Shown here: one piece after another, positions 1 through 64,000 of the stretch
How the letters are laid out: every line of letters starts with the position of its first letter
Numbering within the stretch: the stretch's first letter is position 1
Assembly (NCBI GenBank): GCA_008632985.1
Contig: QPGO01000012.1
Location: 248,001 to 312,000 of the forward strand
DNA: 64,000 bases
Reading direction: 5' to 3'
DNA from: Psammoneis japonica
Taxonomy: Eukaryota
Position numbers and translations under genes: made by a program
Notes under the pieces: model-generated
Database searches by the model: none
The model's input: only the letters and a program-made list of their open reading frames with translations
Told to the model about the DNA's origin: nothing

Positions 1-1053
1 TGAATCAACCTGCTGGCTGAGGATGCGCTGGAAGAGGTCTCCCTGGATGAGGAACCACTCAAGGCTCGGCGGCACCTCCTCACATTTTCACTCACTGCTC
101 CCAGTTTTTGCCACCCACCTTTGGATTTCCAGGATGTTGAAGCTTGACGTCTTCCCCGCATTCTCGCGCACAAGCCACACAGACAACCACTGGCTCATCA
201 ATTGCATCAGTGCAATTGGCTGAAGTCCAACAGACCATGAATCAAGTGCAAGAGAAACATGACAAAGCCCTTGCTGAGATGCGTGAACAACATTCTCGGG
301 ACATTGAGGCACTGAACACTGCCTTCACTGCTCAGCACATGAATGATGTGATGGCCATGCAGGACCGCTGCTCCCAACAACTGTCTGGCATGCAGTCACA
401 GATGAATCAGATTGTCCAATTGTTGCAGGCAAGCCAACCCACACAGAGCATCATGCGGAAATGTCCTGACAACAATGAGACGCCAGAAAGGTCTGTTGAC
501 CATTGAGACAAAGAGAAGGATTTGTCGCACTTCTCAGTGTCGCAAGTTCTCATTTCAAGCTGCCTCAGAACCTCTGCATTGTTGTGAGCCCCAGTCTTCT
601 CCTTGGAGGAGCGCGGCCCAACCATGAACAGCAAGTCTTCCTCAGCTGCACCTTCGACTGCATGGCAACACACACATTAGATGGCAGACACCACACTCCT
701 TCAGCAGATCGTGGAATTGACTTCTCCTGTCTCAAGACAAATGGGCCGATTGGGCACGAATTGAGGTCCAAGCTGCCACACCACACTGGACTCTGCGCCT
801 TCAATGCCAATGGATGCAAGTTTGACAAGCGCGGCGGGGATCTTGATGTTTGCTGTCAGATTGCTGATGAAATCCAAGCGGACGTGGACAGAGTTTTGGA
901 AATGTGTTTGGATGCCACCCAGTTTGATGTGCTCTCAGTGTGCAGGTCTACGATTTCAAAGTCCCTCCTCCACAGGAGAGGCACCTTTTCTTGCAGTTCC
1001 ACACCCTTTTCTACCCAATGCAAACCGGGCGGCACTGCAATCACATCGTGCAA

Positions 1054-1443
1054 GACGCGTTCCAGGTCTAGGTGGGACCTCGCACTGCTGAACTGTGACA
1101 TCGACAGTTTTTTGAATCACGTCGTATGTCGCGCACGTAGATTTCTACGTGATTCTTTTGATATTTTGTGTCATTTTACGGTACACTTGTTGAGCGATCC
1201 GTCCAACAACTTTTGACATTTTTTGTTACAGCGCGATTCTATAATGTCTTAAGAATCGCGTAGGGCAGGTGCATTTGCAAAAACGTCGAGTGGTAAGAGG
1301 CATAATTGTACCACAAACTTGGCCGTTTATTTGATGTTGAAGATAAATATATCCATTAATTAAATTCTCGTACTACGGAGCTCGCACGTAGAATTCTACG
1401 GGCCCAATGTCACACGGAGTCCCACCTAGGGCTGGAACGCGTC
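1054..1443. mobile_element. MITE family A copy 1 (390 bp)
   Basis: TIRs GACGCGTTCCAGgtCTAGGTGGGA / TCCCACCTAGggCTGGAACGCGTC. 4-bp TSD GCAA (1050-1053, 1444-1447). Removing it restores the LINE reading TCG TGC AAT TCC. Confidence 0.93.
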
Positions 1444-1629
1444 GCAATTCCATCTCGGCCCGACTCCGTTCCCAGGAGTTTGATCCATCAGGTTGGTGGT
1501 CCATTCAAGTGTTTGACGGTCGCAATGGGTGTCAAGTTGTGTGTGTCTCATGCTGCAGAGTCTGCACTAAGAACCAATGACAACCAGGGAAGACTGCAGC
1601 CTGCGCTCAACAATTGCATTTGCTGCATC

Positions 1630-2025
1630 GACGCGTTCCAGACGTAGGTGGGAATCCGTGTGACATTGGGCCCGTAGAATTCTACGTGAGAGCTCCGTAG
1701 TAAAATTATACGGTAATTATAATGTCAATGTTCGCCAACAGAAAATGAGGCAATTTTGCGAACGCACAAACTCGCACATGATTGAAGTACATCGATTTTT
1801 ACTTAGCCAGTTACATTCTTCAGACATTGAAGAATGTAACTGGCGCATTATTGTTTCTATAAATGCGTCATGTAAAACGTCTGGGGCTTCGCAAAACAGC
1901 AAGTCTGGACAATTTTTTTTAAATATCACACGTAGAAATGTACGTGCGAAACATACGACGGATGATGAAAATTATTTGTGTCACACGTCAGCACTACGAG
2001 CTCCCACCTAGGGCTGGAACGCGTC
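1630..2025. mobile_element. MITE family A, second subfamily (396 bp)
   Basis: Same GACGCGTTCCAG termini and CGTAGAATTCTACG subterminal palindrome, different interior. 4-bp TSD CATC (1626-1629, 2026-2029). Confidence 0.92.
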
Positions 2026-4236
2026 CATCAACAGGGACGAAATTCCATCGATCAGCGCAAAGCTTTCTGTGCGGACCTGTCGTGTGTGCTTCAAGAGTTT
2101 CAAGTGGAGAACAACCGAGAAGTGGTCTTGTTCGGTGACTTCAACACGGACTTCTCTCTGGACACAGATTCCTTGGCTGCACTTGCCCAACGATTCAATC
2201 TGTCGGACGTGCTTTTTCAACTCCTTGGCGTTTCAGAATTTTCTGCACACACCAGAGGCTCAAAAAGGCTGGACCATGTCCTTGCATCTCCAGGAGCCTT
2301 GTTGGTGATTGCACCTCATGCCATGATCACAACATTCCGGCCTCAACAGCAATTGAAAGCCGCAGCAACGGCGCGCCAAAAGCAGCAACAAAGACGGCAA
2401 ATGTCACTTCACACGATGCAAGATGCTGGTTGAAGACAGTTCTTGGCCTGTCATCATCTTCTTGTTCCCACTCAGACGAGTTTCCCATTTGCGGCACTGG
2501 CCAGGGCAGCAAAAATTCACCCTTCTGTTGGAATCAGATTTGCAACAGCTTGTTTTGGTTGTTCAACAGTCAAGCTCATGGAGCCCTCTTTGAAACTCCT
2601 GATCGGACAGTCTCATTCTTGCGGATGTGCACCAGAGGGCATGTTGATGATGCTTCAAATCAAGTCAATGCCTTCTGTGCTGATCCCCAACCAGATGCAC
2701 TGGACCCAGTCCCTTGAGTGCAGGAAGACAATCAGTTGTGGTGCAACCTCCTGGATGCGGCAGGACATGAGCTTGAGCTTCCAAAGTGCTTGTTTCACAC
2801 CATCGAATGGCTTTTTGCTGCAGACGGCGAGCCACACCTTCGGGCGTACAATGATGAGACAGATGTCGAAATGCACTCCGCCGACAGATCCATCAAAAGA
2901 TCCAGCACACAACTTTCAGCATGCTCCTCCCACAACACTTTGGGCCATTGCAAATCTCCAGCAGGCACTCAAAAGACTCAGCACAAGGCACTAAAAATGA
3001 AAAGTGATGACATTTCTCTGTTTCTCCGGTCATGCCCATTTGACCGTCATGAGGCATGGACTCACCACTTTGCTTGCTGCCTGGCCTCCACTGCTTGTGT
3101 CCTTCTGAATGCCCACTTCCATCCAAGGGAATTGCTTGAGATTCAATGAAAGGCAATGTGAGCTGTTTTTGCAAAGTGCAGGTGGTGCAACCGAAACACC
3201 AAGCGGGATGTTCTGCATGGCCCGTGTGCTTTGGGAGGTGGTGGTTTCCGGTCTCTTGACGTGCAGCAGGGCATCGCTCAATGTTTGCAGTTCCTCTGAC
3301 ACTGGCAAGGCACTGGTCAACCTCACACCTTGTCCCACATTGCAGTTGCGTGGATGCAGTTCCAGCTTGGAACGGGGTCCAGTTTTCTGACAGACGTGCA
3401 CACTAAACTCCCACACTCTGAATCCAAATGGTTTGTGTCAATGAGATCCTTTCTTGCTCAAATTGACTCACACTTTGAATTGGATTTCACTGGCGCCCTT
3501 CCTGCACAATGAGAGAATGATCAGCACATCATGGATGCGGCACTTGCGTCAAAGCTTTTCTCTGACAAAGAGTTGCGGTGGGTGAGCTGCTGCAGGCTGT
3601 TCCTGCAAGTGCTCACTGTTTCTGACGTCACTCTTCCTGACGGCAAACATTGAATTCAAGTTGGAAGGGCAAACCTCCCTTGCGAGCAGCATGTCGTCAC
3701 TCAACCCAGTCGAACAGGCACGCCCGTCCCCTCGCACCTGGAAACAATGGAACCGAGCCATGGCTCTTCTGTGCAACGAAGGCACTTCCATCCTACGATC
3801 CCCTTTGGGTCAATGGACTGTTCCCACCTCCAAGATGCGCATGCTTCACCCTGCCCACTGTGAGCCCTCCAAAGAGTTTTTGCATGTCTGATCTGATGTG
3901 GGTTGTCAAGTGTGTTTCCAGTCAAGGATGCTTGTGCTGAAACTCCACAGCAGTTAGAAACGGTTCCAGATCTATCTCCGTTGGCATCACCTGTGATGGT
4001 GGGTGCAACTTTAGATGGCAGATGGCGGTCACGCTCCACCATGTCTCCAGTGACGACACCTCTGACAATTCCCGTCCACGGGGACTTCTGTGAATGGCTG
4101 CAGTCTTTCTCACCATGGGAGTCTGCCCTGTTCAATGACCTCACCATGCATGCATCGGTGTTCGAAATGGCAGATTCCCTTCGGCAATTCCGAGCAGAGG
4201 CAGGAAGTGATGGCTCCATGTTGCATTTTAATGGCA

Positions 4237-4624
4237 GACGCGTTCCAGCCCTAGGTGGGACTCCGTGTGACATTGGGCCCGTAGAATTCTACGTGCGAGC
4301 TCCGTAGTACGAGAATTTAATTAATGGATATATTTATCTTCAACATCAAATAAACGGCCAAGTTTGTGGTACAATTATGCCTCTTACCACTCGACGTTTT
4401 TGCAACTTCGCCTGCCCTACGCGATTCTTAAGACATTGTAGAATCGCGCTGTAACAAAAAATGTCAAAAGTTGTTGGACGGATCACTCAATAAGTGTACC
4501 GTAAAATGACACAAAATATCAAAAAAAACGTAGAAATCTACGTGCGCGACATACGACGAGACTCAAAAAACTGTCGATGTCACAGTTCAGTAGTGCGAGG
4601 TCCCACCTAGACCTGGAACGCGTC
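4237..4624. mobile_element. MITE family A copy 3 (388 bp), inverted near-identical copy of 1054-1443
   Basis: Reverse complement aligns end to end with copy 1. TSD GGCA (4233-4236, 4625-4628). Removal restores RNase H codons F-N-G-T-F-G-W. Confidence 0.93.
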
Positions 4625-7442
4625 GGCACCTTTGGCTGGACGCCAGCAGTCAATGGCGTGATTCTCGCAGATTGTGCTGGACCAGTCTTTGGATTCCGGT
4701 GGTCCTCGCATGGAGCTGAAGCATGTGGCTTCTTGTCAGTCTTGCGCTTTCTCATTCGTGCGCTGGAATTTTGCAGTTGTTGTCTTTCTCATGGCATGGA
4801 TGCCCGCTGTGACAATTCTTCTCTGGTGTGCAACGTTGCCAACTTTCATTCTCCCCCACCGCTCCCATTGGAAGCAGATGACTCTCAGCAACAACAAGAT
4901 TTTCATTTTAGGCACCACATCGCTGGCACGTTGGTGCCGGACTGGGACGTCATCCATGAGATCTTTGTTTCATTAAAAAGTTTGGAGGCCCAATTTAACA
5001 GACACTCTGCAAGCAACGTCATCAACATGAAGTGGATTAAAAGTCATCAGGATGACAATGCTCCACACGAGTCTCTCCCGTTTCCAGCAAAGTTGAAAGT
5101 CAGAGCTGACGAATTGGCAGGTTTGTTTCAGGGTCAGTGCACTGGTGATGCCTTGATGCCCCCCTGCATGCCCCACTGCTCTGCGTTGCCAAATGTCCAG
5201 GCGGCATCAGTGAATTCGAAGTTTAAATCCGTTCTTCGTTGTGAAGCGTCCAGCCCCACCTTGATGCAACATGTGAAGGAGAAATGTGGATGGTCAGACT
5301 CAGTGCACAAATCTGTTGATTGGAGAGTGCATTCCAAACTGATGTCTCGCAACATCCGACGAAAGGTGAGCACCATGAAATTGGTCCAAGACTTGCTGCC
5401 GATGAACAAGATTGTCCACAGACACAATCCTGCATGCCCCGACTGCTGCATGCATTGCCAACACCCCCTTGAAGACAGGGACCATATCCTGCATTGCGAT
5501 CATGATGAATCGTGGCGGTGCACGTTTCTCCAAGGTTTGCGGGGAAGAAATGCGATGACATGCACACTTCCCCGTCCATGCGAGACCTGTTGTTGTGTGC
5601 CTTGGAAGGTTGGTTTCATGAGGACTTGCTTTGTGCCAATCACGTTCACCACAGCATCGCAGATGTTTTTTGATCTCAAGACGAAATTGGCTGGTGTCAC
5701 ATCTTCAGCGGGCATTTTTCTTCTTTGTGGAATGAGGCACAAACATCACACTTGTTGTCCTCTGGCTTGTGTTGTTCTTTGTCCAACAAAGACAAAAGAT
5801 TAGACTGGGCGGCAATGATTGGCAGTCATGTGTGGTCACAATGGCGGGAACTGTGGGACACCCACAACAATGCAGCACATGGACACGATTCCGAAACGAG
5901 AAAGTCTTTGCAACGCCGGGATGCAGAGGCGGAGGTTAAAGAAATTTGCTCAAGGGCAGACGAGCACTTGGCCCATGACCAAGCACAGTTGTTTGATTTG
6001 GCAGATGAACATCTCACCCATTCTGCCCACAGACTCCGAAACTGGCTGGCCATGGCAAAGCCAATGTTTGAGTCGAGCATCCAAGATGCCCGGCATCTGG
6101 CCGTTCGAGGCACGCGCACCATTGCAAGCTGCTTTGGCATGGCATCACCCAAGGGTGATGCTGATCTTGGCCAATTGTTGTGTGCTCCTGTTGCACCTGG
6201 TGTGCTGGGAGTGTGGGTCAGCTTGTTGCCGGAGTTGCAGGGTGGAAGTGCAGCAGCACTTGAAACCAGATTTTGGGTTTTGTTTTGTTTTTGCAGCATC
6301 AAGTGGTCTGCCTTCCAGCCACCATTGGCTTCTCATCTGCGAGCAATTTGAGCTCAAAGTGCTGCAGGTTGGCAATGTGCACAACACAAGGGGTGCTGTG
6401 AAAGATGAAAACCAGCTGGCTTTGGTGCAAAAAGTCTGCTCTGCATTTGAAGTGTGATCACCAGCTTGGGTTTGGTTGCCTCATCTGGAATTTTGGTGCT
6501 GCTGGAACAAGTGATCCAACCAACAAAAGAGCTGACTCCCGCTGTTGAAGGACAAAGAACATGTGTGACCACACTTGGGCTGAACAGCTTGCAAATGCTG
6601 GCTGCAACATCTGCTGTCTGACTCTGTGCTGTGATTTCCATTTTTTCTGCTGACTGTTTTTTTGGCCAATTGAACACGCATCATTTTTTAGACAGTGCTG
6701 ATTTTCTGTGTGTTGTGCAACATGTGCACCCCCCCCCCCCCACAACCATCCTTGAAGAGACTTGGTTTGCTTTTCAACAAGCACACCTCATGCTCAATTG
6801 AGGCTCAGTCTGATTGGTGTGTGCTCAACTTCAGTGTGCTTGGCATTTTTTTGACAATTTGAGTGTGTTTCAGCATGCCCAAGAGCAGAGAATTTTGCTC
6901 ATCTTTTCTGAGACTGTGTCATTGTCCAACAGAGCACTCCACCTCCTCACCCAAATGACCCCTCACTGACAAGTGTCATTTAGAGCAGCAGCACCAGGCA
7001 AACCCTGCACACTGTTTTGCTTTGCACCTCAGCTTGCAGTCAACAAGGCTCTCCAGATTTAAAACTCCAAATTGGTCCTTGTGACTGCTGCAGTGCTCAC
7101 ACACACTTTGTCTGGGTGTGGCATTTGCTCATTTGGTTTGGACAAATTTTCTCATCTTGTGGTGCCACATGCAACTGACCAAGCATTTGCTGTGGTTTCT
7201 CCTCAAAGCAACAACTGCTGCAACAAATCCCTCATCAGCTGGCATCAACAAGAATTTTTTTGTGAAAACTCTGAAATGTGAGCTCTCATTGGCAACTGCA
7301 TGTGACCCTCCACTCCAGCTGCCATCAGTGTGTGCTCCAGCAATGGTGCTGCTGCTGCTGCTGTGCCTGTTGCTTCTGAGTGTGTGGTCTGTCCAGCCCA
7401 GTCAAACACACATCTGTGCCCCTCTGAGTGCAAGAACCCTGC

Positions 7443-7964
7443 CTGCTGAATCGAAAAATTTGCCACATTGCAAAATTTGTGACAAATTCCGAATCCCCGC
7501 ACAATCATCGTGCGGCGAGTCGAGAAACAACCTTGTCACCCTCCAATCATCTTGCGACGCAGCCAACATCTCTGGTGCAATCAAGGTGCAGCATTCTTTC
7601 GCTCAATTAAGAAAAGATGTGATGCACAAGAATGACAAGAAATCCTCATTTTCAAAGGAAATTGCCTTCTCGTGACAGCAACTCATGCCGACGCATCACA
7701 AGATTTCAACAAAAAATGACCTTTTTGGATGATTGCACCACCTTTCCTCACAAACAAAACGTCGCGCAGCAGCTCTTCACAATGACAACAATCTGATTGG
7801 TTTGTCATTTCATGTCACTTGCAGACCTTCGGTTGTCGAAACAGTGCATTGCTCATTTGAACGAAAAATGAACACTCAGACTCGCACGTGCTTTCATCAT
7901 GAAAAAATTTGAGCCATTTGTTTTTCAAATTAATTTGCGATTCGCAAATTTTGCGTTTCAGCAG
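7443..7964. mobile_element. MITE family B copy 1 (~520 bp, decayed)
   Basis: Imperfect TIRs CTGCTGAAtcgaAAAATTT / AAATTTTgcgtTTCAGCAG. TSD CTGC. Inverted homolog at 30326-30864. Confidence 0.8.
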
Positions 7965-9302
7965 CTGCCGGCAATGAGCCTGAAAAGACGTGCCAAATGT
8001 TGCAATGCTTGGCTTGCTCCCCACAAACAAAGGCAGCTTTCTTTGCTGCCTTGTCTCTGTGACCTGTTGTTTGAGTTCTGGTGCATTTCAAAAATCCAAG
8101 TTGGGTCAGGCACAACCTTCCTGGAGACTGCTGAGCAAATCTCCAGTGCAAGATCTCTTGCCATCTTTGGCTGGCACTCATGTTGTTTTGCAATCTCTTT
8201 TCCTGTTTGCCTGGTGTGTCATCTGTTGGCACTCTGTCAGCTGTGGCAGACCAAAAGTTGTGAAAATGAAGATGAAGGAATCAACCACACACAATTTGAG
8301 ACATGTCAAGCTCAAAACATTGTGCAAATTTGACTTTGCAAGTGCAGATGAACCCCAAGCTGTTGGAGTCACAGACAAAACTCTTTCTGTGCTTGGTGTT
8401 TTTGGGTTTTTCTCTCCATCTCTGTGTTTGATCATGCTCTGAGTTCTTTTGACCACTGTTTGAATCCCAGATTGTGCCGGTGGCAAGAAGAGACACACAG
8501 AAAGGAGGGGGGGTTAAGTCTGGCAGCTGCTGATGTTTCATGGAAGGTTGGCACTTCTGGCATCCCCATTTGGCCTTCACCCATGGCAACCTTTGGAGAA
8601 CCACCTGCTTTGCTGTGGAATCAGCGTGGATTGTCAACCACTGTTTGGGGTGTGTGGGGTGCATGCCTGGCCCAAGCCACAACCAGGAGCAATGTGCAAG
8701 TTCTAAAGTCCAAAATGTGATTCAGCGGGGGGGGGGGGGAGCTCATGACAAATTGCCAGTGGCTCAGATTCAATGCACATTCCTTGTGGTGGCATGTGGT
8801 GCCTTGCGGCATTGTGTGTTGTTGTGTGATGTCATGTGGTGCGGACTGTTGATGCCGATGAGTGCATTCTGCCAGCATGGGCGGAACATTGTCATGGGCA
8901 CCATTGTCCAGTGTTCACAGCCACGCTTGTCGCACCGATTGGCAACCACAGGCTCTCTCTACTCCAGCTGCCGGTGGCAAGTGAATGTCTCAAAGAGAGT
9001 GCCCCCGTTGTGCCCCCAACTCAGGTCAATCTCGATTCAGGTGACATGAGGGGTGAGACGTTCTTTGATGGTACAAAGCGGTGGCCGGGCTTTCGATTAT
9101 CTTTGCATGGTATGGAGTGAAGTTACGGTAAACCTGGAGGCCCTTGACAAAACGGCAAGACCAAAATCTTAGTGTGCCCCGTTGACGAAGTACGTTCGAC
9201 CCGACTCATCCTATGTTGTCTTTGGAAGGGACTCAAATCCAAGCATCAGTCACTGGAAACCCACGTTACGAGTGTTTTTTCTCCTAGCATGCAACACTAT
9301 AA

Positions 9303-9871
9303 TTACGAAAAGATATTCTTAACGCGTTCTGCATCTCTCTTTTTCTTTTCTTGTTTGCGCAACCTCTCTTCCGCTTCACGTGCCTTGGCTTCTTCCTTCT
9401 TTTGTGCAATTCTGGCCTTTCTCGCATCTTCGGCCTTTCTCGCGGCCGCCGCCTGCTTGTCGTTTTCATTCGCACCGGGGTCCGTCAAGTCGTCAGATCC
9501 TCGGGTACGGATCTGGCTTCAGTTTGTTCACCAAATCCATAACTGCTTGATGAATACGAAGGCAAGGACAAATCCATCTTTTGGTACGTGGGTTCCTCCT
9601 TGGTGGGCAAGACTGCCATGTGCACGGTGGACGTGGCGAGAGGAAGACTAGTAACAGTGGTTGTCTCTTGAGGAGGCATTGCAGCAGTGGCCACGTTTGT
9701 GGCAAGAGTCCACCCGAGTGCCGCCGTTGCTACTGGAGCCCATGAAAAACTCTCTACCTTGCTGCTGGCTTCGAGTGACGTTGACGATGCGGATTTTGCT
9801 CCTTGTGGTGGGCAGAATGCGTTGGCGCATCCAAGAGCCAAAATAACGATTGCTGCAGTCTGAACCTTCAT
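9303..9871 (-). CDS. Plastid (probably thylakoid lumen) targeted hypothetical protein, one apparent frameshift near 9503
   Basis: MKVQTAAIVILALGCANA-F signal with ASAF-like cleavage, Ser-rich transit peptide, second hydrophobic stretch ending ATA. Adding one C to the CCC run joins it to GSDDLTDPGANE and a charged helical C-terminus. Confidence 0.7.
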
Positions 9872-10295
9872 GATCAACAAAAAATACAGTTACATGAAGA
9901 TGTGCGGACTTATTGGCGTCGGATTTCGGAAATCTGAGTCTACCAACACGTGTGATGACACTAACACGACGGCGACCGACTCATCATCGCGGGGTTTCTC
10001 CTCCCTTGCTACTTGCTATCATTGAACACGTACATACCACGATCCTACGTAAGTTCTACGCGGCTTCGATTTGAATATCCGGGTTTTCTTAGCCCCGCTG
10101 ATGTTTCACGTCATTCTCCATTCTCGGTTCTGCTCCTTCGTACAGAGTATCAAATACAGAATACACTACAGAAATGTAATGCAAATCTAACTCCCCAACC
10201 TACTTCTCTCGAGTTACAGTAATTATAGAGAGTGGCACAACAGAGTAACGCTAATCAAACTCCCCACCTACAAAACTGAAAGTACATTTTGATTT

Positions 10296-11264
10296 TTAAC
10301 ACTTCCATCGATTCCCACAATTCATACACAAGACAAAGACAGTCATGGGTTCATCCGCACTTCTCGTTTGCTTTTGGCGTGCTGGTCGTTTTGATGCTCT
10401 TACACCGTCCACACGTGAAAAGACTGGCTTGCAACAAATCCCCCTTGATACCGCACATGTCATTGATTTTCGTTTCATTGGCTTGTTCCCAATCCAACCG
10501 TCTCGAATCTGAGCCCTGGCGACGAGATTGGCTCGCTGTTGTGACTTTTCCGCCGTGGCCAAGTCCTCCGACGACATGTTGACCAAGTCTGTGGCCGACG
10601 TGCTTCCCATGAGAATCGATTGTCGGAGGGCGGCGTTCTTTTTCACATTAAAGCAGAGTGAACGTGCCTTGCTCGTGTAGGCAGATCGCTCTTTACCGCA
10701 CTGCTTGTCAATGGCGGCTTCTACTTCCGATGCTCGGGAGGAGCATAATTGTGATATAGCCGATTCGTTAAAGCCGTCCTTGATCATTTCCTTCTTGGAT
10801 ATACCCAAGACTTGATAGAGTTTACTACATATATTCTTACGAAGAGGTGGTAAGCCTGCCCATTCGTCCTCCACATTGGCTGGAAGAGACGATCCTGCCG
10901 ATGCAGTGCTATCCGCCCGCTCCAACCCACCGCCTCGTCCACTCGATGCGGACGAGATGGATCGGTTGCTACTTTCGGATACAGCTTTGGGTTTTCCAAT
11001 TATCCCCGCCTCTTTTGCCAACTTTTTCCACTTCTTGACGAGGCCCTTGGCAATCGGTCCGAGCTCACTGTGTGCTTTGAATTTGGAAACCACGGTACCA
11101 ATCAGGGTAGATGATAAAATTTCCATCGTCACGTCGCATTCGTCCAAGCGATTCAACATGTCTCGGCATCTCTCCAAGGATTCTGACGATAAATTATTAT
11201 CGTCGATGGGAAGCTCCTTGGCGAGAGATGTCTTGATTTCTTGGACCGTAGCGAGAGTAGACAT
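10296..11264 (-). CDS. TFIIS: Transcription elongation factor S-II
   Basis: N-terminal LW-type domain (TLIGTVVSK...LVKKWK), central domain (YTSKARSLCFNVKKN) and Zn ribbon QTRSADEPMTVFVLCMNCGNRWKC. The segment DSRRLDWEQANE...LFTCGRCKS lies in another frame between two compensating indels (~10512, ~10377). Confidence 0.93.
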   Translation of the reverse strand: MSTLATVQEIKTSLAKELPIDDNNLSSESLERCRDMLNRLDECDVTMEILSSTLIGTVVSKFKAHSELGPIAKGLVKKWKKLAKEAGIIGKPKAVSESSNRSISSASSGRGGGLERADSTASAGSSLPANVEDEWAGLPPLRKNICSKLYQVLGISKKEMIKDGFNESAISQLCSSRASEVEAAIDKQCGKERSAYTSKARSLCFNVKKNAALRQSILMGSTSATDLVNMSSEDLATAEKSQQRANLVARAQIRDGWIGNKPMKRKSMTCAVSRGICCKPVFSRVDGVRASKRPARQKQTRSADEPMTVFVLCMNCGNRWKC

Positions 11265-11710
11265 TTTAGTGGCAGAGAGCTCCAATGTTGGCATGAGAGT
11301 GAGAGAACCGCAGCAAATAATGTAGATTTTACGTAGTTCCTGGTATGTTTCCACTGAAGCGACAGATAAATCGTTCCTGTTTTTGCTCAATTTCAATCTC
11401 TCAAGGTCTCAACAATCAGACTTCACAATATCCAACCGTGCGTGCAGTGACGATGTATAGTAATCCTGAGTGATCGTTGCTACTCCAACTCAACAAAGAA
11501 TAACAAAGCAAGCTCGCTGTTGTTTTGTGTCGTGTCGTTGCCCCAGAACCCCGACCCCGAATATATAACCGGACCGAAAAGTGATTTTCAGCAAGTTCCG
11601 TTTCCCTACATAAACCTAACGATTTGACGGAATCTCGTTTTACAACCATTTTTCTGCGCCGCAAAAAATCAAAAAAAGATCCAACAACGAACACACTAAC
11701 CTCATCCACC
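11265..11710. promoter_or_regulatory. Probable bidirectional promoter between TFIIS and the LarA-like gene
   Basis: ~445 bp between divergent start codons. Inferred from gene arrangement only. Confidence 0.4.
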
Positions 11711-13089
11711 ATGATGTCGTCGTCGGCAAACAAAAAGATAAAGACAGACCCGAACAGTTTCTACGAACAGATTGATCAAGTACAATTCCCTGCGCCCCTT
11801 CCATCCACACTTTTCCGAGTCAAACAAAACTTTGACGCACCAAAAATTCAAAATGTATCCAACGCCACCTCCGAGGAGCTCTTGACGAGTGGTTTGCTCA
11901 AGAGCATTCAAACAAATGATACGGTAGCAGTGGGAGTTGGCAGTCGTGGAATTTCCAATCTTGTTGATATTGTTGCAACCACTGTTGAGGTATTGAAACA
12001 ACATGGTGCCAAGCCGTTTCTGTTTCCAGCCATGGGAAGTCACGGTGGCGCCACGGCCGAGGGACAAACTAAAATCCTAAATGATTTGGGCATTACACAA
12101 GAATCGACGGGAGCCGAAATTCGAGCCACCATGCAAGTGATTGAGATTGGTCAAGTTTTTGAGAAGAAGGATCCGATTGTTATCTATCAAGATTTGTTTG
12201 CGTCTCAAGCGGACCACGTTTTGTTGATCAATCGAATCAAGGCTCACACGAGTTTTCGGAGCAACATTGAAAGTGGGCTCGCCAAAATGGCTGTGATTGG
12301 CATGGGCAAGCAAAAGGGTGCTGCCGCCATGCATGCCCGAGGCGTGGTGGGATTACAAACGTGTTTGGGACCGGCGGCACGTCTTTATGAAGCGCAATCT
12401 AATTTGAGGGGGGGTCTTGCGATTGTTGAGAATGCCAGGGATGAAACTGCAGATGTCGTTGCGTTGCATGCTTGTGATGTAGGAAACGAAAAGGAAGCGC
12501 AATTGCTGTTGAAATCAAAGTCACTCATGGCGAAATTGCCATTCGATCAAATTGATGTCTTGGTGGTTTTCAATTGGGAAAGAAAATATCGGGGACAGGC
12601 ATGGATACCAATGTCATTCGACGATTCAAAATTCCTCGACAAGCCGAACCAACGGTTGGTCCTGATATAGCTACCATTTGTGTACTGGATGTCGTTACTA
12701 CAGAAACATCATTATTTGGAAACTCGAACGGAATGGGCCTTGCCAATGTGATTTCATCACGACTGCACAAGAAGATTGATTGGAAGGCCACGTACACAAA
12801 CGCCTTGACATCGGGTGTCTTGGGCATGTGGAAGGCAAGCATGCCCATTACCATGGTGGATGATTGTCGAACCATTCAAGCAGCCGTGCTGGGGTGTGGC
12901 GAACCACCTGACGACGCGAGAATTGTATTCATCAAGAACACACTGGAGCTTGAGGAATTATGGGCAAGTCCCAATTTACGACAAGAGATTGAAGCGAATG
13001 ACAAATTATCAATTGTTCAAGACAATGTGCCTCTTTTGTTTGATGACAAGGGTATAATGCAAAGCCCTTGGAAATTGTCACCACCTTGA
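11711..13089 (+). CDS. LarA (nickel-pincer lactate racemase) N-terminal / DUF362-like protein, intronless, apparent frameshift at ~12570
   Basis: Motifs VAVGVGSRGI, PFLFPAMGSHGGATAEGQ, INRIKAHTSF, ESGLAKMAVIGMGKQKGA, GKKISGTGMDTNVI and GNSNGMGLA, typical of prokaryotic LarA-domain proteins. One extra T in the T run at ~12570 fuses the two ORFs. Confidence 0.82.
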
Positions 13090-15695
13090 GTAGGAACGAA
13101 ACACGTAGCAGATGCGGGCACACACGATAAATCAATGCTCCTTCTAAAAACAGGCATTATTAGAGTTCTGATATTTTATTCTTTTCGTCGTTCGCATGTT
13201 GCTGAGGATGAGTTGTGAGGCTTCGTCCGTTGTTGCTGTACGATCGTGCCCTAGTTCTGTCCCCAGCAAAAATGGTGGCATTTTGACGGTTTCAAACTTT
13301 CAAAAAGAGAAAAAGTGAGACAGCTTTAACGGTTTTTTCCCAAATCGCGTCATCGGAGAAAACGAACAGCAGAACCAAATTCCTCGTATATATTATGAAA
13401 AGGGGGGTAAGACACTGAGGGTTTGTTCGGATGACAGTGTTTGAGGGAGAGATATGATCATTGAAACATGTTCATCCACTAAATTATTTAACGGTTTTTT
13501 CCCCACAAAATGGAGGTGCTCGCTGCTTGTGCCGGTCCTGTGCGCGTGATTGAATCGACTCTGGCGCCGCAACCACGGTTGCAGCGCAGGGTTTTGGCTG
13601 TCTGGGGAGGTTGTTGTCATCAGCATCTTGAAATGGGGAGCTGGCATTTCATCTTCACAAGACAAATCTGGCTCAAGCTTCACCATTCAGTGCTTGTAAA
13701 GGGACAGATCAGTGTTGCCCTCTTTCAGGCCCAAAAAAGCAATCTCACATTGCAGACAATGACAACGTGCCAAGACGCATGGCACATTTCATGATCAACT
13801 TCAATCATGAAATCCATGCAGTCCAGGTCAGTGATTTGTTTTGTGCGGGAGTCCTGCAGAAGTGAACAACAAAAAATCACAGTCATTTTCTGATGCGACG
13901 AGCCTGGGCAGGAACCACAGCACGTTTTCCACTGGTGGGCGGGAATCACAACTCGGAATTCACAGCCCATCACCCAGTCAAGGACCACAAAAAAATCTCA
14001 AAATCATGCTGGGTTGATGCTGGGAGGTGAGTTTTCCAGCTTCCAGGAATCTCACCTGGCACAGTGTGTTTTCTGCTGGCAGGCAGGAATCACAACCCAG
14101 CAGCACCGGGTTGAGAGTCATGGGGAAAAACTGCAGAATCATGCCGGGTCAATGCTTGGAGGTGGCATTTTCCAGCATTCAGGAATCTTGCCCAGAGGTT
14201 CCAAGTCACAGATTGTGACATCACTGCCATCATGCTGAGCATCTGGGCCACACCTGATGGCAGCCCCCCCTCCTCCTGCTCCTTGGATGGAGGTGGCTGC
14301 ACCACAGTGTGACAGCTCTGTCCTTCGCAGCTGCTGGGGATGGCTGAGAGTGCATGTGGCACCACATGCAGTGCCCACTTGCTCCAAAAGGCATGGGCTG
14401 CATGGCAAGGCAGTTTCTGGTTGTTCCTTGTGGTGTGGCACTGACGCAGCTGTCATCCTCTCTGGGGCTGTCTCCTGCTCCAGGGAAAGCTGTGGCGGCC
14501 ATGTGCCAGCCAAGGTGGCACCATCCAAGGGCACCACACATGCCTGCCCCAGTCACCATGCCCCCAATGAGGCCATGGTGCTGGGCAACTGCAGAGGCCG
14601 TGTTGCTGCCCCCCTCTTCCTCTTGTGACTGCTGTTCTTTGGCTGACTCCTGTGAGAGCAGCTGGCTGCTGGCCACCTGTGTGCAGACTTGTGTGGCTCC
14701 AGCTGCAAGGGAGGGCACAACCTTCTCATGCATGGTGAGGGCCCTTGGGTGGGGCTGTTTCATTACCTTGCAAGGCAAAGGGTGATGACACCTCCATGTT
14801 GGTGTCATCGTCTTGATGCAGCGGCCCCACAGAATGGGAAAAACACTGCAGTTGCTCTGCCAGGCACCCCCCTTTTGTTTTGAAGCTCTTTCTTGGGCAG
14901 GTGTGTTGCAGCCATGGCTTGCCAGTGTTTTTGGACCACAAATGGGGAAGAAGATGTGTGGTGGCAAGGATGACACCTGTGGGCCCTTGTTGTCACAGCA
15001 GCAGGCCTGGGCATTGCGTGCAATCAACACCACCATCTGAAATCTGGCCACTGTCCATTGTTCCTTTCACAATGACAAAAAGGCTTGACAATCCTCCTGG
15101 GTCACATTGTCCTTCATGTTGTTGTGGTGGTGGCCACAGTGTGCATGGTCATCATCCAGAAGGGCACAAAAACCAGCAGGGATGACAGCCGCTTCCTCTC
15201 TCCTCTGTTTTGGGATGACGTCATTCTGTGGCTGGGACTTCATTTCCATGATGCAGAACATCCACCCCACAGCAGACAGCAGCTTGCCTGCCATTGCTGG
15301 TTCAGACAACAAGCACCGCTGCAGCATGTTTCTGTTGTGAATTTCTTTTGTGAGCCTGTTTTCTGGCTTCTCTTGGACCAAAAAGAGGATCCTTCAGGTG
15401 CACACGTACAATGTGTGAGGAAGAGAAGGTGTCATTGTTGCTGTTTCTGCCCACCCTTGGAGCCATGAGACCGGCCTCTCATCCCCAAGCCCAGCGAAAA
15501 AAAAAAGGAAAAGAACCATCAGAAGAAGAGAGACAAATGGGATGCCTCCCCATGCAGAACACACGCGAGCCACCTGCCATGCTAGCTAGAATGAGTGATC
15601 CGAATGCAATGGACATGCAATGTAGATGATGACTGTTAGAAACAATGAGGTTATGTAGGCTCACAAAAGTCTGAGGTCTGGTCATCCGCCAACAG

Positions 15696-17008
15696 CTATT
15701 TTCCACAAAAGGCATTGAACAGGGCCACATCCTGGGCATAGACTCTTTCAATTTTGTCCTTGATGGTTTGCGATAGCATCTTCGAGGAGGTGAACTTTTG
15801 CTCGGGCATCCCTGTGTGATGTTCGTATTCGTTGAATATTTCGTCGCTGGGCGGTGGGGGGATGCGCATCCGTTCCAACGTTGAATTGAGGGTGTTGAGA
15901 CATCCCAAATGCGCCACAGGATAACCCAAAAGGAAATCGTATTGCGGAATGATGTGTTCGTTCTTCCCCCCGGTGGCACATCCCTCCCCCCCAAAGCCCC
16001 CGATTTCTTCCATTTGATCCATCCATGCCTCGATGGTATGGACGAAATGCTGTCTCCATTCTTCGACAAAGGCGGTATGGTTCGTGACATTGGTCCGGAA
16101 AGGGGTCGGCGGGGTGACAATTTGACGTTTCCCACACCAAGAGAATTTATTGTGTCGCCCCACCACGGTGGTGTAGGCACTCACCAGACGACTGACCGGT
16201 TCCCGTAGCAGCGAAAAGACTTCGTATTGGTCGCCCGTCGCATTCTTCCCTTCAAAGATGGATCCCATACGAATGATACTGGATTGTCCCTTCCTCCGGT
16301 TGTTGGTAGGATGCATCCGTCCTTTCATCGTACTTGAGCCCGATTTCGGAATGAGTCTTTTTATTGCATTACGAGAAGAAGGAGGCAAGACGACAGCGGG
16401 GAGTGTGAGTCGAAAGAAGAACCAAGCAAAATCATGATGGAATCCACCGTTCTCACGCACAAGTATAGAGGTCGTTTGCTGCCGGTGTTGCTGATGTGGC
16501 TCAGATGACTACTGGGTACGCCGAGGTCATGTCTCCCCACAACATGGGAAAAATTGGATTCATGAAAGAGTTTTAAATAGGCCTCTTGCGCTTGTCGCCG
16601 TTGATCGCCCACCTTTTCCTTATCGTGTGTTGCTTCTGTCCCATTCTTGGCTGTGGCATGGTGAGGCAAAGGGTGGGTTGTATTGCTGCGATTCTTTTTT
16701 GTGTGTGTCTGTTCGAACAAAAAGAAACGTTTGCGTTAGATTTTCATGCGGGAAGGAGGTCTCGGGCGATATTCACAGATGTAAGACCAAAAGCCACCTA
16801 CGGTTTGTGTTTCACCAAAAGTGGTGGCCGTCATTGTGGCTGCGGTCATGTCATAGGCCATATTTATGATCGGAGGAAGAGACATACGAATGGAGGCCGC
16901 CGTTTGCCAACTCGACAGTAACGCCGAAGAGGCCACAAGGCCAATGGGTATCATGATAGATTTGGGACGAGGATGCGTCGTGGCAACGACTTTTGGCTGA
17001 GCAGGCAT
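15696..17008 (-). CDS. Golgi-type sulfotransferase family protein (3 exons: 17008-16802, 16708-16461, 16356-15696; 371 aa)
   Basis: Splicing two GT-AG introns keeps the frame and builds the 5'-PSB motif LLIPKSGSST. 3'-PB motif FSLLREPVSRLVSAY, EHIIPQ and C-terminal IERVYAQDVALF. Weak N-terminal anchor. Confidence 0.82.
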
Positions 17009-17949
17009 ATTATTCTTATCGTCCTTGCCTTTTTTGTTTTTATCAACAGAACAAGGGAGGGTCTAAAGACACGACGAGAGCGAGAGTGTTTTCAAATAAA
17101 TGAGGGCTAATGTACGCCTTCTCATCTTTAGTATGTAACGCTGTATAATAGGTATATAAAAGTCAACATGACACTTTATTTTTATTTTTAAAGTTAAAAC
17201 CCAAAGATGTCCCGGGAATGACCAGAATGACCATAAGACATTATTTTTATGTAGATCTACCGGCATCATTCTTTCAAACTCTCCATGGGCGGGCGAATGG
17301 GCGAAAAAGCGAACCACACTGCTTGTCGGCGTGAAAATGACTCGTGACTGACGGAATGAATTAGTGCCTCCACGCATTCCTGTTAACTGAGGCAAAAAGC
17401 CACCTTTCCCAATGCTTGTTGTTTTTAGAAACCACTTGTGTGTGTGGTGTCATTGCCATCAAAACTCCATCATCCTCGCTGGTGGAGATTTTCTCATCCT
17501 GTGGTGGAAAACACCGCAGAACAGCACCAGAGAAAAGTTCTGAGCCACCCACTCTGAGCCACCCACCCAGTTGTTCGATGAGTGTCAACAGAATCAGCAC
17601 CAGGACTGTGCAGCACTGGCAAACCATGACATGGTTCATGGAAGAGATGTGTGTGGAAATGTGCGTGGAATTTGCGTGCCAGGGGCAAGTGCCAACTGGC
17701 CAGCCGAAAAATGAGGTTCATGACAGTGCGGCAGCAGCACACCACACTTTCAAGAATCAAGTGAGCTTCTGAAGCAAAGTGTGCATTGCACCAAGCAGAC
17801 ATTGCTCCATCTGCTGATGCAAAGTTTGTGCAGCCAGGTGTCTTGTCATTTGCCTGCATTTTCACCCACTGACTCAAAAAGGAAACTGACAATCAAACCA
17901 TTTGTGATGGAACAACAAATGTGAGGAAAGGGGGAAATTAATGTGCTTT

Positions 17950-20260
17950 CTTGGCAAGTTTAAAATGCAGACCAATTGGGCCACACAGCCAACTCAAAAC
18001 AAAAAATGACAACTGACTCATTTGTGACTGGACGCATGAAAAACTTTGCAACCAACAACAGAACAAATTGAAGACAGGTGGATGAAGACAGCACAAATGC
18101 AACGATTTTCTTTGTTGACAAGTTTCATTCTTGATGAGCACCAAAACATGTTACAGACATCATTGCTGAGAACCTGTTTGAACAGGTGGACAATGCTGGT
18201 CATCCTCATTCTGTCTTGGAAGAGATTCAAGGCCATCAAAGCAATGACTCAGCAACTCCCATCTCAGAGGACGATGTCAAGATCAAGACCAAGATTGGAC
18301 AAGAGAGACACAAGGTGACTGCTCAAGGTTGGGAGTTTTTGGTTCAATGGAAGAACAGGTCAACACAATGGGCAAATCTCAAAGATTTGAAAACACAAAA
18401 CCCAATTGAGTTGGCAGAACATGCGGTCGCGAATTGGATGGTTGACAAACCGGCTTTTGCTTGGTGGGTTTCCCAAGCACTGCAAAAGTTTTGAAGGTCA
18501 AGTTAAGGTGTTTTCATGCCACTCACAAGCTTTGGATTAAGCTGCCAAAAAGTGCTGAGGAAGCCCTTCTCAGATTGACAAACAGAGGACGGGGACTGAT
18601 TTTTGGAGGAAGGCTGCTGTCAACAAAGAAATGTCTGAGGTGAAGGCACAGCATGGAATGAAGAAGAAGGTTGCACTCCTCAACAGACAAAAGAATGCAA
18701 GAATTCAAGTGTGGTTGGTTGCCAAGAGATCAAGTGTCATTTGGTGTTCCACGTCAAGATGGATTTCATGAGGAAAGTGCAATTCATGGTGGGAGGTCAC
18801 ATGTGACAGAAGCTCCAGCTGGTGTCACATGTTCAAGTGTTGTTTCAAGAGACAGCACTTGGATTGGTTTGTTGTTGACTGCTTTGAATTTTGTGGATGT
18901 TGCTGCTGTTGACTTGGAAAATGTGCACTTGAGTGCATCGTGTGCCAAAAAGATGTGGTTTTTGAAGACGGTCCTGAATGTGGAGAGAGAACAAAAGCAA
19001 AGTGCTGACTGTTGTGCAAGCATTGCATGGTTTGAAGAGTGCTGGTCATTGTTGGAGGACACATCTTGCTTCAGTTGTTTGAGACTTGGGTTTTCATTTC
19101 ACTGTGACAGACCCAGATTTTTGGATTTGTGCGGCCACATGTCCAGATGGTCATGAGCACTGTGAAGTGCCATTGGTTTTTGCATTGATGATGTCACAAT
19201 TGTGTCACACCAAGGGAAAGCTGTTGTTCAACAATTGAACATGGTTGCAAAGGTCAAACCTGGGAGTGAAGGTGAGCCAGAGTGCCATTTGGGTGCGGGT
19301 GTTGAGAAGATCCAACCAAATGCATGATGGGTGCATCATCATCTGGGGTGGCTCATAAAATTGCACATCAAGAGTGCAATCAACATCATTGTTGAAGATC
19401 TGTCACAAGAGGATGGTCATGGCAAAGAACTCAAGAAGAGTGTGAAGAACCCCTTGTCTTCAAATTGCAGACCTGAGTTGGATGTGGTGACAGACAAGTT
19501 GGGACCAGCTGGAGTGGCACACATCATCTTCAGTTGACTGGAGTTTGTTGTTGTGCAATCAAACTCAGAAGGATTGACATTTTTCATGAAGTGTCCTGTT
19601 TGTCCCATTGTCAAGCAAATCCCAGAGAAAGTCATCTGCAGGTTTTGCATCACATTTTTGCATGTCTCAAGAAGCATCAGGAGCTGGGAAAGATGGGGTG
19701 TGATCCTGGAGCTCTGAAGATTGGCAAGTTTTGACAATGACGTGGGTTGCATTGAGTTTTGTGGTGACGCAGTGGAGGAGTTGCCACCAAAGATGCCCAA
19801 ACCCCATGGAAATCTGGTCAGTGCTGTCCATTGTTTTGTTGAGGCAAATCATGCTGGAAATGTTGTTGCAAGGAGGTCATTGCACAGCAGAATTTTTGAT
19901 TTTGTGCAGAATGTGCGGATCATTTGGTTCAGCGAGAAGCAGAGTGTGGTGCAAAGGAGTTGATTGTGGCATCACAACACAAATTTTGAATGTTTGGTGC
20001 ACCAATTGAAGGTCCTTTGAGTGCATTTTTTGTGATGACAGTGGAGTTGTGAGTTGCAAAGAGAGTGTCAGCATCCCAGATCATGTTTTGCACAAGAAGC
20101 ACAGTGCAACAAACTGTCATGTGGTTCAAGAAGCAGCAGCAGCAGCTGGCATTTTAAGAGTCAAAAAAGAGGATGGAGAAACACATTTGGCAGACATTTC
20201 AATGAAATTGTGACCAGTCAGAAAAGGAGGTGGAACATGTGCTTCAACTTCTTTTGGTGG
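17950..20260 (+). mobile_element. Decayed Ty1/Copia (CoDi-type) pol relic
   Basis: GWEFLVQWKNRSTQWANLKDLK..NPIELAEHAVAN..KPAFAWWV, THKLWIKLPKS, RT EIKCHLVF..GGHVTEAP..SSVVSRDS, RNase H FVEANHAGN..RRS. Multiple stops. Confidence 0.85.
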
Positions 20261-21889
20261 GTCCTGATGCCAAGGTCAGGCACCTCTGGCACATTGCCCA
20301 CATGTTCTCACCTCCGAGACCAAGAAGTGCATCTTGGTGGCCTGTCATGCTGAAGGCTGTTAGCACATTAGACAACCCTGAAAACGAAATGCTGATTTTG
20401 AATTTTTCAGCTCAAAAAACAGTCTGCAACACTGATGGAGCAAAAGCAAAAGCTCACATTATCGAGCTTTGCATGTCAGGCAACTCTCAATGGATTGCTG
20501 TTGTGCCAAAGGCTGTTGGCACATTGGACAACCCCAAAAACAGTGTTCTCACCTCCCAGACCAAGTGCATCTTGGCAGCTTTAACTTGGGTGTGTGTGTG
20601 TTTGACTTCCTGGAAAGAAGGACATTTTGAGATTTGATTGTTCAACTTGGTGCCTTGCATTGGCTTGCAGAGACCAAGCAAATTGTGATGATCTGGCTGA
20701 CTGTCAGCAATCTTACATTTTAGAGAGAGTCTGTCTTGTGTCCATCACATGCCAAGAGGTGTCATGGGGTTGCTCTTTGTGTCATCTTTTTTCAGCCACA
20801 AGAATTCAGAATTTGCAATTGTGGTGACTGCAGTTGATTGTTCTTGCTGCTTTCCAGGTTTGTTGGTCCACTGGAAGATGAGCCCACAGCTGAATTTATT
20901 TGCTTTCACTCATGTGCCTTGTTTTGTTTGTGTCAACAAAGCCAGACATTGGCTGCAAACAGTGGAGGGAATGTGACAAGGTTTCTGTCATTGTTCTTGC
21001 AAGAAGAAGCAGCATTGAGATCCAAAATGTTTGACAGTGGTGGCTGACAAAATGCTGCAAATGAATGGCCTTGAGCTGTGCAGCATTGATCTTTTTTGAA
21101 TCAGAAAAGAGTTGAAGTGTGAAGTGGGTTGGAGTTGCCCCCCCCTTGAGAATTTCCACACTGACACAGAGAGAGAAAAAAATTGTCTCTTGTGGTGGCT
21201 CCAAAATGGCAGCAAGTCTTGCTCACATTGAAAGTTGTTCTTGGGGTGAGTGTGGAGAGGAGCTGAACTTGCATGGTTGAGTCTTTGAAGACACTCAGAG
21301 AGGCCGGTGTCTTGTTTGCAACATTCTTGTGGGTTTAAGAGTTTGTCAGGCTGAGCCAAGCATTTCAGCAATGCAGCCAGAAGACAGAACAAAAAGGCAG
21401 TGCGTGACTCACCTTTGTCAACAACAGTGCAGGAAGTGACAACACAGGGAGGCAAAAGCATTGGTTGATGAATTTTCTGAAGAAAAGCAAAAAAACCAGC
21501 AATGCCCTCTGGCCTGGCCTGTTGTTGGGCACCCCACATCACAAACTCTTGGGTGTGTGATCCTCAACAGTGTTTGCTGTGGTGTGCTCCTCACAAGAAA
21601 ATCAAAGACACATCATTTGACTCAGCACAAAGAGGAGGGGTGCCAAGAGACTGGCAAAGTGGAAGTCTGCTTTGGCAGCACATTGTTCACTGGGCCTTCT
21701 TCTGCTCAATTGAAGGCAATGGTGCACAACCAAACCTTAAAAAATGGGTTTGCTCATGAGTTGCTCAAAGGAGTGCCAGACAAACTGAAGAAGAGCCAAG
21801 ATCCATTTTGGCCCAATCAAGGGAAGTCTGAAAGAACACTTGGTTCCAAGTTTTGTGGCTCTGGCACTGGTCATGAAAGTCAAGATGGT

Positions 21890-22300
21890 TCAAAGCCCAT
21901 GTCTTTTGCCAAAGGAGCAGCCCCTGAGGTCACTCTTAATGACTTTGAAGCAGCTGAGCCAGTTGGGTGTGGTTGTTGTGGAGTGGTGTTTGGAGGTGAG
22001 TGGAGCAGGGAAGTCATTGTGCTCAAACTCTTTGATGCTCACAACAAGAGAGCAGAAGAAGGGACTCATTTGAGCAAGAGATGAGAGGGCTGACAAGCCC
22101 TTGAAAAAGGCACAGGGTTGGCTTGCTGTGATGCTAAAGCTTGTCACTGCAGCTTCTGTCATGATCTGTTTTGGAGTGCAAACGGCTGAGCTAGTGCAAA
22201 CGGCTGAGCTGCCCCTGCAAAGTGCTCTTCTCTTGAAGATTGGGGTGCAGAGTCGTGTTGTGAGAGCCACAGAGGAAGCAGCTTGCAGTTTTTGTCATTT
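21890..22300 (+). pseudogene. Protein kinase-like gene fragment
   Basis: VTLNDFEAAEPVGCGCCGVVFGGEWSREVIVLKLFD resembles kinase subdomains I-II (GxGxxG, VxxK). Partial second copy at ~37235-37460. Confidence 0.55.
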
Positions 22301-22334
22301 GGGTGTTGACATGGCTGCTTTTTGTGTGTGCTTG

Positions 22335-23000
22335 ATGTCATCATTGCAGAAACATCATGTTGTTTGGCAACTCAAGCAGAGTGGGCCTTGCCAATGTGAT
22401 CTCATCAAGGCTGCAGAGAAGAAAGTTGGTTGGAAGAAGCCTTCACACACAAGTGCCCTGACATTGAGTGTCTCAGGCACATGGTGGAAAGCAAGCATGC
22501 TCACCACCAGGGTGAAAGATTGTCAATCCATTCAAGCAGCCATGTTGGGGTGCAGCGAACCACCTGTGAGAGGGCACCAGAACATTTTTTTGCCTTGGCT
22601 TTGCATGAACAAAACATGTTGGAGATTGAGGAACAACTGCGGGCAAGAGCCCCAATTTGTGACAAGAGATTGAAGTGAGAGTCAAATTGTCAATTGTTCA
22701 TGATGGTGCACCTCTGCTGTTTCATGACAAGGGCATGCTGCAAAGCCCTTGGAAAGCATCACAACCTGTGAGTGCAGCAGAAAAACAGATGATGCAGAGA
22801 CACCACCTGCCCAGTCACTGCTCCTTCTAAAAACAGGCACTGGAGAGAGAGAGTTCTTGTTTCATGCCACTCATCATTTGTGCATGTTGCTGATGATGAG
22901 TTGTGAGGCTTCGTCCATTGCAACTGTGGTTCTGTCCCCAGCAAATGGTTGCAACAAAAGGAAGAATTCGGTGGCTTTGACGGTTTCAAAATTTCAAAAA
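22335..23000 (+). pseudogene. Decayed copy of the 3' end and downstream flank of the LarA-like gene (source ~12690-13305)
   Basis: Colinear matches such as gggccttgccaatgtgat, attcaagcagcc, gacaagagattgaag, caaagcccttggaaa, ctccttctaaaaacaggca, gatgagttgtgaggcttcgtcc and ttgacggtttcaaa. Confidence 0.9.
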
Positions 23001-23099
23001 CTCCAGGTGCAAACAATTATAACATGCTATCATGTGTGGATACATTTTATGATCGACGTCAATCACGAAAGCACGCGACACTATTATAGAATTACCGTA

Positions 23100-24510
23100 C
23101 GTGTATGTACTGTACAGTGGACAGTGGCCACAAAAAATGCGTGTGCCGGAAGTTGTTGCAACTCGTCTCCGGCAAACTAATCATTTGCGTTGTGTAGACC
23201 GCAGCAGCTGGGACAAATGGAGATATCAAGCACGTTCTCCGCTAGATAAGCAAACATGATGTGTCGTCGCTTCAAAGCCATGGGCAGGCTGTTTTGAGGG
23301 TCGCCAAACTTAACATTCTGTATTTTTTCCAGGTGAGTTGGCTGCCACGCGAAAATGGTGTCAAGCAATGAATCGATACCATCCTGCTTTGGATCAATTC
23401 CAAGTGCTACGAGCTGTTGGAGATCTTCGAAATATCCCTTCCGTGCATGACTTGGTGTTGCACAGTCCTTAGAAGGGTACCGACGGTACAACAAACTGGT
23501 CTGCCCGCTCCTCGCTGCTCTTACGTGCTCATCGTTCCGTACGTAGAATGGGCGGCCGCTAACCTTACCACTCCGAACAATTATTTCGTCGTTGATGTCT
23601 TTGTAAAGGTAAGCCCCTTCTCTTACTCTCATAATTGCACTGATGGCAATTGCATAATAAATCTCATTCGCAACTAACAAAATTTTGTCTTCAGTCATGC
23701 AAGACAGATCTCTCTTCACTAGTCGCTTCAGACACATGATCGCAGCCATACGAGCAAGGTTGGATGAGGTAAAATCCTATACCCAATGAGGCTTGTTCTT
23801 TGCACGTCGCTTGATGTGGGAGGCAAGGTGAGTGTGAAGTAGTTTTTGTAGGAGGTCTGCCTGATTCTTGACTTGCTCTGTAATTTCTGAAACAAACATC
23901 TCGCCCTCACACACGAATGCCGTTTGTACCGCTGTTACCCAGCATGAATCGCCGATTGTATTGTTCCGTTGTAGGATCCTTCCGACATGTCGCTAGCATT
24001 CGTTTGAAATCAGGATAGTTGAAGCAAGACTCGTCAATCATCCCATTCTCGACGAATCCGTGACGAATGCCATTCACGGTACACGCCCTTGCCATAAGTT
24101 GAGGGGTGCATGCGACTTGGTCGATGAGCGCAGCTCTTTTGGTTGGAGGTAAGTTCAGCACTCTCTTTCTTGTTAGAAGATCAAATTTGCGACTAATGGC
24201 TCGCTTTAGTGGACTCAATTCTTCAGGTACATTGGTAAGATTGAGTTTGCGACGCTTGCAAGAAGGCAACAGCGACTCTCTGCCAAATGGTGTTAGCTCC
24301 ATTTTGCTGCAAAAGTGTGGCATTGTCGGAGCGGAAGCTGTCGCAAATTCTGGTCGTTGAAGCGACCGACTGTCGATTCAAATCATTGTGTCAAGACTGA
24401 AATTCAAAAATTTCCAAGACTTTGAAAACGACGACATGCGCGTGCGCGATCCGGACTTTTTTGGCATTCCAGTCTTTTGCGCGGTAAGTACTGTACAGTA
24501 CTGTACTGGT
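23100..24510 (-). mobile_element. Possible DNA transposon remnant or fragmented gene (ORFs 23907-24323 and 23177-23749)
   Basis: Broken ORFs with normal composition, bounded at both ends by the palindromic GTACTGTACAGT. Begins just where homology to 37690-37780 stops. No catalytic DDE motif recognised. Confidence 0.35.
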
Positions 24511-24934
24511 GACAACGGCTTCGATCATAACTTTATGACTTATGCCTTCGATTTGTCGTAGTGAAAATTGTCCAGTTCACAGACAATGCCAAATTCTGGT
24601 TATCACAAAAGGAATCAGTGTGTGGGAAAGGACCCCAATAGCAGACACAAATGCCACTTCCACATCAGATTTTCTAATCGCACACAACAATTATCTGGAC
24701 GCTTTCTAATTTGAAAGTCTTTGAAATGTCCATTGAAATAATTGTTATCGTGATTCCGGTCATTAAAAAGTGTTGTGACAAAGAGTCTCTCGTAGGATTA
24801 TACGATGATTCCACCCTTCTGACATTCGGTGCCTCACAAAACGAAAAACAAGAATCGAGTCTTTAGGCCACTGTTGAGTCTCATCCACTGAAGGCTCACA
24901 AATTAGGATCGAGCCAAATCTCCAACAAGAAAAG

Positions 24935-27049
24935 ATGAAAATCAGTTGCAAGGGTGTTTCTCTCCTACTTGCTATTGCTCTTTGCGATGCTGCTGGTACG
25001 TGGCGTTGCTGCACAGCAAATCGGCTTGGGCGACAGAGCCATTTCGATGAGACAAGACCGGCTAACAAATTTGCATCTTTTTATCCTTTATTCTTCCTCA
25101 GACCTGATGACGAAGCCGGGACTTAGGGATGGTGCTTCTCAAAAGGTAAGCAACAACACCGTCTCCGTGGTGTTCATTCCCTTTCGTGGGCCGTTCTGAC
25201 GACTTCTGCTCGTTTGATGAAAACTTTCACCTCTATTCTCGAAGGACATCGTCAACCCTAATGCTGAAGCCGGGTCCGACAGGTTCCTCGCTGTAAGTGA
25301 AAAAAGGATTTCATGTCGTTTAGTTGAACAAACTTCTTCAAAACATCCGAATCGCTCAAAATGTCTTTCAGTATTACTTTCCTAGTGAGGGGGCGTGCTG
25401 TGAAACTAAACGTGGTCGACCTAAATGTACGGTCACACAGCAACGCGATTGTCAAGGTCGCGGCGGCCACTACGTTGGAGACGGAAGCAGCTGCAGACCT
25501 AACAAGTGTGCATCCGTCCCACGTCCCACGCCACCGACTACGCCGAGTCCTCCGACACCGACGTTTGGTGGAAAGGAGGGAGCATGCTGCTTGAGGTTCC
25601 GGTAGGTCTTGTCTTGGTGAATGAGAATCCCTGTCTCTTTGTTTTAACCTCAACGCTTTGCCACCTTGCTTTGTACAAATCGCATTTTGTATTTACAGGG
25701 ATCGATGCTTTGTTGCTTCAGAAGACATATGCACGTTTAAGAACGGAATTTACCACGGGGACGGCACGGTAAGACTCGTCGCTATTGTGAGCACAGAATG
25801 AACATGTGTGAGTAGATCTTGCGATAACCAATTTCATTCTTTCCTATCGTTTTCAGACCTGCATTTCCGGTGGCTGTAGGACCAGGGGAGCATGTTGCTT
25901 GGATTCTGGTGAATGCCTCCCTTTTGAAAAGCAAAACACGTGCCAAAGGGCGCTCGGTGGCATCTTCCAAGGAGTCGGCACAACTTGTCAAGATGGAGTG
26001 TGCCGTGTTACCCCTCCTTCTGGTCCTGGTACTCCGCCGTCTGGTCCTGGTATGCCTCCGTCTGGACCTGGTACTCCTCCTTCTGGTCCTGGTACTCCGC
26101 CGTCCGGTCCTGGAACTCCGCCGTCCGGTCCTGGTACTCCTCCGTCTGGTCCTGGAACTCCCCCTTCTGGCCCGGGTACTCCTCCTTCACCCACGCCGCC
26201 CTCTCCGCAAGAGGGAGCTTGCTGCTTGCCCTTTGGAAACAGGAATTGCGATGTTTTTTCCGAAAAAGACTGCACTCGTCAGGGTGGAGCATACCTCGGA
26301 GACGGAAAGACGTGCGCAAATACAAGATGCCCAAGGCAAGGAGTCTGCTGTCGTGACAATGGCACTTGTGGCAGGACAACATTGTCTGGATGCGATAATG
26401 GAGTCTTTCAGGGTCGCGGTAGTGAATGCGAAGATGAGAATGGCTTAACTATTTGTCAAACGCCGGCTCCCACTCCGTCTCCCACACCTGCTCCCACCCC
26501 GTCTCCCACACCTGCTCCTACGCCTTCTCCCACGGCTGCTCCTACACCTACTCCGACGGGAGCATGCTGTGTGCCATTCGGACGGAACACATGTGAAATT
26601 CTCTCCAGTGCGGACTGCGCTCTTGAAGGAGGAGTATACCAAGGCGTGGAGCTTGCTGCCTTGAAGATGGCAATTGCTTCTTGAGCCCCTTGGCTGGTTG
26701 CAACAATGGCAAAGTCTTTCAGGGTCGTGGCACTGAATGCCAAGACGGCACCGGTGCACCTGTGTGTCCGGCGGGCCCACCCACGGTTGAAGTGGGCCGC
26801 TGCTGCCTTCCCAACGGCGATTGTGATGTAACCACCCCCGCAGAATGCAATGATCAGTTTGGTGTGTATCAGGGAGCCGGCACTAGATGTGGTGGTGCAG
26901 ATGATCGCTGCAGTGAGGAAGGAAGTTGCTGTGTGGGTTTCAAACCGTTCTGCATTGACGTCAATGTTGCGGTTTGCAAGAAGAAGCGCGGTGACTTCCA
27001 GGAAGATACCGTTTGCTTTGACACCCGTTGGTGTCCCGGTGAGGCCTAG
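24935..27049 (+). CDS. Secreted Cys-rich GACC-repeat protein with Pro/Thr/Ser linkers (exons 24935-24995, 25102-25145, 25245-25292, 25372-25601, 25699-25768, 25857-27049), frame break at ~26648
   Basis: Signal peptide MKISCKGVSLLLAIALCDA. Five GT-AG introns that keep the frame. Nine ~40-aa units GACC-x-C-x-C-GGxY/FxGxGxxC-x-C. Confidence 0.85.
26010..26189 (+). repeat. Coding 21-bp tandem repeat, (T)PPSGPG x8
   Basis: act ccN ccN tcN ggN ccN ggN units. A second PTPAPTPS 24-bp array lies at ~26459-26556. Confidence 0.9.
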
Positions 27050-28479
27050 TCTCGGAGACGCCAAGTGACCGTGATCGTAATTCGTAATACGAGTGTTTGT
27101 TTTAGCGAGGACATGATGTGAATCTCAAGCCAGTGATTGTCACCATGATGCCTCTGTATAATCGCACCAGTCCGAGTCCCTCCGCAAGAAGAAGATGAAG
27201 AAGTAAACGGGGCTTGGATCCAATTAAAAAAAAAATAGTGTCCATGTTTTGTGAATGTTGCGCAAGTAGCAGGTGCACCGTAGCAGTTTCATCGCCTCAA
27301 CTGTTTCACTGGTGCTAACGTTTCCTTTGACACCTCCAACAATCCTCTCACGACCACATGATGATGCAAATTCAAGGCACCAGAATAATTGTTCCAACTG
27401 TCTTCAAAGTCATCATGAACGGCCGCCATCCACAAGGTTTTGGTCGCAGATCAATCTGGGATGTTGTTTCTGGTGTCTGAGACAGCGCCATGGCGATTGG
27501 TGATTGATGTTTGAAAGAGGGACTTGGATGATCATGAGGATTCCAGATTGCTCACATTTTTCCCCATTGTTGTCATCACAAGAATAGAACACAATGTTGC
27601 CCCATTGTCAACTGCTTCTCATCTTTGCTGCCTCTCAGGGCAATGATTTGCATCAGTTTGCCCTGGACAAACGTGCTTTCAACAATTTGCAAAGGCTGTT
27701 GACAGTCAGTTGCCCCATCTGTGGCATGGATGCACCCGGGGATTGTGGTCCCCTTGCAAACCTCAACACCACCTGCTTCCCCAGAGGTGAAGCACAAGTT
27801 GATGTGGGCTGGTGCAAGTCAACGATGGCATCATTTGCAGCAGTGAGAAGTTGACACTCACACAAATCTTTGCACACAGGAGACATCCAGACTTGTGACC
27901 TGTGCCAAAATGGAAGATGGGCAGTGGGAAGTGCACAAAGGTGAGCAGCAACAGCACATGAGACAAGCTCATAAGAAACACAAGACATGCAAAAATCTGA
28001 TCACTTGTGTGAACTTTTCTCATCATGGAGAGAGCAAGAGTGGGAACAAGGAGAGAGCAAGAGTGGTTGCAAGAAGGGAGGACACAAGGACTAAAGCAGG
28101 ACACCCATTGTGCAAGGACTGTGAAGGATGACAGGAACTGGTGCAATGCAGCAGGAGACAAACAAGGGCGGGAAGAAGGGAGCATTTTTTAGTGTTTGGT
28201 GCAGAAATGACAAAGCAGAACATTTGCAAATCAGATGACAAGCAGCACACAGCCAATGTGCAATCAGATCAACAAGACAATTGAACATGTCATTGTTGTC
28301 AGAAATGAACAATGTCAGAAAGTTGTTGCATGGAAATGGTTGCTGAGAGATGGAAACAAATGCAAGTGACAAGTTTCATCAACTGTTGTTTCCCTGTGAA
28401 CAGAATCAAAAATGATGTTGAAACAAGCAGACATGAGAAATTGTCAAGAATGTGTGCACAATGAGGCTGATTTGCATTG

Positions 28480-30150
28480 ACTGTCAATTTACACAGACTG
28501 TTAAATCCTGCTTGGAAGGTTGACATGATTGTTAAATTTCCCATTCCCTTTGTCAGTGATTGACAAGCACTTGTCAAGAACACAAAATTCTGAACAAGAG
28601 CATGTGAGTTCTGAACAAGAGCCACAACATTTTCCAGATGCAGCATTGTTGTTGTTGTTGGGGGGGTGTTGGATGACCAACTCCCAAACCCGCAACTCTC
28701 TTGTTTTCATCTTGGATTGCTAGAAATGAAAGGACCAAGATTGTGCAATTGAGAATCTTCTGGGAATTTAAGAGGGAGCAATGGCAAAGATTGCCCATGA
28801 TGCAAAATGTTTTGCAAAAGGATGCCCTGGCAAGCATGACATTTTCCTTGAAAACCCAAGAAATGACAGAAAATGGATGACCCCAACTGCACCAACTTTG
28901 ACAGGCTTTTGCCATTGTTCAAGGCCATCAGGAAGGCAAAGCAGAGTGGGTTGTTGTGGCAAGAACAATGCCACAGCAATGCTGACATCATTGCAGATGA
29001 CAGGCATTTGTGTGCAAACAACATTGCAGCAATGCAAATGATGCATTCCATGGTGCACTCAGAGTCAATCAGGAATCTTTTGTTGACTTCCACTGCACAC
29101 CCAAACAGAACCTGATCAAGAACTTGCACTGCAATGGTCTGCACTGGGGTGCTGATGCCATCAGTGTGTTTCCTCTTGGGACCAACTTGTGTGCCATGTT
29201 GTTCCAATTGGGTCAGACAACCAGCCACTTTACAGTCAATCCATGCTTGCAAGCCAAGTGCAAAGCACAGTTCACAATTTTTGTCAATGCATTTTGGGCA
29301 CCTTCTTCAGTTGCATCTAGAAGCACAAAGATCATGGCATGACCAAATTTGCAAATCGTGCTCATGGGATGTGCCCTCAACATTTGACTCATTGTCGGCA
29401 TCAGAAAGAGGTGTGAGAGTGTGCATCATTCATCCAATTTGCCCAACTGCAAACAGTGTCTGACACAAGGCTTGGTGCCTGCATCCCAAAAAGTGGACAA
29501 TTCTGTCTCAAGTAAATCCACAACAAGTGTGCACATTGAACACCAGCCACCCAGTCTTCCAACACAGAAGCTGCTTCTTTCTGCTGTCTTTGTGGTTGCT
29601 GTCATGTTTTGGGTCATCATTTTTATCCTCCACAACATTCATCACCAAATTGCATGATGGCACATGGACATCTGACTCTTCTTTGCTGGCTTGTGCTGCA
29701 CAACCGCTCTCATGATTCAACTTTCTTTCACCCCAACCTGCCTTGGAGCACAGTCTGACATTCTTGTGCAAACCGTCACGTGGTTCACATGCTTTGCCAC
29801 AGTTGAGAAATTCCAGAAATGCTTCATTGCATTCAAAGGTTGGAAAGCATGTGTGGTCTCCAACAAACTTCTCCAAGGAGCCACCAGGCCTTGGATCATT
29901 GCAAGAGAGAATCACACCTGTTGCCTTTGCCTTTAAACTCTTGACAGCTTGCCTCTCATGGGTCTTTTTCACCATGTCTGATTTTTCAAGCACAGTTTGG
30001 AGCTTGCTGCCCTGGATCTCTGCCACCAAAGCTTCTGCCTCCTTTGTTCTCACCAGCATGCTCTCAAGCTTTGCCTTCAGGAGCATGAGCTCCTCCTTCA
30101 AACTCTTGTGTGCTCTTCCACATCTGCACTCAATGCCTGACATTTTGTGC
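28480..30150 (-). mobile_element. Decayed PIF/Harbinger or ISL2EU-like transposase relic (tentative)
   Basis: Coiled coil followed by HTCFPTFECNEAFLEFLN, LCWKTGWLVFNVH, LDATE and KHGLTVKWLV, reminiscent of the DDE_Tnp_4 layout. Heavily mutated. Confidence 0.45.
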
Positions 30151-30325
30151 TTGATTGTTGGTGTTTGTCATCTTGAGATTGCTGGCATGACACCGCAGCA
30201 TGTGCCACACTCTGCTGGCTGGTGTTGGTGTTGACAGGTTTGGATGGTCTCTCCTTTGTGTGGCTGCTGCCACACTGGAAACCCAGACCAGCAATCAGTG
30301 TCTTTCCTGTCCATCAACCAACAAG

Positions 30326-30864
30326 CCACTGAAACAGAAAATTTTGTGAATCACAAACAAATTTGTGGAGACAAATGGATCGAATTTTTTCATGATGAAA
30401 GCACGTGCGAGGTCTCTGAGTGCTTCATTTTTTGCTTCAAATGAGCAAATGCTGCTGTTTTGACAACCGCAGGTCTGCAAGTGACGTGAAACAACAAACC
30501 AATTGGATTGTTGTCATTGTGAAGAGCCACACGATGTTTTGTTTGTGAGGAAAGGTGGTGCAATCATCCAAAAAGAAGGTCATTTTTGTTGAAATCTTGC
30601 GATGCATCGGCATGAGTTGCTGTCATGAGAAGGTGATTTCCTTTGGAAACAAGGATTTCTTGTCATTTCTTGTGCATCATGTCTTTTCTCAATGAAAGTA
30701 GAAAGAATGCCTGCACCTTGAATTGCACCAGAGGATGTTGGCCATGTTGCAAAGATGATCTTGGAGGGTGACAAGGGTCATTTCTTGACCTGGCGTGCGA
30801 AGATTGTGCGGGGATTAGGAATTTGTTGCAAATTTTGCATGTCGCAATTTTTTCGATTCAGCAG
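30326..30864. mobile_element. MITE family B copy 2, inverted relative to 7443-7964
   Basis: Full-length reverse-complement similarity (e.g. catgatgaaagcacgtgcgag, gtttgtgaggaaaggtggtgcaatcatccaaaa). TSD CAAG (30322-30325, 30865-30868). Confidence 0.82.
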
Positions 30865-32082
30865 CAAGCATGCCAACCACAGCCATGAATGATGCAGAGT
30901 CCATCATGGTTTTGACAAACTGCCAGGTGAGTCCAACTTTTTCTGCCTGCACCCTTGCAAGTGGATGCTGTGAATGATGCCAAGTCCAGTGCACTGTCAG
31001 AGATGCCAAGAGCTTCTCTGCCAGTTCTGCCCAAGACCCAACCAAGCCAAAGTCAACAGTGCTCATTGCTTTCAGTGAGAAGTGCAGTTGTCTTGTGCAA
31101 GATTCACTCAACAGGACTGCAGCAACCATGGCTTGCTCTTTGTCTCCATCACAAGAAGTGCTGTTTGATGTGCTGCAGCAGAAATTCAGACATCGAATTC
31201 AGTCAAATTTCTGGTTGTTGCCCAGTCTGTCCACACCCAGGCCAAAATCTTGAAAAGAAAAAAGGTCTGTGTTCCCATTCTTGAGCTGCTGCTGCAGACA
31301 GTGCAGCTGGCCAATGTTGAACTTCTGTTGCCACTCTTGAACTGGACAATCATGTTCTCAATGCCAGCCACATCAGACATGTGCAGCACACAATTTTGCA
31401 GCCCATTTGTGGGTTGGAAATCCAACATGATCTTTTGCCACATCTTGCCAAATCAGATGCCATGTTTGTCACACGTTCTGCCAACATGCTGCTGAAACCA
31501 AAATCAGCTGCGCTTCCTGTGCACTGCCCCAGTTGGATTTTCATTTTGCCATCACTGCCCTTTGATGCTTTTGCTCTTTTGCCTTCACAGATTGTGCACC
31601 AGTCAATGAGCAGTGCAGAGTTGCATTGGATGAAAGCAGTGGAAGCAGCACACCTCAGACTGTTGCTGATGAAGCCATGCCAACTGTGTTTCCATTGGCT
31701 CTGCCGCTGTTTCCTGTTGATGTTGGACAAGGTGCAACAAGAGGCTGCACGTTCATGGTTGTGCTCAGGTGACAGCAGCATCGTCATCTCTAAACGTGCC
31801 GCCATGGTCAACACAATTCCCACGGGTGGCGCCAAAAGTGTGATGCCTGGCATTAATTTCACACATCTCTCTACCGTTTGTTCATCGCATCCTGGATCGG
31901 GCTGGAGGTGGTGCCAGGTACGGGCAGACGGCCACTGCGATTCTTGCGGCGCTGCTGCTGCGTGTGGCGACAACCAATCCTTGAGCTGTTCTCAGACATT
32001 TTTTCTGTCACTGAATACGGTGCTGAACAATAATAAGAGGAAAGTATTATTTCAGTCTACCTAAAGAGCGAGAGCTGTCAAG

Positions 32083-35000
32083 TCAACCCAACAAGGTGCA
32101 TCTTCCACTACCGGATGCGTCCCAAAAAAGGCAGTCACCGGTAGGAGATCGGTCCGTGTTACCTTCAAATATTTGTTGGGTCTCATCAAACTCGAACGAG
32201 CCAGAACTATACCATCCCACAGCTCCATACTACACCCGGAAATAAAAAAAACACTGCATGAGACAACACACCTGATCAGATAAAATTCGGAGTCATGGTA
32301 CGTTTACTTACACCACGAGAACCCGTGACGCTATTGTTCGTGAAGCTGTTTCCAGCGAGGAGATCGACTCGCCCAAGCTCAACAATAATGGCACCACCCC
32401 CGTTTTCTGCCGAGTTGCCCAAGAACGTACTCTGTGAGATTTCAACTCTGGTTGTAAAATATTGAGCACCAAGAGCAGCAGCCCCGGTTGCCGTATTTCT
32501 CTCGAATAGGGTATTTCTGATTGAAATACGAGCATACCCCCCGCCATTGGACTTGCCTTGAGCAGCAATGGCGCCTCCGTAGAGCTGTGTAACGATTGCG
32601 CAAGAAAGCACGATGGGAAAAGAGTCAACACAGCAAAGCAACGTGCAAGGCAAACTAAAATGAAAAGCAGTGCTGTGACAGCAATGTCATTCTTGTAGGT
32701 CATACACGTACCGCGTGGTTATTTCTGAACACGCAGTCCTCGACAGACATTGTTGTACTCCTCGGATCGCCCCGCACAAAAATAGCCCCTCCATTTCTAC
32801 TTGCATGGCTGTTGTCGAATTCAAGTCCAACAAACGTAAGGTTGCCAAAGTAAAAATTAAAGATACCCCCGTCGTCCTCTGCAACGCGTCCGGCATCGGC
32901 ATTGCCATCAAGGACGCACCGACGCTCAGGATAATCTTCATTTGCACACTTAATCGTCAACTCCCTCGCTGAAATGCCGACACTTCCGTCACCATTATTG
33001 AACAGGATAACGCCAGGGCACAAATTCAATAGAGTCTCATTATTTGATTTCGTTGTTGCAATGGCATCAGCCAACTGATCTCGCGTTTCGACATGTTGGC
33101 ATTCAGGAGCTCCACTTGGCTGCAAAGAAAGCCAGGGAGCATTTGAAGGATACAAACTCGGACGAGAAGAAATTGAGGGAGCATGTGAAGGCTGTGAAGT
33201 GGGTCGAGAAGAAAGCGAGGGAGCAAATGAAGGCTGTGAACTCGGTCGAGAAGACATTGAGGGGGCGCTTGAAGGCTCCAGACTCGGTTGAGAAGATTTT
33301 GAGGGAGCACTTGAAGGCTGTAAACTCGGTTGCCAAGAAATTGAGGGACGTGATGTTGAATGATCTGAGCCCTCTCCATCACATTCCGGATAAAAAAGAC
33401 TGGAATGACCTTTGCTTTGCAGTCACCTGATTCAGAACAGTCTATATCAATCGGTTTCTTCAATACCACCTCCACTCTGTCAGTGGATTTATCAACAACA
33501 TACTCTTGAATAGTTCCACCAACGCGTTCATCGCACCGGAGTGCCGTGGCGCCACTAAATAAACAGATATCAACGGCGTCGTCCTCAGAAAACTCGGATA
33601 GATCAATCGTAGCTGTCGTTGTGTCGCTACAGCCACGTGTGGGACTAAAGGAGGCACAGCACTGCCCCTCGCTACAAATGAGAGGCCCAGGAGTCTCCAG
33701 TGAAGCTTCTGGGTCGACCAGTTCGACAAAGTATCCGTTGGTCTTGAGGACCTTGTAGTATTGAATTGCTTGTCCTTGATTGGGCAAGGTACGGACTACC
33801 GAACTCCCCATCAAGACTCTTACGCCGGAGGATTCTTGTGAGTCGGTCATAATAATCACGAGTGTCGCCACCAGGGCTTGATTTGAAACAGAACATGTTT
33901 CTTTTCCAGCCATGCATTCAACTCCCTCGATCTCAAGTGAAGCTGCATAGTCAATCACTTTCACCTTGTAAACTCCCTTGAGAACTGTAGCTTGAACAAA
34001 TGGCTTGTTACCTTGGTTTGACAGCGTGCGGATGAGTTTGTCTCCGGAGAACAACTGAATATCAGTCGTGTCAGGAAGTCCAGTGGTGTCAACAGAGAGA
34101 GTCTGACAAAATCTGTGGATGCTACCGAGCAGCCAGCCCCGGCCACGGAGCAGATGACATCATTGATTTCCCACGTGGCCGCGTTGTCGATCACCTTTAC
34201 TTTGTATACTCCCCTGAGCACATTAACCTGAACATTCGCCTTGTTTCCTTGGTTTGATAGAGTGCGGACGAGCTTTTCTCCAGAGAACAACTGAATATCT
34301 ACGGAGCTAGGGAGCCCGGTGGTGTCAATTGAGAGAGTCTGACGAAGGTCTGTGGATGCTACGGAGCAGCCAGTCCCGACCACGGAGCAGTCTACTCCTT
34401 CGATTTCAAGTGAGGAGGCCTTGTCAATCACTTTCACCTTGTATTCTCCCTTGAGAACGACAGATTCAACGGATGGCTTGTTACCTTGATTTGATAGAGT
34501 ACGGACGAGCTTTTCTCCGGAGAACAGCTGTATGTCTACCGAGCTAGGAAGTCCAGTGGTATCAATAGAGAGTGTCTGCACAATGTCCAAGGATGATACG
34601 GAGCAGCCAGGTCCTGCAACTAAGCAGTCTACTCCCTCGATTTCGATCGAGGTGGCTTTGTCGATCACTTTCACCTTGTATTCTCCTTTGAGAACGACGG
34701 CTCGTACGGATGACTTGTTTCCTTGGTTCAGTAGAGTGCGGACAAGTTTTTCTCCAGAGAACAGCTGTATGTCAACCGAACTAGGAAGTCCAGTGGTATC
34801 AATAGAGAGTGTCTGCACAAGATCCGTAGACGATACATTGCAGCCATTCCCTGCCACGGAGCAGGCGACCTGGTTGACTTGCCACGTGGCGGCATTGTCG
34901 ATCACCTGTACCTTGTACACGCCCTTGAGAACAACGGCTGGTACGGATGAAATGTTTCCTTGGTTTAATAGAGTGCGAACGAGATCGCCTCTAGAAAACA

Positions 35001-35580
35001 GGTTGCCACCCCAAAGTATCTTGATATCCACCGTGCTTGGGAGCCCTGCGGTATCAACTGTGAGTGTCTCGACAAGGTCAGCGGATGCTACCGAACAACT
35101 AGGCCCCGACACAGAGCAGTCAACGCCGTCCACCTCATGCGAGGCAGCATTGTCAATCACCTTTACCTTGTACAGCCCCTTGGGAACAGCAGCTTCGACC
35201 GAGGCTTTGTTTCCTTGGTTCAAAAGAGTACGAACCAGTTTATCTCCGTTAAAAAGTTTAATGTCGACGGAGCTAGGCAGTCCAGTGGTATCAATTGTGA
35301 GAAAAGCAGAGGAGGCCACAGTTGGTGCGCTTGTCGGATTCTCCGAAGGGAAGGAAGGGTCGAAAGGGGTCATTGAGGTCGCAGAAGGAGCAGCCGACGG
35401 CGTTTCTGACACGAGTGGTGACAAGCGTCTGCCGTTTAAATCCGGTTGTTGAAACAGCGAGGATGACGTGCGCAGCATTCTCTTCTCTTGTTTGTTGAGA
35501 GAGATCGGCGTGAGATTCTCATTGCTGATTTCCCGTGCGCAGCCGACAGATAAAACGAGAAAGCCAAAAAGGAACTTTAT
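32083..35580 (-). CDS. Large secreted/surface protein: ~78-aa beta-rich tandem domains, SxxPS linker and GGAI/FxxN (Pmp or pectin-lyase-like) beta-helix C-terminus; frameshifts at ~34105 and ~33392
   Basis: Signal-like IKFLFGFLVLSVGCA. Repeats LSIDTTGLPSSVDIQLFSGEKLVRTLxNQGNK...KGxYKVKVID...C...C. Motifs NGGAIF, YGGAIA, GGGAII with FxxN. Introns 32585-32711 and 32230-32311 keep the frame to TGA at 32083. Start codon uncertain. Confidence 0.8.
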
Positions 35581-36017
35581 CGCGCCTACCCTGCGGAAGG
35601 AAGGGAAGAGGAATAGAGGAAATGTCTGGTGCTTTTGTGCTGTCCAGCTCCATAGACTTTCAGGGTTTCAGAAAACAGCAGCCCTTTCATCGTGATGCTT
35701 TTGAAGAATGAGTGGTCAGTTCAAACGTTCCAGAACTTTGTGTCGCGACATCTTTTGTGTGCTTCATAGATCTCGGCACAGTAAAAGTACTGTGCAGAAG
35801 CGATCATTACTGTGCTTGCATCATGAATGGATCTCCACGTCAACGTGCTTGAGTTCGCGTCGTTGCGTGCATTCCATAATTGTTTAATGGTAGTTTGGAT
35901 TCGAGGATCGTTGAGATACTTTGCAAATTCGATCCTTTTGTGGATGAAATGTATCCTGATCTGTGTTCAGTGTTCAAGGCTTGACTTCTGGGTTCGCGGA
36001 TCGTTGCGGTGTTGCTA

Positions 36018-36653
36018 TAGGGTTTCTCTATCGTAAAAAAGGAAGCGGTTAGCACACAAGATAAGGAAGAAGATAAGGAAAAATCTTTGTACTAGGATCC
36101 TACGTAGATCCTACGTAGATTATGACGTCACCGATCGCGCGATTGAGCCGCTTTTCGCGCGCCACTTGCCAACAACATCACGCTCGCAAGCACCATGATG
36201 GCACCATGCATCATCAACTCGTCGTTCGTCGTGACAGCCGTTGTCGACGATGGACAATACGGGTGTCCAGACAAAGATCAGGGAGCTCCACATTGACAAT
36301 GCGCATTCAACAAAAAGTCATAAGTCAGCGTTTGGAGGAGTGGTTAACGACGAAAGGCATGCTCTCTGTTGGTCTCCCGACGACGGTATTTTCGCTGCGG
36401 TCACGACGAGGTGGGGCAATCGCGCCAAGAATATGGTCCCCAACAGCGTCTACCTTACTCATTGAATGTAGTGTTTAAAGTACTTCAGTAGCTATGGGCT
36501 CTAGACAAGTCAACCGCTACATAAAAGGGCCATGCCAGTTGCAACTACGTAGTAAATTACCATAATTAATTTTTCCTTATCTGGTTTCCTTATCTTTCCT
36601 TATCTAAGGAAATTCAGGGCCAAATAAGGAATTCCCTACGATAGAAAACCCTA
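36018..36653. mobile_element. Non-autonomous Mutator-like (MULE) element, 636 bp
   Basis: TIRs TAGGGTTTcTCTATCGTA / TACGATAGAAAACCCTA. Inverted subterminal AGATAAGGAA repeats. 9-10 bp TSD GGTGTTGCT(A/G) at 36008-36017 and 36654-36663. Confidence 0.82.
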
Positions 36654-37039
36654 GGTGTTGCTGCGCGAGAGAGAGCGAACTGTGACGGTCTGGTTGTCTG
36701 TTGGCAATCACATTTTTAGAGAGCGAGTTGATGTCTTTTGTGTCCAGAGTCCGTCACTTTTGCAAATGCCGCGGAGTGATGCACTCCCTGAGAATGTGAG
36801 AACAAAAAAACACAGCGTGAGTTCAGAGAACATGTTCACTTGTTTTTGTTGTGAGCCAGATTTTGGGTTGTCAACAGCAGGTCCAATGGCGCCAACACAA
36901 AATCACAGCAATGCCCATTTTTGGCGATTGTGAGGGGTCATGGTTGCAGATGCTTTGTGTTGGTGCTTTTGCAATTCCAGAAATGGCTGTTTCTGCAGCA
37001 TGTGTTTGGTCGCACAGAAAACATGCTGCGCGACAAGCA

Positions 37040-37780
37040 CCTGAAATCCAACATGATCTTTTGCCACATCTCACCAAAGCAGGTGCGCCTTGTTTGCCAC
37101 ACATTCTGCTGAGAACTGAGAACATGCGGCTGAGGCCAAAAAATCAGCTGCACTTCCTGTGCACTGCTCTGGTCAGATTTTCATTTGCTGTTGCTGCCCT
37201 TTGGCACTGCTCTTTTAGATGTTTCACCTGTCCTTGTGGTGTTTAGAGGTGAGCAGAGTGGGGAAGTCATTGAACTAAAAAAACTCTTTGATGCTCACAA
37301 CAAGAGAGAGCAGCAGAAGGGGCACATGCACTTGATCAAGAGATGAGGGCTCAGCACAAGCATTTGAAAAAGGCATGGGGCTGGCTTGAAAAGTTCATTG
37401 CTGCAGCTTTTGGCATGATCTGTTTTGGAATGCAAGTGGCTGAGCTGCCCCTGAAATGTGCCTCTGCTGCTGCTGTTTGATGACAAGGGCATGCTGCAAA
37501 GCCCTTGGAAAGCCCTTCACAACCTGTGAGTGCAGCAAGAAAAAAGCAGATGTTGCAGAGACACCCACCCAGCCACTGCTCCTTCTAAAAACAGGCACTG
37601 GAGAGAGGGAGAGAGAGAGAGAGAGTTCTGAGGTTGTATTCTTTGTCCGTTGTCACTGCATCTGTCCCCAGCCATCTCGAGGGTTTCAAAATTTCAAAAA
37701 TCTCCACGTTGCATACAATTACCATATACCTTCATGTATGTATACAGTTTATGATCGACTTCAATCACGAAAGCACGCGA
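37040..37780 (+). repeat. Chimeric duplicated block (copy of ~31415-31570, kinase fragment, LarA tail and flank)
   Basis: gaaatccaacatgatcttttgccacatct and aaaatcagctgc shared with ~31420-31520. 37235-37460 matches ~21985-22225. 37470-37780 matches ~22715-23078. Confidence 0.8.
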
Positions 37781-37879
37781 TGCGTTTCGCGATCTGAGAT
37801 CGAGTGGTTGCTTGTTGCTTGTTGTTGCTCTCGGCGTTTGTCATTGAATATCCATCCTGCATCCTGCATACCCGACGAG

Positions 37880-39954
37880 ATGTTGAAACAACGCTGGGCA
37901 TTCGCAATAGCCTTGTTCTATGTAGCGGTCCTTGTTGGTAATACTGGAAAGAGTTTTTTCTTTCGTGGGTGTTTTGTCGAGGCGCAAATTCTAAACAAGC
38001 CCGGCACCCGAAAAAAATGGGGAGACGTGAGCGCCCGATCAGACTCGACCGAGTTTGAGGAAAAACTAGAAGAGCACCAAAAGGCTGAAAATACACTGCT
38101 AAGTCCTTTTGTGTTTCGAACAGATCAACCCCATCACGTTATTGATGGGTTTTCAAATCTGATTACCAATAGTGCAAAAGGAGTCGTCATGGGCACGTCC
38201 ACATTTCTGGGTTTGCCAATTATTGGTGTCAGATACGGAGGTTTCACGGGTCTGGTACTTGGTGCAATCGTTGGAACGATTGCCGGGATTACGCTCCCTG
38301 TGGTTGGTGCCATATTGGGTCTAACGCAGCTGGTAAAGGGGATACAGTGCACGCCTTCTGCAATACAGAATTCACTCGACAATAGACGAAAGAGTTGCAG
38401 TGTTGAGTACTTACTTGATGGAGAAGCTGCAGAACTCAAAGAACTTCTAAAGACTGGAGATCCGAAACGCAAGAAAGGGCCTTCCAATGTCAAGGACACA
38501 CTCTTTTACGACTTGCTAAATGTCAGTCCAGACGCTACGCCCGCCGAGATTCGACGAGGATATTACAAATCCGCAAAAGAAGCGCACCCAGACAAATCGG
38601 ACGACCCCAATGCGGCAGAGCAATTCCGAAAGATACACACGGCCTATCAAACACTGTCGGACGCCAAGAAGCGAGAGCAATACGATAGAAACGGACCGAC
38701 CATGACGGCGGATGGCCGGCTCAACACGGACGAGCCGACGACCTTGAGTTCTGCCATTGATCCGCTTGTGTTTTTCAGCATCATGTTTGGATCCGAGTCT
38801 GTCGAACCCTATATTGGAGAGTTGAGAATGGCATCAGAAGTGCAAAATTTGTTTCAGTCGGTAAGTATCTTGGAAGGCGGCGAGGCCGTGTTTGACGAAT
38901 CTGGATACTTTCAATCCGAGACGGCAACGACGGAGCGCAAACGCCAAGTCGACATTGCGGTTCATTTGCGAGAAAGGATAGCTTCGTACGTCTTAGAGCT
39001 GGTTCCAGAGAGTGACTTTGTTGAAAGCTGTAGAGAAGAGGCAGAGACAATTGCTAGTTCGAGCTTTGGAGATGTGTTTCTCAAAGCAATCGGCTCTTCC
39101 ATGGTGTTGGAAGCGGATCAGTTTCTTGGCTATCACACAGCCATTCTTGGATGGTTGAAGGGTGGTGTCGCGGGATTGAAAAAGAAAATGCTGGCAAAAC
39201 GACGAGAACTTGACGTTTACATTACCATTGTTCGTGCGTCCCGGGGATTGTTGGGGGCTCTTTCGGAATCCATATCCTTTGTCGCCGCCCAAAGCGCAAA
39301 CGAGGATGAAAAAGTCAAGAATTATTTTTTCTTCAAAGATGATCGGAAGCTCGATCGAAATCTAAGTTTTGACAGCGAAAAGATGGAGCGAGAACTTTTG
39401 CATTCACTCGCGTCGTTTCTAGAATTGGCCTGGGCATTCAACATTCGTGATGTAACAACCACGGTCAAAACCTCGTGTCACAAGCTTCTCAAGGATGAAG
39501 GCGTTTCCTTGACGGAGAGACTTCGACGAGCAGAGGCCCTCCGTATAATGGGACATGAATTTCTTGTTGTAGGAAAGGAGACGGGTGGTAACGAGATGGT
39601 ACCTCGATCTGTGCTGGAGGATATGCAGGCGAGAGCAGAAGTTGCGTTTACATCTGCGACGAGAAAGGTATGTTTTGGTTCTGTGTTGTACTTTTGCCCC
39701 TTATTGCCTTCTGTTTCATCCTTGCTTCCGATTGCAAGCAATACAATTCATTCCTCTCCTTTGCCTTTTTTTCTCTGCAGGCACAAGGGTTTGATGTACC
39801 AACATCCTCGGAAGAAGAGATTTTCCGCAAACGAGCACAGAACGACGCCAAGCAGCAGCAGCAGAATAAAAGACGGCAGACAACTAACCCCGCGGCTGAA
39901 CCTACCAATGTACACAATGGTGCAAGGCGACGAAAGGTACACGTGTCTAGTTGA
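37880..39954 (+). CDS. DnaJ-domain protein with DnaJ-X domain (intron 39668-39780)
   Basis: J domain FYDLLNVSPDATPAEIRRGYY...HPDK...AYQTLSD...YD. IDPLVFFSIMFGSESVEPYIGEL and X-domain AWAFNIRDV...RAEALRIMGHEF. N-terminal signal and Gly-rich hydrophobic segment. Confidence 0.88.
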
Positions 39955-41244
39955 TCATAATACGAAAACGCAAATAATAAGGTCCGTGGATCATTGTTCT
40001 ACATTCGAACAAGAAAATGACACAAGAGAGGAGAGGTGAACTGACGATTGGCTTCCTCTCTTTTATGCCATTATGAGAGGATCGAAAGTACCGTATGTAA
40101 CGTATTTTTAAGCACGAGCAGAGACGACCTCTAGTTTTTCCCTGACAGTGCCGACAATGCTCGCGGTAGTTGAAAAAAGTGAAAAGCTGGAGTGCGATAG
40201 TGGTAAAGGAGAGAAAAGAGTTGCAAAAGTCATACCAGGAAGATATTCCTCTTCACACCACATCTATGTAGAGTGAAGTGCTGCATTGTGATATCGTGTG
40301 GGTCTGGATTGAAAGATACTCTGTATCTTACCGACCGGCAGGAGAGATTCTTGCTTCCGCACGTGTCCTCACACTGATACGATCCATTTTAAAATGTGGT
40401 TGGCTGAACTGCGTTTGAATTCAAAATGAGGAGGAGTCAGCACGACGTTGTGTTCTTCAACGAAAAACAGATGCCGGGTGTCCCGTATATGACGGCAACT
40501 TTGTGGCGGGCTTTTTTTTGAAAAATTGATGGTGGCGTTGGGTGCGTTTGAAAATTAATGCATCAGGCCCAAGGCGTCATTGTCAATATGAACAGTTTCT
40601 TCTCTGATCACGTCATGAGATGTCTTTTCTTATACACAAAATTGTCACATTGAATGAGATCACGATAAGTTTTTGGCGCGTCATCGTTATGGATGTATTA
40701 ATATCATCATACTTTTGAATATTAAGCGTGACGATATACATCATCTATGCCTTACGAAGGGATTATGTGGAATGCAAGTATATATTTTCCTCATCATTAT
40801 ATAACACTCCTAATTGAATAAAGGCATATCCAAGAAGATCGGGGCATTTTGCGATCTTTCCAAAGTTAAAATGAAAACATCCATCAACAAAAGTGGAATA
40901 TGTCGTAAGCCAATACCAATTCCTCTGTAGGTAGAAACCATGTAAACGCCAGCCAAGGTTCCCTCTGCCACACGGAGGTTGAAACCGTCGCACAATTCTA
41001 CGCGATCTTGCTACTGAACGGCGTTGCATTTTTGAGGACAGAGAGTTCCCTCCTCTTTTGTTGGCCCTCATTAATCCTACAACTGCAACGCTCTTGTTGC
41101 AATCTATCGGCTCGCTTCCGTCTCTTATGATACAATATCGATTGATAACACTGCAGTTTCTTTTCTAAACTCGTGTCGTTCTTTCGACGCTCACTTTTTC
41201 CCTTGCGTGCAAACGCACGAGTTGGCTAAAAATATATCATTACA

Positions 41245-42306
41245 ATGAGCCGCTCGTATCATAGCTACGCTCAGAGTAATAACAACAAGCCTCCAATAAT
41301 CGTTCACGATCACGATGTCTTATCGGGTCGAGGTGTCAACATTGCTCACCACCCGGGCAATGAACGCTTTCGAAGCCTCGTGACGACCCGAGCCGATGCG
41401 GCGTATTGCGCAACGTATTCGGCATCAGAAAAACGGGCCGTGGCTACCGAGATTATCAAGCACATTGAGAGCCTCCATCCACCGGGACGTTTCTTACGTC
41501 GAGAGGGTCGAGCTCAATCCTCACGAGGTCTCAACGGTCCCTGGGAAGAACTGACGAAGCGAGAAGCCATCAAAAAGACCTGTCAAGCTCTGCGAGACTG
41601 CAACCGTCAAGACCGACAGGGATACGCGGTGGGAGTCGCCATGCCGGCAGACGTGTTTCAGAACGCGGAATCAAGAGCTGTTTCCGGCATGAGTGGCAAG
41701 GAACATGCCGAAAAGGCGGTCGCTGAGAATGCTGCGGCTGCTGCGGCCGCAGCAACTGCGAGTATCAAGAAGCGTGCTCGTCAAGAAATCACTACTACTG
41801 CGAACGAAGGACATATCTCACCATCGATTGAGAGTGCGGCAGAGTGGCTCGTCAAGAAACAACGTACCGATGAGGCGGCCGCAGCCGCAGCAGCGGCGGC
41901 TGCCGCGGCTGCTGCAGCAGCAGGCTTTGTTACAACTTCTCCAGACAATGTCATTTTGCCACAGGTACACCTTGAAGGAGAACAACATAGCTCTGGCGGC
42001 CCAATGCCATCGTCGTCGTCTTCTTGGAACCACAACCACGATGCGCAAGCAGCAGCCGCTGCTGCGGCTGCAGTTGTAGCTTATCCACCCATTGAATTTG
42101 GTGTGCAGCCTCCAACGCTTCAACCGCATGCACCGTTGCCTCATCATTCGTACGAACAGCAGCAACACCATCACCACCAACACACTCTGATTGCGCCGGC
42201 TCCACCGGGATATCATCAGCAGCAGCAGCAGCAGCAGCAGCTGCAGCATCATGATGGGCTGGAGGATGTTGTGTCACCGGCACAACTCAACATTTCAGAT
42301 CTTTGA
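41245..42306 (+). CDS. DUF6824-domain protein with poly-Ala/Gln/His low-complexity tail (putative regulator)
   Basis: HDVLSGRG...HPGNERFR...GRFL...W...KKTCQALRD signature of the diatom-expanded DUF6824 family. Confidence 0.85.
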   Translation: MSRSYHSYAQSNNNKPPIIVHDHDVLSGRGVNIAHHPGNERFRSLVTTRADAAYCATYSASEKRAVATEIIKHIESLHPPGRFLRREGRAQSSRGLNGPWEELTKREAIKKTCQALRDCNRQDRQGYAVGVAMPADVFQNAESRAVSGMSGKEHAEKAVAENAAAAAAAATASIKKRARQEITTTANEGHISPSIESAAEWLVKKQRTDEAAAAAAAAAAAAAAAAGFVTTSPDNVILPQVHLEGEQHSSGGPMPSSSSSWNHNHDAQAAAAAAAAVVAYPPIEFGVQPPTLQPHAPLPHHSYEQQQHHHHQHTLIAPAPPGYHQQQQQQQQLQHHDGLEDVVSPAQLNISDL

Positions 42307-43561
42307 ACAAGATCATTTTGACTACTACATGATTTTGGGCCGACCAACACGTGATTAAATTCACCTGTCAGGGGCACCCAACACACACAAGATTTTACAC
42401 ATCTAGAGAGAAAAAGAAAGAGCTTGTCGTGTGTATGTGCATGTGACAAAGATGGATTGGATGACCTTCATCTCAAGACATCGAGTATACGACGCACACA
42501 CACGACAGTGCTGATTAGAAAAACAAAGGAGAGAACAAGACGGTATTTGATTGCCTGAAGCTTTCCACAGCTACACTGGGGATACTACAAAAGAGAGAAA
42601 AAGAAAGCGTGGGAGCATACAGTGGGGAGTGGTTACAACTATAGAGAAATATTCAACCACACGATTGGGGCTGCTACTTACTACGGTACTAGCAAATGTT
42701 TTAACGCATTATGTGCTAACTTTTCTAGCTTTTAAATTGTTGGATGGGCGAGCGAGAGAAGCGTTCCGGCAACATGCGAATGTTTCATTGGCTTGGCATC
42801 CACACTATTTCATTCCAGATGATTCTTCGTTCTTTGTGCCGTGGAAGTTTACGACAGCTTCTCGGAAAAGGAAATGGTCAGAGCCGAGCAACTGATGGAG
42901 TGAGATGCAGCCTCTTTTCAACTTTCTTCGAGGACAAAAGACAAGTCACAATGGTGGAAAAAGGCCATGCCAATTGAAGTGGATGAGCAATTACGATCTT
43001 TGCATCTCTCACGCTGTCCACCTCACACTCCTCTTTTCTCTGGCCTTTTGCACCACATCACACGGCAGCACGCTTTTCTTGGAATGAATTTCACAGAGAC
43101 ATGACAACTGTGACCTGTCCTAGATTCAAGATGTTGTGAAGATCACAAATTGGCACTCTAACTCAGCCCTTTCTTCCTCTTGAATCAAGGGGACATGGCA
43201 CATGCTGCTCTGTTGTCGCAGACCAACACCATGCAAGATGGAGTCAAGTCTGCCCCCCTTTTGACTGCAAAACAGAAGCAGACAAGCTGGTCAGATGCCC
43301 AGTGCTTCTCCACTTGATCCAGGCATTCTCTGTTCTTTCTTGGCATGCCCTCAGCTTCTGCAGGGAAGCTGATCAATGGCTCAGTTTGATGAGGAGATGA
43401 CAAGAATGTCTTGAGGAAGCCAATGTCCACATGTGGCTCTCCAACACCTTGCTCAACAAGTTGATGATGCTGCCCCCCTTGGCAGCTCATTTTCTTGAAT
43501 GGTGAAGAATGCATCATGAGGATGATTTGCCATTGTTCTTGGTGCAGCTTCATCCTTGCAG

Positions 43562-44000
43562 TGCAGCATGCATGCAGACAAAAGGTTGTGTTTGTCACGC
43601 CCTTTGTGACATTTAAAGGCTGTAACACGTCGCCGTGATACATTAACTCTTATTAGTAGCTGTATATTGCACTCCTCCCCATGTGTCGCGCGTCCATGCG
43701 GCTCTTTACTAACGTGCACTGACACTGCACGGTTTTGGCGGAACAGTGTGGGTACGTGCGAAGGAACATACAGAACTGCACAGAGTTTTACGCGTTCGAC
43801 AGTGATCAACGTTGCTGCAGACAACTCCCACTCAGGGTTTCGAACCCCTGGCCTCCTGCCCAATGGTTGCGAGATGAACCACATTCACAATGCAGCATGC
43901 ATGCAGACAAAAGGTCATTTTTGTCACGCCCTTTGTGACATTTAAAGGCTGCAACACGTCGCCGTGATGCGTTGACTCTTGTTGGCAGCTGTGTGTTGCA
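43562..44000 (-). mobile_element. TRIM-like miniature LTR element (439 bp, two 110-bp LTRs)
   Basis: Direct repeats 43562-43671 and 43891-44000, each TG...CA. Polypurine tract GGGGAGGAG (minus strand, 43672-43680) abuts one LTR. 4-bp TSD GCAG. Non-coding interior. Confidence 0.82.
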
Positions 44001-44947
44001 GCAGGACAGCAGGGAAACATCATGAAGAAACTTCAGAGCACGAAGGAAAGAATGTCATTTCGATGCCTTTTGTTGCCACACAGTTCAGCAGATGGGCAAA
44101 TCCTTTCTCACAGCATGCCATGCCCTCTCTAAGATGCAATTGTGGAAGATTGCTGGGAACACAAGGTGCAGCCCATTTGACTGTCGTGCTTTGAAGCATG
44201 TCCGCTGGAGGAAGTGAGTGACGTGCTTGAACTCCATTTCTGCTGGGGAGGAAATTGGCGCCCTCCTTGTTGGAGCTGTGATTGGCTTGATGGTCCACTT
44301 CTCTCTGTTGTCAACTTTTTAAAAACCCAAATGTGCTTTCATTGAGTGCAAAGCTTTGCTCTTGGTTTGACCAACTTGGATGAGGCACACTCATGACTGC
44401 TGTTTTCATGTCATCCAGCAATTTAATGTGCGCACCTTGACACGCAGTTTTCTCTTCAGCAACCCTGTGTTTTGGTGCATTGTTGCAAGTTGTTTTGAAA
44501 TGCAGACTTTCATTTTTGTCCTTTGTCTGCCTTGAAAGTGTGTCAAAGTTTTGTGTTGATTGTTGCTGTCATTTGTTCCACTGCAATCTGTGTTTGGTTG
44601 TTGATCATTTTCCCATGTCAGAGAGAGGCATTTTCCACCACACAGCATTCTGGGCTTGTTTGGGGGGGATCTCCCAGATTTTTGAGTCTGCACATGCAAA
44701 CACATTTGGAGCATTGGAAAGTTTCATGATGTGTGAAAGCCTCAGAAATGAACACAAATTTTTGTGAGCTCTTGCAAACTGGGTGACTGCAAACATCTGT
44801 CTTGCATGTTGGTTCACTTTCCACCTGCACCATGCACACACACAACATGCCATGTGCTTTTTTGTGCCAGACAAATTTTGCACACAAAAATGTTGCACTG
44901 TGAATTTTGCTCACACAACACATGTGAGCAGCAGATTGTCTCAATGC

Positions 44948-45154
44948 TGGGGGACGTCTTCGGAAGTGAGACTGTCGAAGAAAGTTACATAGAATTTGCA
45001 CTAAAACAGTCTGTCAATCAGTGCGATTGGGCATTTGGGACCTCTGGACAGATCCCACGTGTTTTTTTGCGTGTACAAAATGCACTGGGAAAACCCCCAA
45101 ACGCACTGGCGATCAGACCGCCTTCGACGATCTCACTTCCAAAGACGCCCCCCA
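44948..45154. mobile_element. MITE family C (207 bp)
   Basis: 33-bp TIRs TGGGGGaCGTCTTcGGAAGTGAGActGTCGAAG with 4 mismatches. Flanking 4-bp duplication ATGC. Confidence 0.72.
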
Positions 45155-45649
45155 ATGCATCATTTTTTTGCACCACGCAGACAAAAATGAAAATGCTGTG
45201 TCTTGCACTTTTTTTCACCAGCTTTGATCAATGTCATTTTTGTTTGAAGCTGTGAGCTCTGCAAAAAGAAGCAGAAGAAAAAGCTGAGTCTTCGTGAGGT
45301 CTTCACAAGTGGCAGCTCGTGGCACAATGTGACAGCTTGCGCTGCTGGGCCTGGTGACTTTTTGCACTGATTCCCAAAGAAAAAGCAACCTGGCAGTCAT
45401 TTGTCAGGGCCCCACTGACAAGTCCAAACAAACAAATGCATCAAGTCCCAATCTGAAATCAAAGTGGCCCATTTGGACTCTTGCTCGAGCTCCGAGCTCT
45501 TCCAAGTTGGAGACGCGCTCTGAGCGAAACGCGAGAAGAGCGAAGCAACAAGCAACACAAGCAACACAGCGAGGCAAACACGCCATTGTTATTAGTTGCA
45601 GTTGTTGTTGTTGTTGTTGCTGCTACTGCTTCACACTACCACCGCAATA

Positions 45650-48600
45650 ATGTCGTCATCAAGCAGTAGTAGCGCAATGTCCCCTCAAGACAAGGAGCTG
45701 TGTCAGAAGGCGCTTGCCACGCTAATGTCTCCGTCTCACTCCAACAAGAATTATCTCTTTTTAGAACCCGTCGATCTCGTGGCCTTTCCAACCTATTCCA
45801 CAATTGTCAAGCGTCCCATGGATTTGGGAACCATTCAAAAGAATCTAGACAAATATCCCACTCGCGACGCCTTTTTTGCCGACTGCATGTTGTGTTTTGA
45901 AAACGCCCTCGTCTTTCACAAGAACAACAAGGAGACGCAGTGGATTATTGGCATGGCGAAGGAAATGATGAAACTAGTCAACAAAGAAAAACGCAACGCG
46001 GAAAAGAAAGCAGGCAAGCCCAAGAGTACGGGACTCAAACTCAAACTCAAGACGACCACCTCGTCGCCGCCTACAACAAAACCAAAAATCAAAATAAAAG
46101 CAGCTGCGAGTAGTAGCAGCACGGTTTCGAGCAGCGGGAGTCAACCGCAAGCAAGACCCAAACTCAAACTCTCTCTGAACAAAAACAAGGTGACAGCGAG
46201 CGCTCCCTCTCGTGGCAAAGTGCCTCCAGCAGCAGCTGCTACTGCTGCTGCAGCGACTGATAAAAAGCCATCCAAACCCAAGATTCAGGTGCGTCTATCA
46301 GCACCCTCGCGAGGAAAGGAACTCCCCGAAGGCGTGGCACCTACAAAACAAAAGCAACCCAAAAAGACTGCTCCCAAAAAGGCAGCAGCTCCCAAGAAAC
46401 CACGAGCCAAAAAGCAATCGTTTGAAATGACCGACGCTCGCAAACTGCAGTGCTTGAAAGTATTGTCGGGACTCAAGCGAAGACGCTCAGAAGACGCCAA
46501 GTGGTTTGCTCATCCCGTTTCCGACAAGGCCATTGTCGATGATTATCGTGCCAAAATTCCCAAACCCATTGATTTGGGAACCATGGCAACCAAATTGGAA
46601 AAGAATCAGTACAAGACGATCACGGATTTTGTCTTGGATGTTCGACGCATTTTTGCAAACTGCCTCCGATACAATGCCACGAGTGGCCGAGACGAATTTC
46701 GAGCCATTGCCGTGGACATGTTACAGCTTGCGGAAGAGCTCATGGCATTCTTTATTGCACGCCCCGAACAACAACCCGGCGGTGGCGTGCCCTATCCGCC
46801 CCTCTTGTACTGTTGGAAGACGTGCGTGACCATTATTGACAATTTGTTAAATGTCAAGAACCCTACCGATGGCTTTCAAACGGCGCATTACTTTTTACAT
46901 CCCATTGCTTTTTACTTCAAGGGCAATGTCCCGCCCGACTATTATGCCAAGGTGAAGCGTCCCATGGACTTTGGGACCGTCACGTCGCTCTTGTTGGAAG
47001 GCGTTACTCAGTCTGTCAAGGAGTTTGCCGACAATTGTGAATTGGTTGTGAATAATTGTTTGGCGTATTATGAAGGCAAACCCGAAGGTGGCGCCGTGTC
47101 GGAACAAGCACTCGCGTTGAAACGGCACATGTCCTCCCAAGGACTGCACGCTCTCATGCCCTACGACCAATCTCCGGCGGGTGCGGCGGCACGAGCCAAG
47201 GCGACCAGTTGGAAAAATGTAAAGTTCCCCAGACCGCCTCCGGCGTTTTTGCTAGCCATGATTACCGACATGCGTCAACAAAAGTATACGGATAAACGAA
47301 CAAGAGTGAGAACGAATATCTTGAATCATTGTGTTTGATAAGCTCTTGCTTTTGCTGACACCCCCCTTGTTTTCTTACCTTTAGATCACGGAACCGGCCA
47401 TTGTGCTCTTTGAGAAACCGGTCAATCCGGTTTTATATCCTGATTACGCACAGGTTGTCAAGACCCCCATGGATGTACAAACGATTGAACAGCGAGCCAA
47501 GGCTAGCTACTACGCGACACCCGAAGACTTTGAACAGGACTTTTTGCAAATATTCAGGAACTGCGAGACCTACAATGTTCCCCGTAAGAGCGATCATATT
47601 GTCAATTTGGGACGATTTGGAGCCAAGTCCTTTCGAAAGATTTACTCGGCAAGAATGAAAGCCTTGGAGAATCCACAGCCACCGCCACAGCCGGTCGCGC
47701 CGGTCCAATCCCAAGACCGCAGCGACCAAAATAAGCGTTCCTTGACGCCGAGTTCTCAGGAAAAACCTAGCAAGAGGATCAAGATTGAGGAGAGAACCAG
47801 CATGCCGGGCAAGGCTGCTCCTCGCATTTCTATTCAGGCTTCCGCGTCGGCTGGGAAGGGACCACGATCGAAATCGCCAAAGCTTTCAGGTTCCTCACAA
47901 AACAACAAAAAGGGTGGCTCTGGTGGAAAAGCAGATGTTCCACTTCACGTGGCCATTGCTCAAATCAAGGAGCGATTTCCGCTTCGCCGACCGTACAAAC
48001 AGCTCGATTCGTGGGAGGGAGCTTGCGCACGCTTTTTTCGAGACCTCATGAAGCACCCTTGGCTTTCGGCGGCCCGCCCCAAGTTTATCTTTCACGTACC
48101 TGTGCCCGTTTTGTTTCCAGAACTCGAAGAAACCTACACGGCCAAAATCAAGAAACCCATGGATCTGACCACGGCCGAGGCCAAGCTGTTGCAGGGAAGC
48201 ATTTATCGATGCGCCAAGGACTTTATCGACGAGGTGGCGCTTGTCTTTGCCAATGCCATTACGTTTAACCGTGCCGGACACGAGTTGGGAGAGCCGCTGT
48301 CGTGCGCGTACTATGACGCCTCTATCCATTTGTTGCGTTATACTCGCTGGCTGTCGCTAGAATTTTTGACCCCCTATCTGTCGGACGATCCTCAAATTGA
48401 CGAGATTGTTCCAAGCGCAGTGCCACCCACATCCTGGAAGTTGTCGGTGGCCAACAAGAAGAAAGCGAGAGAAGAAATGGAGAGCATAGTCATGAATGAA
48501 CCAATCGATAGAAGCATTCAAGGAGATCGCTACACGTGGATGGAGTCGGAATGCGAAAAGTTATTGAAAGCGCTGAGGCACCAGGTAAGCAGCCTTTCTG

Positions 48601-49551
48601 AATATTGAATTTGTTTGTTTGTACTAATCGTTTTCTCTAACACCACATCTTCTGTTCGGTTACAAGTCTGACCTCAAGTACATGACGTTCTTCATCCAAC
48701 CGAACTATCCCGCAGATTACGCGGCGTTTATATCCAAGCCAATGGATTGGGAACGGGTGCAGCGTACTCTAGCCAGACGGGAGTACCATCGGTTTGGGGA
48801 GGTGATTGAAGATCTTCGCCTCATTTTTGTCAATGCGCTCAAGTACAACGCTCGAGCCAAGGGCACCGACACGGTTTCTGGAAGAGCCTATGACTCGGCC
48901 ATTTACATGTCCAAGAAGCTCGAGGCGGCCATTGATAAAATGGTGATTACGGTCAGTGACCGATTGGAAAGGGAACGAATCGACCATGCAAATGCCGAAC
49001 GCGAGATTGAAACGCAAGAACGATTGGAGCGGGAACGTCTCCGAGAACGGGTGAGAGTCGAGGGTGAAGCTGCAGTGTTTGGAGACCAGCAACGAGTCGA
49101 GACTATCGAAACCGTAAGGATTGTCAACCGAAGACCCGCGCAGAAAAGAGAAAAGCTGGACTTTGAGTTTCCGTATTTTGAGGATGATTTGCCCCACGAA
49201 ACTGCCGCGGTGGATATCCAAAAGGGAATGTTTGAGCGACAACGACGGGCGCGTGGCCAAATGTTCAGAATGGCCAAGAGCACCGGTGGCGTATTTTTCC
49301 AGCGCTTGTCGAACAGGGCAAAAGCTATTGAACGAGCAAAGAGAATGCGTGACTTGCGGCTCAAAGCACAAGATAAGACCAGTGCTAAAGCAGCGAGCGG
49401 CAACAAGGCGCAGCCTAAGGTGGGCACCGAGGCAGGTTCCTCTGTTCTGTCCGAGAAGCGAGCTCCAATTGCCATTCGCCTCAAGCAGGTGAAGCACAAG
49501 AAGCCTCGAAAGAAGGCGAAGCCACTTGATTTGGGATTTGATGATGAATGA
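45650..49551 (+). CDS. Multi-bromodomain protein (six bromodomain-like units; introns 47306-47384 and 48585-48666)
   Basis: Six F..PV/PI/PN...Y...P(M/I)D motifs (RPMDLGTI, KPIDLGTM, RPMDFGTV, TPMDVQTI, KPMDLTTA, KPMDWERV) followed by NA/NC..Y/F(N) motifs. GT-AG introns keep the frame. Confidence 0.9.
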
Positions 49552-49638
49552 AGGAAAGAAATGAAATTCAAATGATATATTTAGGAATACAGGATAAATG
49601 ATAATGTAGCATGAAGGGAGACATCGCCTCGCGCATTA

Positions 49639-50677
49639 CTACTTTCGGAGAAGCTTGGCTCCAACGAAAAGTGACACGCCCGCACAGGTCAGAGCACCAA
49701 TCGTACTGAGTCGCTGCTGCATGAGTACGCCATAGACACCAACCCGATCTTGATCTTCCTTTTCGGTTTGCTTTTGCCTCTTTTTCATCCCATCGGCTAC
49801 CGCAAAGAGCGCCCATGAAATGACGCCTCCGACCACAGGAGCTGATAGATTCACTGTAATTACGACACCGGCGGCGGTCGCCGCGACAACCGAAGCATGA
49901 CCAAGCCACGCGACTAGTTTTGCAGAGGCCGCATCTTTCATGGCAACCGCACCATTCAAATTCACCAAGGTTGCAGCCAATGTCCAACCAAAATGAAGCG
50001 TTGTGGGAAGCACATAAAGCATGTACTGACCAGCATCATAAGACGACGCAGCGGAGGATGTTACAGAATGCACTCGTGACATGGAGTACGCAGTGCCCGC
50101 CAGCAAACCAGCGCTGACAAACATTTTATTATCCTTGTAATATTTGGGTCGAAACGCGGCTGTCCACAAGGATTGCATCAAGTTGGCGACGCAAAAAGGA
50201 GCTGACATGCTCTTTACTAGAGGTGCAATCGGTGAAGATTCCGACAGAAGTAGTTGGCTCACAACAAGGCTCATTTCTCCCAAATAGATTGGTCCCCAGA
50301 TTGCGAATGCCCTGAAAATGAAACAGTATGGTAAGAACGAGAAACTCTAAATTAGATGTTACAATCAGGCACAATTGTTCTTACCAACCCGCAGGAGACA
50401 CCAACGTGCGGCCTCGTCTTCCTGGCGCTAGTTTCTCAATTTCATGATCTTTCCCATCAATTGTTTCTTCATTGTACTTTTGCGCATCACCATCAATCCT
50501 TCCGGGTCGAGAGACTGACAGGACGTTAATGGCAAAGGTTACAAAATTTGCAGCCTGAAGGGCGGACCAAGATACGACGTCGCGCTTCACGGCGTCTTCA
50601 AGATGCGGCAACAAGACAAACAAGCCCGCACCGGCAGTAGCCACCAGAGGCGGAGCATTCAATGCAGACAAACTCAT
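49639..50677 (-). CDS. Multi-pass membrane protein, TspO/MBR-like (intron 50312-50384)
   Basis: Splicing creates SPAGWAFAIWGPIY. TLHFGWTLAATLVNLN motif and several hydrophobic helices. Confidence 0.72.
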
Positions 50678-51591
50678 GATTGATGATTCTATCACAGTGG
50701 CGGAAGCAGCTTCAACACATCAACAGTGACGATTGACGATCTTTTCAACACGAAGTGTCAAAATCAAAAAGCTGTCAAAAAATCAAAAAATGGGAAGCCG
50801 TCGCGCGCCGGCGTCGCGCTCTTTCTCTTTAGTCGGAGTCTTACTCGTGTTTCTTTCTGCGACGGTTGTGTTTAACGTCGATTAGAGTAATAAAATTAAA
50901 GCGTGAATAACAATATAAGAATATTTTGTCTTCTCTACACAACCGATCAGGTAATGGGTTTGAGAGAGTGATATGACAAATCTAGCCCGCCACCAGCGAT
51001 CGTACAGACGTTACGTAGGAATCTTCGTACGACTCGAACACGTGAAGTCATTCACACAAAACTGAAACCACTCTCATGCCCAACACAACAACAAGACGAG
51101 TACCCAGTCGATTGCAATGAGCAACAATCCAAATGAATCGAGCGGTCGGTCGAATCTACCTAATCCAAGAAATGTAGAAGCACCATTGCCACAAGCGAGA
51201 CCAATGTTTAGGTGAGCAGAAGCAGGACGTCATGGCGTTGCCGTTGCTGCCGGTGAGGAGAGTTTTTTCGTGTCGGGGGCGAATGCAGTCGTACGGGAAA
51301 CCACATACAATTTTTTTCGCAGTATAAGTGTTTTCGTGATTTGAATTTATTCGTGTCTGAATAAGTGACACCTGATACACACGAAAAGGGCCTAATTGTT
51401 GCAAAGCCCGACTCCATATGCGATATACGGATACTTCTATAATAATTGCTGACAGCCCGCCAATACCTGAAGCTTTTCAAAAACGGGCGCGAGCCGCGGG
51501 TTTGCTTTCTCGCTGTTTCTGAAGCGTCCTCGCCACTCGCCACGCCACGATCAAAATCAATCACAATTTTTTCTTTCTAAAACTTTTCATC

Positions 51592-53016
51592 ATGACTTCT
51601 CCTCAATTCAGGTCCGCAGCGCTATCAGACCTTCCCGGAGAGCCCTCGCTTACGCTGGGATCTGCTTCTCGTGCTTCGTCACAACAAAAGAGCTTTGAGG
51701 CTTCGTTTGAGAGCGGCGACGTGATTGACAAGGAGGCGTTTTTTGGAAAATCTGCGGGAGTCGAGGATAATCAACAAAGCAGCAACTTTGTTCCCACTAA
51801 CTTACGACCGGTTCCAGCCTTTTATCCCTTGGAAAAGTCGAGTCGATTCGTGGACGATGACTTGGGCGCCGTCGCGACGCGGATATCCGAGTGCTTGCGT
51901 GTACTGAGTGTTCAGGCTATATATGATAACGAAACGGCAACGGCATCGCTGCTAACGGGCGAGAATGTCGAGATGCATCTCTCGCTTTGGAAGACGGAGG
52001 GCGGAACGGATCAGCCAGAGGGAATCGTGGTGGAGCTCCAGCGTCGCAAGGGATGCTCTATTACCTTTCACCGATACAGTCGCCATGTGCTTGACGCCGC
52101 GATTGGAGACTTTGATTTGCCCGAGTTTGTCAGAAAGAACGGGGACGAGGTGGATCGTGCGTATTCACGCAAGCTTGAACGACTTTTGAGTACGGGACGG
52201 GATACAGGAAACGAGCAAGAGAATGCCGTTATCGCGATTGAGATTGCGCACGGGCTTCTCATGAAGGACCGCATGGATGCCAGACAGCTTGGTCTGGAGA
52301 GCTTGTGTCTATTGACCGACCCTCAAAAGACTGGTACCACGACTGCCTACATTACCAGTCACGTGGTGTTGCTTGGCACCGCGCGTGGGCCCCTTCAAGA
52401 GCAAGGAGATGGAATGGTGTTTGACGAAGCTCCCTTTCAAGAGATCCGGGAGACCATCCTCTCGTTGGTTCAGCTTCGTCGGATTGGAGACGAGGAGGAT
52501 TTCAGCGAAGACGATGCGGAGCGAGACATTGGCGACGATAGTGACCTCATGGTTGGCCACATGGAAGACCAAGAGCACCTCTCTCTTCTTCACAACTTGG
52601 CGCTTGCGGTACTGGCAAATGCTCTAAACGTGATTCAGAACTACGATGCGATCGACGCGGAACCCGAAGAAACTTCCAAAATGCCCGCTGCAACGCCAGT
52701 CATGACACCGACTGACATTACCAAGACGTTCATGGAGGATGCCAAGGAATTCTCGAAGAAGGACGTCCTTTCCACTCTAATTAACGAGCTTGACAAGGCT
52801 TCAAGAAAGCCTCATAATGCCGCCTTGAGTGCCAAGTGCCTGCGATGCATGTTTGGCGCGTCCAAGGATGCCCGCAAGCGTGCTCGAGACTTGGGAGCCA
52901 AGCAGGTGGTCAACACGGCTTTGGATGTGGGCCAGCGTACACACGCTAAACTGGAAAACGAATGCAAAAAGGTTGTCAAGGTTCTCACGGAGACGGTAGA
53001 CCAGGACGAGCGGTAG
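51592..53016 (+). CDS. Hypothetical protein (474 aa), possible KA1-like plus helical repeat region
   Basis: Long single-exon ORF with normal codon use. IVVELQRRKGCSITF motif and a helical C-terminus. Confidence 0.75.
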   Translation: MTSPQFRSAALSDLPGEPSLTLGSASRASSQQKSFEASFESGDVIDKEAFFGKSAGVEDNQQSSNFVPTNLRPVPAFYPLEKSSRFVDDDLGAVATRISECLRVLSVQAIYDNETATASLLTGENVEMHLSLWKTEGGTDQPEGIVVELQRRKGCSITFHRYSRHVLDAAIGDFDLPEFVRKNGDEVDRAYSRKLERLLSTGRDTGNEQENAVIAIEIAHGLLMKDRMDARQLGLESLCLLTDPQKTGTTTAYITSHVVLLGTARGPLQEQGDGMVFDEAPFQEIRETILSLVQLRRIGDEEDFSEDDAERDIGDDSDLMVGHMEDQEHLSLLHNLALAVLANALNVIQNYDAIDAEPEETSKMPAATPVMTPTDITKTFMEDAKEFSKKDVLSTLINELDKASRKPHNAALSAKCLRCMFGASKDARKRARDLGAKQVVNTALDVGQRTHAKLENECKKVVKVLTETVDQDER

Positions 53017-53958
53017 TTTGTTGCATACCGCTTTTTTGAAATACTGACACACACACTAACTCAATCATTATAGTTACGATATTTGCTTGATCTACTTCTA
53101 CGTATCCTTACCGTACCGTCTGGTGTTACAATAGCTTTTTGAAATGAAACCGAAAGACAGCCGCCTTGCTTCCAGTCGTCGATCGACATACGTATTGCTT
53201 TACCTATTTTGCTGCATAAACCGACAAGCTCTAGCTAAAATAGATGGTTGTTTGATGCCGGGTACCAGTACTGTACCTCCGTGCCACCTCTCATGGCCTC
53301 GTCCGGAGCAGGAGTGTCTGCTGAAGCATTTGGCTCTCTCCAATAAAATGTCGCGGCACAAAACGCGCTTTTCGCGAAGCGAACGAGCAATCCATCAAGG
53401 ATCGCATACAGTGTTCCAGTATTGCGCTCGCAGAGACCCAAACGGGACCTTGCCCAAAGAGGAAGGTTCACCGGTATCATCTCAACTCAGCTTAACGCAT
53501 GGGCATCGTCGCGACGAGCACGGGGCGACACATCAGCTTCATCGGAATTGGTCTTGTCGTCTTGAAATTTCCTCTTCGGGCACCTCTCCTTGAGTAGCAA
53601 TGACCACGGTACGCTCGGGCATCGCGATTGCGCTGATTACCCTTGATTCCAATAGAAATCCCCGGCCCCGATGCCATATTGCGAGTCCGAGTCCCTTGAG
53701 AACAAAGAAAGAGGATGATTAATGGGCAAAGCATTGTAGCCAAATGGGATTGCAGGGGTCCTGTACGTACCTTCAATCATATGGGGGCATAGCTGTCGAT
53801 GCCTAGAGTTTGCAGGAGAAAGTACATCAGAGCAAAGCCAGGAGTTTTTTTTTTTCACGCGCTGTCTGCTCTACCGGTACATTACTCTAGCTATGGCGTA
53901 GCTAAGGAAGGATCTAATAGGAGGTATTCAAATATGCGGAGTTTGTGAAAGGGAGCTG

Positions 53959-55472
53959 TCAGTTGTAACGAAAGAGGTATGCACCGTTGTCGCCAAAGTC
54001 CAAGAATGTGAGGCTGTCTTTGTGTTTTCGCACGTTTTCAAGGGCCTCTGCTGTCATACCGCCCCACCAAGAGCGTCCGTTCTTGGCAGCGACATAATAT
54101 TCCCCATCAGGTCCAAGCGAAACGCAAGCAAGATCAGCTCTTCTTTGCCGTCTTCGGAGGACGTCGCTCAATCCGTGTGGAATGCTGCTGCATGCCCAGT
54201 AACCATCAGAAAACACAATAAAGTAAGAATCCCAATCTCCACCAAAAGCTACTGACTCAACGGGCCTCGAGTTTTCTTTCAGCTTCTTGGACATTTCATC
54301 ACAGCCAACCCATTCACTTTTCCCATCGGCAAATCGGATGTAGTAGCGGTTCTGAGATCCAATGGAAACGTATGTGGGCTTCGGCAGCGATGCCTGGCGC
54401 CCATTCAGCTTGTTGTGCAGTAATTTTGGTAAACCGGCCGACCAACTCCACCCTCCGTGTTCATATAGCAAAATCGTAGAAGTTCCACCACAGGAGATGC
54501 AGGTCACCCTCTCGTTGAAATTCTTGGAAACATGATCGGCATTTGTAAGGAAGATTTCTAAATACTTGCCTCTCTCAAGCCGTTTTTGTTTTTTTGCTTC
54601 CTCTTTAGCAATCTGGGCCAGGCGTTCTCTCTCACGGCGCTCGGCCTCATGGCGCTCTTTCTCACGGCGCTCGGCCTCGGCCTGTTGACGTCGTCTTTCT
54701 TCAAGCTCAAGCCGTTTTTGCTTTCTTGCTTCCTCTCTAGCAATCTGGGCCAGGCGTTCTCTCTCACGGCGCTCGGCCTCGGCCTGTTGACGTCGTTTTT
54801 CTTCAAAATAATCCAGCACATTTTGTACCGCCAAGACTTGATCGTCCAAGTTTTTCCTCTCTGTTACCAACCTGTCCCTTTCTTGTTCTAACAAAATCAT
54901 TTGTTCCTTTGCAGCAGTTTCCTCATCAACGACTTCTTCCATGACTTCCTCGAGCTGATCTGGATCTACATGATAGATGGCGTCGTCATCGTACCGCACT
55001 TTGATCTTGCCCGAGCGAGTTCCATAGCCGATTACATCTGAGAGCACTGTACAGTTTGTATAGCCCCTAACGTAGGCTCTACTTCCAACTGAAACTTGGA
55101 CCCGACGACTCCTCGTGGCAACCCGTTTGTGAGCTTCATTCGCTTTGCTGTACCACCTTGTACATCAGCAACTGCCTTCTTACGGTGATACCCAGTCCCC
55201 GTATGAAGTCGAGGATTTCGAAAGATCTCAACCAGTGTTTCCAATGTAACATTTCTACGAAAAAGCTGGGTACGACCTTGTCTTGGGTGGTTTATGCAGG
55301 TCGCGACCGTGCCTGTGGTGTAATACACATTGATGCGAACACGATCGACTTCTTCGCCAGGCCTCGCAAAAGACACAATTCGCGACTTCTCATTGAAGTA
55401 GGCCTCCTTGAATCCCTCAGCTTTCGCAAGTCTTCTCACTGCTTCCAAATCCAGTGCTGCCATGGTCGACAT
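53959..55472 (-). CDS. Hypothetical protein: RINVYYTTGTV domain, coiled coil and repeated aromatic beta motifs; apparent frameshift at ~55091
   Basis: Adding one C (ttt c[c]a gtt) joins the two ORFs as KFPVGSRAYVRGY. Duplicated RRQQAEAERRERERLAQIA unit. Repeated V(S/A)xG...Y(Y/F)(I/V)xF.DG..W motifs. Confidence 0.72.
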
Positions 55473-56868
55473 GCTTTGAATGAGTCGTCGCTCGAGCTCA
55501 AGGAACACTGCAATGAAAAAAGGAGAAAAGCGCGGGTGACTCCTCCACTGTGCACTGTGGAATCTGGAATCTTCGGAATGAAGAGAGTTTCAATGCAGTC
55601 ATCCGAAATTGGAAATGTTTTCTTCATTACCGAATACATGGGACATGTATGCTCGTTTGCTGTGCACTTTTCGAACTTCGCCAAACTGCAGAAACGGCAT
55701 GCACCAAATTCATTGACATCAGAATCATCATTTAGAAGCCTTCATTGTAATTGAATCAGAGACAACAACAGCAGCTAAAACAACCACTGAGAAAAACGCG
55801 AGAACTCGACTCAGCACATTTTGTTGAATTTGTGCCCCTCCCCAGCTGCACAAAATGACAGCCTCTCTTGACCTCAACCAGGAGTTTCTGCCAGTTTGTG
55901 TGCCCATGACCACCAAGATTCAAATCCTCAATGCTTGTTCCCATTGCTCCTTTGGCAAGGAATGGATGGGCTCTGTGGCACAGACCTTGGCGCGAGAGAG
56001 CAAATGTGCAGATTGTCAGTTGCCCGCTGGACCAACTTTCTCTCAGAATCACCATGCTGGTTGGCAGTGCTGCTGGAAGTCCAGTCTGGATCTCTGATCT
56101 CATTCTTTTCAATGTGTCTGCAGCAGCTTTGATGCATTGCCCCCTGAGATCTTGTCCGCTTGTTGACATTGCTGCTGAAATCTTCAGCACAGCAGCCACG
56201 TGGCAACCCTCTTGCCACCTGCCCCAGACATCTCCTCCATGTCCGCAAATGCTTTCCCAATGCCCACTCTGATGCCTTGCCAGGAGGCAAACTGTTTGGC
56301 CATGTCTCCCTCTCATGCATCAGTTCATCGACGGTCTTGTTCGCTCCCGAGCGACCACGCACGTGGCGGTGGTGCTTGGTGCCAAGATTGCGGGGTGCTG
56401 GCTGTTGTTGTTGGGCTGCCATCATCAACAGTGGCACCGGTGACATTTGAATGAATGCTGGTATGATGTGCACTCGTTGCCCTTATTGCGTTCAATGTTG
56501 CATGTTGCTTCTCTGTGATCATGTTGTTTGAACACGCCCCGCTGCTCTGGCCGTGCGTGCTGTGTGCTGATGGACGCGACGGATAGACGGACGTGCTTCT
56601 GCTAAAAGAAGTTTGAAAGCCTAAAACCAATAGGTTCTTATCCACGATTGAGTTGATTTTTCAAAAAAGAAACCTTTCGCGGATGCCAACGCAACAATAC
56701 GATTAGATTTCGCGAACGCAGCGTGAACAAGAGCAACATGTGCATTTCACTGCACATTCGTCTCCGAACAACAATACTATCAACCCTTTCAACAGATAAT
56801 CGACTTGTCAAGTCGCTGCTCTCTTATCCTTCCTTTGCTCTCTATTCCACGTCTATCTCTCGCTCATC

Positions 56869-57588
56869 ATGACTGTCTGTACTGGCGTGTTCATCAAGAC
56901 GTACGATCGTTATTTGCGTCGCAATCCCGTCATTCTCTATTTCTATCCCCTATCCAAAAAGAAACAGGTCAAGCCCCGCGTCCATTACACCAAGGACGGT
57001 TGGAAAAAGGTATACAATTGCCGCAACATGCGCAAATTCAAGAGAGCCATCAACGAGTCCAATCCCGATTACTTCCCCAAGTCACTCGACAAGTGGACCA
57101 TGTTGTTGTACGGGATTAATCACGAATTGAATTATTGTCGCGTCGACATGGACGAAGACTTTCGTCAAGGCAATTGGATCATTACGTGTTTGCTCATTCG
57201 GGGACTCTTTTACAAGACACAGAATTTGCCGCTGTCGCGGCTGTTTGAAGAAGACTATGACGAGTACTTGTTGCACGCCGTGGTGGGTCTACCCAGTGGA
57301 CTCTTGCCAAGACGGTTTGTCAAACAAGTCTTTGAGGAATACCAACATCAAGCAACTATCAAGGGACCGATTCGGGACCGGCTGCCACTGGCGGTGGCCA
57401 TGTCGGTGGGTGCGTCACGTGATATTACCGATCAACTCATGGTTTTGAATCCCTACGCCATTTCACAAAGAGATGCCGACGGCCTTGTTCCGGCCGACTT
57501 GGCTGTGGCTCATGTTGATCCTACCGTGAAGCAAGAATGGGAACAAGAACACGATAGTGCCGTTGTGTATACGAGCATGTGCTTTTAG
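56869..57588 (+). CDS. Hypothetical protein with degenerate ankyrin-like C-terminus
   Basis: Tyr-containing ORF of normal composition. LLHAVV, RLPLAVA and NPYAISQRDADGLVP motifs. Confidence 0.65.
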   Translation: MTVCTGVFIKTYDRYLRRNPVILYFYPLSKKKQVKPRVHYTKDGWKKVYNCRNMRKFKRAINESNPDYFPKSLDKWTMLLYGINHELNYCRVDMDEDFRQGNWIITCLLIRGLFYKTQNLPLSRLFEEDYDEYLLHAVVGLPSGLLPRRFVKQVFEEYQHQATIKGPIRDRLPLAVAMSVGASRDITDQLMVLNPYAISQRDADGLVPADLAVAHVDPTVKQEWEQEHDSAVVYTSMCF

Positions 57589-57795
57589 ATTGTTTGCCAT
57601 GCGCTGGTACAATCGAGGAACCGGGTCTGACCGGAACGGGGGTTATTTCGGTCGTCAAACAATCAAATGAATACTGTAATGGATACTCTCTAGCACGTAC
57701 TTCTAAACTTAACAAGACAGTAGCAGAGTTACAAATATTCAACAGTTTTACTATGAAGGCAACACGCTATTCGTATTCCAACTGAGAGACTGAAT

Positions 57796-59156
57796 TTAGC
57801 TGAGCTTTTTGGACGTTCCATTCGTACCAGCATGTCCGTTCGTCGTGACGGCATGTCCATTCTGACTCTGACCAGAAGAATGGCCATTGGCTTGAGAATG
57901 CCCATTGCTGCTACTGCTCTTGTTGTTGCGTGTCGGTGACACGGCCACTTGTGATTCTCCACTCTTGTGTTCACTCAAATCATGGCGTTCACCCTTTCGT
58001 ACCAACAACCATCCCATTTTCAAAAACATTCCAAACCACAAGACGTGAAGTAAAATAATCAATCCCACCAAGGACACAAAGAATGGCTTGTAGACATGAT
58101 GATAGATTGGATCGACATTTTCATTCACCATCCAACTCTCTTGTAGAATCGACTTGTAAATACAAAAGGGCAAAATACCGAGACGAAACACGAGCCAAAA
58201 CAACACCATGGTACAAAAACCGGCAATGGTACACTTTTTCCACTTCAAAAAGTTTGCCAATTTGCTAACATCGACGGGAACATCGGAAATGTCATGGACC
58301 AAAAACACCATGGATCCAATGCGTGTAAATCGAAAGTACGAACTCCCAATCACCAACAGATTGGTCACCACGTGATGAATGGCCATTTCACGAAAATCAC
58401 CACGAACCGTTTTGGACCATCCCATGACAATGGGATTCTTGGAGAGCTTACCGGATTTATCAAAAGGATTTTGTAGTTTCATGGTCAAACTGAGTTCTGC
58501 CAAGGACAGCAACGCTTCCAAATTGTACGCACATTGCACGAGATAATACCACGTCATACCCACTTGTACTTCATGATGAGGAAAGTCTTGAAACAAATAT
58601 ACCGTTCCATGCTTTTTCCACCACGGTTTGTTGTAAAAATACAAAATCCCAAAGACACTCACGGCAAAATGAAACAACAGCCGAAAGACGTATTCACCAA
58701 ATTTAAGGATTCGTTCTTCGTTTTGTCGTTCCCATTCGATCCCGTGCGTGTGTCGTCCCGCACGACGACCGATACTGGAAAAGTATGGCAAGAGGATTGC
58801 CTTGATGGAACGCAACATCAACACCAACACCACCAAGACGAGGACCGCTAACGGTGTTGTGACTAAACTTAAGTCGGTCGTGGACGTTTCAAAGGCATAC
58901 TTGTACATACTACTAATGGAGTGTTTCGGAGGAGGTACCTTGCCAAATAATTCGAATACGACAAGGTCTCGGGAAAACTTTCCGAGACATTGCCTAATTC
59001 ATAATCAAGTCCCGTTTTTTGAACAAGAGTCGTGGGCAATGCGTCACGCCAATTTTGGCATGGCAGCATTTGTTCACATACCATGTCGATGCTTTTCGAT
59101 AAAATCAACACCATGGATGGTGGATAGTTGGAAGTTTCTTCATTAGTTTCAATCAT
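57796..59156 (-). CDS. LAG1: Ceramide synthase (TLC / Lag1 family), apparent frameshift at ~58940
   Basis: Lag1 motif RGDFREMAIHHVVTNLL...TRIGSMVFLVHDISDVPVD and KFGEYVFRLLFH. Multiple transmembrane helices. Confidence 0.9.
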
Positions 59157-59749
59157 GATATAATGTGTATAGTCAATTTGTTGTTGTGTTGCGCAATATG
59201 CTATCAAACAACAAACAAACAACCTCTTGATAGAGAGTATGAACAACGCAGAACACAATCTTCTGAGCACAAAAAGTCTTTGAGATGCAACGTGGTCGGT
59301 CGGTGGTTGGAGGGAGAGAGGAGGCACATACGTGCGTTTCATTCAATTTATTTGTAAATAAAGATATTCAATATTCAAATCTTGTGTACATTTCTACGGC
59401 CAGTCACAGCCGGAGAGATGAATCTTGCAAGATCTACATGCGCGTTTTCCGTATATCCATGACATACCAAGAACGTACGTGAATCAACGTAAAAACATTG
59501 CTATTGATAATCTTTATTCCCAATAACTTTAATTAAAAAAAAGTAACCGTCCTTGTAGACGTGGAAAATTTGAAACGATTGCCCGCCAAAGCGTCTGTGC
59601 GTCGTTTGTCCAGGTTTCGCGGACACGGCCCGGGCAGGTGCCGCACCCATCCACACGACGAACACTGGAGACATGTGTACACTGCAGCTGGTTGGCGTCC
59701 AGAGAAGAGTGTGTGTGGTTGACACAAGTTTTTTCTGATCCAAACACTG

Positions 59750-62000
59750 CACTGCGTTTGTGTGATTTGAAGGGAATGCTGGTGCTCTTCCCACTGCAAA
59801 TCATGCCCGAGAAAACATGCAGTGTGCTTTGAAATGTGTGCCATGGACAACAACAACAGAGGGCACGACCAGGATGTGGAGGGGACCCCTCTCACAATCA
59901 GAGGTGGCGGGGCAGTGGTGGCAAAAAATCCATCAAACATGACACACAACAAACATGTCACAGTGGAGATTGAAAGTGAAAGCTGTGTGTGCCACTGCTG
60001 TGCAAAGCTCTGAAAGCAACCCCTTTTTCTTCAATGAGCTTGAGAGCTCACCAACTGGCCAGAGAGCTGCTGCCAGAGAGCAACAGCCTCTCCAGTCTTG
60101 GCGCACCAAAGGTTGCCCATGCAAAATTGTTGCCAATGAGTGGCCCTTCTCTCTGGAGCAATGACAACCCTGCATCAAACAAGTTGGGCACAAAGACTTG
60201 CCCCCTTTTTTTCTTTTTGGGGTTGCCAGGTGGCTGGCCAATCTGGCTTGGCATCCTTTGATTTGTGTTTGCAGCACCAGCAAAAGAACCTTCTCAAATG
60301 AAACAACAATGACAACAAGGCAGGAAAGCTTGAGAGAACAGAGTTGTGTGTCTGAGAGGGGTGCCAAACCAACAAGCCAATGTCACCCCCAAAAGGAAAT
60401 CCTGTCAGGTTTCCTGGTGTGCTGCTTGTCACAACCACTTTTGCCTTTGCCACCTGTGGGGTGGCTTTGGGCTGCCTGGAAGTTGTCAATGCAAGCTTCA
60501 AACTTGCAATGCAACAAAGGCCTTGGTGACACCAATCAAACTTAAAGATGAGAGAGATCCATGATGATGAAATCTTGATTGCAAAGAGTTGCACCACATC
60601 TGCCATGTCAGGAGCCACCACAGCATGTTCTCTTCAACACATTTGAGTTGCTTGCATTTCCAGTCTTTTGGATGTTCCAACACACTCCTGCTGCTCACAT
60701 GGACATTCTGCTGATTGGACAAGAAGTCCAAATGGCAGGGAGGAGGGCAAATGTTTCCCTCCGGCAGCAGTCATGGTGACCAAACTGGGCATCATGTTCA
60801 CCTGTTTCTTGCCCAACAACCAATGTCTTGCAACTCAGAAGCATGCAAGATCAACCATCTTGTCAAATGAGCATGATGCATCTTGGACACACTCCACAAA
60901 ATGCTCTGCATGAGCATGATGAGAAATCTCTCTCTTGCAACTTTGCTGCATGAACCATCAATGGGACTCACAATCCAGCCATTGACAACTGCCTCAGGAG
61001 CAAAATCAAAGAACTCCAATGTGTTGCAAAATCACTTGTGATTGGGGTTTGCACAGCCAATGTCACAGTGGAAGAATGATGCCAATTTCCTTGTGTTGCA
61101 AATGATGCTTTCTGTGGCATCCTTCACATGTCCACAATGACTCCATTTGTCATCAAGACTGGGGCTCTTGGTGAGTTGCACAAGGGCGCCACATGTCCCA
61201 CACATGTCCATCCTGCAAGCAGGAAAACTGACCTCTCTGAAACTTTGTGCAGGTCATGCAGCATGTCACACTCATCCCAGGGCTGGTTGCAGCAACTCAT
61301 TGCTCATTGAACCACCAGCAGTGCACTCTCATCACACAAGTGCTCCTCGCCATCTTCATGTCATTTCACACAACATGGTTTGCCTCACCTGTTGGCTTGG
61401 CCTCCAGCAACTTGCCACAACATTCTTTGGTCTTGTGTGCTTTGTGCACACATTGTGTGATGGCAGTCACATGCTCTCCTCAGGTTGTCATGAATGGAGA
61501 ACATTTTGGCATGGCAGTGGACAAACACTCGCACAATTCGGGCTTCCGCCACCAGTGGCACAATTCCTTGCTCACTTCCTTCAGCAACAGGCACTCATTC
61601 ATCCACAGGTCTTGCCACATGGTGACCACTTTTGGTTCTGGTGCAGCACTCCAATCTTTCCAAGGTGCATCAACAGAAGCTCTTTTTGTCTCATCAAAGA
61701 TGTCTCCCAAATGAGTTGGGTCCATGACGTCACATTGGAGACATGGGTTGAGAGTCAACCTCATCTTGTTGCACCTCTTGTGCCACTGCATCAATTCATT
61801 TTTTGCTTTGCCACAGCCCTCATTGGTGGCTGCTTGTCTTTCATCATCATCATTTCTGCAAGCTTGTCATGCTTGTCCTGGCAGCAGCAAGGCTGCTGCT
61901 GGGTCATCATGTCATGCATCACATTGAAGCTCACCAAGCAGCTCCTCAGCATTTGTTGGGTCCAGCATGGTTAACGACTGCTTTGAACAAGATCAGATTG
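59750..62000 (-). mobile_element. Decayed Copia gag-protease-integrase fragment (tentative)
   Basis: LSNQQNVHVSSRSVL (from LLDNQSTVHVF), QTQIKGCQARLASHLATP (GAG-pre-integrase-like) and LHCDMFVV. Confidence 0.5.
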
Positions 62001-62039
62001 TGACCAGCTGAGCTGCGTGGCTCATGACACCTTCTGGGT

Positions 62040-64000
62040 TGCAGGGTTCTTTCACCCATGTGCATCAGAGTTCTCATTTGACATCACAAACAGGAATTGC
62101 TCCTGTCATCTGGGCTGCTTTCTGTCACTCCTGCACCCATCAGTTTCCAATGGTGTGATGGTCTTGCTGCCCTGAGATGTGTGGGATGTTTTTGTTGATT
62201 GGATGGCCTTGATGTTCCATGAATGAATTTGTCCACAGAATCATGGTCATTGCACCATTGACTCCCACACGTTCATCCTCTGTGCTGCTTTGGGTGTTGA
62301 GCTTCTGCTGCATTTTACATGGCCTGCACTGCTCCATTGCCCATGGCCACAACTCCTCCTGTGTGGCTCTTGAAATCCAGGTGCATTGCAAATGACACAT
62401 GCGCATGCCACTTGATGACTCAGAGGTTCTTCATGCTCAATGCAGCAACTTTCAGATGCTTGAGACAATGGACTGGCTTTCCCCAGTCCTTGTTGGTCAT
62501 CTCACTGACTTGTGTGCACAATGCTGTGATGGTTGGGTGCACATCCATGTGGCCTCTCTTGGGCATGAGTGGTCCCTTGGCTGCCCACACACAGAATGTT
62601 TTCACTTTGTCTGTTGGCAATCTCATGCTGCTGGTGTCAAATGGGTTTGCCCTGCTGGCATCATGGATGCATCTGCACTCTTGATCTCATCTGGAAACTG
62701 ACCGATCATCTTGTGAATGCAGTTGGTCATGTGAACCTTTGCCTTGCACTTGTGGCTGAAGTCCAGGGTTATGTTAAGGCAATCATGCTTCTTCCCTTGT
62801 GCTGCAATGACTTTCCCATGACTTTCACAAATCTTGTTTAGCCAGCTAAAAAATTTGTCATTTGCTTTGGGTTCTTGCAATCAACAACAGGTCATCCACA
62901 TGGAAACGCACAGTGTGCCACTTGCCGTTGACCACTCAACTGACAATGAATGGATTGCTTGGGTTGAACTTAAACCCTGTCTTCTTCAAGTCCTTGCAAG
63001 ATTGCTTGCACCAAAGCAGAGCCACAAGCAACATGCTGCAAATGGCTCCAATGACTTGGACACAGTGATTCTCTTCCTCTTTTCCATGACCACATGTGTG
63101 GCCCATGTTGGTTGCAATCAATGATCCAGTCTTTGCCTTCCTTGGACTCTGGAATCAATGTCTGTGTAAATGCATTTGGTGCATTGGCACTCATTGTGCC
63201 ATGCCCTTTCACAGTGTCAACAATGGCTGTCATGAGGAGCATCCCTTCCAGCGATGCTGTTGGGCTGGCTCTGACTCATCCTTGTCCAGCCAATCTCTGG
63301 TTGGTTTCCCATTGCAACCATGTGCCCTTTCATGTGACCATCTTGCTTCTCCATCAGTGACATCAAGGCAATCACAGCCTTTGTCCTTTCAGTTGGAGCA
63401 ACATCTTTGACTGACATTGGTGCAAAGCACACCCTGTCATGGAGTTGTCTGGGGCCACAATCTCCTTCTCTGAGGCATCGTGCCCCCTCTGGCCAAACAC
63501 TTTGTGGCCTTCATGCATGGCAAATGCTGCTGGGCAAAGGAAGTGCCCTTTCCTGATTGGAGTTGGTTGTCAATCTCACACATAAATTGTGCCAGTGCCA
63601 TTTCTGCATTGCACTCAATGTCATCCCCTGGATTGGGACTCATGTTTGTTCATGTGTGACAGCAGCATTTGAGCCTGTTTTGTTCGTGTTCTGCTTCTGC
63701 GGTGTCTGCCACTCCTGCAAATTGAACTTTCTTCTCTCTGTGTTGCCTGATTTGATGTTGAAGGAAGCACCAATTGAGTGTTGTGCGCTCCTGGTCACTC
63801 TGCCAGGCATGACTTTTCTGCCTCTTCCTCCAATCATCTTTCTCCTTCCCATCTCTTGTCTTTTTGGGCAGGATTCATCATCTTTTTCTGACTCTTCATC
63901 TGACTCATCATCTTCACCATGTTGCTTGTGGTCTTTTTGTTCTTTGACTGCTTGGCTCTCATGCTGTTGATCGGGGCTGTGATCTGTCATCAGCCAGGAT
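62040..64000 (-). mobile_element. Decayed Copia RT-RNase H relic
   Basis: LMSLMEKQDGHMKG, NAPNAFTQT, GFKFNP, RFHVDDL, RNase H QQKLNTQSSTE..VGVNGAMTMILWT..FMEHQG. Confidence 0.85.

Follow-up and report, generated by a model that had tools for sequence, protein, structure and literature searches.

TpA and CpG loss in a dead LarA-family gene copy within a probable position-targeted mutation domain of a diatom

Introduction

Regional hypermutation that is specific for TpA and runs toward GC has been reported once before, for the rhizarian alga Bigelowiella natans in a preprint of 2026, which describes the conversion of TpA to TpG or CpA in integrated DNA of NCLDV and virophage origin (Mettrop et al., bioRxiv 10.64898/2026.01.13.699255). 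According to the text of that preprint, the hypermutation was measured de novo in mutation-accumulation lines, and clusters that are poor in TpA and rich in CpA and TpG are enriched in reverse-transcriptase and endonuclease domains (bioRxiv 10.64898/2026.01.13.699255). When the literature was searched for TpA, CpG, hypermutation, RIP or deaminases in diatoms and algae, the B. natans preprint was the sole match, and a search on 6mA in diatoms returned nothing on TpA.

In the repeat-induced point mutation (RIP) of fungi, C is replaced by T, chiefly in CpA, so that TpA is created, and both members of a duplication are hit. APOBEC3 restricts retroelements and ADARs, which are a metazoan family, edit double-stranded RNA; the substrates of these enzymes are single-stranded DNA or RNA in the course of replication, and their action has the polarity of a single strand. 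In the diatom P. tricornutum, transposons are described as bearing H3K9me2/3, H3K27me3 and DNA methylation (PMC4504042).

The locus considered here lies in a window of 64,000 bases from the diatom Psammoneis japonica, the whole stretch of DNA that was analysed. It resembles B. natans, as presented in the preprint, in that transitions at TpA on both strands give TpG and CpA and are restricted to particular regions of the nuclear genome, and it adds a new lineage, since B. natans is a chlorarachniophyte (rhizarian) and the diatom is a stramenopile of another supergroup. A dead duplicate of the 3′ part of a LarA-family gene probably lies within a domain under position-targeted mutation of TpA, and also of CpG, at the level of DNA. 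This host-gene fragment and its flank provide an internal control of a kind that the B. natans system, as the preprint describes it, does not have.

Results

Thirteen domains, which make up 23,530 of the 64,000 bases in this one window, have a TpA O/E of 0.05 (76 sites) and a CpG O/E of 0.17, with TG at 1.80 and CA at 1.84, whereas the corresponding values outside the domains are 0.51, 0.97, 1.22 and 1.21. The loss of TpA and the loss of CpG coincide in 13/13 of them. The genes and ordinary intergenic DNA of the window have a TpA O/E of 0.5–0.65 and a CpG O/E of about 1.0, and non-ORF DNA beyond the domain limits (10,217 bases) has 0.65 and 1.07. The ranges for the 14 non-ORF segments outside the domains (TpA 0.45–0.97, CpG 0.75–1.42) stand apart from those of the domains (0–0.10 and 0.10–0.38), and the distribution is therefore bimodal and not graded. 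The domain edges are sharp: over about 100 bases, a TA frequency of one per ~10 bases drops to zero. Net GC content is 0.475 inside the domains versus 0.482 outside. The domains referred to below, which carry no strand, and one stranded element within a domain are as follows.

2002–2714, + strand: decayed non-LTR retrotransposon (LINE) remnant within a depleted domain, from Pfam
6101–7520 and 7891–8880: two depleted domains (TA 0.03–0.05, CG 0.17–0.20)
13571–15560: depleted domain directly 3′ of the source gene (3 TA, O/E 0.03; CG 0.18)
17391–23020: depleted domain of 5.6 kb whose 3′ end is copy 2 (22 TA, O/E 0.05; 37 CG, 0.13; TG 1.73, CA 1.89)
27421–31820: depleted domain in which 30329–30864 is a paralogue of 7443–7961 (TA O/E 0.05, CG 0.16)
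36781–37710: depleted domain containing copy 3 (TA 0.08, CG 0.21)
59661–63990: depleted domain (TA 0.04, CG 0.10)

The 5% thresholds of the B. natans preprint are a TpA Rho of 0.43 or less and a CpA+TpG Rho of at least 1.52, and a cluster is defined there as at least three consecutive 1-kb windows. By these thresholds 26/64 of the 1-kb windows in the diatom sequence pass, and they include four clusters (5001–9000, 18001–23000, 27001–32000 and 60001–64000). Relative to the values given in the preprint, the footprint is thus both denser, as B. natans has 124 clusters in a genome of ~95 Mb, and deeper, as the NCLDV region of B. natans has a Rho of 0.45 compared with the TpA O/E of 0.05 found here.

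A Pfam search of 24 long ORFs and 121 domain ORFs gave a recognisable transposon domain in only one of the 13 depleted domains and pointed to no origin for the others. This is the LINE remnant, where Exo_endo_phos matches 2002–2430 (E 2.2e-5, 24.7 bits, cutoff 24.5) and RVT_1 matches 2139–2714 below its cutoff (E 0.01, 16 bits against 29.6). Among the 121 domain ORFs, 117 were unmatched and two had weak sub-threshold matches of other kinds. Long spurious ORFs occur in the domains because TGA is the sole stop codon left. Parts of the domain at 17391–23020 are repeated two to five times at ≥90% identity in an independent run, X1. The targets of depletion thus include one LINE remnant and one host-gene fragment, the origin of which is given by three features.

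11708–13089, + strand: source gene, LarA-family nickel-pincer-cofactor isomerase (group 22, DUF2088 type; NCBIfam NF052515)
12679–13306, + strand: duplicated part of the source locus, comprising the last 411 coding bases and a 217-base 3′ flank, unmutated
22325–23000, + strand: copy 2, dead hypermutated copy (TA O/E 0.02, CG 0.14, TG 1.86, CA 1.87)

The source gene matches NF052515 in two parts, an N part of 299.7 bits (E 3e-89; profile positions 3–257 of 392) and a C part of 128.2 bits (E 4e-37; positions 256–391 of 392), which are separated by a frame break and are each below the 400-bit cutoff alone, but which jointly span positions 3–391. A bacterial homologue (P0004) scores 446 with the same profile. 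The closest homologues of the source gene have 63% identity, and those with names are from Chloroflexota/Anaerolineae. In this assembly the gene is divided between two frames (11585–12670 and 12556–13089) by the absence of one base in a T4 run near 12571–12574, a point across which the homologues continue uninterrupted as ...DVLV[IV]xQ[IL]GK[NK]ISG. As the 177 codons past the shift are free of stops and keep the invariant residues, the shift is either very recent or an assembly error. The gene also has a mild deficit of TpA (O/E 0.34, versus 0.50 pooled from ten other genes; Poisson P 0.015), which indicates that the source is not wholly exempt, and which the bacterial ancestry of the gene could explain. 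The first-pass annotation of this DNA had described the source gene as intact. This has to be qualified for the one-base frame break in the assembly and for the mild TpA deficit.

In a self-BLAST of the window, 12679–13306 matches 22325–23000 with 72.2% identity over 684 columns (E 3.9e-88), and copy 2, which lies 9 kb from the source gene, thus represents the last ~137 codons of the LarA-family gene together with its 3′ flank, in decayed form. When the comparison is recoded as purines and pyrimidines, the match widens to 12658–13331 versus 22302–23024 (84.3% in RY code), and besides the known pairs this recoded self-comparison showed no further homology above the noise of a shuffled control (up to 102 bits). 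Base changes were counted in columns 41–735 of a three-way alignment of the source, copy 2 and copy 3. The 21 TpA of the source appear in copy 2 as TG (11), CA (5), TA (1) or other dinucleotides (4), so that 16/21 have become TpG or CpA, and the 26 CpG of the source appear as CA (10), TG (7), CG (3) or others (6), so that 17/26 have done so. Copy 2 retains one TA (O/E 0.02) and five CG (0.14), while the matching stretch of the source has 22 TA (0.46) and 27 CG (0.87). Copy 2 is dead, with insertions of 2, 2, 3, 3, 4, 16, 5 and 1 bases and a CGA to TGA stop. It is also old, because 75 transversions (about 11%) in addition to 94 transitions separate it from the source over 631 aligned sites.

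The direction of the change is from TA to TG or CA. Between the source and copy 2, 70 codons differ, 21 synonymously and 49 not, and when the 49 non-synonymous differences were compared with 60 homologous proteins, these sided with the source residue in 38 cases and with the copy residue in 6, with 5 ties; examples are TAC (Y, in 55/60 homologues) to CAC (H, in none) and TTA (L, in 24/59) to CAA (Q, in none). The ancestral state is consequently that of the source. The polarity proposed in the first-pass annotation is borne out by these counts, as is its view that the copy is hypermutated and the source spared (TpA O/E 0.46 versus 0.02), and the five pairs of source and copy strings that it quoted are all present in the sequence. 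Its description of the change as TA to TG/CA only was correct for TpA but overlooked CpG, which is lost likewise (17/26). Depletion of synonymous TA in the source, which would have spoken against sparing, was looked for and these sites proved to be retained, since 11/12 TA in the duplicated coding part are in codon phases 2–3 or 3–1.

Whether position or copy identity governs the outcome can be judged from a third copy and from a short piece of the duplicated unit, designated flank F, that lies across domain edges.

37470–37700, + strand: copy 3, derived from copy 2 but shorter and internally deleted (alignment, self-BLAST)
13307–13750, no strand: insert between the duplicated unit and flank F at the source locus, with a ~168-base high-copy element at 13335–13503 that is bracketed by 16-base direct repeats
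13736–13817, + strand: flank F at the source locus, within a depleted domain (TA 0, CG 2, TG 6, CA 15)
22992–23077, + strand: flank F beside copy 2, outside the domain, unmutated (TA 5, CG 5)
37692–37779, + strand: flank F beside copy 3, outside the domain, unmutated (TA 8, CG 5)

The part of copy 3 at 37470–37611 has 89.7% identity to copy 2 and 75% to the source in the self-BLAST. Because copy 3 shares the derived transversions and indels of copy 2 it is not an independent witness; a joint in an X1 contig, 22192 to 22714, recreates its structure. Flank F (~80 bp) has the reverse pattern of the rest of the duplicated unit, since it carries the changes at the source locus but is free of them beside both copies, in a comparison that comprises 81–88 bases with 3 shared TA and 4 shared CG sites. 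Given this reversal, it is position that decides and not copy identity or repetition. Scans of the 64-kb window with Rfam and for tRNAs gave 0 matches, and flank F is therefore no known RNA gene. Repetition is also not sufficient, because two repeated sequences stay unmutated. These are an inverted repeat of 390 bp with 97.4% identity (1054–1443 and 4237–4624), which retains 25 of its 26–27 TA, and the high-copy element at 13335–13503, which retains TA and CG, has a depth of 579/425 compared with ~50, and has loose ends at 13335 and 13503. The earlier proposals that targeting is not a symmetric pairing of duplicates, and that the process is unlike RIP, are sustained by the reversed flank F, by these unmutated repeats, by the sparing of one duplicate and by the destruction rather than creation of TpA. 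The alternative proposal, that selection removes hits from the source, fails as the main cause, as TpA and CpG are likewise kept in the non-coding 3′ flank of the source and in 10.2 kb of non-ORF sequence that lies beyond the domains.

The loss of TpA depends strongly, in an enzyme-like manner, on the adjacent bases, with a depletion of 50-fold for RTAY, about 18-fold for YTAY and RTAR, and 2.7-fold for YTAR. Surviving TA compared with TA outside the domains differ accordingly between YTAR and RTAY (Fisher P 1.5e-17, or 2e-16 with margins of 150 bases removed). Flank preference is not discussed in the main text of the B. natans preprint. CpG loss is nearly free of context (ratios 0.14–0.21). 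The product classes lean weakly to T-A-Y (YTGY 1.76 versus YCAY 1.45; RCAR 1.49 versus RTGR 1.32). The outcome of TG versus CA was tried as a guide to a 3′ or 5′ reading of the flank preference and was rejected, as each strand-specific reading agreed with 5/10 of the informative source sites. The paralogous pair 7443–7961 and 30329–30864, which differs by 20 transversions in 515 sites, has one or two TA left per member, and 22 CG are still present in 7443–7961. At the edges that were inspected, the TA-free span exceeds the CG-free span by 50–100 bases. From the retained CG of 7443–7961 and the greater reach of the TA-free spans it follows that TpA loss outruns CpG loss.

Change took place on both strands and continued after duplication. 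Among the adjacent double differences in four pairs of paralogues within domains, exchanges of TG for CA (in either direction) account for 11/28, 5/9, 5/6 and 1/9, while the unmutated inverted repeat has none. Hits along copy 2 switch strands, with 18 on the plus strand and 15 on the minus strand in 13 runs, and a runs test for processive single-strand events in this copy was not significant (P 0.086). Contigs of run X1 over 17207–23200 are 98.4–99.7% identical to the window and have the same TG/CA states at a word depth of 47–64, and the 22 listed differences between the window and X1 within the domain include three CA to TG doublets as well as CG/TG, CG/CA and TA/TG differences. Because TG/CA doublets differ both between paralogues and between the window and X1, resolution occurs in place, in DNA and on both strands. 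The X1 differences point, indirectly, to recent activity of the process.

Diatom-like metagenome loci that surround relatives of the TLC gene of the window (58 loci, 258,580 bases) had the signature in 0/947 windows of 500 bases, compared with 94/255 in the 64-kb window, a comparison that is weak as metagenome contigs favour unique, gene-rich DNA. These numbers indicate that the signature is either not a general feature of diatoms or is not assembled in metagenomes.

Discussion

The reading preferred here is that within a domain the adenines of TpA on either strand would be converted to G, giving TpG or CpA, almost to exhaustion, and that CpG would be converted to TpG or CpA at a lower rate and within somewhat tighter limits, most likely because methylated cytosines of this silenced DNA are deaminated. 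In the domains all pyrimidine-purine steps would thereby finish as TG or CA, and any new TA or CG that arises by ordinary mutation would be resolved again, which would generate the flips between TG and CA. Targeting would be by location, probably through repressive chromatin on transposon-derived, untranscribed DNA, and would be independent of repeats or of the pairing of homologues, so that the expressed source gene would be spared. An adenine deaminase (ADAT2/TadA-like or other) is a candidate for the agent, cytosine methylation is the putative cause of the CpG loss, and the state of chromatin or transcription is the presumed targeting signal, which may be one of methylation or heterochromatin because TpA and CpG loss share domains. 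The sequence itself shows the direction of the change, its confinement to sharp-edged domains, its action on both strands, its continued resolution in duplicated DNA and its independence from repetition. A slower biased process acting over a long time could in principle also saturate the TpA sites of an old copy.

It is unlikely that a single deaminase or repair pathway, for example of the ADAT2/3 type, acts on silenced DNA to convert the A of TpA as well as the C of CpG, in which case the CpG loss would not be a separate consequence of methylation. Such an agent would fit the coincidence of both losses in all 13 domains, and the B. natans preprint cites both an amphioxus ADAT2 that edits A and C in DNA and a trypanosome ADAT2 that deaminates C in DNA. 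However, the two losses are unlike in rate (7443–7961 has lost its TA yet has 22 CG), in span (TA-free edges lie 50–100 bases further out), in context (2.7- to 50-fold by flank for TpA, against 0.14–0.21 for CpG) and in the base that is mutated, which is 3′ in TpA but 5′ in CpG, and of the B. natans hypermutations 230/231 are at TpA, with no CpG component reported in the preprint text. An absence of targeting, with TpA and CpG the most mutable sites everywhere, the domains being simply old, unconstrained DNA and the remainder constrained or young, is very improbable. The age of copy 2 (about 11% transversions) and the under-representation of TpA outside the domains (0.51) would agree with such a view, which fails to explain the bimodal distribution (TpA 0.45–0.97 in outside non-ORF DNA versus 0–0.10 inside), the sharp edges of the domains, and the younger pair 7443–7961 and 30329–30864, already reduced to one or two TA each.

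Very unlikely, too, is a homology-dependent defence of the RIP type in which both duplicates were mutated and hits in the source were purged by purifying selection, even though the mutated stretch is a duplicate, repeated pieces are shared among the domains and TpA is mildly depleted in the source gene. The non-coding 3′ flank of the source (13090–13306) is within the duplicated unit and retains TA and CG, synonymous TA of the source are retained (11/12 in codon phases 2–3 or 3–1), the asymmetry of flank F is reversed, the 390-base inverted repeat (97.4%) and the high-copy element are unmutated, and the direction is the opposite one, with TpA lost where RIP would generate it. Long reads are known to contain erroneous transitions at methylated motifs, but that systematic base-calling errors at modified bases of a long-read assembly produced the pattern can be given almost no credence, as X1 contigs show the same TG/CA states over 17207–23200 at 98.4–99.7% identity, copy 2 has 75 transversions and eight indels in addition, and the choice of TG or CA differs among paralogues. 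Extremely unlikely is a route in which an ADAR-like enzyme hyperedited a transcript from A to I and the edited RNA was then reverse-transcribed and inserted. The 5′ U/T preference matches ADAR-type editing (according to the discussion in the B. natans preprint) and one domain contains a retrotransposon remnant, yet hits on the two strands are interleaved (11 TG, 5 CA; runs test P 0.086), paralogues differ from each other by TG/CA doublets, as X1 does from the window, which places resolution after insertion, and domain edges cut through a duplicated unit.

Position-targeted change in DNA, the reading favoured here, can be set beside the systems already known. Like fungal RIP (PMC7296669, PMC2621366), it would be a defence-like hypermutation by transitions, one that erodes DNA of transposon origin, and it leaves its mark in the dinucleotide frequencies. 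It is unlike fungal RIP in that TpA is destroyed (O/E 0.05), one duplicate is spared, repeats can stay unmutated and position decides. The decay of CpG at 5-methylcytosine likewise yields TpG and CpA on both strands, in agreement with the CpG O/E of 0.10–0.38 in the transposon-like domains, but leaves the loss of TpA, which is deeper and wider, unexplained. APOBEC3 and ADAR also make context-specific transitions of the deamination type on selfish or foreign nucleic acid, and a 5′ T/U before the edited A is shared with ADAR, whereas here it is resident chromosomal DNA that is changed, on both strands, in place and in fixed domains. In B. natans single-copy DNA can be targeted according to the preprint, so that repetition is not the trigger, and the same is true of the diatom window. 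The two differ in that CpG is co-depleted in the diatom window and the spectrum is not almost exclusively AT to GC, while the word CpG does not occur in the B. natans text, and in that the rate in the preprint was measured de novo whereas the diatom process is known from its footprint in sequence.

If the same chemistry has left a saturated footprint in a diatom, the process is more than a peculiarity of a single species. The duplicated unit, which straddles domain edges in opposite ways, is a natural experiment on position versus repetition versus selection, and the strong preference for RTAY over YTAR is a context rule that candidate enzymes have to match. More tentatively, and possible rather than probable, diatoms or this lineage may have an active adenine hypermutation at TpA (R-T-A-Y) that is targeted to chromatin domains, is homologous to or convergent with the chlorarachniophyte process and, together with 5mC decay, ratchets silenced DNA to TG and CA, as part of a position-based defence that is widespread in the SAR clade. 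If so, such a process can render over a third of a region that carries genes unrecognisable. The depleted domains escape homology-based annotation of transposons and could skew estimates of repeat age.

In a second run, X2 (its kind guessed as 'DNA?'), 16974–23200 is uncovered save for a trace at 20102–20492, an absence that was not counted as evidence of a silent copy. Contigs of X2 span the source gene at 11718–12322 and 12716–13154. One X2 contig lacks two minus-strand segments bounded by GT..AG, of 104 and 93 bases (16356–16461 and 16708–16802), like a spliced transcript.

TpA- and CpG-depleted domains

The dinucleotide profile of the window resolves 13 domains, together 23,530 of the 64,000 bases, in which TpA and CpG are depleted, the two losses nearly offsetting each other in GC content.

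Table. Dinucleotide observed/expected ratios (O/E) and GC content inside and outside the domains
Inside: TpA 0.05 (76-77 sites), CpG 0.17, TG 1.80, CA 1.84, GC 0.475
Outside: TpA 0.51, CpG 0.97, TG 1.22, CA 1.21, GC 0.482

With the cut-offs set for B. natans in the study discussed below, 26 of 64 1-kb windows pass, in four clusters. The domain edges are sharp: within ~100 bases, TA falls from one in every ~10 bases to zero. Where edges were inspected, TA is absent for 50-100 bases beyond the CG-free span, which suggests two processes differing in reach or rate.

Features of the domains
near 13490-13585, edge inspected
near 17260-17375, edge inspected
near 22910-23020, edge inspected
near 37650-37715, edge inspected
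near 59556-59660, edge inspected
2002-2714, decayed non-LTR retrotransposon in one domain, Exo_endo_phos (E 2.2e-5), then RVT_1 (E 0.01)
14233-15066 (-), long ORF without family match
61141-61971 (+), long ORF without family match

No Pfam match was found for 117 of 121 domain ORFs. Since TAA and TAG need TA, only TGA stops are left in the domains, hence long meaningless ORFs (the two listed and others, up to 278 aa) that gene finders could take for genes. The domain with the LINE remnant is flanked by the arms of a 390-base inverted repeat, whose TA and CG are normal. Faulty assembly of the window does not explain the depletion, since a domain is covered by independent contigs of the public sequencing run X1 (word depth ~47-64), which span 17207-23200 at 98.4-99.7% identity; pieces of this 17.4-23.0-kb domain are repeated 2-5x at at least 90% identity in X1.

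The source gene and its copies

11708-13089 (+), source gene
12679-13306, duplicated part of the source
22325-23000, copy 2
37470-37700, copy 3

Judged by its profile match, the source is a real gene, predicted to belong to nickel-pincer-cofactor isomerase group 22 (LarA/DUF2088 family), its ORFs 11585-12670 and 12556-13089 matching NCBIfam NF052515 at profile positions 3-257 and 256-391 of 392. A library of 1.8 billion proteins holds 1403 homologues (E <= 0.001), of which even the closest reach no more than 63% identity; those among the closest that bear names are Chloroflexota/Anaerolineae DUF2088 proteins. The gene at 11708-13089 resembles a bacterial-type gene carried by a diatom, possibly an old horizontal transfer. 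The two ORFs differ in frame, a T4 run at ~12571-12574 being one base short, at a site where the homologues have no break (...DVLV[IV]xQ[IL]GK[NK]ISG). Because the 177 codons past the break are free of stops, with invariant residues conserved, the break is either a frameshift allele of very recent origin or an assembly error in the homopolymer. The window and X1 show a polymorphism in this gene, X1 having TT->CC at 12712-12713 and A->C at 12720, this C being the state of copy 2.

Self-comparison of the window aligns 12679-13306 with 22325-23000 in 684 columns that are 72.2% identical (E 3.9e-88) and gives a third, shorter match at 37470-37611, 75% identical to the source and 89.7% to copy 2. 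Copy 2, the final 676 bases of the 5.6-kb domain 17391-23020, is dead, being disrupted by a CGA->TGA stop and insertions of 2, 2, 3, 3, 4, 16, 5 and 1 bases. Copy 3 has derived transversions and indels in common with copy 2 so the sequence from which it derives had already been mutated, and it does not count as independent evidence. The contrast of an intact source with a dead copy, drawn in the first-pass annotation, holds for the stop and indels of the copy and for the TA and CG kept by the source, but must be qualified by the one-base frame break in the latter.

Direction of change

The first-pass annotation read the differences as TA to TG/CA, and the string pairs that it quoted are all found in the window. 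In the three-way alignment of the source with copies 2 and 3, 16 of the 21 source TpA sites read TG (11) or CA (5) in copy 2, with one TA and four others, while the 26 source CpG sites, absent from that annotation, became CA (10), TG (7), CG (3) or other (6); in total the two sequences differ by 94 transitions and 75 transversions. The polarity is borne out by 60 homologous proteins at the 70 differing codons (21 synonymous, 49 non-synonymous), which side with the source residue at 38 of the 49 non-synonymous differences and with the copy residue at 6, with 5 ties. The two TpA cases among these are TAC (Y, 55/60) to CAC (H, 0) and TTA (L, 24/59) to CAA (Q, 0). As had been claimed, TA loss is unequal between source and copy: the source has a TpA O/E of 0.34 vs 0.50 in ten other genes pooled (Poisson P 0.015), a mild deficit that is far from the 0.02 of copy 2. 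Among the window's genes, the source has the lowest TpA O/E and the highest TG/CA.

Position, repetition and selection

It had been proposed that targeting is not symmetric pairing of duplicates, selection against hits in the source being one of the options offered instead. The 10,217 bases of non-ORF DNA that lie outside the domains (23 segments) have TpA and CpG O/E of 0.65 and 1.07, above those of ORFs (0.51 and 0.99), so that neutral sequence in this genome does not lose TpA and CpG as a matter of course, and TA and CG are retained in the non-coding 3' flank of the source; both results speak against selection and against pairing. The duplicated unit extends past 13306 to flank F, a segment of ~80 bases that directly adjoins the gene fragment at both copies (22992-23077 and 37692-37779) and that at the source locus (13736-13817) is split from the unit by a 445-base insert; the insert carries a high-copy element of ~168 bases enclosed by 16-base direct repeats. 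At the source, flank F lies inside domain 13571-15560 and has 0 TA and 2 CG, and beside copies 2 and 3 it lies just outside domains, with 5 and 8 TA and 5 and 5 CG. With these counts reversed, one duplicated unit has its gene part mutated only in the copies and its flank only at the source, although so short a segment would by itself be modest evidence for position.

Repetition is also insufficient for mutation. The inverted repeat 1054-1443 / 4237-4624 (390 bases, 97.4% identity) retains 25 of 26-27 TA, and the ~168-base element (13326-13503, 16-base direct repeat), which looks like a MITE-type high-copy element, has 8-10x single-copy depth in X1, where contigs have loose ends at 13335 and 13503; its TA and CG are abundant, so it is not hypermutated despite its copy number. 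The non-ORF DNA, flank F, the unmutated repeats and the mild source deficit weigh against repeat pairing as well as against selection. The likeliest reading, and in our judgement a probable one, is that a DNA-level process targeted by position turns TpA into TpG/CpA in silenced domains of largely transposon origin, alongside which a slower CpG decay would run; copy 2 would have been mutated owing to its landing place. We infer an enzyme, methylation and a chromatin signal behind it. The observation of the first-pass annotation is confirmed, and its inference is supported and extended.

Sequence context of TpA loss

The contexts of the 76-77 surviving in-domain TA, compared with 1390 TA outside, are non-random, TTAA being enriched 6.1-fold, CTAA/TTAG 3.6-fold and CTAG 1.5-fold, ATAT being absent (0) and ATAC/GTAT and CTAC/GTAG being rare (0.09). 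Per kilobase, TpA is depleted 50-fold in RTAY, ~18-fold in YTAY/RTAR and 2.7-fold in YTAR (Fisher P 1.5e-17 for YTAR vs RTAY; P 2e-16 with 150-base margins trimmed); CpG depletion hardly varies with context (ratios 0.14-0.21). The flank effects on TpA are roughly additive, which agrees with a target A read as T-A-Y, equal to R-T-A on the opposite strand. Product classes favour T-A-Y weakly (YTGY 1.76 vs YCAY 1.45), and the 10 polarised informative sites, at 5/10 each, do not discriminate between the readings. TadA/ADAT2 naturally act on A34, which follows U33 in the anticodon loop (UAC in tRNA-Arg), a context that would be consistent with T-A-Y. The only surviving TA of copy 2 sits in a 3'-flank stretch of ~21-24 bases with CTAAAAAC that is identical in the source (13133-13156) and both copies (22815-22838; 37574-37597), and that could be a conserved signal (e.g., 3' end formation) or merely a resistant YTAR context.

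Timing and strands

The changes arose in situ on both strands and look recent. TG<->CA doublets make up 11/28, 5/9, 5/6 and 1/9 of adjacent double differences in four in-domain paralogue pairs, with none in the unmutated inverted repeat, as expected if each copy resolved its ancestral TA/CG separately, or if new TA/CG was re-resolved in a ratchet. Source and copy 2 differ by 8 such doublets, plus TT->CA and GG->CA paths, and the 22 in-domain difference rows listed between the window and X1 include three CA->TG doublets (18158/9, 18183/4 and 19387/8) together with CG/CA, CG/TG, TA/TG, CA/CG and TG/CG. Strand-assigned hits interleave along copy 2 (18 plus, 15 minus, 13 runs, P 0.086), so a single-strand RNA or cDNA event does not fit. 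The pair 7443-7961 / 30329-30864 has 20 transversions in 515 sites; each member has 1-2 TA left and one still has 22 CG, and TpA loss is thus faster than CpG loss.

Relation to known systems

The closest case is that of B. natans, where, as described in the main text of a 2026 preprint, 230 of 231 hypermutations in mutation-accumulation lines were A->G/T->C at TpA in integrated NCLDV and virophage, at ~6e-7 per site per generation with some lines unaffected, the genome has 124 TpA-poor/CpA+TpG-rich clusters, and an ADAT2-like DNA adenine deaminase is the proposed agent (10.64898/2026.01.13.699255). On that text, chemistry, regional confinement and copy-number independence are common to both. 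The present case differs in lineage (a diatom, not a chlorarachniophyte), footprint depth and density, flank preference of TpA loss, the host-gene fragment as internal control, and CpG co-loss, the word CpG being absent from the preprint's main text. Taken alone, CpG loss is ordinary for methylated transposons, and those of P. tricornutum are described as bearing DNA methylation and repressive histone marks (PMC4504042). Fungal RIP is opposite in direction and in symmetry.

A literature search found no account of the TpA/CpG-loss pattern in diatoms. The signature occurs in 0/947 windows of 58 diatom-like metagenome loci, a limited sample, vs 94/255 in the present window, so either it is restricted to some lineages or metagenome assembly misses it.

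Organism and other loci

The window carries genes for TFIIS, bromodomain, DnaJ-X, TLC and DUF6824 proteins. The best named relatives of the TLC protein (<=66% identity) are diatoms, namely Fragilaria crotonensis, Cylindrotheca closterium, Nitzschia inconspicua, Epithemia and MMETSP diatom transcriptomes, which identifies the organism as a diatom distant from every named record among the TLC matches listed, and not Bigelowiella. A long, unmutated minus-strand ORF that weakly matches the PPC pre-peptidase C-terminal domain contains internal tandem repeats at 33900-35300 (72-75% identity, offsets ~236 and 470 bases) and looks like a gene for a repeat-domain secreted protein. In a sulfotransferase-family gene (-), a contig of a second public run, X2, skips 104 and 93 bases with GT..AG ends (16356-16461 and 16708-16802), probably two introns.

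What the first reader, a model, noticed from the sequence alone, without database searches (positions are those of the whole stretch)
43562..44000. Two LTRs of one element record the mutation directly: TA converted, CpG untouched
Seen: left LTR ctgTAacacgtcgccgtgaTAcatTAactctTAtTAgTAgctgTATAttgca versus right LTR ctgCAacacgtcgccgtgaTGcgtTGactctTGtTGgCAgctgTGTGttgca. All eight TAs in this stretch are TG or CA in the right copy, the three CpGs are kept in both, and only one other base differs. Known: LTRs are identical at insertion. Inference: TA conversion is near-saturating and much faster than CpG decay or background mutation.
Basis: seen in the sequence. Interest (0 to 1): 0.9.

Follow-up and report, generated by a model that had tools for sequence, protein, structure and literature searches.

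The report
TA-erasing hypermutation caught in diatom retroelement
A tiny LTR retroelement in a diatom genome has one repeat with its TA steps intact and the other with them all turned into TG or CA, an example of a TA-specific hypermutation that has scrubbed nearly half of this window and was so far reported only in an unrelated alga.

Summary
Two 110-nt direct repeats (43562-43671, 43891-44000) differ at 12 places. Eight are TA in the left copy and TG or CA in the right; four shared CpGs are kept.

The repeats are the LTRs of a 439-nt non-coding, TRIM-like element: TG..CA ends, a 4-bp target duplication, and a polypurine tract and tRNA-3'-end complement on the minus strand. The family is high-copy (1311 contigs laid).

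TA is the ancestral state. At 7 of the 8 sites other copies carry both T>C and A>G variants, which a RIP-like gain of TA cannot produce.

The wider picture is larger than the finding. 53 of 128 500-bp tiles have TA o/e below 0.2, mostly with CpG loss, and TA+CG lost equals TG+CA gained. TA loss precedes CpG loss.

The process is patchy rather than clock-like: the equally old left LTR kept all eight TAs. Recombination with an older, converted copy remains a rival for this one pair.

The closest known case is TpA-only hypermutation in Bigelowiella natans (2026 preprint). I found no diatom report.

The parts
43558..43561 (.). Left target-site duplication, GCAG
   Evidence: The same 4 nt follow the right LTR at 44001-44004. 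This is weak on its own, because 4 bp is short and the LTR itself starts with a similar word.
43562..43671 (-). Left repeat, the 3' LTR in the element's own (minus) sense. It has TG..CA ends and 9 TA, 8 of them unconverted targets.
   Evidence: The purine tract abuts it on the minus strand.
43672..43680 (-). Polypurine tract: GGGGAGGAG on the minus strand, directly upstream of the 3' LTR
   Evidence: Read from the sequence; inference.
43672..43890 (-). Non-coding interior of 219 nt. It has 15 CpG and 5 TA. Relative to the family this copy lacks about 12 nt between 43872 and 43883.
   Evidence: loose ends at 43872 and 43883.
43831..43862 (+). Stretch that reads like the T-arm, acceptor strand and CCA of a tRNA 3' end. 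Its complement on the minus strand is a primer-binding-site candidate, 28 nt from the 5' LTR.
   Evidence: Read from the sequence. ARAGORN and Rfam call no tRNA, so this is a resemblance only.
43891..44000 (-). Right repeat, the 5' LTR in the element's sense
   Evidence: Loose ends with diverse flanks at 43891 (7 contigs) and 44000 (13 contigs) show these are the ends of a mobile unit.
43952..43995 (.). Converted patch. All 8 TA of the homologous left stretch are TG (6) or CA (2) here, and the CpGs at 43957, 43960 and 43963 are kept.
44001..44004 (.). Right target-site duplication, GCAG
42851..43557 (.). Left flank, part of a TA/CG-scrubbed domain. It holds only 3 TA, at 42992, 43121 and 43159.
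   Evidence: A contig of run X1 (depth 62) covers 43300-43586 with 0 differences.
44005..45589 (.). Right flank, the same scrubbed domain. It holds 7 TA in about 1.6 kb and ends about 60 nt before the start of the bromodomain ORF.
   Evidence: A contig of run X1 (depth 75) covers 43973-44300 with 0 differences.

Best explanation
The feature is one copy of a high-copy, non-autonomous, TRIM-like LTR retroelement in a diatom genome. It lies on the minus strand, inside DNA that has been almost wholly cleared of TA and largely of CG.

The difference between its two LTRs is the footprint of a DNA-level hypermutation specific for the TpA step. A changes to G on one strand or the other, so TA becomes TG or CA. 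The process acts on repeat or foreign DNA in patches or domains and runs to near saturation there. TA flanked as Y-TA-R is relatively refractory. CpG loss follows more slowly in the same domains, most simply through deamination of methylated C.

In this copy the outer 50 nt or more of the right LTR have been converted. The rest has been hit only sporadically: TG at 43587, CA at 43916, and a few interior sites.

Shown: the direction of change, the TpA specificity, the domain structure, the order of TA loss before CG loss, and the mass balance.

Inferred: that the lesion is enzymatic adenine deamination, as proposed for Bigelowiella natans. TA is its own complement, so the sequence cannot distinguish this from a thymine-side lesion. 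Also inferred: that targeting follows chromatin or repeat status, and that the patch arose in place.
For: 1. Eight of 12 LTR differences are TA>TG/CA, P = 3e-8.
2. Family variation against this copy (1311 contigs laid) shows A>G at 13 places, T>C at 14, G>A at 4 and C>T at 2. Both T>C and A>G occur at 7 of the 8 LTR sites, for example 23 and 27 contigs at 43639/40, and 36 and 36 at 43665/66. The same holds at 2 interior TAs (43707/08, 43710/11); three others (43754, 43769, 43790) show one direction only.
3. The repeat 12679-13232 lies in normal DNA and has 20 TA and 24 CG. Its copy at 22325-22920 has 1 TA and 3 CG. The TA sites read TG (8) or CA (5) there, and the CG sites read CA (11) or TG (5).
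4. Copies that both lie in scrubbed DNA differ by CA against TG at the same dinucleotide 9, 5 and 5 times in three pairs. This is the mark of independent conversion.
5. Scrubbed DNA against normal DNA loses 34.5 TA and 42.3 CG per kb and gains 42.3 TG and 32.9 CA per kb.
6. 53 of 128 tiles have TA o/e < 0.2. No tile has CG < 0.4 with TA >= 0.2, while 11 tiles have TA < 0.2 with CG >= 0.4.
7. One scrubbed domain holds a LINE relic: Exo_endo_phos at 2e-5 and a weak RVT_1.
8. The scrubbed flanks are reproduced without a difference by contigs of a public run at depth 62-75.
9. The same signature was measured as de novo mutation in B. natans (abstract, Results and Discussion read). There, 230 of 231 mutations in the hypermutable regions were A>G or T>C, all of these on TpA.
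Against: - The two LTRs are equally old, yet one lost 8 of 8 TAs and the other 0 of 8. For any uniform per-site chance this has probability at most 1.5e-5. A plain rate argument therefore fails and a patch, a tract or recombination is needed.
- Spreading in from the scrubbed flanks is not general. The 97%-identical inverted repeats 1054-1449 and 4230-4624 keep their TAs close to their junctions.
- Both alleles at the two non-TA differences (43590 G/T, 43642 A/G) seem common in the family, because no 'other letter' is listed there. This fits two subfamilies better than private changes in place.
- Depths are per contig and contigs are laid on the better-fitting LTR, so shares per site are rough.
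- The run is from the sample that may have given the assembly, and its platform is not on record.
- No enzyme, no RNA data and no genome were available.
Confidence: 0.75

Rival explanations
1. The direction and the process are as above, but this pair is not an in-place record. The outer part of the right LTR, or the whole right LTR, comes from an older, already converted family member through unequal recombination or gene conversion between copies.
For: - The boundary is sharp: 8 of 8 TAs converted against 3 of 17 elsewhere in the element (Fisher p = 1.5e-4, post hoc).
- The family is very abundant and most copies are partly converted.
- LTR depth exceeds interior depth about four-fold, which suggests solo LTRs and therefore active LTR-LTR recombination (a rough measure).
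- Both alleles at 43590 and 43642 look common in the family.
Against: - The right LTR shares the exact register and ends of the left one, and a matching 4-bp duplication flanks the element. A simple exchange with a copy elsewhere would usually break the duplication.
- The CpGs of the patch are all intact, so the donor would also have to be only TA-converted.
- The contigs themselves could not be read, so no donor was identified.
Confidence: 0.3
2. A RIP-like process (C>T at CpA, on either strand) created the TAs in the left copy. On this view the right copy is the original.
For: All 9 differences in the 3' half have A or T on the left and G or C on the right, which is the polarity a C>T process would give. 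Fungal RIP prefers CpA (recalled; the preprint's Discussion describes RIP as C>T).
Against: - From an ancestral CA, a C>T process cannot give TG, yet 33 contigs carry G at 43624 where the right LTR has CA. Seven of 8 sites show both kinds of variant.
- The window's repeat relics are TA-free, not TA-rich: TA o/e 0.06.
- The copy in normal DNA has both TA and CG where its relic has TG/CA.
Confidence: 0.03
3. Assembly or base-calling artefact. TA and CG in heavily modified DNA were misread as TG/CA, so the scrubbed domains and the right-LTR patch are not real.
For: - Loss is near total (TA o/e 0.00 in several 500-bp tiles) and domain-wise.
- CpG methylation of diatom transposons is known (recalled; PMC9998398 seen only in the search listing).
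- The platform of run X1 is not on record.
Against: - Contigs built from exact 31-letter words of a public run reproduce both flanks with 0 differences at word depth 62-75.
- Within one family and one run, TA, TG and CA coexist at the same site.
- Conversion is partial and context-dependent: 74 of the 115 surviving TAs are Y-TA-R.
- The same signature was found with Illumina mutation-accumulation lines in another alga.
Confidence: 0.05
4. Selection against TA (and CG) rather than a mutation bias. Examples would be avoidance of a TA-cutting nuclease or transposase target, or of UpA-specific RNA decay.
For: TA and CG are both avoided in RNA viruses and some transcripts (PMC3829696, search listing only).
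Against: - The scrubbed DNA is non-coding relic: 46 of 48 long frames have no Pfam match.
- Genes and the spacers between close genes keep a normal TA o/e of 0.57.
- Independent copies resolve one site to TG or to CA at random.
- Losses and gains balance one for one.
Confidence: 0.03

Closest known systems
TpA-specific hypermutation of integrated viral and transposon-like DNA in Bigelowiella natans (bioRxiv 10.64898/2026.01.13.699255; abstract, Results and Discussion read)
   Same: - Changes are only A>G or T>C, and only at TpA, giving TpG or CpA.
- The process is confined to regions of foreign or repetitive origin and is not constitutive.
- The long-term signature is TpA depletion with CpA+TpG enrichment.
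- TpA-poor coding sequences are enriched for reverse transcriptase and DDE endonuclease domains.
   Different: - The host here is a diatom (Stramenopila), not a chlorarachniophyte (Rhizaria), judged by the named relatives of two proteins.
- The extent is far greater. 53 of 128 tiles of this window are affected, with TA o/e often 0.00. In B. natans there are 124 clusters in about 95 Mb, and the hypermutable viral region has Rho(TpA) 0.45.
- Here CpG is lost in the same domains and Y-TA-R sites are spared. The sections I read report neither.
- No de novo mutations were measured here. The preprint's supplements were not available to me.
Repeat-induced point mutation (RIP) of ascomycete fungi
   Same: It is also a hypermutation that targets repeated or foreign DNA, depends on dinucleotide context, is made of transitions only, runs to saturation and leaves sharply bounded relic domains.
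   Different: RIP changes C>T mainly at CpA and so makes TpA-rich, AT-rich DNA (recalled; for C>T). Here TpA is destroyed and GC content is unchanged (0.486 against 0.474, from the base counts). Dependence on duplication was not tested here.
APOBEC editing of LTR retroelements in vertebrates (PMC4866542; search listing and start of abstract only)
   Same: Both give clusters of one kind of transition in retroelement copies.
   Different: APOBEC deaminates C during reverse transcription (G>A on the plus strand). Here the change is A>G on both strands, it occurs in integrated DNA of all kinds, and it differs between the two LTRs. Editing of the RNA or of the first cDNA strand would not give that difference (inference from the standard LTR replication scheme).
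ADAR hyper-editing of double-stranded RNA
   Same: Both give A>G clusters with a preference for U/T before the edited A (as stated in the preprint's Discussion).
   Different: ADAR acts on RNA. An edit in the genomic RNA would be copied into both LTRs. The non-transcribed relics here are scrubbed on both strands equally: TG/(TG+CA) is 0.45-0.56 in all 11 domains.
TRIM (terminal-repeat retrotransposons in miniature) of plants and other eukaryotes (recalled, no call)
   Same: Short LTRs (110 nt), a short non-coding interior (219 nt), TG..CA ends, a PPT, a PBS-like tRNA complement, high copy number and probable solo LTRs.
   Different: The PBS candidate lies 28 nt from the LTR instead of 0-5 nt, and no tRNA was matched to it. 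The target duplication is 4 bp rather than the usual 5 bp. The autonomous partner is unknown.

Membership tests
LTR retroelement, TRIM-like (non-autonomous) | Two direct terminal repeats with TG..CA ends | tested here: met
   43562-43671 and 43891-44000, 110 nt with 12 differences. Each begins with TG and ends with CA on either strand.
LTR retroelement, TRIM-like (non-autonomous) | Target-site duplication | tested here: inconclusive
   GCAG occurs at 43558-61 and 44001-04. It is only 4 bp, and the word recurs in the LTR start.
LTR retroelement, TRIM-like (non-autonomous) | Polypurine tract next to the 3' LTR and a primer-binding site next to the 5' LTR | tested here: inconclusive
   On the minus strand a 9-purine tract abuts the 3' LTR. 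A 32-nt complement of a tRNA-like 3' end with CCA lies 28 nt from the 5' LTR. ARAGORN and Rfam find no tRNA.
LTR retroelement, TRIM-like (non-autonomous) | Many copies with different flanks; no coding capacity | tested here: met
   1311 contigs of run X1 were laid on the element. Summed word depth is 22,000-257,000 against 62-75 in the flanks. Loose ends at 43891 and 44000 have flank agreement of only 0.51 and 0.42. The interior is 219 nt.
TpA hypermutation of the B. natans kind | Changes almost only A>G or T>C, and only at TpA | tested here: met
   8 of 12 LTR differences. 27 of 33 variable places in the family. In the pair, 13 of 20 TA sites read TG or CA.
TpA hypermutation of the B. natans kind | Confined to regions of foreign or repetitive origin while host genes are spared | tested here: met
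   Scrubbed domains have TA o/e 0.06 and domains holding the Pfam-matched genes have 0.57. A LINE relic lies in 2002-2714. Most scrubbed DNA has no recognisable origin.
TpA hypermutation of the B. natans kind | TpA depletion coupled to CpA+TpG enrichment | tested here: met
   CA and TG o/e are 1.78 and 1.76 in scrubbed DNA against 1.16 and 1.17 in normal DNA. The mass balance holds.
TpA hypermutation of the B. natans kind | Elevated de novo mutation rate measured in living lines | not testable with these tools
   This needs mutation-accumulation lines or strain resequencing.
RIP (fungal repeat-induced point mutation) | C>T at CpA producing TpA-rich, AT-rich relics | tested here: not met
   The relics are TA-free with unchanged GC. 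The family shows TG as well as CA at single sites.
Methylation-driven CpG decay | CpG>TpG/CpA loss in the affected DNA | tested here: met
   This is met for the old domains (CG o/e 0.28; CG>CA 11 and CG>TG 5). It is not met in the right-LTR patch, where all CpGs are kept. Methylation itself was not tested.

The most novel reading that the evidence does not exclude
Diatoms, or at least this lineage, run a genome-defence hypermutation that mirrors fungal RIP. An adenine-deaminating activity, possibly one enzyme that also deaminates C at CpG, is directed to transposon-derived chromatin. It works in short, roughly nucleosome-sized tracts, spares Y-TA-R sites, and over time erases every TA and CG from a large share of the genome. 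Its presence in both Rhizaria and Stramenopila would make it an old trait of the SAR group.
Probability: 0.3. Interest if true: 0.85.

Novelty: new member of a known kind. Interest (0 to 1): 0.7.

Why it matters
TpA-directed hypermutation of invading DNA has been reported once, in a 2026 preprint on a chlorarachniophyte, and its enzyme and targeting are unknown.

This window shows the same signature in a diatom, on retroelements, and at an extent that has reshaped the composition of nearly half of the sampled DNA. If it holds, the process is not a curiosity of one alga.

A family with apparently hundreds of copies or more, at all stages of conversion, offers a natural time series. From it one could read site preference, tract length and the order of TA and CpG loss.

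There is also a practical point. TA- and CG-free DNA has no TAA or TAG stops, so it produces long false reading frames (one search lists 69 frames of 110 aa or more). It also blurs repeat families, which will mislead gene and repeat annotation in such genomes.

Tried and rejected
Laid contigs stood in for it.
- ARAGORN found no tRNA in the window. Rfam at E up to 10 gave only chance-level hits in 43400-44150. The tRNA likeness is therefore by eye only.
- BLAST of the element against the window found no second copy.
- No RNA holder was listed among the sequencing runs.
- Earlier-findings look-ups by place, words and sequence gave nothing on this genome or this process. The phage notes listed do not bear on it.
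- Pfam on 48 of the 69 long frames listed for the scrubbed domains: 46 had no match, one matched Exo_endo_phos, one weakly matched RVT_1, and one had coiled-coil noise.
- Strand bias of conversion: TG/(TG+CA) is 0.45-0.56 in all 11 domains. The two nominal p values below 0.05 are not convincing.
- A simple rule that 'only A followed by a pyrimidine is converted' fits the right LTR (3 of 3 asymmetric sites) and the excess of YTGY+RCAR over YCAY+RTGR gains (25.3 against 14.8 per kb). It fails at 43623/24 and 43651/52 in the family and at several sites. I rejected it as a strict rule.
- Spreading of conversion from scrubbed flanks into new insertions is not general.
- Control in other diatoms: in 26 environmental contigs of 2.5 kb or more, out of the 54 loci found with the TLC-domain protein, 0 of 395 tiles had TA o/e < 0.15. 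The control is weak, because metagenome contigs seldom hold repeats.
- Literature searches found no report of this process in diatoms. The library lacks most subscription journals.

Full report
**1. The observation**

The full direct repeat is 110 nt, 43562-43671 against 43891-44000, with 12 differences.

- Eight differences are TA in the left copy against TG (6) or CA (2) in the right copy.
- The left copy has 9 TA and the right has 1. The single shared TA lies in TTTAAA.
- Four CpGs are common to both copies.
- The remaining differences are 43642 (CA left, CG right), 43587/88 (TG left, CA right, at one dinucleotide) and 43590 (G/T).
- With a per-difference chance of 0.055, eight or more of 12 such hits has P = 3e-8.

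**2. What the repeats are**

Each repeat starts with TG and ends with CA. GCAG flanks the unit on both sides (43558-61, 44001-04).

Read on the minus strand, a 9-purine tract abuts the downstream repeat. The complement of a stretch that looks like a tRNA T-arm, acceptor strand and CCA (43831-43862) lies 28 nt after the upstream repeat. The interior is 219 nt and non-coding. This is the anatomy of a miniature, non-autonomous LTR retroelement (TRIM-like; the family definition is recalled). ARAGORN and Rfam do not call a tRNA, so the primer site is a resemblance only.

The family is very abundant:
- 1311 contigs of public run X1 were laid on the element at 80% likeness or better.
- Summed word depth is 22,000-257,000 over the element against 62-75 in the flanks. 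The tool warns that this is not a copy number.
- Contigs run off into unrelated sequence at exactly 43891 and 44000.
- Most copies carry about 12 more nt between 43872 and 43883.

**3. Direction of change**

- Relative to this copy the family varies at 33 listed places: A>G 13, T>C 14, G>A 4, C>T 2.
- At 7 of the 8 LTR sites both T>C and A>G variants are present in many contigs: 9/33, 23/27, 13/33, 26/27, 26/20, 27/35 and 36/36. At 43657 only T>C is seen (32 contigs).
- Two interior TAs (43707/08 and 43710/11) show both kinds of variant. Three others (43754, 43769, 43790) show one direction only.
- By my reading, 31 of the 33 places lie in a TA, or in a TG/CA where other copies have TA or the opposite product. 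The exceptions are 43646 and 43688.

TA is one step from both TG and CA. A C>T process starting from CA cannot reach TG. The RIP-like alternative is therefore rejected.

**4. The window as a whole**

The finding is a small part of something larger. The window is bimodal. Domains of 1-6 kb have TA o/e 0.00-0.15, usually with CG o/e below 0.4 and CA/TG o/e of 1.7-2.1. They alternate with domains of ordinary composition.

| Measure | Scrubbed DNA (about 29 kb) | Normal DNA |
|---|---|---|
| TA o/e | 0.06 | 0.57 |
| CG o/e | 0.28 | 1.02 |
| CA o/e | 1.78 | 1.16 |
| TG o/e | 1.76 | 1.17 |

Mass balance per kb, scrubbed against normal DNA:

| Lost | Gained |
|---|---|
| TA 34.5 | TG 42.3 |
| CG 42.3 | CA 32.9 |
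| Total 76.8 | Total 75.2 |

Further points:
- The normal domains hold the genes with Pfam matches: TFIIS, DnaJ/DnaJ-X, DUF6824, bromodomains and a TLC domain.
- 53 of 128 500-bp tiles have TA o/e below 0.2.
- A repeat in normal DNA (12679-13232: 20 TA, 24 CG) has a copy in scrubbed DNA (22325-22920: 1 TA, 3 CG). There its TA sites read TG (8) or CA (5), and its CG sites read CA (11) or TG (5).
- Pairs of copies that both lie in scrubbed DNA differ by CA against TG at one dinucleotide 9, 5 and 5 times. This is expected only if each copy was converted independently.
- One scrubbed domain still shows a LINE endonuclease and a trace of reverse transcriptase.
- The element of the finding lies inside such a domain (about 42851-45589). 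That domain stops about 60 nt before the next gene's ORF.

**5. Order and context**

- No tile has lost CG while keeping TA. Eleven tiles have lost TA with CG o/e still 0.4 or more, for example 7501-8000 with TA 0.05 and CG 1.02.
- The TAs that survive in scrubbed DNA are mostly Y-TA-R: 74 of 115, mainly TTAA, TTAG/CTAA and CTAG. R-TA-Y sites are almost extinct (7 left). The TA shared by both LTRs is of the protected kind.
- Conversion shows no strand preference at domain scale.

**6. Is it real?**

Contigs made from exact 31-letter words of run X1 reproduce both scrubbed flanks with no difference at depth 62-75. TA, TG and CA coexist at single sites within one run. Conversion depends on context. 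These points argue against a base-calling artefact.

The run may be the assembly's own source and its platform is not on record, so I keep 5% for an artefact.

**7. Why the two LTRs differ**

A uniform rate cannot explain it. For any per-site chance, '8 of 8 in one copy and 0 of 8 in the other' has probability at most 1.5e-5. The two LTRs also differ at 2 of about 90 non-TA sites, so the element is not brand new, yet the left LTR kept its TAs.

The process is therefore local or episodic. This matches the B. natans experiment, where only some lines and some regions hypermutated.

In this copy the converted sites are:
- the last 50 nt or more of the right LTR;
- one site near each LTR start (43587, 43916);
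- a few interior sites where other copies keep TA (43697/98, 43717/18, 43757/58).

Spreading in from the flanks is one possibility, but another young repeat in the window keeps its TAs up to the junction.

The main rival is recombination or gene conversion with an older, converted copy. Both alleles at 43590 and 43642 look common in the family, and the LTR-to-interior depth ratio hints at solo LTRs. I put this at about 0.3. It would not change the direction or the nature of the mutation.

**8. Mechanism**

What is shown is a DNA-level process specific for TpA, made only of transitions, bounded by region, and followed by CpG loss.

What is inferred is the chemistry. The preprint proposes adenine deamination by an ADAT2-like enzyme and notes ADAT2 enzymes that deaminate DNA: A and C in amphioxus, C in Trypanosoma. 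Because TA is self-complementary, A>G on one strand cannot be told from T>C on the other. A thymine-side lesion is therefore not excluded.

CpG loss is most simply ordinary decay of methylated C in silenced repeats. Methylation was not tested here. A single enzyme doing both is the bolder reading.

**9. Comparison with what is known**

The closest case is bioRxiv 10.64898/2026.01.13.699255. I read its abstract, Results and Discussion; its supplements were not available. It reports:
- TpA-only A>G/T>C hypermutation of an integrated giant-virus region and a virophage region in Bigelowiella natans;
- rates about 1000 times the background;
- TpA-poor, CpA+TpG-rich clusters elsewhere, enriched for transposon domains.

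The present host is a diatom. The named relatives of two window proteins are all diatoms, at 35-66% identity. Six literature searches found no such report for diatoms.

The case differs from RIP (opposite chemistry), APOBEC editing (C deamination during reverse transcription) and ADAR editing (RNA; it would mark both LTRs alike).

**10. Verdict**

The corrections are:
- the process is patchy, not clock-like;
- CpG is also lost later in the same domains;
- an in-place origin of this one patch is not proven.

I class it as a new member of a recently described kind. Interest is 0.7.

Noticed in passing
window 1-64000; scrubbed domains about 1-1100, 2001-4200, 4701-9050, 13501-15600, 17301-23000, 27301-31900, 36651-37700, 42751-45600 (minus the element), 55651-56550, 59551-64000: The window is bimodal. 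About 45% of it is almost free of TA and largely free of CG, with CA/TG nearly doubled. The boundaries are sharp at a scale of 100-200 bp.
   Followed up: yes
scrubbed domains, 115 surviving TA: Surviving TAs are mostly Y-TA-R (TTAA, TTAG/CTAA, CTAG): 74 of 115. R-TA-Y sites are nearly extinct (7). This suggests a flank preference of the converting activity.
   Followed up: partly
window 1054-1449 and 4230-4624 (inverted, 97% identical), around 2002-2714: A pair of young inverted repeats of normal composition (26-27 TA, 28-29 CG each) brackets a scrubbed LINE relic (Exo_endo_phos, weak RVT_1). Three of their 11 differences are already TA against TG/CA.
   Followed up: partly
window 21983-23078 and 37043-37780: Two copies of a segment share the same TG/CA choices: 13 and 13 shared, 1 opposite, in 22714-22853 against 37470-37611. 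They also share the position where scrubbed DNA turns normal. They were therefore duplicated after conversion.
   Followed up: partly
window 17290-17380 and 7501-8000: These stretches have lost their TAs but are still rich in CpG. They are intermediate stages that give the order of the two losses.
   Followed up: partly
window 43948-43957 and 43993-44002: After conversion the right LTR end and the first two flank bases form a perfect 10-bp inverted repeat that the unconverted left LTR lacks. This is probably coincidence.
   Followed up: no
window 45596-49551: Three consecutive plus-strand frames all carry bromodomains (six domain hits in total). They may be one large gene interrupted by short introns or frame breaks.
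   Followed up: no
window 33914-35295: Internal tandem repeats about 235-240 nt apart (73-79% identical) lie inside a minus-strand frame with PPC pre-peptidase-type domains. The composition is normal.
   Followed up: no
scrubbed domains generally: TAA and TAG stops are absent, so scrubbed DNA yields many long open frames on both strands: 69 of 110 aa or more. These would be easy to mis-annotate as genes.
   Followed up: partly
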